A stretch of DNA of 14,780 bases. It comes from a virus. Lineage: Duplodnaviria > Heunggongvirae > Uroviricota > Caudoviricetes. Where the stretch lies: the IMG/VR virus record IMGVR_UViG_2706794665_000005; one strand, 5' to 3'. Position numbers and translations under genes: made by a program. The notes below the pieces were generated by a model, which was not told the origin of the DNA, searched no databases, and worked only from the letters and a program-made list of their open reading frames with translations. Below are positions 1 through 14,780 of the stretch, one piece after another (within the stretch, counting starts at the first letter, position 1; every line of letters starts with the position of its first letter).

Positions 1-2176
1 TCCCCGTGGAGGCAGACGCACCACCACCGAAAGCACCGCCAATGGCGCTGCCGATACTCCCGACTATCCCCACCATCGCCTGCTTCAGAAAAATCTCTGT
101 CAGCATGGACAGCACAGAACGGGTGAAACCACGCCAGTTCTGTTCGCTGCCGGTCAGCATCGCTGCCATATTCTGTGCAATACCGTCAAAGGTCTGCGTG
201 GCCGCGTTTTTAACCTGCGAAAAACTGTCCGTCGCACTTTCCGCCCACTCGCCCCAGCCGGACTTCATCCCGGCCATCCAGCTTCCACGAAGCTGCTCCT
301 CCGCAGACCAGGTGTTCTTCAGTGCAGATGTGGCCTTCGCCAGCGCAGCCGGATTATCACCGTACACCTCACGAAGGCGCTGCTCTTCCGACTCCCGCTG
401 CGCCTGACGGTCGGTGAGTCCGCGGGCTTTTGCGCTGATTGCCGCCTGCTTCGCGCTCTGCTGCTGTTCAAACCGCGCCGCCTGCTGTGCCAGCTCATTC
501 AGCCGTTTCTGGTGTTCAATCTTGTCGCCCAGCTCAGCCAGCTGGCGTTTGTACTCCAGCGTTTCTTTCTCATGGGCCAGCAGGGATTTTTCCTGCTCAG
601 ATAACTGCCGTTTCGTGGCGGCCTCTTTCAGGACCACATACTGATTTTCCGCTTTCCATAAATCACGGCGCTGCTGGCTGATTTTTTCATTCGCACCGCT
701 GTGCTTCTCCAGCGTCCTGAGCTCAGTTTCAAGCGCCAGCAGGGCTGCATGCGCCTGGTCTTCCTGGCGCTCACCGGCAGACACCTTCACACCGGACGGC
801 TTTTTCTGCGTCGACTCATAATCCTTTTTTGCCGACGCCATCAGCGTGTTGTAATCCGCCTGCAGGATTTTCCCGTCTTTCAGGGCCTTATTCAGCTCTT
901 CCTGCCGGGCGGTATATTTCTCCAGTGGCGTCAGCAGGCGCTCATACGCCTTCTGCGCCTCTCCGGTATACTTCAGCTGTGACGACTCACGCTCAGCCCT
1001 GTCCCTTGCCGCCAGTTCACCGGCTTTTTCCATATCCGACTGCAGCGTTGCCGCTGCCAGACCCAGACGGGCATTTTCCCGGTCATCCCATGCGCCCTGA
1101 AGGTTGGCCCGGAAAGAGGAGGTTTTACCGCGGCGCTGGCTCCGACTCTGGTACCACTGCCATTTTTTATCCGCCTCATCAAATGCCTTCTGCGCACTGG
1201 CGAGCATATCCGCTGAGGATTCCGGACGACCGATATCCAGAATGGCATCCCACATCGATTTGAATGCCTTCCCTGTTTTATCCGCCCAGGTCTCCAGTGT
1301 TCCCATGTTTTCTTTCAGGCGACGGGTCTGCTCATCAAAGCCTTTCGTGGCGATATCGTTCGCCGCCTGCAATGCCCCGGCCTCGTCTCCGGAACGCTGC
1401 AGCTGTGCAACATACGCAATCTGCTCTGCCGTCACGTTACGGAACTGGCGCGCCATCGCCATCAGTCCCGACGTCGGGTCAGTGGTCAGCTTCCCGAAGG
1501 CTTCAGCGACTTTATCCACCTCCACACCGGATGCAGACGCAAAACGCGCGACACTCTGGTTGATGGCATCAAACTGTTCACCACCACGCACACCGGCATT
1601 CACCAGGGCTGCCAGTGACTCTCTCGCCTGGTTAAACGTCAGCCCTGCTGCCTGCCCGGCTCTTGAGAGAGTCAGCATACGATCGGCAGTCAGTCCGGAC
1701 TGATTACCGGAAAGAACCAGGGTTTTATTAAACGCTGAAAGCGTGGAATCTCCCTGGTACCAGGCGTACACCAGTGCACCTGTCGCCACCGCCAGCGAGG
1801 TGACCCCGACCATCGGCAGGGTGATCGCACCGGCAAGCCCCCTGAACATGGGGATCATCCCACCGAAGGAGTCCTTCACCTGACCGCCCTGTTGCAGCAG
1901 GATCAGCCAGGGATTCTGACCACCGGCAAGCTGCGTGGCGATATCCGTAAACTGTGCGGGCAGGGTTCGCATGGCCGCTTTATACTGCCCGACGGAAATC
2001 CCGGCTTTTTGTGCAGCCAGCGCCTGGCGGCTCAGGCCCTGTTCAACAGCACTGGCGGTTTTTCTGGCGTCGGTATCCAGACCTGAAAAATGACGCCTTA
2101 CCCGGCTCATCTGCTCATCGAAACGGACAGCATCCAGACTCAGGTCAATAACAAGATCACCAACCGGCTGGGACAT
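1..2176 (-). CDS. H: Tail tape measure protein (lambda gpH-like); 3' end truncated by window edge
   Basis: Minus-strand frame open from ATG at 2174-2176 (GGAGG SD upstream) to position 1. Hand translation begins MSQPVGDLVIDLSLDAVRFDEQM... and stays colinear with lambda gpH as I recall it. Not in ORF track because the stop lies outside the window. Confidence 0.93.
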   Translation of the reverse strand, partial: MSQPVGDLVIDLSLDAVRFDEQMSRVRRHFSGLDTDARKTASAVEQGLSRQALAAQKAGISVGQYKAAMRTLPAQFTDIATQLAGGQNPWLILLQQGGQVKDSFGGMIPMFRGLAGAITLPMVGVTSLAVATGALVYAWYQGDSTLSAFNKTLVLSGNQSGLTADRMLTLSRAGQAAGLTFNQARESLAALVNAGVRGGEQFDAINQSVARFASASGVEVDKVAEAFGKLTTDPTSGLMAMARQFRNVTAEQIAYVAQLQRSGDEAGALQAANDIATKGFDEQTRRLKENMGTLETWADKTGKAFKSMWDAILDIGRPESSADMLASAQKAFDEADKKWQWYQSRSQRRGKTSSFRANLQGAWDDRENARLGLAAATLQSDMEKAGELAARDRAERESSQLKYTGEAQKAYERLLTPLEKYTARQEELNKALKDGKILQADYNTLMASAKKDYESTQKKPSGVKVSAGERQEDQAHAALLALETELRTLEKHSGANEKISQQRRDLWKAENQYVVLKEAATKRQLSEQEKSLLAHEKETLEYKRQLAELGDKIEHQKRLNELAQQAARFEQQQSAKQAAISAKARGLTDRQAQRESEEQRLREVYGDNPAALAKATSALKNTWSAEEQLRGSWMAGMKSGWGEWAESATDSFSQVKNAATQTFDGIAQNMAAMLTGSEQNWRGFTRSVLSMLTEIFLKQAMVGIVGSIGSAIGGAFGGGASASTG

Positions 2177-3028
2177 ATCTCACACCTCCCGGAATCCCCG
2201 CTGAAGCCATCATTAATGCGGCATCATCCACCATGACATCCGCCACATCCGCAGACGATAAAATATCGCGCCCTCCGTCCCCACCGAACCGGACGCCTCC
2301 GGCAAGTCCTGCCGCTTTCTGCATCAGCATTTTGTCCTCATCCGGCCTCTCCACCTGCTCTTCCTCATGCCGGGGGACAAGCAGACTGAAATCAGAGGGA
2401 TGCATATCCGGATCGCAAAAAAACAGGCTGAGTACAGCGTACGTCAGCCCGGAAAAATGCATATCCAGCTGGGTATCCTGAAAATAATGCGTGCGGTAAA
2501 AACGGTGCCAGTCGGCATATTCGGTGGATGTCATCCCGGCAAGCATGGCGCGCCAGTCGGGTCTCCCCATCTCACGCGCCAGTCTGAGGGCAAAGTTCAG
2601 CTCGCCGTCGAAGACTTTCCCGCAGAAAAATCATCATCAGTCAGCGTGTTATTTTTCGCCACTTCAGTAATATCAGTATCCGGACGAACAGCTTCGATCA
2701 TCCCGGACAGGCACAACACCACGTCTTCCGCCCGGGCAATGGCATCGGCAGGCCAGGTGGTGAGCACTTCCTGCTCTATCTTCATCACGGCCTCATTCAT
2801 TGACGGTGACTGCGTTTTCTGTGGATGGTTATGCCACAGGGACATCGCCACCAGAAACGCGCCGGTTCTGACGAGATCTTCCACGCTTACCTGCAGGTTG
2901 CCGCTGGATTCTGCCTGTTCTGCACGCCGTTTCAGGAGGGCAAGATGCTCGATACGCTGCAGCGCAGACAATTCGGAAAGCGTGACAGACACACCGTTAT
3001 ATTCAAATTGTTCTGTTTTCAGAAACAT
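2157..3028 (-). CDS. T: Tail assembly chaperone G-T fusion, made by programmed -1 frameshift near the 3' end of G
   Basis: Slippery heptamer GGGAAAG (minus strand, plus coords 2615-2621) lies in codons ...GCG GGA AAG... of G. The -1 frame continues as ...GKVFDGELNFALRLAREMGRPDWRAML..., which is the 2157..2570 ORF, ending 20 nt inside H. Classic lambda G/G-T arrangement. Confidence 0.8.
2597..3028 (-). CDS. G: Tail assembly chaperone gpG
   Basis: 143-aa ORF MFLKTEQFEYNGVSVTLSELSALQRIEHLALLKRRAEQ..., GGAGG SD 6 nt upstream of ATG, position between V and H, lambda G-like sequence. Confidence 0.9.
   Translation of the reverse strand: MFLKTEQFEYNGVSVTLSELSALQRIEHLALLKRRAEQAESSGNLQVSVEDLVRTGAFLVAMSLWHNHPQKTQSPSMNEAVMKIEQEVLTTWPADAIARAEDVVLCLSGMIEAVRPDTDITEVAKNNTLTDDDFSAGKSSTAS
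2615..2621 (-). other. -1 programmed ribosomal frameshift slippery site (G GGA AAG)
   Basis: Exact heptamer GGGAAAG on coding strand, 6 codons before the G stop, with the T frame open downstream. Confidence 0.8.
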
Positions 3029-3041
3029 GTATTACCTCCGT

Positions 3042-3794
3042 TTACCCTGCAGCGCCCGCTTCAGTAACGGTGACTTCAGCCACTGCGGCGAACTGACCAT
3101 TTCCGCTCACCACAGGGATCTGCACCTTACCTGTCGCCACGCCGTTTACCGTAATTGTCATATCTTTCACACTAATGGTGGCTTTCGACGGATCGGCGGA
3201 AACCGCTCTGAACGTCTTGTCGGTTGCACTTTCCGGCTCAAAAGAAACCGTCAGGGTGGTTGTTTTCCCTTTTGCCACCGTACCGGATGTCGGCGTCACC
3301 TTAATCGCACTGACCGGCGTAATTTTGCTGCGTTCTTCCGCTACAGAAGGTTTACCCACGTTAGTGACTTTCACCGTGCGGGTGATCACTTCTTTCGCCG
3401 TCACGGCCTTACCGATACTGCTGACCCAGCCACGAAACACATCCACCGTGCCATTCGGAAAACGGATTTTATAGGCCCGGACATCGCCGCTTTCAAACCA
3501 GCCTATAAGCCCTTTCTGGCCTTCCTCTCCCGGTTTCCAGGCCAGCGTAAAACTGGTATCACCTGCAGATTTCTGCCCCTGACCGGTCGCGGTCCAGTCC
3601 GCGTCTTCATCATCCAGGTAGTTATCATCGTAGGATTCTGCCGTCATCTCGCCCGGCGTCAGATCCTTCACCTTAGCCAGTCGCTGCCAGTCATCGTCTG
3701 ACAACGGGTTTGCATAAGCATCACCCTTGCCGTTGTAAACCCACAGAGTGGTACCGGCACCTTTTACCGGCTCAAGGGGATTTGGTGTTGCCAT
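3042..3794 (-). CDS. V: Major tail tube protein gpV with C-terminal Ig-like (Big_2-type) domain
   Basis: 250-aa [52 protein letters not shown]..., strongly lambda V-like; C-terminal T/V/S-rich beta-rich tail typical of the Ig-like domain. Confidence 0.95.
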
Positions 3795-3801
3795 ATCGTC
3801 C

Positions 3802-4197
3802 TCACATCTCGTATGTAATGGAATAAGTCAGATCTGCAGAACTCCATAACGCCATATCGTCATCACGACGATACTCATAGCCCTGCGTAACCATCGTGGT
3901 AATCAGTCCTGCCAGTGCCGGGATCGCGGTCATCGCCGGGTAAATCCGGCTTTCCATCCACTGATCAAGCTCTGAATCCGGTACCTGTGCCGGTAAAAAC
4001 ACCTCAATATGCAGCGTGGCCCGCCAGGTATCTGCATCCAGCTCTTCACCGGTATACTCTGCATCCGTCAGATAAACCGCGATCGCAGGAAAATCCTCTT
4101 CGTCAAAAACAACGGGGCGACCATCAAACAGCGTCGCCCCGTGTTCATGCTGCTCGAGTGCATCCAGCACTGCGGCACGAATGTCAGTGTGTTTCAT
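3802..4197 (-). CDS. U: Tail terminator protein gpU
   Basis: 131-aa [57 protein letters not shown]..., lambda U-like; ATGA start/stop overlap with Z. Confidence 0.95.
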
Positions 4198-4727
4198 CGT
4201 TTTATTGCAATCCTCAGTTGTTGTTTCAGCGCGTATGCCAGTTCTTTAGGCAGGCGTTCACGCCGGATACGGTCAACATTCTCATCAAATGCCTGTTTCA
4301 GTGGGGCCGCCATCGGGATTTTCACCACATCAATGGGGTAACGGTTTTTCCCGGCCACACGCTGCATGACATGCCAGCGACCATTTTTTAATCGCTGAAT
4401 AAATGCCCGCTGATACCGATGCTGACCGGCTTTAAGTATGCTGTTCGGGCGACGCCCCAGCATCCTGATCCCCAGCTTAATCACAGGGAGATCACCGCGG
4501 TTAACGATAATTCTGGCATTCGGATTTCTGACCGTCGCCCGTTTCAGTCTGGACCGTTCCTTAACCAGTTTCCGGCGAACCTTTGTCTCCCGGGCAACCT
4601 GTGATGAAGACTGATTAATCGCCGTTGTGGCCACGCGGTTAATGGCCATTGCTGAAGCCGCCGGAATGGCGTTTTTACGAACCCGGCTCAGATTGTCAAT
4701 CGCCTGATCAAGCCCTTTTATCGCCAT
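4194..4727 (-). CDS. Z: Tail completion protein gpZ
   Basis: 177-aa ORF MAIKGLDQAIDNLSRVRKNAIPAASAMAINRVATTAINQSSSQVARETKVRRKLVKER..., N- and C-terminal thirds lambda Z-like, middle divergent; position between FII and U. Confidence 0.88.
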   Translation of the reverse strand: MAIKGLDQAIDNLSRVRKNAIPAASAMAINRVATTAINQSSSQVARETKVRRKLVKERSRLKRATVRNPNARIIVNRGDLPVIKLGIRMLGRRPNSILKAGQHRYQRAFIQRLKNGRWHVMQRVAGKNRYPIDVVKIPMAAPLKQAFDENVDRIRRERLPKELAYALKQQLRIAIKR

Positions 4728-4742
4728 AATTTCACCCTGCGT

Positions 4743-5096
4743 TTATCGTCGCCGGTTAACTGCGGGTGGTTGACCACGGTTGAGCCAGAGATAACAGCTG
4801 CCCCCGTCATCCGGAGAAACACGATCCACCCAGAATATCTCACCATTAATGGTCAGCGTGTCACCACGCCGCACGGCACGAACCGTATCCGTCCGCACAA
4901 ATAATGACGGGCTGCTTCCTTCAATACGGACCCCGCCACCGGCAAACCCCAGCGACTCCGGATCGTCAAAAACCCCCTGAACTTCGCTGCCACACTGTGC
5001 CCCCGAGGTGAACTGCGCACAGAGCCCCATCACTTCAACGATCGTACTGTCTACCCCGGCGAGGGCAGCATCAAAGGCATTCTGAAAATCACGCAT
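4743..5096 (-). CDS. FII: Head-tail connector protein gpFII
   Basis: 117-aa ORF with ...GVFDDPESLGFAGGGVRIEGSSPSLFVRTD...WVDRVSPDDGGSCYLWL...PPAVNRRR, lambda FII-like; overlaps FI stop by 8 nt. Confidence 0.92.
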   Translation of the reverse strand: MRDFQNAFDAALAGVDSTIVEVMGLCAQFTSGAQCGSEVQGVFDDPESLGFAGGGVRIEGSSPSLFVRTDTVRAVRRGDTLTINGEIFWVDRVSPDDGGSCYLWLNRGQPPAVNRRR

Positions 5097-5472
5097 ATTC
5101 AGCCGTTCCGTGCTGTATCATGGCCGTTGCCAGTGATGATGGCACCAGAACACGCATACCCCGTAACGCCAGCTCAACGGGACGACCTGTCTCCGGGCAA
5201 TACCCCATTACTTGCAGGCACTTCCGTACCCGGACGGCTTTAACATCATCCGGAGCATCCGTGTTGTTCAACTGCTCACCATCGTCTGTGTGATTTTGAT
5301 CAGCCCCGCTCTCATCAGAGTGCATAATGCCCTCCGGGGAAACAGCAAGCTCCTCTTCCCACTCAGACACACGTTGAGCAATATCCGCAGCACTCCCCGA
5401 CATATCCGCCTCGCGCCCCAGCAGGCCAGCCAGTTGACGAAGACGATTCAGATTTTCTTCTTTTGTTGCCAT
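5089..5472 (-). CDS. FI: DNA packaging protein gpFI (position-based call); start placed at internal ATG
   Basis: Track ORF 5089..5520 begins at a GTG. ATG at 5470-5472 has an AGGAGG SD 6 nt upstream and gives a 127-aa acidic protein MATKEENLNRLRQLAG.... Position between E and FII matches lambda FI; sequence is only loosely FI-like from memory. Confidence 0.7.
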   Translation of the reverse strand: MATKEENLNRLRQLAGLLGREADMSGSAADIAQRVSEWEEELAVSPEGIMHSDESGADQNHTDDGEQLNNTDAPDDVKAVRVRKCLQVMGYCPETGRPVELALRGMRVLVPSSLATAMIQHGTAEYA

Positions 5473-5485
5473 CTCAGCCTCCTGT

Positions 5486-5516
5486 GAAAAAAGACACGGG
5501 GGCATTTCGCCCCCGC
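5486..5516 (-). terminator. Putative intrinsic terminator/attenuator between E and FI
   Basis: On the minus strand: 7-bp GC stem CGGGGGC/GCCCCCG (plus 5497-5503 and 5509-5515) with 5-nt loop, followed by GUC and a U6 tract (plus 5487-5492), directly after the E stop and before the FI SD. Confidence 0.4.
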
Positions 5517-5523
5517 TCACGGA

Positions 5524-6552
5524 TTATTTCACCTGTACCACCACAAACTCATCCGGATCCGGCAGCACCATCAGCGGAGCGGACTGCGTCATGGTGAATT
5601 CACAGGACGGATCGCCCACGGTCAGCCAGTGTTTCGGGTAACGGGAAGAAGCCACCACTCCTTCAGACAACGCCTGTGCATCCTTAATGGCACCATAGCA
5701 ACGAATCCCCTCTGCCGCCGTATTCCCCAGCACCAGCATGCCCTCCGGCAGATAACGTTTTTCGGTACCGTCCTCTGCCACATAAGACGTTTTCGCCACC
5801 ACAATGGCCAGATCGCCGTAATACCCCTTGAAGGACACCACTGCGCCCAGATCTTTCACTGCCGTTTCGAGTTGTGAATTTGAGCCGCGACGGGTATCCA
5901 GTTTTTCGCGGAACAGCTTAAAGCCATTCAGCAGACGCCAGACCGTACCGTCCATAATGGCGATATTCACAAGGCCGCTGGCCTGATCGCAGTAGAGGTC
6001 AATATCATGCGTCGGATCAAACGTATCACGGTCCTGCTCAGACCATTTTTTACCGTCAGCCTGCTCAATGTTATTTCCTTCAGAGCGCCCGAAATCCACC
6101 TCGACAGTATCAAACTGATCCCCTTCCATGGTGTATTTGCCATACAGCACGGCATTCACCGCCTGCATTTCTTCCACCTGGACAATGGCGTGCTCTTCCT
6201 GTTTGAGGTTATCGGTAATGATACGCAGACGACGGTAGGCCGGGTCGTTCAGCTGAGCCGGATCTTCACCAGGAAGGCGCTCAACCGCCTGCTGGTAATT
6301 AAATTCGTGTTTGGGCTTGACGTAGCCCGGACGTAACACGCGGGTTTCACCACCGCGATGGCGAAGCACTTTTCCTTCAACGATCGGGGAGACATAGGCC
6401 GCCACCGGCGTTTTTCCGGTAATTTTGTCCAGCATCACCTCTTCGGTGTGGAAATTCACCGTACGGCGGAAAAACAGCTCCAGAAACAGCGCACGGAATT
6501 TCACTTTTTGTTCGGTATAACCGAGTAACTGGCGGGTCGTAAACAATCCCAT
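5524..6552 (-). CDS. E: Major capsid protein gpE
   Basis: 342-aa ORF MGLFTTRQLLGYTEQKVKF...LDTRRGSNSQLETAVKDLG...SAPLMVLPDPDEFVVVQVK, colinear with lambda E (341 aa). Confidence 0.96.
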   Translation of the reverse strand: MGLFTTRQLLGYTEQKVKFRALFLELFFRRTVNFHTEEVMLDKITGKTPVAAYVSPIVEGKVLRHRGGETRVLRPGYVKPKHEFNYQQAVERLPGEDPAQLNDPAYRRLRIITDNLKQEEHAIVQVEEMQAVNAVLYGKYTMEGDQFDTVEVDFGRSEGNNIEQADGKKWSEQDRDTFDPTHDIDLYCDQASGLVNIAIMDGTVWRLLNGFKLFREKLDTRRGSNSQLETAVKDLGAVVSFKGYYGDLAIVVAKTSYVAEDGTEKRYLPEGMLVLGNTAAEGIRCYGAIKDAQALSEGVVASSRYPKHWLTVGDPSCEFTMTQSAPLMVLPDPDEFVVVQVK

Positions 6553-6609
6553 AAATCAGTTCCTTTCATTCAGAAATCAGTCAGGCCGCCATGGTGGCCT
6601 GATAACGTG

Positions 6610-6957
6610 TTACGGCAGAGCCGCGTGACTCAGGGCTGTGCCGGCAAAGGCATTTGCCTTTTTGTGTTCATCCACACTGTCAGGCCAGCGGATTGCCTCC
6701 GTCGCAAAGGTCCCCGACTTGTAATAGGTCAGCACCGTCTCTGTGCCTTCAAGCGGCAGTACCAGTATGCCAACCGCACTACCGGCTTTCTGTCCATCCC
6801 AGACCACCAGTTTCCCGGTGGCTTCATCCAGCATCAGGGGCGTCAGAGCCGGTGTTGCAGAAGAAATCCCGCTGCTGCCTGTGGCGGTATGAGCCGGATC
6901 ATTACCGGCAAAAATACGTACTTCCGCACGCTGTTCAGTGATGGTTTTCGTCACCAT
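6610..6957 (-). CDS. D: Head decoration protein gpD
   Basis: 115-aa ORF with ...NDPAHTATGSSG...TPLMLDEATGKLVVWDG...YYKSGTF...ANAFAGTA..., lambda D-like. Confidence 0.92.
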   Translation of the reverse strand: MVTKTITEQRAEVRIFAGNDPAHTATGSSGISSATPALTPLMLDEATGKLVVWDGQKAGSAVGILVLPLEGTETVLTYYKSGTFATEAIRWPDSVDEHKKANAFAGTALSHAALP

Positions 6958-6993
6958 TTTGTTAAAACCTCATATTGATGGTCAGCACTGACT

Positions 6994-7816
6994 TCATGGC
7001 ATGGCCATGAGCATTTTCACGTCCGCATCACCGTCTGCTGACGTCTGTGACACGCCACCCCGCACCGCTGCCGGTGAATGATTCGCCATGAAATGTTCAA
7101 ACAAGGCGGTTGTGGATGCAGAGACCGGTTCGGCCTTACCTGATCCCGCAGCCAGCACAGCCCGGGCGTTCTCCACGGTCATTCCCGGGCAGGCCGCCAG
7201 TTTTTCAGCCTGCGCTTCTGCCCCTTTTGCCTCATCCAGGGCCATGATCTGATCACGAAGTGAGGGCCCGGCATTCGCCTGCGGTNNNNNNNNNNNNNNN
7301 NNNNNNNNNNNNNNNNNNNNNNNNNNNNNNNNNNNNNNNNNNNNNNNNNNNNNNNNNNNNNNNNNNNNNNNNNNNNNNNNNNNNNNNNNNNNNNNNNNNN
7401 NNNNNNNNNNNNNNNNNNNNNNNNNNNNNNNNNNNNNNNNNNNNNNNNNNNNNNNNNNNNNNNNNNNNNNNNNNNNNNNNNNNNNNNNNNNNNNNNNNNN
7501 NNNNNNNNNNNNNNNNNNNNNNNNNNNNNNNNNNNNNNNNNAGGATCCCCATCACTCGCTGGTTCTCCTGCGCGGCAGCTTCCGTTGCAGTTAATTGCGG
7601 CATAGTGCCTCCTGTATCATGAGTGTTCAGCGCCGCAGCCATCACGCTGATGGCATCCGACGCATTGATTAATTCATCCGCCAGTCCGGCCTTAATAGCG
7701 GACTGACCTTCAAAAACGGCAGCCTCTGTCCCCGTGACAGCTTCCACAGACAGCCCCGTATACATCGCCACTTTTTCGGCAAACATCCGGTGCGCCGCAT
7801 CAACCCGCTGCTGCAT
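6994..7816 (-). CDS. Nu3: Scaffolding protein Nu3, nested in-frame in the 3' part of C; start uncertain
   Basis: In lambda, Nu3 is an in-frame internal initiation within C sharing its stop. Candidate internal ATGs at 7814-7816 (C codon 231) and 7784-7786 (codon 241) align near the lambda Nu3 start. Spans the gap. Confidence 0.45.
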
Positions 7817-8506
7817 GTCCTGACGCACCTCTGCCGGTAAGGCTTCAAACTGATTGCCATCCACCTTGTGCGCCCCGGCATAAATCAGCGTGATATCCAC
7901 CCCGGCCTGCGCCAGATGACCGGCATAGCTGACATGGCTCATCATCACGCCAATGGAGCCGATACGGGATGTCTGGGTAACCAGCCGTCGGGAGCAGGCC
8001 GACGCCAGCAGCATGGCTGCAGAACAGGCCGTGTCATTGCACAGTGCCCAGACCGGCTTCTGCTGACGGAGGCGGTAAATCATGTCAGCGCAGTCAAACG
8101 CGCCGGCGGCCTGCCCGCCCGGACTGTCAATGTCCAGCAGTACGCCCCGCACCTGGCTATCTGCCATTGCCTGCTGAAGACAGGCGACAATGCCGTCATA
8201 GCCTGTCATTCCGGAAAATGGCCGCATACCGCCCAGCCGGTGCACCAGCGTGCCGGTCACCGGCAGTACAGCAATACCGTTCACCACCCGGTAAACACGG
8301 GCCGGTCGTTTACCTCCGGCCATGTACTCGTCCGTTTCAGCCAGCATTCCGGGAGCATCAAGCTGTACCTGCTGTTGTGGTACCGAAAGACTTGCTGCCC
8401 CCATCTCGCGCCCGAGCGCGCAAAAGAAAACCCGCGCATAGGCGGGCTCCAGAAGCAGCGGTTCATTGAATGCTGCGGCAATAATGTGTGAAAGATTACG
8501 TCTCAC
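6994..8506 (-). CDS. C: Head maturation protease/scaffold gpC (S49 ClpP-like peptidase domain), interrupted by an assembly gap
   Basis: GTG start at 8504-8506 overlapping the B stop. Pre-gap 321 codons (MRRNLSHIIAAAFNEPLLLEPAYARVFFCAL...ENQRVMGI) are lambda C-like. Post-gap frame (...PQANAGPSLRDQIMALDEAKGAEAQAEKLAACPGMTVENARAVLAAGS... to TGA at 6994) matches the lambda C/Nu3 C-terminus. The stop at 7253 in the track is an artefact of the N-run length. Confidence 0.85.
7286..7541. other. Assembly gap (256 N)
   Basis: Uninterrupted run of n. Flanking sequence on both sides belongs to the same gene, and the frames on the two sides differ by 1 nt, so the N length is nominal. Confidence 0.99.
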
Positions 8507-10088
8507 GTGGTGTTGTCTCCTCTTCCGGCCTGCGACTCTCCGCTATCTGCTGCTGATACGCCTGCGCTATCCACACCGGACGTGAGAGTCCGGCTTTTTC
8601 CCGCTCTGCAGATTCCCTGACCTGCTGGCGGAAAATGTCCTGATAATCCTCGCCCATCAGCGCCAGCTCTTTCTCATACGTGCTCAGTCCGGCCTCAATG
8701 CGCATCACTGATTCCTGAACCTCCTTGAGCCCGTCAATGGCCATTCTTCCGGCTCCAATCCACTCAGCCCGTGACCAGGCTGATCGCGCCTGATAAAAAT
8801 CAAAACGTGCCCGTGGCGGACGAATAATCCCCCGAAGAAGTGCCTCTTCCAGCCAGCAGGAAAACATCTGCGTGGCCAGCCGGGACGCAATAAATTTTCG
8901 CCGCCCCATAAAATAGCGCCACGACTCATTGGCGGATGCGCGGGCACTTGAATAACTGACCTTCGAGTAATCACGGGACAACTGTTCGTAGGAAACGCCA
9001 AGACCGGCGGCGATATACCGCAGCAGCGCCTGTTCAAGCGCCGAAAATCCATTGTCTGAATCCTGCGCGGTCTGAAGTTTCAGATCATCACCGGGGAAAA
9101 GGTGCGGAATTTTGACACCGCCCAGCGTCACGCTATTCGTGTCATACCAGGTGGAGAACTTATCCAGAATATTAATAAGCGGATTATCCTTCTGCCCCTG
9201 CGGCGCACCGGCGATATATTCAAAGGCCTTTTCGGTATCAAGGTCACTTTCAATCGTCGCTGCATACATCGCCTTCACTATGGCCGACTGAAGCTGTGTT
9301 GCCTGCAGGGAATCGAGCATCTTCAGCCGTTCCATTACGCTGTAAAACTGATTGGCTCCACGGGTCTGCCCGTCCTCCACCGGCTCGAAAATATGCAGCA
9401 TGGCCGGACGCCCGGTGGGAAGTTCACGCGGGATCCGTTCCCATCGTCCACTCCCAGAGAACGGAAAATCATCCTCACAGATATGGTACGCAACGGCACG
9501 ACCATATCGATCGACCTCCACACCGGCCCGCAGAAAACGGTTCCCCATACCGTGTCCTGGCGTGTCCACCCGTTTCGGACTCACGGCTTTAAAACGCGTA
9601 CGAAACAGTTGCGTGCTCTCCGTATCCCAGACCGGCTGCACAAAGATTTCGCCGTTAAACGCATGAACGCCCACACCTTCACGGATAAATTCCGTAAACG
9701 TGCGTTTCCCTTCCACGTCGATCTCGCCAAACATCCCTTCGGCGTATTCCGACCAGGCCGCCTCCACCTCATCGACAAAACTTTTTGCCGCAGTCTCCCG
9801 CATCCCCAGCCAGCGCCAGTTCGGACGGTAGCTGATCAGAAACATATGCCCGACAATATGATCCTTATGCAGGGCCACCGCATTAGCCGCTATCCCGTTA
9901 TTGCGCACCAGATCATCTGCCCGGGCATTCCCCAGACGCAACGCAGGCAGCAGGGCTGCATCGGCACTCTGCGCCGGTGGCAACCACTCCGCCATTTGCC
10001 CGCCAAATCCTGCGCCGCCCCCGTTGTAGCTGAGACTCTCACGAAGCGGAACGCCGTTCACATCAATCAGGACAGGCGTTCGTTTCAT
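8496..10088 (-). CDS. B: Portal protein gpB
   Basis: 530-aa ORF MKRTPVLIDVNGVPLRE...GGGAGFGGQ...RGNARADDLVRNNG...RGANQFYSVMERLKMLD...LLRYIAAGLGVSYEQLSR..., colinear with lambda B (533 aa); ATGA overlap with W. Confidence 0.96.
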   Translation of the reverse strand: MKRTPVLIDVNGVPLRESLSYNGGGAGFGGQMAEWLPPAQSADAALLPALRLGNARADDLVRNNGIAANAVALHKDHIVGHMFLISYRPNWRWLGMRETAAKSFVDEVEAAWSEYAEGMFGEIDVEGKRTFTEFIREGVGVHAFNGEIFVQPVWDTESTQLFRTRFKAVSPKRVDTPGHGMGNRFLRAGVEVDRYGRAVAYHICEDDFPFSGSGRWERIPRELPTGRPAMLHIFEPVEDGQTRGANQFYSVMERLKMLDSLQATQLQSAIVKAMYAATIESDLDTEKAFEYIAGAPQGQKDNPLINILDKFSTWYDTNSVTLGGVKIPHLFPGDDLKLQTAQDSDNGFSALEQALLRYIAAGLGVSYEQLSRDYSKVSYSSARASANESWRYFMGRRKFIASRLATQMFSCWLEEALLRGIIRPPRARFDFYQARSAWSRAEWIGAGRMAIDGLKEVQESVMRIEAGLSTYEKELALMGEDYQDIFRQQVRESAEREKAGLSRPVWIAQAYQQQIAESRRPEEETTPRET

Positions 10089-10291
10089 AACCTCACTCCC
10101 AGCGGACGACGGCGACGTCGGGTTGTCCCCAGTACCGACTCCGCATCATTGATCGCCCGGTTAAGCTCATCCAGAGAAGCCTCCGTATATTCAATTCTGC
10201 GACCATCTTTCTGGACAGACACCACCCGTTTACCGGTTAATAAATCAAGGCGCGCCTGACGCAGCGCCTGCAGTTCAGCGACTGTAACCAT
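10085..10291 (-). CDS. W: Head completion / head-tail joining protein gpW
   Basis: 68-aa [46 protein letters not shown]..., lambda W-like and the same length. Confidence 0.9.
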   Translation of the reverse strand: MVTVAELQALRQARLDLLTGKRVVSVQKDGRRIEYTEASLDELNRAINDAESVLGTTRRRRRPLGVRL

Positions 10292-12203
10292 TCACTCCTC
10301 CGGACAGCTTCGCTGCCAGTTCTTTAAGGGTTGGCCGGGTCGTCTCTTCTTCCCGGGATTTTGCCAGTACAGCCAGATCAAGCTGCCAGCGTTGCACGGA
10401 CACACGTAATGCCGCATAGGCATACACCAGGCAGTCCAGCGCTTCGTTACGCCGCTTTTTGTTATCCCACAGCAGACGCATCTTTCCTTTTTCCCACTTC
10501 TCCACAAGCTCTTCCGCGACCAGTTGCTGCGCCTCTGTCTGCGAAAAAATCTCCGGATCATCAGGAAAACGGATGGCATACGACGTGGCTTCATCCGCAG
10601 GAGTGGGATCGGCTTTCATACGGGCATAGAGAATTTCTTTTGCGGTGTCCGTCCCCACTTCACACAGATACACGCCCCGCTGATTGCGGGTTTTCGGCAT
10701 GGTGATCACCGGCTTGCCATAGACAGATGCGCCTTTTACCGGCAGCACCCGGAAAACACCGTGTTTTTTTGACCTCTGATAGACAATTTCACCATCGATC
10801 CCCCCGGTGTCCCAGCAGACACGGGAAATGGTCATTTCGGTTCCGTCTGCATGGCAGTATTTTTTGTTGATCGCCGCATCCACACGTAACAGCGTCTCTT
10901 CCTCATCGGGACGGCCCATAATGATGATTTTATCCACCAGAAAAGCTTCCTCTCCCGGTGCCCATCCCCAGACATACATCTCAAAACGGTTTCGCTGCGA
11001 GTCAATGCCCGCCGTCAGATAAACCACCCGGGCTGGCACCGCCGCCGTGTAATGCACGACCTTATCCATCAGTACCTGGTGATCGAGTTTTTCGCCCACG
11101 GCCTCTTCCCAGGTCTCGCCCAGCGTGGTGTTCACAAAGGTTTTCAGGCCGTTGGGATCTTTCAGTGCATCCAGCCAGTCATAGACTATCTGTACCCAGG
11201 TGGTGAACGGACTGTACGCCGTCCAGATATGGAACGTGATGGAGCGCGGCGGCGGAATTTCATTATCCGCGGCGCTGAAAAACGTCAGACCGTCACGGGT
11301 CCACATCCCCGTGTTTTCACAGATCCACCGCCCGTTGCTCTGGTCAAGCTCAGACTGATGGATCACGCAGCCATGATGTTCACAGAGGTAGAAAACGCTT
11401 TCGGGGCTGTCCTTCTCCCATTTAAGGCCAAAAGGCGTGGATTCATCGCCAAATTTCAGATACTGCTCCTCCCCACAGTGTGGGCAGGGCACATAAAAAC
11501 GCATGAAATGCGCCGACTCGTTGGCCGCTTTTTCGATCTGGCAGGTGCCTTTGATTTTAGGCGTCGAGCCGCGAATGGATTTGGGCCATACAGAGCCCTC
11601 AATACGTTTATCCCCAAGCAGGGTTGGCGACCCCTCTTTTTCGACATCCGGTTCGAACGAGGAAAGTTCGTCATAGCAGACCACGTCCACGGATTTTTCA
11701 CGGTAGTTTTTAGCGGCAGCCCCGCCCAGGCACCAGAAGCCCACGCCCGATGAAAAACGTTTCAGCGTGAGGGTATTATCACGATGTTTACGCCCAAACC
11801 ACGGTGCAAGATCGAGTAAAACCGGCACATCCCTGATCGTGGGTTCCACATGAGATTTCATAAAATCTTCAGCAGCAGAATCCGTGGGCTGGAAAAGAAG
11901 GCTGTTGCGTGATTTATGCTCAATAAAATAAGCCTCCACTCCCAGCAACATCTTTGTATAACCAACACGGGCAGATTTAATCAGATTAACAGTGCGGATC
12001 CGGTCATTCCCCATGCTGTTCATGATGGCAACCTGAAACGGCAGTGTTTCCCACCGCCCCGGGGTGTAAGATGACTCTTTCGGAAGGTAATAATGTCGAT
12101 CTGCCCACTGAACTGTCGTCAGAGGGACAGGAATTTTTAGCGCAAGGAGGCCGGTTGCTATCGCTCCTGCAGAATTAGCCGCCCTCAGTTCGTCTGAAAT
12201 CAT
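10275..12203 (-). CDS. A: Terminase large subunit gpA
   Basis: Track ORF 10275..12245 is over-extended. ATG at 12201-12203 (GGTGGA SD) gives [13 protein letters not shown]...[28 protein letters not shown]..., colinear with lambda A, and overlaps the Nu1 3' end by 29 nt (26 nt in lambda). Confidence 0.95.
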
Positions 12204-12723
12204 CAATCCACCTGCGCACATTCTCACCGGCTTCAGAAGCCACATCGGATGCTTTCGCGATTTCAGTTTTCACAGCATCAAGATGTACGGGTGATATATC
12301 AGGGTATTTACGCTGCAGTGTCTGAGGGACACGGACAAGGATCCCTGATATATTCTGTGCCACTCGCTGAAAGATGTAGGTAAATAACTCCGTCTCGAGG
12401 ACAAGGCCTTCCTCACGAGCATTTTTCAGCTCCTGTGCATCGGCCTGTGCCTTCGTCAGTCGGTAACGTTCGTAATCAATGGTGCCGGGCTGAAGGTCTG
12501 ATTCGCTGGCAGCCCTCAAATCCTCGATCTCTTTACGGAGTTTTTCGTTTTCAATATCAGCTTCCCTCTGCGCATACCACTGAATGGCAGCAGTTGTATC
12601 AAAAACTGATTCAGTCCCTTTCCCTCCACCAGAAACTAGTGGTAACCCCTGACTCTGCCAGGCGGTGATGGTCCTGACATCAACGCCAAAAATATCGGCC
12701 AGTTTTTTCTTATTGACGTTCAT
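12175..12723 (-). CDS. Nu1: Terminase small subunit Nu1 (winged-HTH cosB-binding N-terminus)
   Basis: 182-aa [45 protein letters not shown]...[15 protein letters not shown]...; lambda Nu1-like, with a different putative recognition helix (lambda has IRTIQNWQEQG). Confidence 0.92.
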
Positions 12724-12737
12724 ACACTCCCCCGGGA

Positions 12738-12855
12738 ACCAGAAAGGATCTGAAAATGGCGTTTTCTAACAAAAACAGCCTTTGTCAGATCCTTTTATAT
12801 TTTTAAAATTCTATTGATAATCAATCAGTTAAAAAGAAGAAGAACGGATCTGATT
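12738..12855 (-). promoter_or_regulatory. cosB: three Nu1-binding R elements (R1 about 12741-12759, R2 about 12779-12798 inverted, R3 about 12834-12855) flanking an IHF site
   Basis: Minus-strand repeats TCAGATCCGTTCTTC (R3), TCAGATCCTTTCTGG (R1) and an inverted copy in R2. Same spacing and orientation pattern as lambda R3-I1-R2-R1, but core CAGATCC replaces lambda CGTTTCC; each element contains GATC. Confidence 0.6.
12819..12831. promoter_or_regulatory. IHF binding site (I1-like) between R3 and R2
   Basis: aatcaatcagtta matches the IHF consensus WATCAANNNNTTR exactly, in an AT-rich context, at the position of lambda I1. Confidence 0.55.
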
Positions 12856-12892
12856 TTTCCCTAAAAATTTTCATAAATAGCGAAAACCCGCG

Positions 12893-12904
12893 AGGTCGCC
12901 GCCC
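12893..12904. other. cosN cohesive-end site (12-nt overhang GGGCGGCGACCT on the phage top strand)
   Basis: Plus aggtcgccgccc is the reverse complement of GGGCGGCGACCT, identical to the lambda cohesive end. Flanks match lambda: CGCGGGTTTTCGCTATTTATGAAAATTTT on the Nu1 side and ...GGTCCTTTCCGG...GTTACG on the other side. Confidence 0.88.
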
Positions 12905-12937
12905 CGTAACGGCCCGGATCGCCGGAAAGGACCCGCA

Positions 12938-12960
12938 AAAATGATAATGGTTATCATTTT
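12938..12960. repeat. Perfect 10-bp-arm palindrome aaaatgataa-tgg-ttatcatttt, 33 bp from cosN on the genome right-end side
   Basis: Arms are exact reverse complements with a 3-bp spacer; lies where cosQ or another packaging-termination or protein-binding element would be expected. Confidence 0.5.
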
Positions 12961-13064
12961 CAATGTAGTCCGGTTTCTTCCACCATCGCACCGGACAGGC
13001 GACTATGAGGGGACAACGCCGCGCTCCGTTAACGCGGTAAACCCCGGTGTGTATCGTTTTTGAT

Positions 13065-13129
13065 TATCCCCGCACACTCGCGCAGAGGAGTCTCCCGGTC
13101 GGGCTGCGGTCTCTGTTAATGCGGGGATA
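13065..13129. repeat. Inverted repeat tatccccgca ... tgcggggata (10-bp arms, 45-nt spacer) between Rz and cos
   Basis: Arms at 13065-13074 and 13120-13129 are exact reverse complements; no U-tract follows on either strand, so this is not a canonical terminator. Confidence 0.4.
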
Positions 13130-13157
13130 CGGCGACAATACCGCGCATCAGCAAAAC

Positions 13158-13625
13158 TTATTTCAGGCACTGAGTGCGGATATATTCCTGCGCCACTTCC
13201 AGCTGCTTCTGCATCAGCATCAACCGCTCTCTGAGAGTGAAATAATCCCGTTCAGCGGTGTCTGCCAGTCGGGGGCCGGTTGCATTATCCACGCCGGAGG
13301 TGGTGGGGGCTTCACGCACGGTACCGGGGCAGGTGGCGTTGATCCGCAGGCGCTTACGACCAGCGGCAACGTCAGCGCGCAGAGTTTCATTTTCAGCTCT
13401 CGCATCGGCTAATTCCCTCGAGTATCTGGCATCAAGTGCAGCAACATCACGCTGGCGCTGCTGCATATCAGTAATGGTTGCATTTGCCTGCTCCAGCTCA
13501 CTGACTTTTTTATCGCGCTGCTCTTTGTAGGTTATGGCGTTATCACGGTAATGATTCAGCCCCAGACTAAGCGCACCACAGGCCACCAGCAGGGCAATGA
13601 TGACCACGCACAGTACGCGGTTCAT
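13158..13625 (-). CDS. Rz: Spanin inner-membrane subunit Rz (i-spanin)
   Basis: 155-aa ORF MNRVLCVVIIALLVACGALSLGLNHYRDNAITYKEQRDKK...; N-terminal TMD plus coiled-coil region; lambda Rz-like. Confidence 0.92.
   Translation of the reverse strand: MNRVLCVVIIALLVACGALSLGLNHYRDNAITYKEQRDKKVSELEQANATITDMQQRQRDVAALDARYSRELADARAENETLRADVAAGRKRLRINATCPGTVREAPTTSGVDNATGPRLADTAERDYFTLRERLMLMQKQLEVAQEYIRTQCLK
13220..13405 (-). CDS. Rz1: Spanin outer-membrane lipoprotein Rz1 (o-spanin), embedded in the +1 frame of Rz
   Basis: 61-aa ORF MRELKMKLCALTLPLVVSACGSTPPAPVPCVKPPPPPAWIMQPAPDWQTPLNGIISLSESG; lipobox VSAC, proline-rich, lambda Rz1-like, wholly inside Rz. Confidence 0.88.
   Translation of the reverse strand: MRELKMKLCALTLPLVVSACGSTPPAPVPCVKPPPPPAWIMQPAPDWQTPLNGIISLSESG
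13583..13590 (-). other. Chi octamer 5'-GCTGGTGG-3' on the minus strand
   Basis: Plus ccaccagc, exact; inside the Rz N-terminal codons (LLVA). Confidence 0.6.
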
Positions 13626-13626
13626 T

Positions 13627-13764
13627 TCACCACCAGCGTATCTGACCGATGAAATAACCGGAGGCCATAATCACAAACACCAGCCAGATAAGAATGAACT
13701 TCCAGGTGGATAATTTTTCAGCCATCACTCGAATCTCCCGAATCAGTTTGCTAAAATCAAACAC
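13627..13764 (-). CDS. Small hypothetical single-pass membrane protein (45 aa from GTG; 32 aa if ATG at 13725)
   Basis: Hand translation MFDFSKLIREIRVMAEKLSTWKFILIWLVFVIMASGYFIGQIRWW*. AAGGAG SD 5 nt before GTG at 13762-13764; stop TGA ends 1 nt before the Rz ATG. One hydrophobic stretch of about 20 residues. Below the ORF-track size cutoff; no homolog recognised. Confidence 0.35.
   Translation of the reverse strand: MFDFSKLIREIRVMAEKLSTWKFILIWLVFVIMASGYFIGQIRWW
13630..13637 (-). other. Chi octamer 5'-GCTGGTGG-3' on the minus strand
   Basis: Plus ccaccagc, exact; last codons (RWW) of the small ORF, just upstream of the Rz start. Confidence 0.6.
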
Positions 13765-13800
13765 ACTTTCTCCTTTGACTTTTCCGGAGTCAGGAAACAC

Positions 13801-13834
13801 AAAACCCCGCTTGGTGCCAACAAACGGGGTTTTT
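13801..13834. terminator. GC-rich hairpin flanked by T-tracts on both strands (bidirectional intrinsic-terminator-like) between R and the small ORF
   Basis: aaaaccccg (13801-13809) pairs with cggggtttt (13825-13833); loop contains the sub-palindrome ttggtgccaa. U-tract follows the stem on the plus strand (tttttactttt) and on the minus strand (UUUUGUGUUU). Confidence 0.45.
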
Positions 13835-13922
13835 ACTTTTATTCACTTACGTTTCGCCACTTCGCAGGATTTCATGTTATCCGCCCGCGTGGCCATGCCT
13901 TATTTTCAGCAAAATATTCTGC

Positions 13923-14456
13923 TTATCTGTCGATACCCCAGCACGCCAGCGCGCTCTCCTGGTCACGCCGTGAGACCTGTCCATAGCAGTTATTTGAACG
14001 AATACGGCAGTCTCTGCCACCGTCCTTAATCCACCAGCGAATCGCCTCACATGCTCCCCTGCGATCGCCAGCATTAATTCGTCTGTAAAACGTCGACGGG
14101 AAACACTTACCGGGACCAATGTTGTACGGACAGAATGACGCGATCCCCGCTTTCTGGGGTTCACTCAATGGCACTCTGATGTTTTTCTCCACCCATGCCA
14201 GCGCCTTATCACGCTCAATGGCGTTAACCCGGTCGCATTTTTCCTTCGACAACTTCATGCCCGGAACGACAGGTTTGCCATCCACCAGGATGGCACCGCG
14301 GCAGATGGTCCAGATACCCGCGCCATCACGGTATGCCGTGGTGTGGTTACCTTCCTTTTCATCCAGAAACTGGTCGAGAATGTCAGGCGCAGGCGCACCA
14401 GCGGCAATCAGTGCCAGAACGGCAGCCGACAGGCCGTATCTGATTTTTGCGTTCAT
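13923..14456 (-). CDS. R: SAR (signal-anchor-release) endolysin, T4-lysozyme-like muramidase (GH24)
   Basis: 177-aa ORF MNAKIRYGLSAAVLALIAAGAPAPDILDQFLDEKEGNHTTAYRDGAGIWTICRG.... Gly/Ala-rich weakly hydrophobic N-terminal segment (residues about 8-24) typical of a SAR domain. E35/D44/T50 spacing matches the catalytic triad of phage 21 R-type lysozymes; resembles E. coli cryptic-prophage RrrQ-type lysozymes from memory. Confidence 0.9.
   Translation of the reverse strand: MNAKIRYGLSAAVLALIAAGAPAPDILDQFLDEKEGNHTTAYRDGAGIWTICRGAILVDGKPVVPGMKLSKEKCDRVNAIERDKALAWVEKNIRVPLSEPQKAGIASFCPYNIGPGKCFPSTFYRRINAGDRRGACEAIRWWIKDGGRDCRIRSNNCYGQVSRRDQESALACWGIDR
14031..14038 (-). other. Chi octamer 5'-GCTGGTGG-3' on the minus strand
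   Basis: Plus ccaccagc, exact; inside R (codons RWW of ...EAIRWWIKDGG...). Confidence 0.6.
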
Positions 14457-14519
14457 GGATATTTATCAGGATTTATCGGTTTCTGCCCACGGACAGGTTT
14501 ATCTGTTCCGGTCAGTGAC

Positions 14520-14780
14520 TTAAGGTTGTGATTCCGGAGGAGTCTTCAGAGAACCAGTAATTCTTCCTGGTAGCTTTCCTTTGTAGGTTATCCACACATT
14601 CTGCGCCTCTAAAATTACGGGGCGCTTTTCCGGCGACTGCTCATCCCCTTCACATAACCCGGCAGCAACATCCAGGAAGACCTGAGGTGTACTGGCAATA
14701 GCGGACACTACCATTTGTTCTTTTTTTAAGCAGCCATCTGATGATATTTTTCCCTGAAGGCTGCCGGGGAGATATTCCCC
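14520..14780 (-). CDS. Hypothetical protein, C-terminal 86 aa; 5' end beyond the window edge
   Basis: Frame open from the window edge to TAA at 14520-14522: GEYLPGSLQGKISSDGCLKKEQMVVSAIASTPQVFLDVAAGLCEGDEQSPEKRPVILEAQNVWITYKGKLPGRITGSLKTPPESQP*. Hydrophilic, so not a holin. Sits immediately upstream of the endolysin. Confidence 0.5.
   Translation of the reverse strand, partial: GEYLPGSLQGKISSDGCLKKEQMVVSAIASTPQVFLDVAAGLCEGDEQSPEKRPVILEAQNVWITYKGKLPGRITGSLKTPPESQP

What the first reader, a model, noticed from the sequence alone, without database searches (positions are those of the whole stretch)
12738..12904. Lambda-identical cosN but divergent cosB R elements, each carrying a Dam GATC site
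cosN and the immediately adjacent about 35 bp are essentially lambda. The three R elements keep the lambda arrangement (R3, IHF site, inverted R2, R1), but their core is CAGATCC rather than lambda CGTTTCC. Nu1 here has a different putative recognition helix ([11 protein letters not shown] versus lambda IRTIQNWQEQG), suggesting a phage-21-like or other non-lambda packaging specificity. All three R cores contain GATC, so terminase binding at cosB could be sensitive to Dam methylation or hemimethylation, which would couple packaging initiation to replication status.
Basis: partly seen in the sequence, partly recalled or inferred. Interest (0 to 1): 0.45.

Follow-up and report, generated by a model that had tools for sequence, protein, structure and literature searches.

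The report
Gifsy-1-type phage packaging site with GATC
This is the DNA-packaging start site of an E. coli lambda-like prophage of the little-studied Gifsy-1 type: all three docking sites for its small terminase protein contain GATC, the sequence the host Dam enzyme methylates, but whether methylation affects packaging is untested.

Summary
On the minus strand the window holds a complete lambda-like cos. The 12-base cohesive end and the first 41 bp are identical to lambda, and cosQ is present. R3 (12852-12837), a perfect IHF consensus (12819-12831), inverted R2 (12786-12801) and R1 (12752-12737) follow, then the small terminase (TerS/Nu1) gene. Each R core is CAGATCC.

The site is neither lambda- nor 21-specific. 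It belongs to the class of Salmonella phage Gifsy-1. That cosB layout is already noted in the literature, and the Gifsy-1 TerS DNA-binding domain is in the PDB (7LXS, 84% identical here).

Across 116 distinct TerS/cosB pairs, the recognition-helix type tracked the R3 core in every pair scored:
- QN with TTTCC
- ER with TGTCGG
- DR with TGTCAG
- T/S plus a small residue with GATCC

Only two pairs carried a single-base variant of the core.

GATC occupies bp 55-58, which includes bp 56 and 58, known critical contacts in lambda/21. Dam methyl groups would therefore sit in the recognition surface. Dam sensitivity is plausible but untested. Neither this prophage nor Gifsy-1 encodes a Dam-family enzyme.

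The verdict is a new member of a known kind. The GATC feature was not mentioned in any paper searched, and it is testable.

The parts
12928..12934 (-). cosQ (GGGTCCT), the packaging-termination element, left of cosN
   Evidence: It is identical to the lambda right end, together with the flank CGGGTCCTTTCCGG(C/T)GATCCG. PMC4669245 describes a conserved 7-bp cosQ.
12893..12904 (-). cosN cohesive-end sequence GGGCGGCGACCT (p1-12). p1-41 (12904-12864) is identical to lambda.
12855..12887 (-). AT-rich spacer between cosN and R3 (the I2 segment of lambda, p18-50)
   Evidence: Alignment with lambda, 21 and Gifsy-1. The I2 extent is taken from the PMC4856287 figure legend.
12837..12852 (-). R3, CAGATCCGTTCTTCTT. 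The core starts at p53, and GATC occupies bp 55-58.
   Evidence: The register is the same as lambda and 21 R3.
12819..12831 (+). I1, an IHF-consensus site AATCAATCAGTTA between R3 and R2
   Evidence: It is the only perfect WATCAANNNNTTR match in the window. Its position is equivalent to the annotated I1 of phage 21.
12786..12801 (+). R2, inverted relative to R3 and R1: CAGATCCTTTTATATT
   Evidence: Inverted repeats I1 and I2.
12737..12752 (-). R1, CAGATCCTTTCTGGTT, exactly 100 bp from R3
   Evidence: Direct repeat D1.
12175..12723 (-). Small terminase subunit gene (TerS, Nu1 family), 182 aa. Recognition-helix residues 16-24, VRTITAWQS, are encoded at 12678-12652.
   Evidence: PF07471 at E = 1.6e-86. 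The protein is 82% identical to phage 21 gp1. Its DNA-binding domain is 84% identical to the Gifsy-1 domain in PDB 7LXS.
10275..12203 (-). Large terminase subunit gene (gpA homologue), overlapping the end of the TerS gene
   Evidence: ORF list and RefSeq annotation of the identical prophage in E. coli 09-02E.

Best explanation
This is the functional cos region (cosQ-cosN-cosB) and small terminase gene of an E. coli lambdoid prophage. Its packaging recognition belongs to the Gifsy-1 class of the lambda/21 Nu1 family.

**Mechanism, inferred from lambda and 21.** TerS winged helix-turn-helix domains bind R3 and the inverted R2 across an IHF-induced bend at I1, with R1 as an accessory site. This anchors the large subunit so that it nicks cosN 12 bases apart.

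**Specificity, shown by covariation.** Helix residues T20, A21 and S24 read the core A-GATCC-(G/T)TTCT. Lambda uses Q20, N21 and E24 on TTTCC. Phage 21 uses E20, R21 and S24 on TGTCGG.

**Dam, inferred.**
- GATC is an integral part of the recognition core, at bp 55-58.
- Host Dam therefore places N6-methyl groups on A56 (top strand) and on the adenine opposite T57, inside the surface the recognition helix contacts.
- The phage must package DNA made in Dam+ hosts and carries no Dam of its own.
- My committed reading is that TerS of this class accepts the methylated form and tolerates mixed methylation states. Methylation would then have at most a quantitative effect and would not act as an on/off switch.
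For: - **Anatomy.** The layout and register are identical to lambda and 21.
- **Covariation.** In 116 distinct helix/upstream pairs (110 of which could be scored), QN went with TTTCC in 48 of 49, ER with TGTCGG in 24 of 24, DR with TGTCAG in 2 of 2, and T/S plus a small residue with GATCC in 35 of 36.
- **Lineages.** The GATCC class includes at least six lineages: the E. coli window type, the TG type including phage SerU-LTIIb, L058, L157, Salmonella Gifsy-1 and Providencia.
- **Depth.** The DNA-binding domains of these lineages are only 69-84% identical to one another. That is as diverged as they are from phage 21 (65-73%), yet GATCC is kept while bp 53 and 54 vary.
- **Contrast.** Lambda-, phi80- and PhiR5_1-type cosBs almost never contain GATC.
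- **Known contacts.** Critical contacts in lambda/21 are bp 56, 58 and 59. Residue 24 is assigned to bp 56, and NMR contacts cover bp 55-63 (PMC9026076; PMC4669245).
- **Intact and common.** The prophage looks complete, from integrase to tail fibres. This cosB occurs in 223 of 5426 complete E. coli genomes.
- **No phage Dam.** No Dam-family gene is present here or in Gifsy-1.
Against: - Neither this prophage nor Gifsy-1 has binding, cleavage or packaging data for its cosB that I could find.
- The covariation is among related sequences, so the pairs are not independent events.
- S24 is shared with phage 21 and bp 59 (C) with lambda. Partial cross-recognition, as N15 terminase shows on lambda DNA, cannot be excluded.
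- Tolerance of methylation is inference only.
- Three natural variants lack GATC in one R site: R2 in L177 and in Providencia L208, and R3 in E. coli C311. Their viability is unknown.
Confidence: 0.62

Rival explanations
1. Packaging is gated by Dam, as at the P1 pac site. TerS of this class binds, or licenses cosN cleavage, only in one methylation state of the R-site GATCs. Initiation would then be timed by, or restricted to, DNA of a given replication or methylation history. One example would be telling fresh concatemers from fully methylated chromosomal prophage cos sites.
For: - GATC is kept in the R cores across deeply diverged members while the flanking bp 53 and 54 drift.
- The methylated adenines fall at bp 56 and 57, inside the genetically and NMR-defined contact segment (PMC9026076, PMC4669245).
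- Residues 20 and 21 are small (T/S; A/G/S/T) in place of the Q-N or E-R of other classes, which could make room for a methyl group.
- There is a precedent. P1 pac has GATC-containing hexamer repeats flanking an IHF site, and its cleavage is regulated by adenine methylation (PMC10028697 citing Sternberg and Coulby).
- E. coli genomes often hold several lambda-like cos regions, with a median of 2 and up to 11 places matching the cos-TerS query.
Against: - There are no experimental data.
- Conservation of GATC cannot be separated from conservation of the whole GATCC binding core.
- P1 supplies its own Dam. This prophage and Gifsy-1 do not. The only methylase here is a PF01555 YhdJ/CcrM-like enzyme.
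- From memory of supplier technical notes, lambda virion DNA is only about half methylated at Dam sites. A strict requirement at three sites would therefore be costly.
- Variants lacking GATC in R2 or R3 exist.
Confidence: 0.22
2. The site has no separate specificity. It is functionally a phage 21 (or lambda) cosB variant, and the terminases cross-package.
For: - TerS is 82% identical to 21 gp1 overall, and 89% identical in residues 56-160.
- S24 matches phage 21.
- bp 57-59 (TCC) and the 3' half GTTCTTCTT match lambda R3 exactly.
- N15 terminase packages lambda DNA despite different R sites (PMC4669245).
Against: - Helix residues 20 and 21 and bp 55 and 56 differ from both phages.
- bp 56 is a proven lambda/21 discriminator.
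- Helix type tracked core type in every scored pair, with no mixed pairs; only two pairs carried a single-base variant of their core.
- Lambda and 21, which differ by a comparable number of positions, discriminate by more than 1000-fold.
Confidence: 0.12
3. The cos is a relic in a decaying prophage, and the repeats no longer function.
For: - Some copies carry lesions. L153 has a 100-bp R3-R1 deletion, and C311 has R3 CATATCC plus a mutated IHF site.
Against: - The prophage has a full set of lysis, terminase, head and tail genes plus integrase.
- The R cores are conserved across genera.
- From general knowledge, Gifsy-1 is an inducible, plaque-forming phage.
Confidence: 0.04

Closest known systems
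Salmonella phage Gifsy-1 cos and TerS (NC_010392; TerS DNA-binding domain in PDB 7LXS)
   Same: - The R core is the same. Gifsy-1 has R3 CCAGATCCGTTCTTCTT, R2 GCAGATCCTTTCT (inverted) and R1 GCAGATCCTTTCC.
- The order R3-I1-R2-R1 is the same.
- The helix is VRTVTAWQS against VRTITAWQS here.
- The DNA-binding domain is 84% identical.
   Different: - The Gifsy-1 cohesive end differs from lambda at bp 8, 9 and 11 (PMC4669245), whereas here it is identical to lambda.
- Gifsy-1 has an extra GATC 7 bp upstream of R1.
- The host genus differs.
- The annotated Gifsy-1 TerS is C-terminally shorter, 164 aa.
Phage 21 cosB and gp1
   Same: - It is the closest characterised TerS overall (82% identity).
- The cosB layout and the R3 register are the same.
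- S24 is shared.
   Different: - The R core is C(G/A)TGTCGG with no GATC.
- The helix carries E20 and R21 against T20 and A21 here.
- bp 55, 56 and 59 differ.
Phage lambda cos and gpNu1
   Same: - cosQ, cosN and p1-41 are identical.
- The R3 3' half GTTCTTCTT and bp 57-59 (TCC) are identical.
- The IHF site and R arrangement are the same.
   Different: - The R core is CGTTTCC, so bp 54-56 are GTT rather than AGA.
- The helix carries Q20, N21 and E24.
- TerS is only 56% identical.
Phage P1 pac site
   Same: - The terminase recognition site is built from repeated short elements that each contain GATC.
- The repeats lie on both sides of an IHF site (PMC10028697).
   Different: - P1 is a headful pac phage with unrelated PacA/PacB.
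- It has seven TGATC(A/G) hexamers inside pacA.
- Methylation dependence is demonstrated for P1 but not here.
- From general knowledge, P1 encodes its own Dam. None is present here.
Phage N15 and Monarch cosB
   Same: - It is another non-lambda, non-21 recognition class within lambda-like cos phages.
- The natural variant L153 has a single R site like N15.
   Different: - The N15 R3 is GAGGTTGTTGTT.
- The TerS helix is different.
- N15 has no I1, R2 or R1.

Membership tests
Lambda-like cos site (cosQ-cosN-cosB) | 12-base cohesive-end sequence with strong identity to lambda | tested here: met
   12 of 12 bases are identical, and p1-41 is identical.
Lambda-like cos site (cosQ-cosN-cosB) | Conserved 7-bp cosQ upstream of cosN | tested here: met
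   GGGTCCT lies at 12934-12928 and aligns with the lambda right end.
Lambda-like cos site (cosQ-cosN-cosB) | Complex cosB: three R repeats in the order R3, I1 (IHF), R2 (inverted), R1, with R3 at about bp 50-65 | tested here: met
   The R3 core starts at p53, as in lambda and 21.
Lambda-like cos site (cosQ-cosN-cosB) | Staggered nicking that gives 12-base 5' cohesive ends in virion DNA | not testable with these tools
   This needs virion DNA end mapping.
Nu1-type small terminase (Pfam PF07471) | Profile match above the curated threshold, and an N-terminal winged helix-turn-helix homologous to the solved gpNu1 domain | tested here: met
   PF07471 scores 288 bits against a cut-off of 30. PDB matches are 6HN7, 1J9I and 7LXS.
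Lambda packaging specificity | R core (C/T)(G/A)TTTCC with helix residues Q20, N21 and E/D24 | tested here: not met
   The core is CAGATCC and the helix carries T20, A21 and S24.
Phage 21 packaging specificity | R core C(G/A)TGTCGG with helix residues E20, R21 and S24 | tested here: not met
   bp 55, 56 and 59 and residues 20 and 21 differ. Only S24 is shared.
Gifsy-1-type cosB/TerS class | R core AGATCC(G/T)TTCT in R3, R2 and R1, with helix RT(I/V)-T/S-small-WQ-S/N | tested here: met
   The DNA-binding domain is 84% identical to 7LXS.
Gifsy-1-type cosB/TerS class | Mutual packaging with Gifsy-1, and discrimination against lambda and 21 DNA | not testable with these tools
   This needs helper-packaging or in vitro cos-cleavage assays.
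Dam-regulated packaging site (P1 pac type) | Repeated GATC-containing recognition elements flanking an IHF site | tested here: met
   The P1 description is in PMC10028697.
Dam-regulated packaging site (P1 pac type) | Phage-encoded Dam methylase | tested here: not met
   The only methylase is a PF01555 YhdJ/CcrM-like enzyme. No Dam-family gene is annotated in the whole E. coli prophage or in Gifsy-1.
Dam-regulated packaging site (P1 pac type) | Binding or cleavage that depends on the methylation state | not testable with these tools
   This needs biochemistry or dam genetics.

The most novel reading that the evidence does not exclude
TerS of the Gifsy-1 class reads the Dam methylation state of bp 56/57 in each R site. 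A cos site would then be licensed only in one epigenetic state.

This would let the phage time packaging. It could also distinguish newly made concatemers from fully methylated chromosomal cos sites of resident prophages with the same specificity.

It would be a cos-phage analogue of P1 pac regulation that relies on host Dam alone.
Probability: 0.2. Interest if true: 0.7.

Novelty: new member of a known kind. Interest (0 to 1): 0.4.

Why it matters
Packaging specificity in lambda-like phages is a textbook case of protein-DNA recognition, yet only the lambda, 21 and N15 specificities have been characterised.

This window shows that the Gifsy-1-type class is common. It occurs in about 4% of complete E. 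coli genomes, including ST131 strains, and in Salmonella, Providencia and other hosts. The class has a clean recognition code that extends the lambda/21 'tri1/tri2' picture.

Its recognition core carries the Dam target exactly at a base pair known to decide specificity. That makes one experiment simple and decisive: TerS binding and cos cleavage on methylated against unmethylated R sites. A Gifsy-1 domain construct already exists for it (PDB 7LXS).

If methylation matters, it would link prophage packaging, and the mobilisation of adjacent host DNA or satellites, to replication and epigenetic state.

Tried and rejected
- **Is the GATC excess in cosB meaningful on its own?** No. GATC density over the window is ordinary, 70 sites against 62 expected. 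The three sites are one motif repeated.
- **A phage-supplied Dam, as in P1.** The prophage methylase near the tRNA genes is PF01555 (YhdJ/CcrM-like), not Dam family. Nothing Dam-like is annotated in the full E. coli prophage or in Gifsy-1.
- **SeqA-type sequestration.** The GATC spacings are 59 and 41 bp. That is too far apart for paired hemimethylated GATC binding, which from general knowledge needs roughly 31 bp or less. I dropped this idea.
- **The R-like repeat left of cosN (12922-12939).** It is the cosQ flank. It is identical in lambda, so it is not class-specific.
- **Genome-contig scan with a TerS alignment.** It returned mostly lambda/phi80-type loci and lambda contamination. Only one GATC-class locus came back, a truncated Providencia contig.
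- **Isolated phages in INPHARED.** No record carries this exact cos and TerS at 88% DNA identity or better. Only Gifsy-1 and SerU-LTIIb share the class.
- **Literature.** No paper in the held library mentions GATC or methylation in cosB, and none cites 7LXS.
- **Structure prediction.** I did not run it, because an 84%-identical solved domain exists and the tools cannot model methylated DNA complexes.

Full report
**What is in the sequence.** The genes of this part of the window run on the minus strand.
- **cosQ side.** Read in that direction, the region begins with a stretch that aligns with the right end of lambda. It includes the 7-bp cosQ GGGTCCT at 12934-12928.
- **cosN.** Next comes the cohesive-end sequence GGGCGGCGACCT at 12904-12893. 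The first 41 bp after the nick are identical to lambda.
- **Repeats.** Three copies of an 11-16 bp repeat follow:
  - R3 is CAGATCCGTTCTTCTT at 12852-12837, with its core starting at phage position 53, exactly as in lambda and 21.
  - R2 is the same core inverted, at 12786-12801.
  - R1 lies at 12752-12737, exactly 100 bp from R3.
- **IHF site.** The only perfect match to the IHF consensus in the whole 14.8-kb window sits between R3 and R2, at 12819-12831.
- **Terminase genes.** A 182-aa Nu1-family small terminase gene starts 13 bp after R1, at 12723 (PF07471, E = 1.6e-86). It overlaps the large terminase gene.
- **GATC.** Each R core contains GATC.

**Where it comes from.** The region is 100% identical to a complete lambdoid prophage of E. 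coli 09-02E, which runs from integrase through tail fibres. This cosB occurs in 223 of 5426 complete E. coli genomes, including ST131 and APEC strains, and is unannotated there. No isolated phage in the phage collection carries it at 88% DNA identity or better.

**What class it belongs to.** The closest characterised TerS is phage 21 gp1 at 82% identity; lambda is 56%. The specificity-determining parts, however, differ from both:

| Phage | R core | Helix residues 20 / 21 / 24 |
|---|---|---|
| lambda, phi80 | CGTTTCC | Q / N / E or D |
| 21 | C(G/A)TGTCGG | E / R / S |
| PhiR5_1 | CATGTC(A/G) | D / R / T |
| this window | CAGATCC | T / A / S |

A distant DNA search found the same architecture in Salmonella phage Gifsy-1 and in E. 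coli phage SerU-LTIIb.
- **Gifsy-1.** R3 is CCAGATCCGTTCTTCTT, R2 is GCAGATCCTTTCT (inverted) and R1 is GCAGATCCTTTCC. Its helix is VRTVTAWQS.
- **Solved structures.** The PDB holds TerS DNA-binding domains of lambda (1J9I, 7LW0, 6HN7), 21 (7LWR) and Gifsy-1 (7LXS). The window's domain is 84% identical to 7LXS.

The window is therefore an E. coli member of an already recognised, but functionally uncharacterised, cosB/TerS type.

**Is it a real specificity class?** I collected cos and TerS loci from IMG/VR and from genome representatives. For every distinct pair, I compared the helix type with the R3 core.
- **Covariation.** Among 116 distinct pairs (110 of which could be scored), QN helices went with TTTCC in 48 of 49, ER with TGTCGG in 24 of 24, DR with TGTCAG in 2 of 2, and T/S plus a small residue with GATCC in 35 of 36.
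- **Exceptions.** The only exceptions were single-base variants of the same core.
- **Diversity within the class.** The GATCC class contains helix variants TA, TG, TS and ST, with residue 24 being S or N. It has very different cohesive-end sequences and hosts in at least three genera.
- **Depth.** Its DNA-binding domains are only 69-84% identical to one another. That is no closer than they are to phage 21 (65-73%).
- **What stays fixed.** Across this divergence, bp 53 varies among C, A, G and T, and bp 54 is A or occasionally T. GATCC(G/T)TTCT is kept in R3 and R1 and nearly always in R2.
- **Contrast.** Lambda-, phi80- and PhiR5_1-type cosBs almost never contain GATC, and the 21 class only rarely, 4 of 38 with a single site.

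Exchange of recognition helices is known to switch lambda and 21 specificity. Lambda and 21 also discriminate by more than 1000-fold (PMC4669245). By analogy, a distinct specificity is the best-supported reading, though the sequences are related and no packaging data exist.

**How it most likely works.**
- **Shown.** The layout, the register and the covariation.
[quoted passage not shown] The large subunit is thereby positioned to nick cosN.
- **Contacts, from the literature.** R3 bp 55-63 contact the TerS domain, bp 56, 58 and 59 are genetically critical, and residue 24 lies next to bp 56 (PMC9026076, PMC4669245).
- **Here.** GATC is bp 55-58. The Dam-target adenine of the top strand is bp 56 itself, and the bottom-strand target pairs with T57. 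The methyl groups would lie in the major groove under the recognition helix.

Methylation cannot be invisible to the protein in a structural sense.

**Dam sensitivity: for and against.**

For:
- The position of GATC within the contact segment.
- Conservation of GATC while the flanking bases drift.
- The small residues at positions 20 and 21.
- The P1 pac precedent: GATC-containing hexamers on both sides of an IHF site, with cleavage regulated by adenine methylation (PMC10028697).

Against:
- Conservation of GATC cannot be separated from conservation of the GATCC binding core.
- The three sites are one motif in three copies, and GATC density in the window is ordinary.
- Neither this prophage nor Gifsy-1 encodes a Dam-family enzyme, and the local methylase is PF01555, YhdJ/CcrM-like.
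- Natural variants have lost GATC in R2 (L177 CAGTTCC and Providencia CACTTCC) or in R3 (E. coli C311 CATATCC).
- From memory, phage DNA made late in infection is only partly Dam-methylated. A strict requirement at three sites would therefore be costly.

My committed reading is that TerS of this class accepts methylated GATCC and tolerates mixed states, with at most a quantitative effect. I give a true methylation gate about a 20% chance.

**Comparison and novelty.** The site works like lambda and 21 cosB, and it is a member of the Gifsy-1-type class. It fails the tests for lambda and for 21 specificity.
- **Literature gap.** No paper I could search mentions GATC or methylation in any cosB. 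I found no publication for 7LXS.
- **Verdict.** A new (E. coli) member of a known kind, with a previously unremarked and readily testable feature.

**Dead ends.**
- The genome-representative scan gave mostly lambda-type loci and lambda contamination.
- I dropped the SeqA-type idea because of the GATC spacing.
- The R-like repeat left of cosN is the cosQ flank, shared with lambda.

Noticed in passing
window 12943-12961: A Fur-box-like palindrome, GAAAATGATAACCATTATC, lies 8 bp upstream of cosQ. It matches the consensus GATAATGATAATCATTATC at 17 of 19 positions, against 0.01 matches expected by chance. The same palindrome is conserved at the lambda right end. I know of no assigned function.
   Followed up: partly
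L153 (IMG/VR UViG 2529293040_000025), cos region: This is a natural variant of the same prophage type with an exact 100-bp deletion between R3 and R1. It is left with one hybrid R site, no IHF site and no R2, and TerS starts at p82. This is the R3 x R1 unequal crossover that PMC4669245 proposes for the origin of N15's simple cosB.
   Followed up: partly
L177-L192 and L207 (SerU-LTIIb): The TG-helix subclass has nearly identical cosB sequences. However, it shows at least five different sequences at the cohesive-end position, for example GGGTCTGGGGAC, GGGTACGCGTAC and GGGACGGCAGAC. The differences include the left half, which PMC4669245 describes as conserved.
   Followed up: no
L177, L208 (Providencia alcalifaciens), L270 (E. 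coli C311): Individual R sites have lost GATC. R2 is CAGTTCC in L177 and CACTTCC in L208. R3 is CATATCC in C311, which also has a mutated IHF site. These variants could serve as natural tests of the GATC requirement.
   Followed up: partly
L007, L016, L026, L033 and others (IMG/VR hits to cosN): These are cos sites with lambda-identical cosN followed by TCCGGGATCCATGTCCGG and no Nu1-type gene. They are probably chromosomal-island (PICI) cos sites. They too carry a GATC, at about p46-49.
   Followed up: no
L005 13274-14323 (same prophage, outside the window): A PF01555 N6/N4 DNA methyltransferase (YhdJ/CcrM-like, not Dam) lies between the Q antiterminator gene and three tRNA genes. Its target sequence is unknown.
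   Followed up: partly
L219-L226, L233, L245, L246 (genome contigs): Lambda-identical Nu1 fragments sit on short contigs in assemblies of Kitasatospora, Paenibacillus, Oceanobacillus, Bradyrhizobium, Shewanella and others. They look like lambda DNA contamination of those assemblies.
   Followed up: no
E. coli genomes H56-H70 (for example NZ_CP126952): In many ST131/APEC-type genomes, the 901-bp cos-TerS query is split by about 760 bp that carry a YlcI/YnfO-family gene and a hypothetical gene. I did not map the insertion point.
   Followed up: no

What the first reader, a model, noticed from the sequence alone, without database searches (positions are those of the whole stretch)
13583..14038. 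Three Chi sites in the RecBCD-active orientation clustered within about 1.1 kb of the right cos end
Exact GCTGGTGG octamers occur on the minus strand at 13583-13590, 13630-13637 and 14031-14038, which is 678 to 1126 bp inside the right cohesive end (cosN 12893-12904). The minus strand is the phage top strand, whose 3' end is at that cos end, so a RecBCD enzyme entering at cos and moving inward would meet all three in the recognised orientation. By eye I found no GCTGGTGG in the opposite orientation anywhere in the window and no other same-orientation copies in the remaining 13 kb. A random 8-mer is expected about 0.02 times per strand in 1.5 kb. Such a cluster could blunt RecBCD degradation of cos-cut concatemer or genome ends, acting as a passive anti-RecBCD device.
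Basis: partly seen in the sequence, partly recalled or inferred. Interest (0 to 1): 0.55.

Follow-up and report, generated by a model that had tools for sequence, protein, structure and literature searches.

The report
Chi sites beside a prophage cos end
Three correctly oriented copies of the E. coli RecBCD recognition sequence (Chi) sit inside the lysis genes just inside the right cohesive end of a lambda-like prophage, a real but already published kind of pattern rather than a new device.

Summary
The window holds exactly three GCTGGTGG, all on the minus strand (the phage top strand), 678-1134 bp inside a lambda-identical cosN. No copy lies on the other strand.

All three are in coding sequence: the endolysin R (R-W-W), the last codons of a small membrane ORF that overlaps the Rz ribosome-binding region (R-W-W-stop), and the Rz signal anchor (L-L-V-A). 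Given these proteins and the local codon usage, 0.62 Chi are expected (P(>=3)=0.01).

In the source genome the trio belongs to a Chi-rich right arm: 8 top-strand and 4 bottom-strand copies in 11.5 kb, against none in the 12.9-kb head/tail arm.

This pattern is published for lambdoid phages that lack Gam and recombinase genes (Bobay 2013; Zheng et al. 2025). Phage LLS carries the homologous endolysin Chi.

Evidence for selection on these sites is mixed. The synonymous base that creates the endolysin Chi is the most conserved four-fold site across 137 alleles. The other two sites switch on and off through synonymous changes. The trio also occurs in Gam+ Stx phages.

"Passive anti-RecBCD device" is only part of the accepted model, and it is not novel.

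The parts
14031..14038 (-). Chi site 1, inside endolysin gene R (codons CGC-TGG-TGG, Arg140-Trp-Trp, motif EAIRWWIKD)
   Evidence: Exact match. It is present in all 88-91 related loci and at the homologous position in phage LLS. The third base of Arg140 is the least variable of 45 four-fold sites across 137 alleles.
13630..13637 (-). Chi site 2, in the last codons (CGC-TGG-TGG-TGA) of a small membrane ORF, 5 nt upstream of the Rz start. It overlaps a GGTGGTGA Shine-Dalgarno-like stretch.
   Evidence: Exact match. Translation, and the ORF matches phrog_6632. Relatives carry CGT or CTC instead of CGC, which removes the Chi. The ribosome-binding-site overlap is my inference from the sequence.
13583..13590 (-). 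Chi site 3, in the N-terminal membrane anchor of Rz (codons CTG-CTG-GTG-GCC, L-L-V-A)
   Evidence: Exact match. Relatives carry GTA or GTT at Val14. That base ranks 48th of 49 four-fold sites from least to most variable.
12893..12904 (-). cosN, the 12-nt cohesive-end sequence GGGCGGCGACCT on the minus strand, identical to lambda's
   Evidence: Sequence. The lambda cos sequence is quoted. cosN lies 170 bp upstream of the Nu1 start.
13923..14456 (-). R, endolysin with an N-terminal hydrophobic segment (177 aa, 933W/Stx-phage type)
   Evidence: Pfam Phage_lysozyme, 1.4e-23; phrog_7 endolysin.
13627..13800 (-). Small ORF (32-57 aa, one hydrophobic helix) between R and Rz, function unknown
   Evidence: phrog_6632, 1.4e-29. 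Called as a 71-aa gene in L014, L015 and L018.
13158..13625 (-). Rz i-spanin (155 aa), with the embedded Rz1 o-spanin candidate at 13220-13405
   Evidence: Pfam Phage_lysis, 8e-49; phrog_13. The Rz1 translation contains LVVSAC, which looks like a lipoprotein signal-peptide cleavage motif.
10275..12723 (-). Terminase genes Nu1 (12175-12723) and A (10275-12245), which define the left end and the direction of packaging
   Evidence: Pfam Phage_Nu1 1.6e-86; GpA_ATPase and GpA_nuclease.

Best explanation
These are three genuine Chi octamers embedded in the R / small-ORF / Rz lysis cassette of a lambda-type cos prophage of Escherichia or Shigella. They form the cos-proximal end of a Chi-rich right arm.

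Proposed mechanism:
1. Terminase cuts cos and stays on the Nu1 (left) side. The right end is free, and it is also the end injected first on infection.
2. RecBCD loads on that end and moves inward along Rz, then R.
3. It meets the three Chi from their 3' side within 0.7-1.1 kb.
4. A single Chi is recognised only part of the time, so three in a row raise the chance of an early response.
5. After recognition, degradation of the 3'-ended strand is attenuated and RecA is loaded. The end then survives and recombines with another phage copy, which helps produce packageable concatemers.

Shown here: the sites, their strand, their distance from cos, their coding context, the Chi-rich right arm against a Chi-free left arm, and strong synonymous conservation at site 1.

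Inferred: RecBCD entry at this end, a benefit to the phage, and that this prophage lacks Gam and a recombinase.
For: - Exact sites and strand. Lambda-identical cosN and lambda-type Nu1/gpA.
- Source genome L013 (100% identical): 8 top and 4 bottom Chi in the 11.5 kb upstream of cos, and none in the left arm. Window left arm: 0 in 12.9 kb. Binomial P=0.0025 for the top strand.
- Pooled relatives: 18 distinct top-strand Chi contexts and 0 bottom-strand within 4 kb upstream of cos. The left arm has 3 and 0.
- Codon-resampling null: 0.62 expected against 3 observed, P=0.010. The null never gave more than three, so all three positions that can encode Chi appear to be 'on'.
- Site 1: the Chi-making synonymous base is C in 127 of 136 alleles, entropy 0.41 against a median of 1.48, rank 1 of 45. 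Neighbouring synonymous sites vary freely.
- Relatives with no detectable Gam, Bet, Erf or Abc2 are Chi-rich on the top strand: L001 10/2, Stx2_95 15/3, Stx2c 15/3, LLS 20/3. Inhibitor-positive relatives are Chi-poor: 4/1, 3/0, 5/0.
- Published model and orientation rule: PMC12315714 and PMC3784561.
Against: - Sites 2 and 3 are lost by single synonymous changes in about a third to half of related loci. Val14 of Rz is among the most variable four-fold sites.
- Within the close R subfamily, invariance of the site-1 codon is unremarkable, because 38% of four-fold sites are invariant there.
- The trio is present in Gam+Bet+ Stx1_9793, and sites 2-3 in Abc2+Erf+ CP-1639. It therefore tracks the cassette, not Rec status.
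- All late genes are on the top strand, and the R/Rz proteins offer almost no way to encode a bottom-strand Chi (null mean about 0.03). Strand bias in this block is therefore not independent evidence.
- The window's total count does not exceed E. coli's average density.
- The early-left operon of the source prophage could not be read.
- An IS sits between the holin and R in this copy, so this particular prophage may be defective.
- No experiment has been done.
Confidence: 0.62

Rival explanations
1. The trio is a coding by-product inherited as a block. The peptides R-W-W (twice) and L-L-V-A, combined with E. coli-like codon usage, yield GCTGGTGG with appreciable probability. The trio simply rides with a very successful lysis cassette. 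It is not maintained by selection for RecBCD interaction, although it would still be recognised if RecBCD passed.
For: All three sites are in ORFs. Per-site probabilities are 0.21, 0.21 and 0.19. Sites 2 and 3 toggle through synonymous changes, and Val14 is hypervariable. The trio is present in Gam+ and Abc2+ phages, including one with no other Chi in 50 kb. Within the close subfamily the invariance of site 1 is not significant. The cassette occurs in 5271 of 5426 E. coli genomes at some level of identity.
Against: The joint codon state has P about 0.01. Across 137 alleles the site-1 synonymous base is the single most conserved four-fold site. Chi arose independently just upstream of Rz in other spacer modules, L088 and L092. 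The head/tail arm has the same coding strand and similar codon usage but no Chi. Published class-level statistics argue for selection.
Confidence: 0.28
2. Selection acts at the level of the host chromosome. [quoted passage not shown] These help the host repair collapsed forks that pass through the prophage, and long-resident prophages drift toward the host's Chi density and polarity.
For: 98% of lambdoid prophages are co-oriented with the fork, and polar host motifs (KOPS) are over-represented in them (PMC3603311). In L001 the phage top strand is the + strand at 1.45 Mb of a genome that starts at thrL. By my reading of E. coli K-12 replichore layout that is the leading strand. Zheng et al. raise the same caveat for cryptic prophages. 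The source copy carries an IS.
Against: Host-level accumulation should be roughly even along the prophage. Instead the left arm has 0 in 12.9 kb and the right arm 8+4 in 11.5 kb. Local density is about 10 times the host's. Free-living isolates LLS and HannyBb carry the homologous endolysin Chi.
Confidence: 0.08
3. The trio protects the DNA end only. It acts purely to stop RecBCD degradation of cos-cut or freshly injected DNA. RecA-dependent recombination plays no role.
For: The same geometry as in the best explanation. Bobay et al. list protection from RecBCD exonuclease as one benefit of Chi. From my own knowledge of lambda, the right end is packaged last and injected first, so it is exposed before circularisation.
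Against: By my knowledge of RecBCD biochemistry, Chi does not shield DNA without RecA; a Chi-modified enzyme without RecA still leaves an unproductive end. The published phenotype for LLS is growth enhanced by RecBCD, not merely tolerated, and recD mutants support growth. That points to recombination.
Confidence: 0.1

Closest known systems
Right-end-clustered, top-strand Chi sites of lambdoid phages without a Rec module (phage LLS type; Zheng, Casjens, Davidson, Amundsen & Smith, Genome Res 2025, PMC12315714)
   Same: Both are lambda-type cos phages with Chi concentrated toward the right end on the strand that is active for RecBCD entering at the right cos end. The LLS endolysin carries Chi at the homologous EAIRWWIKD codons. 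The source genome's right arm (8 top, 4 bottom in 11.5 kb) falls in the range of that class.
   Different: LLS has a different Rz, and its Rz Chi is at another position. Absence of a Rec module could not be checked for the window's own prophage. The same trio also occurs in Gam+ Stx phages.
Chi enrichment between ori and cos in Gam/Abc2-less lambdoid prophages (Bobay, Touchon & Rocha, PLoS Genet 2013, PMC3784561)
   Same: The regional pattern matches: Chi lie between the replication genes and the terminase, and are sparse in the structural genes.
   Different: The passages of that study that I read gave no analysis of strand relative to cos and did not single out the lysis cassette. It relied mostly on prophages.
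Engineered or mutant Chi in lambda red gam (chi+ mutants; Lam 1974, Henderson & Weil 1975, Kobayashi 1982, as cited in PMC12315714)
   Same: The octamer, the orientation rule relative to cos, and the entry end are all the same.
   Different: Those are single sites created by mutation in a phage that naturally has none. Here there are three natural, coding sites within 456 bp.
Phage P1 (50 Chi in 94.8 kb; requires RecBCD), as described in PMC12315714
   Same: Both are temperate phages that are Chi-rich and exploit host RecBCD.
   Different: P1 is not lambdoid. It packages by the headful (pac) mechanism (my own knowledge), and its recombination is between terminal repeats.

Membership tests
E. 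coli Chi (crossover hotspot instigator) site | Exact octamer 5'-GCTGGTGG-3' | tested here: met
   Three exact matches.
E. coli Chi (crossover hotspot instigator) site | Approached by RecBCD from the 3' side of the octamer, that is, on the strand whose 3' end is at the entry end | tested here: met
   The sites are on the phage top strand, 678-1134 bp from its 3' end at cosN. The orientation rule is quoted from PMC12315714. That RecBCD enters at this end is inferred from lambda.
E. coli Chi (crossover hotspot instigator) site | Host whose RecBCD recognises this octamer (enteric bacteria) | tested here: met
   The cassette is 97.5-98% identical in E. coli chromosomes and 100% identical in several NCBI assemblies. 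The neighbouring protein is named E. coli throughout. The species name of CP179952.1 itself was not shown by the tools.
E. coli Chi (crossover hotspot instigator) site | Measured hotspot or nuclease-attenuation activity, including the influence of 3' flanking context | not testable with these tools
   This needs genetic crosses or in vitro RecBCD assays.
LLS-type 'no Rec module, high Chi' lambdoid phage (Zheng et al. 2025) | Lambdoid genome with lambda-type terminase and a 12-nt 5' cohesive end | tested here: met
   cosN is identical to lambda's. Nu1, gpA, W, portal, and lambda C-, D- and E-type head-gene families are present.
LLS-type 'no Rec module, high Chi' lambdoid phage (Zheng et al. 2025) | No strand-annealing protein, no Gam/Abc2, and no Rec module in the early-left operon | not testable with these tools
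The closest complete relative, L001, has only a DnaQ-like exonuclease there and no tblastn hit to Gam, Bet, Erf or Abc2. Because the cassette is mosaic, this is only indicative.
LLS-type 'no Rec module, high Chi' lambdoid phage (Zheng et al. 2025) | At least 8 top-strand Chi and no more than 6 bottom-strand Chi per genome | tested here: met
   L013 already shows 8 top and 4 bottom in the 20.5 kb that is visible. The rest of the genome was not seen.
LLS-type 'no Rec module, high Chi' lambdoid phage (Zheng et al. 2025) | Significant right-end clustering of top-strand Chi (Kolmogorov-Smirnov test on the whole genome) | tested here: inconclusive
   The whole genome is not available. Right arm against left arm is 8 against 0 (P=0.0025). 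Within the right arm the sites are bimodal, in the lysis cassette and in the Q/nin/methylase region.
LLS-type 'no Rec module, high Chi' lambdoid phage (Zheng et al. 2025) | Growth enhanced by host RecBCD | not testable with these tools
   This is an experimental test.

The most novel reading that the evidence does not exclude
The R / small-ORF / Rz trio may be a cassette-borne block of Chi next to cos that is kept whether or not the phage has Gam and a recombinase. In the Gam+ Bet+ Stx1a phage Stx1_9793 these are the only three Chi in 50 kb. The synonymous base that makes the endolysin Chi is the most conserved four-fold site across 137 alleles. That would point to a role distinct from 'Rec-less phages compensate with Chi'. 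One possibility is protecting the right end, which is injected first and packaged last, at times when Gam is absent or titrated out. Another is seeding RecA filaments during induction.
Probability: 0.15. Interest if true: 0.5.

Novelty: new member of a known kind. Interest (0 to 1): 0.25.

Why it matters
The finding adds a concrete and very widespread example to a known rule: lambdoid phages that rely on host RecBCD carry Chi sites oriented for entry at the right cos end. This lysis cassette is found in Stx-converting and many other E. coli prophages.

Its practical value is that nature has already made the control alleles. Synonymous Chi-off variants exist at sites 2 and 3 (CGT, GTA), and rare CGT and CGA alleles exist at site 1. 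The cassette also occurs in both Gam+ and Gam- genomes. Together these would make the published model easy to test.

It does not open a new question.

Tried and rejected
- I tried to read the early-left (Rec/Gam) region of the exact source prophage. Rec status is therefore inferred from relatives and from Chi density.
- The genome-contig scan with Rz returned few useful loci, mostly lambda-type Rz without Chi.
- Within-gene codon permutation treated site 2 as intergenic and was degenerate for the small ORF. I replaced it with codon resampling.
- Invariance of the site-1 codon within the close R subfamily looked suggestive, but 38% of four-fold sites are invariant there. Only the wider 137-allele set gave a signal.
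- I looked for an association between the on/off state of the trio and Gam status in eight whole genomes. None is visible, and the sample is too small for a test.
- I considered using the bottom-strand Chi excess in the right arm as evidence against orientation selection. Two of the four are the other halves of palindromic or hairpin Chi pairs, so they are not independent.
- No supplementary tables of Zheng et al. were available as text.
Full report
**1. Observation**

An exact scan of both strands finds three GCTGGTGG, at 13583-13590, 13630-13637 and 14031-14038. All are on the minus strand and there are no others. The window contains a masked run of 256 N at 7286-7541. The source locus L013 is 100% identical on both sides of that run and has no Chi in the corresponding 249 nt, so nothing is hidden.

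The sequence aggtcgccgccc at 12893-12904 is the reverse complement of lambda's cohesive end GGGCGGCGACCT (lambda sequence quoted). On the minus strand it is followed by Nu1 (Pfam Phage_Nu1, 1.6e-86) and gpA. The minus strand is therefore the lambda top strand. Its recessed 3' end lies at 12905, and the three sites start 678, 725 and 1126 bp inside it.

**2. Is it more than chance?**

The answer depends on the null model.
- Dinucleotide shuffles expect 0.71 sites in the window. Nine of 200 shuffles reach three or more.
- At E. coli's own Chi density of 1 per 4.6 kb, about 3.2 are expected. The count alone is therefore ordinary for enterobacterial DNA.
- The placement is not ordinary. Three uniformly placed sites fall within 456 bp with P=0.003. 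The top-strand density in the last 1.9 kb is about ten times the host's favoured-strand density.
- All three sites are coding, so I also held the proteins fixed and redrew codons from window-wide usage. This gives 0.62 Chi expected in the R / small-ORF / Rz block, with P(>=3)=0.010. No resampled sequence ever had more than three. The block appears to offer only three peptide positions that can encode Chi, and all three are in the Chi state here.

**3. What the sites sit in**

- Site 1 is CGC-TGG-TGG (Arg140-Trp-Trp, motif EAIRWWIKD) in a 177-aa endolysin with an N-terminal hydrophobic segment, of the 933W/Stx-phage type.
- Site 2 is the last three codons (CGC-TGG-TGG, then TGA) of a small hydrophobic ORF. 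The ORF matches phrog_6632 and is called as a gene in some assemblies. The site ends 5 nt before the Rz ATG and overlaps a GGTGGTGA stretch that resembles a Shine-Dalgarno sequence. That overlap is my inference.
- Site 3 is CTG-CTG-GTG-GCC in the membrane anchor of Rz.

The first 98 bases of the phage-oriented window (14683-14780) are the end of an IS3-family element inserted in the DUF1327 gene between the holin and R. This particular prophage copy may therefore be defective. IS-free copies that are 100% identical exist, for example L016.

**4. Wider context in the same genome and in relatives**

L013 (CP179952.1) has 8 top-strand and 4 bottom-strand Chi in the 11.5 kb upstream of cos, spanning Q, a methyltransferase, cargo genes and the lysis cassette. 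It has none in the 9 kb downstream. The window's 12.9-kb head/tail arm also has none. For the top strand this contrast has binomial P=0.0025. Two of the four bottom-strand copies are the partner halves of a CCACCAGCTGGTGG palindrome and of a hairpin.

Pooling 37 related loci that contain cos gives 18 distinct top-strand Chi contexts and no bottom-strand contexts within 4 kb upstream of cos. The left arm gives 3 and 0.

Whole genomes that share the cassette split as the literature predicts. Counts are top-strand/bottom-strand.

| Genome | Gam/Bet/Erf/Abc2 | Chi top/bottom |
|---|---|---|
| L001 | none detected | 10/2 |
| Stx2_95 | none detected | 15/3 |
| Stx2c_JNE102208 | none detected | 15/3 |
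| LLS | none detected | 20/3 |
| HannyBb | none detected | 5/2 |
| VT1-Sakai | Gam+ Bet+ | 4/1 |
| Stx1_9793 | Gam+ Bet+ | 3/0 |
| CP-1639 | Abc2+ Erf+ | 5/0 |

The source genome's right arm alone falls in the Chi-rich range, which suggests that its prophage lacks an anti-RecBCD function. I could not read that region to confirm it.

**5. Are these particular sites under selection?**

The evidence is mixed.

For site 1:
- All 88-91 close loci keep it. Within that subfamily 38% of four-fold sites are invariant anyway, so this is not significant.
- Adding the LLS-type subfamily (about 72% amino-acid identity) changes the picture. LLS has Chi at the homologous codons, while the flanking synonymous sites differ.
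- Across 137 unique alleles the third base of Arg140 is C in 127, T in 6 and A in 3. Its entropy is 0.41 against a median of 1.48, the lowest of 45 four-fold sites. That is what purifying selection on the octamer would produce.

For sites 2 and 3 the opposite holds:
- Large allele families carry CGT instead of CGC and GTA instead of GTG, and intermediates exist.
- The Val14 third base of Rz is one of the most variable four-fold sites, ranking 48th of 49 from least to most variable.

Chi has also arisen in a different sequence context just upstream of Rz in two other spacer modules, L088 and L092.

Finally, the trio is not tied to Rec status. Stx1_9793 is Gam+ Bet+, and these are its only three Chi in 50 kb. 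CP-1639 (Abc2+ Erf+) keeps sites 2 and 3.

**6. Mechanism**

The orientation rule and the entry end come from lambda genetics as summarised by Zheng et al.. Terminase occludes the left end. RecBCD enters the right end and responds only to Chi on the top strand.

The steps after that are established RecBCD biochemistry and are recalled, not tested here. Recognition of a single site is partial. After recognition the enzyme stops degrading the 3'-ended strand, loads RecA, and ignores later Chi.

Three sites within 1.1 kb of the entry point would therefore raise the chance of an early switch and limit the loss of terminal DNA. The end could then recombine to form concatemers. By my knowledge of lambda, the right end is also the first to enter the cell on infection.

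**7. Comparison with what is known**

This kind of pattern is published.
- Bobay et al. 2013 reported Chi over-representation in lambdoid prophages that lack Gam/Abc2, concentrated between ori and cos.
- Zheng et al. 2025 showed that lambdoid phages without a Rec module have many Chi, mostly on the active strand and clustered at the right end. They also showed that phage LLS grows better with RecBCD.
- Window site 1 is homologous to one of the LLS sites.

The host-level alternative cannot be excluded on orientation alone. [quoted passage not shown] In L001 the phage top strand is the + strand at 1.45 Mb of a thrL-started genome, which I take to be the leading strand. The Chi-free left arm and the presence of the endolysin Chi in free-living isolates argue against that alternative.

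**8. Verdict**

It is best read as one more instance of a known pattern rather than a new anti-RecBCD device.

Two small additions come from this work. First, the endolysin Chi shows unusually strong synonymous conservation. Second, the trio persists in Gam+ Stx phages that have no other Chi. Neither has been followed up at scale.

Noticed in passing
window 7286-7541: A run of 256 N masks 249 nt inside the head protease/scaffold (lambda C-like, S49 peptidase) gene. This splits the ORF in the mechanical ORF list. The identical locus L013 shows the real sequence.
   Followed up: yes
window 14683-14780 (and L013 8575-9773): This is the end of an IS3-family insertion sequence (385-aa transposase with HTH_Tnp_1 and rve domains). 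It is inserted in the DUF1327/YdfR-like gene between the holin and R, leaving a 64-aa C-terminal fragment at 14520-14714. This prophage copy may be defective.
   Followed up: partly
L103 (Stx1a-converting phage Stx1_9793, LC645428) 26241, 26643, 26690: This is a Gam+ Bet+ phage. The only three Chi in the 50 kb read are exactly this R / spacer / Rz trio, all on the top strand. The 'Rec+ phages purge Chi' rule does not predict this.
   Followed up: partly
L013 3929-3942 and 3113-3145 (same in L001 16047-16060): There is a back-to-back Chi palindrome, CCACCAGCTGGTGG, inside the DNA methyltransferase gene. There is also a hairpin (GGCTGGTGGGTG ... CACCCACCAGCC) that carries Chi on both arms, upstream of that gene. 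Together they account for two of the four 'inactive-strand' Chi in the right arm.
   Followed up: no
window 13801-13833 (- strand): A strong terminator-like hairpin (13 bp stem, then a T-rich tail) lies between R and the small ORF/Rz. Rz expression would then need read-through by Q-modified polymerase or a separate start.
   Followed up: no
window 13627-13800 (- strand): A small conserved ORF (phrog_6632, function unknown; core sequence MAEKLSTWKFILIWLVFVIMASGYFIGQIRWW) with one hydrophobic helix sits between R and Rz. Its stop codon lies 1 nt before the Rz start. Stx phages have an ant gene at this position instead.
   Followed up: partly
window 13003-13170 (- strand): A 55-aa ORF between Rz and cos gives a PHROG hit to 'Rz-like spanin' (phrog_6954, 2e-14). 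It has no obvious membrane or lipoprotein signal, so it may be a remnant or a mis-clustered family.
   Followed up: no
Rz codon 14 (window 13583-13585 region) across 38 alleles: The synonymous third base of Val14, which switches Chi site 3 on and off, is one of the most variable four-fold sites in a gene where the median four-fold site is invariant (G 20, A 13, T 5). This could reflect recombination between allele families or alternating selection.
   Followed up: partly
window 1-12892: The whole head/tail arm (12.9 kb, 54% G+C across the window, all genes on the phage top strand) has no Chi on either strand. It does have 20 one-mismatch Chi-like octamers on the top strand against 5 on the bottom strand.
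   Followed up: partly

Follow-up and report, generated by a model that had tools for sequence, protein, structure and literature searches.

A mobile cassette in the gap between R and Rz of a tailed phage: a 45-aa membrane-protein gene with a conserved hairpin leader and a predicted antisense RNA

Introduction

What does the DNA that separates the endolysin gene R from the spanin gene Rz do in a phage whose relatives keep the two genes together? The question is raised by virus record IMGVR_UViG_2706794665_000005 (Caudoviricetes), from which a stretch of 14,780 nt, called the window below, was analysed. The first-pass annotation had described the interval as a moron-like insertion with a hairpin terminator and a tiny membrane-protein open reading frame (ORF). 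For the peptide it had offered the roles of an antiholin or lysis-timing modifier, a membrane toxin or abortive-infection-type peptide, or a superinfection-exclusion factor.

Results and Discussion

The interval between R and Rz

The lysis genes and the flank of the interval are located as follows:

14456-13923, minus strand: endolysin R, 177 aa, with a SAR-type N-terminus (PF00959 lysozyme, E = 1.4e-23); the upstream neighbour, outside the cassette
13847..13922, minus strand: flank 3' of R, common to prophages that have a different filling in the same slot
13625-13158, minus strand: Rz (i-spanin), the downstream neighbour (PF03245, E = 8e-49)
13405-13220, minus strand: Rz1, embedded in Rz (PF06085, E = 8e-21)

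On the minus strand, 297 nt lie between the R stop and the Rz start, in agreement with the separation of about 300 bp noted at first pass. The homologous R and Rz genes overlap by 4 nt in the K-12 prophages DLP12 and Qin, and the interval is indeed extra DNA relative to such phages. The left junction was placed at ~13846/13847, where ...gtaagtgaataaaag gives way to taaaaaccccg. Sakai prophage Sp10 has the same R 3' flank up to 'gtaagtgaataaag', followed by an antirepressor module instead, and SPN3UB has 'gccacgcgggcggataac' of this flank in common. Neither Sp10 nor Sp15 has the cassette; their R-Rz slot is filled by the antirepressor and a different 48-aa ORF with a transmembrane (TM) helix. 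Many related lysis cassettes are also without it, and related loci already carry a holin gene on the upstream side.

The 45-aa membrane-protein gene

The coding part of the interval consists of the following elements:

13764-13627, minus strand: 45-aa membrane-protein gene (MFDFSKLIREIRVMAEKLSTWKFILIWLVFVIMASGYFIGQIRWW) of the PHROG 6632 family, with a GTG start at 13764 and the TGA stop included
13775-13770, minus strand: Shine-Dalgarno (SD) sequence AAGGAG, 5 nt 5' of the GTG, a conserved purine block in the leader alignment
13723..13725, minus strand: codon of Met14, which is invariant in both protein alignments, with GGAG 9 nt upstream

The ORF at 13627-13764 and its AAGGAG were recovered as first described. 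Two longer frames, one of 57 aa from a GTG at 13800 and one of 72 aa annotated in some Stx-phage records, read through the upstream hairpin. They are not conserved; the start codon is the GTG at 13764.

Conservation of the ORF, which the first-pass annotation had proposed to check by homology search, was evident. Residues 1-45 aligned with profile positions 1-45 of PHROG 6632 (E = 1.2e-29), a phage protein family of unknown function, and homologues occur in many genera. The length is exactly 45 aa in 42 of 47 distinct alleles, the median dN/dS is 0.17 (81 pairs), and the identical protein was found on at least 1000 public contigs. A search of 1.84 billion proteins returned just 41 cluster representatives of the family, all of 32-86 aa. 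Could the ORF be a chance frame beside an ordinary terminator? It is short, and its annotation is uneven: PGAP calls the gene in some genomes and skips it in others, and where called it is hypothetical. The profile match, the number of contigs, the fixed length, the dN/dS value and the covarying hairpins described below argue that it is more than chance, as do the Pseudomonas and Azoarcus homologues, which keep the same architecture at 37-48% identity. By these conservation data the chance reading is already refuted, and we give it practically no weight; the ORF is, on the same measures, a real gene under purifying selection.

The single TM helix predicted earlier was reproduced at residues 24-42 (Kyte-Doolittle 19-mer maximum 2.13) and is kept across the family. 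Residues 3-18 form an amphipathic helix in front of it (hydrophobic moment 0.63). An N-in topology is predicted, with the amphipathic helix leading into the TM helix and a WW tail. Start codons in the family are GTG or TTG, and the rare codons ATA, CGG/AGG, CGA and CTA occur within the first 13 codons. Codon 10 is GAG in 42 of 42 cases and codon 9 always ends in G. Use of Met14 as an internal start, which would give a 32-aa form, is speculative.

Searches of Pfam, NCBIfam and PADLOC with the peptide gave no match, including to the known type I toxin families Hok_Gef, Ldr, TisB and Ibs, and no holin family was matched in Pfam or PHROG. A literature search by accession and topic found no description of the family.

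Composition and spread of the cassette

The conserved unit is ~240 bp long and contains, in order, an A-run, a first hairpin (HP1), a T-run, a second hairpin (HP2) that buries the SD, and the 45-aa ORF; homology stops at the stop codon of the ORF. A first scan of viral contigs yielded 80 near-identical E. coli loci, and it was repeated with a divergent alignment. The cassette was found in Escherichia, Salmonella, Citrobacter, Edwardsiella, Yersinia, Providencia, Pantoea, Brenneria, Sodalis, Pseudomonas and Azoarcus. Shiga-toxin phages carry it as well, namely H-19B and Stx1a, Stx2a and Stx2c phages. When 5426 complete E. coli genomes were searched, the 351-bp region was matched in 2062, and 871 of these contain at least 80% of the query.

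Its slots include the junction of four endolysin types with the spanin. Where Rz lies downstream, the upstream neighbour is a PF00959, GH108 or GH19 endolysin, a P22-type antirepressor, or a 138-aa protein with no Pfam match. Elsewhere the cassette sits at baseplate gpV|W-like, tail K, J-like, T7 gp14-like (podovirus internal protein) and Mu-like head genes. It also stands alone among ParE, RelB-YafQ and HicAB toxin-antitoxin genes, and one island rich in such genes (L177) holds tandem duplicated units, which resemble paralogous type I loci. Judging by this distribution, the segment at ~13627-13846 of the window is one copy of a compact mobile cassette that occupies unrelated operon slots. An integron-attC-like recombination site was considered and rejected on anatomy, with no core-site pattern in the element and no integrase nearby.

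These contexts bear directly on whether the peptide is a dedicated lysis component, that is, an antiholin, a timing modifier, a trigger of SAR-endolysin release, or a spanin partner coupled to Rz. Its position between endolysin and spanin speaks for such a role, and the same position is seen after endolysins of three families and after the 138-aa protein. R is of the SAR type, and release of SAR endolysins depends on membrane depolarisation. The possible dual start recalls holin/antiholin pairs. The TGA stop (13629-13627) is separated by a single base from the Rz ATG at 13625, exactly as first noted. The gap is no specific link to the spanin, as the first-pass reading of translational coupling would have it: in most contexts the next gene, whichever it is, begins 1-20 nt after the ORF stop, and the spacing before Rz is one instance of this tight packing. 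Family homology to holins and obligate residence in lysis cassettes were both lacking; the same cassette and leader recur at baseplate V/W, tail K/J, Mu-like head and T7 gp14-like genes and in the toxin-antitoxin island, and many related lysis cassettes do without them. Since the cassette occupies unrelated late-operon slots and this island, a lysis-specific role, including the antiholin or timing function first suggested, is unlikely, and we assign a dedicated lysis component only a very small probability.

The absence of a sense promoter

A promoter scan of 13100-14500 detected no sense-strand promoter, and none was found within the cassette. Candidates between HP1 and the ORF, or just 5' of HP1 ('TATAAA' in some lineages), were dismissed; they are not conserved and have no room in the tail contexts, where HP1 follows the stop codon of the preceding gene by just ~20 nt. 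A sigma-70-like sense promoter was present just in the stand-alone L177 units, ~350 nt upstream.

The description of the interval as a moron-like insertion was thus only partly upheld. The extra DNA, the conserved membrane gene and the terminator-like hairpin were confirmed, whereas the promoter upstream and terminator downstream that characterise a moron were not found. With its hairpin placed before the ORF and no sense promoter found, the interval is not supported as a classical moron. A lysogenic-conversion gene, expressed from the prophage for the benefit of the host as a superinfection-exclusion or envelope-modifying peptide, would fit additional DNA at a site whose content varies among phages, and small inner-membrane proteins are common as exclusion factors. 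The frequency of the cassette in E. coli genomes points the same way. Against it stand the lack of a sense promoter in cassette or flank, the narrow space in tail contexts, and a set of features that hold expression down (GTG/TTG start, rare codons, buried SD, upstream terminator), the opposite of what is expected for a constitutively useful product. We regard this reading as improbable.

Leader hairpins HP1 and HP2

Upstream of the ORF, three elements were mapped:

13834..13846: A-run on the late (minus) strand, equivalent to the U-tract (UUUUUACUUUUAU) of a predicted plus-strand RNA; conserved in every cassette context
13801..13833: HP1, a GC-rich hairpin with a 13-pair stem, resembling a bidirectional intrinsic terminator in the terminator scan
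13769..13797: HP2, in which UUUCCU of the mRNA pairs with AGGAGA and buries the SD; on the predicted antisense RNA it would be the 5' stem-loop

The GC-rich hairpin with U-tracts on both strands reported at first pass was confirmed. Past the HP1 stem the minus strand reads TTTTGTGTTTCC and the plus strand TTTTTACTTTTATT, giving T-runs on both. Folding z-scores for the HP1/HP2 region were -3.0 and -2.7. Leaders of 17 and then 28 loci were compared. In the case of HP1, 7 of 9 pairs were changed on both sides and 98% of cells were paired. The HP2 stems differ between clades with pairing kept (CCUUG/CAAGG, CCUG/CAGG, CGUUA/UAACG and CCCCAUG/CAUGAGG). For the two hairpins together, 92.4% of cells were paired and 11 of 19 pairs were changed on both sides (35 cells), a result that 500 shuffles never attained, and slid controls were 46-61% paired. 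On this covariation, HP1 and HP2 are conserved structures.

What the structures are for can be read in two ways. HP1 is best explained as the terminator of a predicted antisense RNA whose promoter would lie inside the ORF; late read-through on the minus strand would be dampened by it as well. Alternatively, the gene may encode an ordinary late accessory membrane protein with a purely cis-acting leader, in which HP1 is a partial terminator or a 3' stabiliser of the upstream message, HP2 is an attenuator or thermosensor limiting the dose, and the 5' codons reflect initiation constraints and/or an internal start, with no functional antisense RNA. The usable U-tract of HP1 on the late strand and the burial of the SD by HP2 on the mRNA fit a cis-acting leader. 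The A-run that travels with the cassette upstream of HP1 is left unexplained by it, and if termination in the sense direction were efficient, the essential genes beyond the cassette in a baseplate or tail operon would be deprived of transcription.

A predicted antisense promoter and RNA

On the strand opposite the ORF, the following elements were recognised:

13749..13757, plus strand: TGCTAAAAT, reverse complement of GAT TTT AGC A in codons 3-6, predicted as the extended -10 element of the antisense RNA
13729..13734, plus strand: weak -35-like hexamer TCGAAT, 17 nt upstream of the -10, the reverse complement of the synonymously invariant codons 11-12
13763..13843, plus strand: predicted antisense RNA of ~80 nt, with ends placed by the geometry of promoter and terminator

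The motif has the form TGnTAnnnT. Among main-clade leaders, TG and TAnnAT are each present in 28 of 28, and the counts at successive -10 positions are T28, A28, A28, (A22/T4/G2), A28 and T28. Codons 3-6 show no synonymous variation. Minor synonymous codons account for 0.4% in codons 3-6 and 10-12, which correspond to the -10 and -35 positions, against 31% in codons 7-9, which correspond to the spacer, and 36% in codons 19-43. This contrast between fixed hexamer codons and free spacer codons is unexplained by a cis-acting leader.

The motif is also retained where the protein changes. Five of six distant members that bear HP1 keep the extended -10 with different amino acids, and the forms seen in distant members are TGCTAGAAT, TGATAGGAT, TGCTAATGT, TGCTAAGAT and TGATATAAT. 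At the homologous position, NFIK corresponds to TGATAAAAT, NSSK to TGCTAGAAT, ILSI to TGATAGGAT and DYIK to TGATATAAT. Members with ISR and LSR encode Arg by AGA and AGG, and the TG is thus preserved. A leader acting only in cis accounts neither for the survival of TGnTAnnnT through residue replacement nor for this choice of AGR. The one member without HP1 (L184) has lost the extended -10 as well, a joint loss that such a leader likewise does not explain. The observations that bear on a putative RNA gene opposite the peptide are thus at the sequence level: a -10 present in 28 of 28 leaders and kept through amino-acid changes, and a conserved HP1 with its U-tract. By these comparisons, conservation of HP1 goes along with that of the promoter motif.

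The predicted RNA would begin at or beside the complement of the GTG and contain, in this order, the anti-SD CUCCUU close to the 5' end, HP2, and HP1 with its U-tract. Its calculated folding energy is -23.2 kcal/mol (z = -3.0). In the sense orientation the stems contain 24 A.C cells and 4 G.U cells; the A.C cells would become G.U pairs in the antisense RNA, a wobble pattern that favours the antisense strand. For the Pseudomonas, Azoarcus, L103, L180, L182 and L185 members the antisense strand clearly gives the more stable fold, and the preference of wobble pairs for the opposite strand in these distant clades is not accounted for by a cis-acting leader. Evidence on the strand is nevertheless mixed, since enterobacterial members have hairpins that fold slightly better in the sense orientation; hairpin energy by itself does not assign the strand in these members and is informative just in the distant clades.

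Rfam at gathering threshold detected no family in the whole window, the antitoxin RNAs Sok, OhsC and Sib included. Permissive scans of three cassette versions gave just sub-threshold, terminator-shaped hits (rimP leader, sar, ohsC), the best being ohsC (17-20 bits against 50) and sar (19-24 bits against 43).

Several observations count against an antisense RNA. The -35-like hexamer fits the consensus at 3 of 6 positions, and the promoter would therefore rely on the extended -10; a generic promoter scan did not flag the site; and the distant L174 clade keeps HP1 with a plain TATGAT and no TG. A/T-rich invariant codons beside a weak start could reflect a constraint on translation initiation, and codons 9-14 may be conserved on account of an internal SD with a start at Met14. 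The weak -35, the silent scan, the GGAG 9 nt before the invariant Met14, and enterobacterial sense-strand folds that equal or slightly exceed the antisense ones are equally points in favour of the purely cis-acting leader. Weighing both sides, we consider that leader unlikely, though it carries appreciable weight, and conclude that the plus strand probably encodes a short RNA that would silence the peptide.

A type I-like model of the cassette

The arrangement of a membrane peptide with an ~80-nt cis-antisense RNA over its start site suggests a type I toxin-antitoxin architecture carried in late operons, a reading to which we give somewhat better than an even chance. Among the functions offered at first pass, a membrane toxin fits best, as far as the features of the gene and its leader indicate. 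Three parts of this reading are inferred: transcription of the plus-strand RNA, silencing of the peptide by it, and toxicity of the peptide to the membrane.

The mechanism would operate as follows. The minus strand would give the 45-aa product as a bitopic inner-membrane protein (PHROG 6632), held down by its non-ATG start, early rare codons, HP2 over the SD, the upstream HP1 and the lack of its own sense promoter. From the extended -10 in codons 3-6, the plus strand would produce the ~80-nt RNA ending at HP1, perfectly complementary to the peptide mRNA over its leader, SD and start codon. As long as the phage is a prophage, HP1, HP2 and antisense pairing would block whatever read-through transcript of the peptide gene arises. 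After induction, Q-antiterminated late transcription would pass HP1 and out-titrate the RNA; synthesis of the peptide would accompany that of R and Rz, and it would enter the inner membrane, which it would most likely perturb.

More broadly, and only tentatively, the cassette may represent an unrecognised family in which a promoterless membrane-toxic peptide gene, its own antisense-RNA gene and a bidirectional terminator are plugged co-directionally into late operons (lysis, tail, baseplate, head) of unrelated temperate phages, with the peptide made just when late transcription overwhelms the RNA. Such a self-silencing, horizontally mobile unit might serve end-of-infection membrane collapse or act as a prophage-addiction or abortive-infection device. 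To judge by the literature search by accession and topic, a toxin-antitoxin-like layout has no earlier description for the PHROG 6632 family.

If the antisense model is true, the cassette would define a new type I-like toxin/RNA family. It would also show that modules of this kind can ride in phage late operons as passengers with no promoter of their own, and would exemplify concretely how a prophage prevents expression of a membrane-active late peptide during lysogeny. The combination of frozen hexamer codons, free spacer codons and a motif kept despite residue change offers a reusable signature for hidden antisense promoters in small ORFs. In Stx phages, the release of toxin could be altered by a peptide that acts on the integrity of the membrane or on the timing of lysis. 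The cassette is widespread in E. coli and in Stx phages, yet its protein is annotated as hypothetical at most.

Comparison with known systems

Like the holin/antiholin pairs of lambda (S105/S107) and phage 21 (S68/S71), the 45-aa product is a small membrane protein of a lysis cassette with two possible in-frame starts (GTG1, and Met14 with its GGAG). It differs in having no holin family match, in its single TM helix with a 20-residue cytoplasmic helix, in occurring also outside lysis cassettes, and in the separate holin gene upstream in related loci.

With lambdoid morons (HK97 gp15, lambda bor/lom) the cassette shares the character of extra DNA at a junction that phages fill differently. The moron concept is said to go back to Juhala et al. 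2000. Morons have their own upstream promoter and downstream terminator and are expressed in the lysogen, whereas the sole promoter-like element of the cassette faces backwards.

Short terminator-ended RNAs antisense to late genes, expressed in the lysogen from gaps of lambdoid prophages, have been described as HnrS/EcOnc10-12 and EcOnc22-24 (PMC13502914, PMC4104026), and the HnrS gene, just downstream of Rz, sets a precedent for antisense sRNAs in lambdoid late operons (PMC13502914). The predicted RNA resembles them in its terminator end, its antisense orientation to late genes and its intergenic location. Unlike it, they act in trans on host mRNAs and overlap no conserved peptide gene, and they are unrelated to it in sequence and position. 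HnrS/EcOnc10-12 were ruled out as the cassette RNA by their position downstream of Rz; EcOnc11 of Sakai lies there, and its homologue was located at ~13036-13084 of the window, ~550 bp from the cassette. EcOnc22-24 (I|J gap, unrelated sequence), svsR (at the cI 3' end) and the Pas sRNAs (upstream of the holin) were also set aside.

A likeness in geometry is offered by the P22 sar/ant lock and by antisense locks of the P1 c4 type. The sar RNA of P22, a phage antisense RNA of ~70 nt, has its complement in the ribosome-binding site of a gene that must be off in the lysogen, much as the predicted cassette RNA would. The sub-threshold sar hits to the cassette fall on both strands and probably reflect terminator shape. 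In contrast to sar/ant, the target here is a membrane peptide and not an antirepressor, and the cassette is a mobile unit and not part of an immunity region.

The layout was also compared with type I toxin-antitoxin loci, hok/sok among them (Hok, Ldr, TisB, Ibs, ZorO and others). As in these loci, the product is a hydrophobic peptide of less than 60 aa (45 aa) with a single TM helix, and tandem paralogous units lie among toxin-antitoxin genes in one lineage. Sok starts in or beside the 5' end of its ORF, covers the initiation region and ends at an intrinsic terminator; the predicted cis-antisense RNA would run in the same way, from the ORF 5' end upstream over the initiation region to the terminator. 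The cassette has no sequence kinship to known toxin families or Rfam antitoxin RNAs. A classical type I toxin mRNA comes from its own promoter; the peptide gene is promoterless in the window and in most contexts, which counts against the antisense model, and lies co-directionally in phage late operons. The terminator of the cassette RNA also differs from that of the type I loci in being bidirectional and facing the incoming late transcription.

The R-Rz Spacer and Its 45-Codon Gene

The prophage is lambdoid, and its late genes run on the minus strand in the order R, spacer, Rz (with Rz1), Nu1 and terminase A. The features relevant here are as follows.

14456-13923, minus: endolysin gene R (PF00959)
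R-Rz spacer, 297 nt: contains the hairpin, Shine-Dalgarno sequence and 45-codon frame
13801-13833: hairpin HP1, a 13-pair GC stem with T-runs on both strands
13775-13770, minus: Shine-Dalgarno sequence AAGGAG
GTG at 13764 to TGA at 13629-13627, minus: 45-codon frame, ending one base ahead of the Rz ATG
13625-13158, minus: spanin gene Rz (PF03245), with Rz1 (PF06085) embedded

The first-pass annotation of the spacer, as a moron-like insertion that encodes a small membrane protein, proved right in outline. The hairpin with T-runs, the AAGGAG and the 45-codon GTG frame were all found in the window, and the spacer is an insertion, since K-12 DLP12 and Qin have a 4-nt overlap between the endolysin gene and the spanin gene. 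The N-terminus of R (MNAKIRYGLSAAVLALIAAGAPAP) is hydrophobic and of the signal-anchor-release (SAR) type, resembling phage 21 R; the lysis cassette here is therefore of the pinholin/SAR-endolysin type.

The 45-aa product matched PHROG 6632, a 45-position profile without an assigned function, from end to end (E = 1e-29), and gave no match in Pfam, NCBIfam or PADLOC. At least 1000 public contigs encode the identical protein, in every case under the name hypothetical or "phage protein", and PGAP calls the ORF in certain genomes and misses it in others. In many Stx1/Stx2 phages and in H-19B, the surrounding DNA has ~94% identity, and it was matched in 2062 of 5426 complete E. coli genomes. The family was searched by tblastn, word-indexed search and exhaustive HMM search. 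It is small (41 representatives at 50% identity, all 32-86 aa) and occurs in Salmonella, Citrobacter, Enterobacter, Yersinia, Edwardsiella, Providencia, Pantoea, Brenneria and Sodalis, extending to Pseudomonas and Azoarcus. This search, proposed in the first-pass annotation, showed the peptide to be conserved: 42 of 47 distinct nucleotide alleles have exactly 45 codons, and the median dN/dS is 0.17 (Nei-Gojobori, 81 pairs). On this comparative evidence, the 45-aa ORF is a gene. Actinobacillus phage vB_Apl-pPE4 (PP818812.1), reported from A. pleuropneumoniae, carries a peptide with 88% identity to the Rac-SA53 form of E. coli, and such identity in so distant a host could reflect recent transfer or a mis-assigned host.

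The peptide begins with a strongly amphipathic helix (residues 3-18, hydrophobic moment 0.63), followed by the single TM helix claimed earlier, predicted at about residues 22-41, and by Q-I-R-W-W as a short tail. From the distribution of charges, the topology is predicted to be N-in. In all main-clade members the start codon is GTG or TTG, and rare codons abound among the first 13: ATA, CGG/AGG, CGA (42/42) and CTA.

The Met14 codon (13723-13725, minus) is invariant across the family, Pseudomonas and Azoarcus included, and a conserved GGAG-like block lies about 9 nt upstream (GGAG at ~13735-13738, minus, in the window). For these reasons a 32-aa isoform from an internal start is possible; if used, this start would be akin to a holin/antiholin dual start. 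Versions of 32 aa are present in some databases. Some Stx2a-phage records carry a 72-aa ORF instead (L002 1606-1824, LC567829.1, BCI49733.1), which starts upstream of HP1 and spans the hairpin. Its extension is not conserved, and a 1-nt indel in the A-run shifts the frame in the window; the 72-aa annotation is probably an over-call.

Mobility of the Cassette

The 130 nt located 5' of the ORF were examined in every locus. The order was identical in all of them: A-run, HP1, T-run (TTTcTGTTTC), a second, small hairpin (HP2) with the Shine-Dalgarno sequence as its 3' arm, and the start codon. Homology ends at the stop codon, and the neighbour genes vary.

Genetic contexts of the cassette
Upstream PF00959, GH108 or GH19 endolysin, or P22-type antirepressor; downstream Rz or other small TM protein
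Upstream baseplate spike gpV; downstream W-like protein (Rac-SA53/SEN34-type myoviral tails)
Upstream tail K (NlpC/P60 + JAB); downstream none called (L145)
Upstream no annotated gene; downstream J-like host-specificity protein (L098, L168)
T7 gp14-like internal-virion gene upstream (L099) or two genes downstream (L185/L186)
Among Mu-like head genes
In a Pseudomonas phage tail region rich in morons
Stand-alone, among ParE, RelB-YafQ and HicAB genes

Judged by these contexts, the cassette is mobile and not a lysis gene. An antiholin or lysis-timing role, suggested from its position beside R, is unlikely, since the same leader and ORF occur in tail, baseplate, head and toxin-antitoxin settings. 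Translational coupling to the spanin, which had been read from the 1-nt gap, was not upheld either: in the majority of embedded contexts, a following gene on the same strand begins 1-20 nt past the stop codon, so the gap is generic packing.

The left junction in the E. coli lysis context is the point at which Sakai prophage Sp10 diverges. There (L172 756-1471) and in Sp15 (L173 1249-1964), the R-Rz site holds a P22-type antirepressor and a 48-aa TM ORF (MGWLMISDKLITLVKSLCVLVGISFLVMLVAIFFSTAWRVLTLSGLVG), which is unrelated to the peptide and likewise abuts Rz. The junction "gtaagtgaataaa(a)g" is common to the cassette and both fillings. The site appears to be a hot spot of recombination, with repeated gain of small membrane proteins. 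In Salmonella phage SPN3UB (L006 ~1757-1867), the stop codon of the lysozyme gene is overlapped by a small hydrophobic ORF that lacks annotation (MSKRDVSALCFLMAAAVAISGNDGWGWLIFAGIIIL), with the cassette downstream.

Conservation of the Hairpins

Covariation was assessed on a 25-sequence non-redundant alignment with 500 column shuffles, and partners slid by 1-3 columns served as a control. The two helices were 92.4% paired, and both sides had changed in 11 of 19 pairs (35 cells). None of the 500 shuffles attained these values, and pairing fell to 46-61% with slid partners. By this measure, both hairpins are conserved structures. The HP2 stem differs by clade (CCUUG/CAAGG, CCUG/CAGG, CGUUA/UAACG, CCCCAUG/CAUGAGG; UUUCCU/AGGAGA plus GACU/AGUC in the window). 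HP2 has a 7-nt loop and involves the Shine-Dalgarno sequence in nearly all members.

With the helices read in the sense orientation, A.C/C.A cells number 24 versus 4 G.U cells (14 versus 4 without three mis-registered E. coli rows); the A.C/C.A cells would read as G.U pairs in an antisense RNA. In the Pseudomonas, Azoarcus, L103, L180, L182 and L185 lineages, stability clearly favours the antisense fold (Azoarcus HP1, -22.2 versus -12.1 kcal/mol; L182 leader, -46.9 versus -34.4 kcal/mol). For enterobacterial members, folding of the sense strand is as good or slightly better. The hairpins may be used by both RNAs, which would give complementary stem-loops as in kissing-type antisense pairs.

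Predicted Antisense Promoter and RNA

Synonymous variation is uneven along the 45-aa gene.

Minor synonymous codons along the gene
Codons 3-6 and 10-12 (GAT TTT AGC AAA and GAG TTG CGA): 1/269 usages
Codons 7-9 (spacer): 37/121
Codons 19-43 (remainder): 247/681

Read on the opposite strand, frozen codons 3-6 give a -10 element with extended TG (TGCTAAAAT; 13749-13757, plus, in the window), and codons 10-12 give a weak -35-like hexamer (TCGCAA/TCGAAT); variable codons 7-9 form the 17-nt spacer between these predicted elements. Among 28 non-redundant leaders, TG is present in 28 and the -10 positions are T28 A28 A28 (A22/T4/G2) A28 T28. The motif is kept at the homologous position despite amino-acid replacement.

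Antisense motif in divergent members (residues; motif)
Azoarcus: NFIK; TGATAAAAT
L177: NSSK; TGCTAGAAT
L180: ILSI; TGATAGGAT
L185: DYIK; TGATATAAT
L182: ISR; TGCTAATGT
L183: LSR; TGCTAAGAT

The Arg codons in L182 and L183 are AGA and AGG, the only choices preserving TG. The motif is missing from L184, the sole member without HP1 upstream; the L174 clade retains HP1 but has only a plain TATGAT.

Transcription from this element would yield an RNA of about 80 nt (plus), starting about 7 nt past the element at ~13763-13766 and ending at the HP1 U-tract at ~13838-13845. The A-run upstream of HP1 would be this U-tract, which accounts for its presence in the cassette. At its 5' end the RNA would span the complement of the start codon and include an anti-Shine-Dalgarno sequence, followed by HP2 and then HP1 (predicted fold -23.2 kcal/mol, z = -3.0). 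For HP1, membership of an antisense-RNA gene is a better explanation than a role as the R terminator.

No Rfam family was matched beyond sub-threshold, terminator-shaped hits, and our literature search found no description of the peptide or cassette. Antisense sRNA genes do exist in lambdoid late-operon gaps and are expressed in lysogens (PMC4104026, PMC13502914). As candidates for the cassette RNA, svsR and the Pas sRNAs (located elsewhere), HnrS/EcOnc10-12 (just downstream of Rz) and EcOnc22-24 (in the I-J gap) were rejected. HnrS (EcOnc11), an sRNA of 66 nt bound by Hfq, acts as a repressor of hha (PMC13502914). Window positions 12969-13158 (core ~13036-13084, plus) share 94% identity across 190 nt with the Sp10 segment containing EcOnc11, so an hnrS homologue in antisense orientation to the late genes is probably present. 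Between tail genes I and J of Sp15 (L181 1192-1431), a 240-nt gap contains EcOnc22, an Hfq-bound antisense sRNA of ~85 nt, together with a hairpin and a 39-aa non-membrane ORF, the same theme as the cassette in unrelated sequence.

A Two-Product Model

We lean towards the best-supported reading, a cassette with two products: a membrane peptide, with expression minimised at every level, and a cis-antisense RNA over its translation-initiation region. No sense promoter was found in the compact 240-bp form in the window, so the peptide would be transcribed solely by late-operon read-through. In the lysogen, the antisense RNA, HP1 and HP2 would keep the peptide off, and antiterminated late transcription would override all three. 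Its size, hydrophobicity and multilayer repression suggest that the peptide is toxic. Its membrane action could be lysis-assisting depolarisation (R being SAR-type), addiction or abortive infection.

In one lineage (L177 1090-2385), the unit occurs as tandem ~700-nt duplicates within a cluster of type II toxin-antitoxin genes, an arrangement consistent with a toxin-antitoxin nature. In both duplicates the 380-nt leader is near-identical and contains HP1, two terminator-like hairpins and a sigma-70-like promoter (TTTACA-17-TATCAT); a further small RNA gene may be formed by the upstream promoter and terminator. The second unit has a different small TM ORF (MNSTDAGIVARRLANAALILAAG...AIRWW), which resembles the ORF after the family member in Pseudomonas phage YMC11/02/R656 (L008 2740-2856).

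In the hok/sok geometry of type I toxin-antitoxin loci, an antisense RNA is paired with the toxin gene, and P22 sar/ant is an antisense lock in a phage. The architecture of the proposed cassette matches both. As a type I-like toxin/antisense module, the cassette would be unusual, being carried as a promoterless passenger in the late operons of phages.

Follow-up and report, generated by a model that had tools for sequence, protein, structure and literature searches.

A probable lambdoid-prophage lysis cassette of phage 21/Qin/Stx-phage type with ydfR split by IS600

The end of the analysed DNA (i.e. the window, a 14,780-nucleotide stretch of IMG/VR virus record IMGVR_UViG_2706794665_000005) very likely represents the promoter-distal part of the late lysis cassette of a lambdoid prophage, of the phage 21/Qin/Stx-phage type, in which ydfR has been split by IS600 and the holin lies beyond the window. 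A preliminary description of this region had drawn attention to a SAR endolysin that lacked an adjacent holin. This appearance is a product of the window edge together with the IS600 insertion: as the window stops 98 bp into IS600, it shows a seemingly incomplete upstream ORF and no holin. The usual order of such cassettes is S (a P21-family class II holin of the pinholin type), ydfR, R (the predicted SAR endolysin), an optional small ORF, Rz/Rz1, cos and the terminase genes. In the 5' to 3' direction of the minus strand, the final part of the window consists of a foreign segment (14780-14683), a hydrophilic ORF (14682-14520), a spacer (14519-14457), R (14456-13923), a hairpin (13833-13801), a small ORF (13725-13627) and Rz (13625-13158) with Rz1 embedded in it (13405-13220). 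A lambda-type cos site and genes for a Nu1-like small terminase (12723-12175) and a large terminase (12245-10275) lie downstream of Rz/Rz1. The lysis genes S, R, Rz and Rz1 form a complete set apart from the ydfR pseudogene, S being seen in a near-identical chromosome. An Rfam scan of 12500-14780 with E values of up to 0.1 gave no match.

Insertion of IS600 into ydfR

The last 98 bp of the window (14683..14780, minus strand) are the right end of IS600, a member of the IS3 family. Searched alone, this segment matched hundreds of copies annotated as 'IS3-like element IS600 family transposase' with 98-100% identity. The segment comprises the final 16 codons and the TAA of the transposase OrfB (...GNISPAAFREKYHQMAA*) followed by the terminal inverted repeat, which ends ...ACACCTCA. 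In megablast/blastn searches of phage records and 5,426 complete E. coli genomes, all matches to the ydfR-R region began at window position 14684; the matched genes below this position were annotated 'YdfR family protein' and 'lysozyme' or 'rrrQ' with identities of up to 100%, and colinearity across 14684 was observed in 0 of the 5,426 complete genomes. The insertion site in ydfR codon 64 was found only in three contigs, all longer than 1 Mb, carrying the chimeric ORF that the insertion creates (see below).

An exact look-up of this chimeric 64-aa ORF identified a locus, L003, in the bacterial chromosome CP049175.1 (GCA_013147165.1, 4.85 Mb; probably Shigella sonnei or a very close relative) that differs from the reverse complement of the window by 1 mismatch in 6,261 bp. 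The left end of IS600, the 5' half of ydfR and the holin were read from this near-identical locus and not from the source of the window itself. Comparison of L003 with an uninterrupted E. coli prophage (L001, in NZ_CP148357) revealed flanks of 99.6-99.9% identity and a 1,264-bp insert, located at 4769-6032 of L003 and ending in TGAGGT...ACCTCA (i.e. TG...CA termini with imperfect inverted repeats). The trinucleotide GGT is present on both sides of the insert (L003 4766-4768 and 6033-6035) and occurs singly in the intact ydfR of L001. The right copy of this 3-bp target-site duplication, which arose when IS600 entered ydfR codon 64, lies at 14680..14682 of the window (minus strand). The whole 1,264-bp element was 100% identical to annotated IS600 and encodes HTH_Tnp_1 and rve domains in orfA/orfB with a frameshift. 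The layout of L003 is thus holin, ydfR codons 1-63, IS600, ydfR codons 64-116, R and Rz/Rz1, with codons 1-63 of ydfR running into a stop 4 codons inside IS600.

The portion of ydfR that remains in the window (14520..14682, minus strand) is a 3' fragment of codons 64-116 plus the stop, a hydrophilic pseudogene remnant of the DUF1327 family that was identified with PF07041, phrog_406 and DNA identity. From 14684 downstream, the DNA was 100% identical to genes annotated 'YdfR family protein', and the encoded fragment aligned to the C-terminal half of full-length YdfR family members. The match to PF07041 (24.2 bits, E 4e-05) falls under the gathering cut-off of 25 because only profile positions 57-92 remain, as compared to 143 bits for the intact homologue in L001; the match to phrog_406 was strong (1.4e-33, profile positions 59-113 of 114). 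These data indicate that the fragment is an incomplete remnant of a DUF1327 member, the complete frame being about 114-116 aa in this subfamily, and bear out the earlier suggestion that the partial ORF is ydfR-like. The same description had correctly judged the upstream ORF to be hydrophilic and not a holin: the maximum 19-residue Kyte-Doolittle mean was just 0.69 for the intact YdfR homologue.

Other parts of the earlier reading have to be revised. The upstream gene was described as running from 14520 to the window edge, whereas homology to ydfR breaks at 14684 and 14683-14780 belongs to IS600; both the IS600 end and the split pseudogene had been overlooked. The possibility that the ORF is merely cut by the window edge is ruled out by this break and by the identification of IS600 beyond it. 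The listed 64-aa ORF (14520-14714) is a chimera whose ATG start lies inside the IS600 inverted repeat and which consists of 10 codons from this repeat, one Gln codon restored where the two sequences meet and codons 64-116 of ydfR. The chimeric fragment was identical to an NCBI protein (P0001) named '[Shigella sonnei]'. The chimeric 'DUF1327' protein of 64-78 aa that gene callers predict at this position should be flagged as a pseudogene fragment. A search with the 54-aa ydfR fragment as query returned almost exclusively partial or aberrant proteins, and the homologue search was repeated with a full-length YdfR homologue.

The consequences of the insertion for lysis depend on whether transcription crosses IS600. 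If the element were polar, R, Rz and Rz1 would have lost their coupling both to S and to the late promoter and would persist as relics of a defective prophage in a non-functional cassette. A 1.26-kb IS does lie between S and R, ydfR is destroyed, and IS-driven prophage decay is typical of Shigella genomes. However, full-length open frames are kept in S, R, Rz and Rz1, and the R protein does not differ from the lysozyme of the uninterrupted prophage in L001 (100% identity). The IS600 transposase is also co-oriented with the lysis genes, and terminators do not halt the Q-modified RNA polymerase of lambdoid phages; R and Rz may for these two reasons still be expressed across IS600. A non-functional cassette is accordingly regarded as somewhat unlikely, and a cassette with intact S, R, Rz and Rz1 frames and a split ydfR is the favoured reading.

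Position of the holin and layout of related cassettes

The spacer between ydfR and R (14457..14519, minus strand) was examined by three-frame translation. Its length is 63 bp and not the 64 bp given in the preliminary description, and stops occur in two of the three minus-strand frames and not in all of them. The third frame runs for 20 codons without a stop, contains no ATG, GTG or TTG and is closed by a TGA that overlaps the start of R. A holin encoded in this spacer is thereby ruled out, and the earlier conclusion that no holin fits into this interval stands.

A holin gene was instead found upstream, as the preliminary description had anticipated in the first of its two alternatives, which placed the pinholin partner outside the window. 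In L003, a P21-type class II holin gene of 71 aa lies at 4358-4573 (approximately 16142-16357 in extended window coordinates), with its stop 1,685 bp upstream of the start of R and 4 bases before the start of ydfR. The product matched PF04971, 'Bacteriophage P21 holin S', with 112.5 bits (9e-33), residues 5-67 covering positions 1-63 of the 64 in the profile. The same protein is encoded in L001, where RefSeq labels it 'class II holin family protein', and it shares 64 of 68 residues with the annotated, 68-residue S protein of H-19B. The putative second transmembrane domain (WAAIGVLGSLLFGLLTYLT) has a Kyte-Doolittle mean of 1.70, the putative first (ITTGVSYTTSAVGTGYWFL) is Gly/Ser/Thr-rich by eye, and both Met1 and Met4 are present. 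The S proteins of Stx phages have been described as P21-family pinholins paired with SAR endolysins (PMC10462455). From its membership of the P21 family, the holin of this cassette would form small, depolarising holes that do not pass the endolysin.

The generality of this layout was assessed in 80 IMG/VR contigs encoding relatives of R (at least 93% identity), in which neighbouring genes were located by tblastn; being closely related, these contigs do not count as independent samples. A full-length P21-type holin was present 379-1,316 bp before the start of R in 64 of the 65 contigs having at least 1,600 bp of upstream sequence, and the remaining contig had a partial holin match. In none of the 65 was S adjacent to R. 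The slot between them was occupied by a YdfR-domain gene in 41 contigs, by YdfR joined to a C-terminal domain of ~140 aa in 13 (including the contig with the partial holin) and by the C-terminal module alone in 11. The slot gene was hydrophilic and modular in every related cassette examined, and no Pfam match was obtained for the ~140-aa C-terminal module or for the 185-aa alternative slot gene. As S, the slot gene and R occurred in this order in 64 of the 65 related contigs, such a layout is normal for the lineage of R.

The holin-ydfR-R arrangement is already known and annotated. RefSeq/GenBank relatives carry the annotation 'class II holin, YdfR family protein, lysozyme, (hypothetical), lysis protein', with rrrQ as a gene name in one relative, and this supports the analogy to essQ-ydfR-rrrQ of Qin that had been proposed. 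The arrangement is also visible in the H-19B record of 1998, where S and R are parted by 400 unannotated bp that match ydfR. A SAR endolysin without an adjacent holin is therefore not the anomaly that it had been taken for.

Endolysin, spanins and the interval between them

The gene R (13923..14456, minus strand) encodes a 177-aa lysozyme of the R21/RrrD/RrrQ type that is a predicted SAR endolysin, as indicated by a Pfam match (Phage_lysozyme PF00959, 84 bits, 1.4e-23) and by alignments to the chains of solved structures. In a HMMER alignment to 3HDE, residues E35, D44 and T50 of R stood opposite E35, D44 and T50 of phage 21 R21 (PDB 3HDE/3HDF), so that the spacing of the triad, E-x8-D-x5-T, is in register with R21. 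An alignment with RrrD (4ZPU) also placed the triad in register. The structure 3HDE is that of the full-length inactive form of R21. In addition to its identity to the L001 lysozyme, R matched the R protein of H-19B at 169 of 177 residues and an annotated rrrQ product at 163 of 177.

The N-terminus of R was inspected for the features of a SAR domain. Residues 7-24 (YGLSAAVLALIAAGAPAP) are preceded by K4 and R6 and form an Ala/Gly-rich, weakly hydrophobic segment, with a maximum 19-residue Kyte-Doolittle mean of 1.74 for R as compared to 2.11 for the SAR domain of R21 and 2.82 for the anchor of Rz. Residues 1-51 contain no Cys, which places R nearer to the R21 type than to the type of P1 Lyz, a disulfide-caged SAR endolysin. 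A competing explanation sees in this N-terminus a conventional Sec signal peptide that is cleaved off, which would make R a secreted and not a SAR endolysin. The hydrophobic stretch is indeed short (about 17-18 residues), and one site, I17-A18-A19|G20, is compatible with signal peptidase at -3/-1. The two Ala-X-Ala motifs (i.e. A19-G20-A21 and A21-P22-A23), by contrast, both have Pro at +1, a residue that blocks signal peptidase I at this position. The Ala/Gly-rich composition moreover resembles that of the R21 SAR domain, the triad has the same numbering as in R21, and the holin of the cassette is of the pinholin type that partners SAR endolysins. A cleavable signal peptide is consequently considered very improbable. 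For R as a SAR-type endolysin, tethering and release on depolarisation are predicted from homology to the phage 21 proteins, and the SAR-type N-terminus and E-D-T triad reported earlier are upheld by the R21/RrrD alignment and the Ala/Gly-rich, Cys-free segment; because the IAA|G site could still serve signal peptidase, the SAR behaviour of R is a prediction from sequence.

The genes downstream of R encode a two-component embedded spanin. Rz (13158..13625, minus strand) is the inner-membrane subunit, with 155 aa, a match to PF03245 (Phage_lysis, 8.1e-49) and the strongly hydrophobic N-terminal anchor mentioned above (Kyte-Doolittle 2.82). The outer-membrane lipoprotein subunit, Rz1 (61 aa; 13220..13405, minus strand; PF06085, 7.6e-21), is encoded inside Rz in another frame and has a lipobox, VVSAC, and a Pro-rich mature part.

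Two further features separate R from Rz. A terminator-like hairpin (13801..13833, minus strand) lies between R and the small ORF and consists of a 13-bp stem, AAAACCCCGTTTG/CAAGCGGGGTTTT, followed by GTGTTT. This hairpin is the only terminator-like site in 12700-14780, and its stem is invariant among relatives while the loop is variable. The small ORF (13627..13725, minus strand) encodes 32 aa from an ATG at 13725 (MAEKLSTWKFILIWLVFVIMASGYFIGQIRWW), with one predicted transmembrane segment (maximum Kyte-Doolittle mean 2.13-2.36), and matched phrog_6632 (1.2e-28), a family of unknown function; searches of Pfam and NCBIfam gave no match.

The preliminary description had offered this small membrane ORF as a substitute for the holin, and a role as holin, or as a partner of the SAR endolysin in the manner of a releasin, might be argued from its position inside the lysis cassette, where a conserved 32-aa peptide with a single transmembrane segment ends 1 base before the start of Rz (TGAaATG). 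Such a role is extremely doubtful. The near-identical genome and 64 of 65 relatives have a canonical P21-family holin upstream, and the small ORF is therefore not required as a holin. Of the 64 related contigs that extend far enough downstream, just 15 carry the small ORF, whereas nearly all relatives have the holin. The length of the interval between R and Rz varies from 298 to about 996 bp, and one relative, in which R and Rz overlap, has no small ORF. Conservation among the window, L001 and a further relative (L002) is limited to the 32-aa core. The 23 loci compared fell into only 5 haplotypes, and their variant sites (4 synonymous, 2 non-synonymous) were too few to test selection or to demonstrate purifying selection. 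The small ORF is an accessory gene in a minority of relatives, which may have a minor role.

YdfR and comparison with known lysis systems

By analogy with the mechanism established for phage 21, Sec would export R, which would stay inactive while its N-terminal SAR segment tethers it to the inner membrane. Triggering of the pinholin would depolarise the membrane, whereupon R would be released and refold into an active lysozyme, and Rz/Rz1 would finally disrupt the outer membrane. By the same analogy, ydfR would be a cytoplasmic accessory gene that is dispensable for this scheme, as phage 21 presumably has no ydfR.

Functional information on YdfR comes from the K-12 protein, which is reported to be cytoplasmic, to co-purify with RNA and to bind the catalytic N-terminal half of RNase E via its first 72 residues, as detected by two-hybrid and co-purification assays; its overproduction reportedly has little effect on the transcriptome (PMC13232886, 2026). 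The YdfR families in PHROGs are labelled 'unknown function', and YdfR, the holin and the small ORF are all without a model in NCBIfam. An AlphaFold2 model of YdfR, built from a 24-sequence alignment, was unusable (mean pLDDT 48, pTM 0.35); the alignment was shallow because the family is narrow, being confined to Escherichia and Shigella at 60% identity or more. Within the library of papers searched, none mentioned ydfR together with holin, DUF1327 was named in a single genomics paper, and a search combining pinholin, Stx phages, endolysin and spanin retrieved nothing. One speculative idea, to which we give little weight, is that the slot between the pinholin and the SAR endolysin encodes a dedicated late-phase regulator, acting by protection or timing of late/lysis mRNA via RNase E or by tuning of the pinholin trigger. 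If this were so, the slot gene would be no passive passenger and the IS600-split copy would be a natural loss-of-function allele. Whatever its role, ydfR is a pseudogene at this locus because IS600 parts the N-terminal 63 codons from the rest.

The importance of these observations lies mainly in correct annotation, the holin-ydfR-lysozyme layout being the usual one in Qin-like and Stx-like prophages, where it has already been annotated. The sole locus-specific feature is the IS600 insertion in ydfR, which is absent from every complete E. coli genome searched.

The closest known counterparts are the essQ-ydfR-rrrQ-rzpQ cluster of Qin and the clusters annotated in thousands of E. coli prophages, which have the same order and the same families, with DNA identities of 96-100% over ydfR(3')-R-Rz. 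The window differs from these in the splitting of ydfR by IS600 and in the presence between R and Rz of the 32-aa ORF and the hairpin, two features that are found in some relatives and missing from others. Phage 21 (S21-R21-Rz21/Rz1-21) shares the P21 holin S family, a catalytic triad in register, a Cys-free SAR-like N-terminus and an embedded Rz/Rz1 arrangement. The sequence of R is, however, distant from that of R21 (phmmer E 2.9e-16), and ydfR separates S from R here, whereas S and R are adjacent in phage 21. In Stx phages (H-19B, 933W-like, Stx2a/Stx1a), the common late region comprises nanS-p, S (pinholin), a ydfR-like ORF, R, (ORF) and Rz (PMC10462455). Their DNA is ~92% identical to the window over R-Rz, and the S and R proteins of H-19B are 94-95% identical to those described here; the present locus differs from these phages in its lambda-type cos/Nu1/A packaging module and in carrying IS600, and no stx genes were found in the fetched neighbourhood. 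The element itself resembles the IS600 insertions of other Shigella/EHEC prophages in its length of 1,264 bp, its 100% identity to annotated copies, its TG...CA ends and its 3-bp duplication, and differs from them in its site, ydfR codon 64, which is occupied in 0 of the 5,426 complete E. coli genomes.

Gene content of the intervals flanking R

The S-R slot (i.e. the interval between holin and endolysin genes) is occupied by a modular gene family. Four forms were observed: the YdfR domain alone (114-116 aa), YdfR with a coiled-coil linker (176-183 aa), YdfR with the linker and a C-terminal domain of ~140 aa (296-329 aa) and the linker with this C-terminal domain but no YdfR (158-222 aa). A search of Pfam gave no match for the ~140-aa domain. 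Slot genes in four of the related contigs were located, relative to the R start, at -927 to -37 (L021), -1032 to -43 (L034), -600 to -43 (L033) and -1313 to -672 (L058).

A second variable slot, between R and Rz, is present in the related contigs (i.e. L006-L085). Gaps between the R stop and the Rz start clustered at 298, ~336, ~487, 642 and ~993 bp, implying several alternative inserted genes. The window carries a small ORF here (13627-13725, minus strand) that encodes a 32-aa, single-TM product of phrog_6632, has its stop 1 base ahead of the Rz start and was found in 15 of 64 related cassettes. In RefSeq, the ORF is called at 71-72 aa from upstream GTG codons, but conservation is limited to the 32-aa core. 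Between R and the small ORF lies a terminator-like hairpin of 13 pairs (13801-13833, minus strand), bordered by an A-run and a T-run. The stem does not vary among relatives; the 7-nt loop reads TTGGCAC, TTGGCTG, TTGGCCG or TTGGCAG. This hairpin is located within the late operon.

Packaging end and annotation artefacts

The 12-base GGGCGGCGACCT, followed by CGCGGGTTTTCGCTATTTATGAAAATTTT, was found on the minus strand at 12893-12904, between Rz and the Nu1-like gene. The 12 bases are those of the lambda cohesive end (cosN), and the prophage thus carries a lambda-type packaging module.

An IS600/ydfR chimera (14520-14714, minus strand; 6001-6195 in the near-identical L003 locus; database protein P0001) is listed as a protein in public annotations, either of 64 aa or as a 78-aa 'DUF1327 domain-containing protein, partial [Shigella sonnei]'. 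The N-terminus of the annotated chimera is the translated IS600 inverted repeat. On the plus strand, a 134-aa ORF antisense to R (14119-14523) is probably spurious.

Probable holin fusions and the holin start

The holin (PF04971) and YdfR (PF07041) domains occur together within some single database proteins (P0055, P0074, P0081, P0126, P0135 and P0152). The holin and ydfR genes are separated by only 4 bp, and frameshift or read-through between them probably gave rise to these fused proteins. The holin encoded at 4358-4573 of L003 begins MYQMEK, a sequence in which Met1 and Met4 could possibly constitute a dual start. For H-19B, only a 68-aa form of the holin is annotated. The antiholin form of phage 21 (i.e. 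MKSM...) has a Lys that is absent from the extra residues of the longer L003 product.
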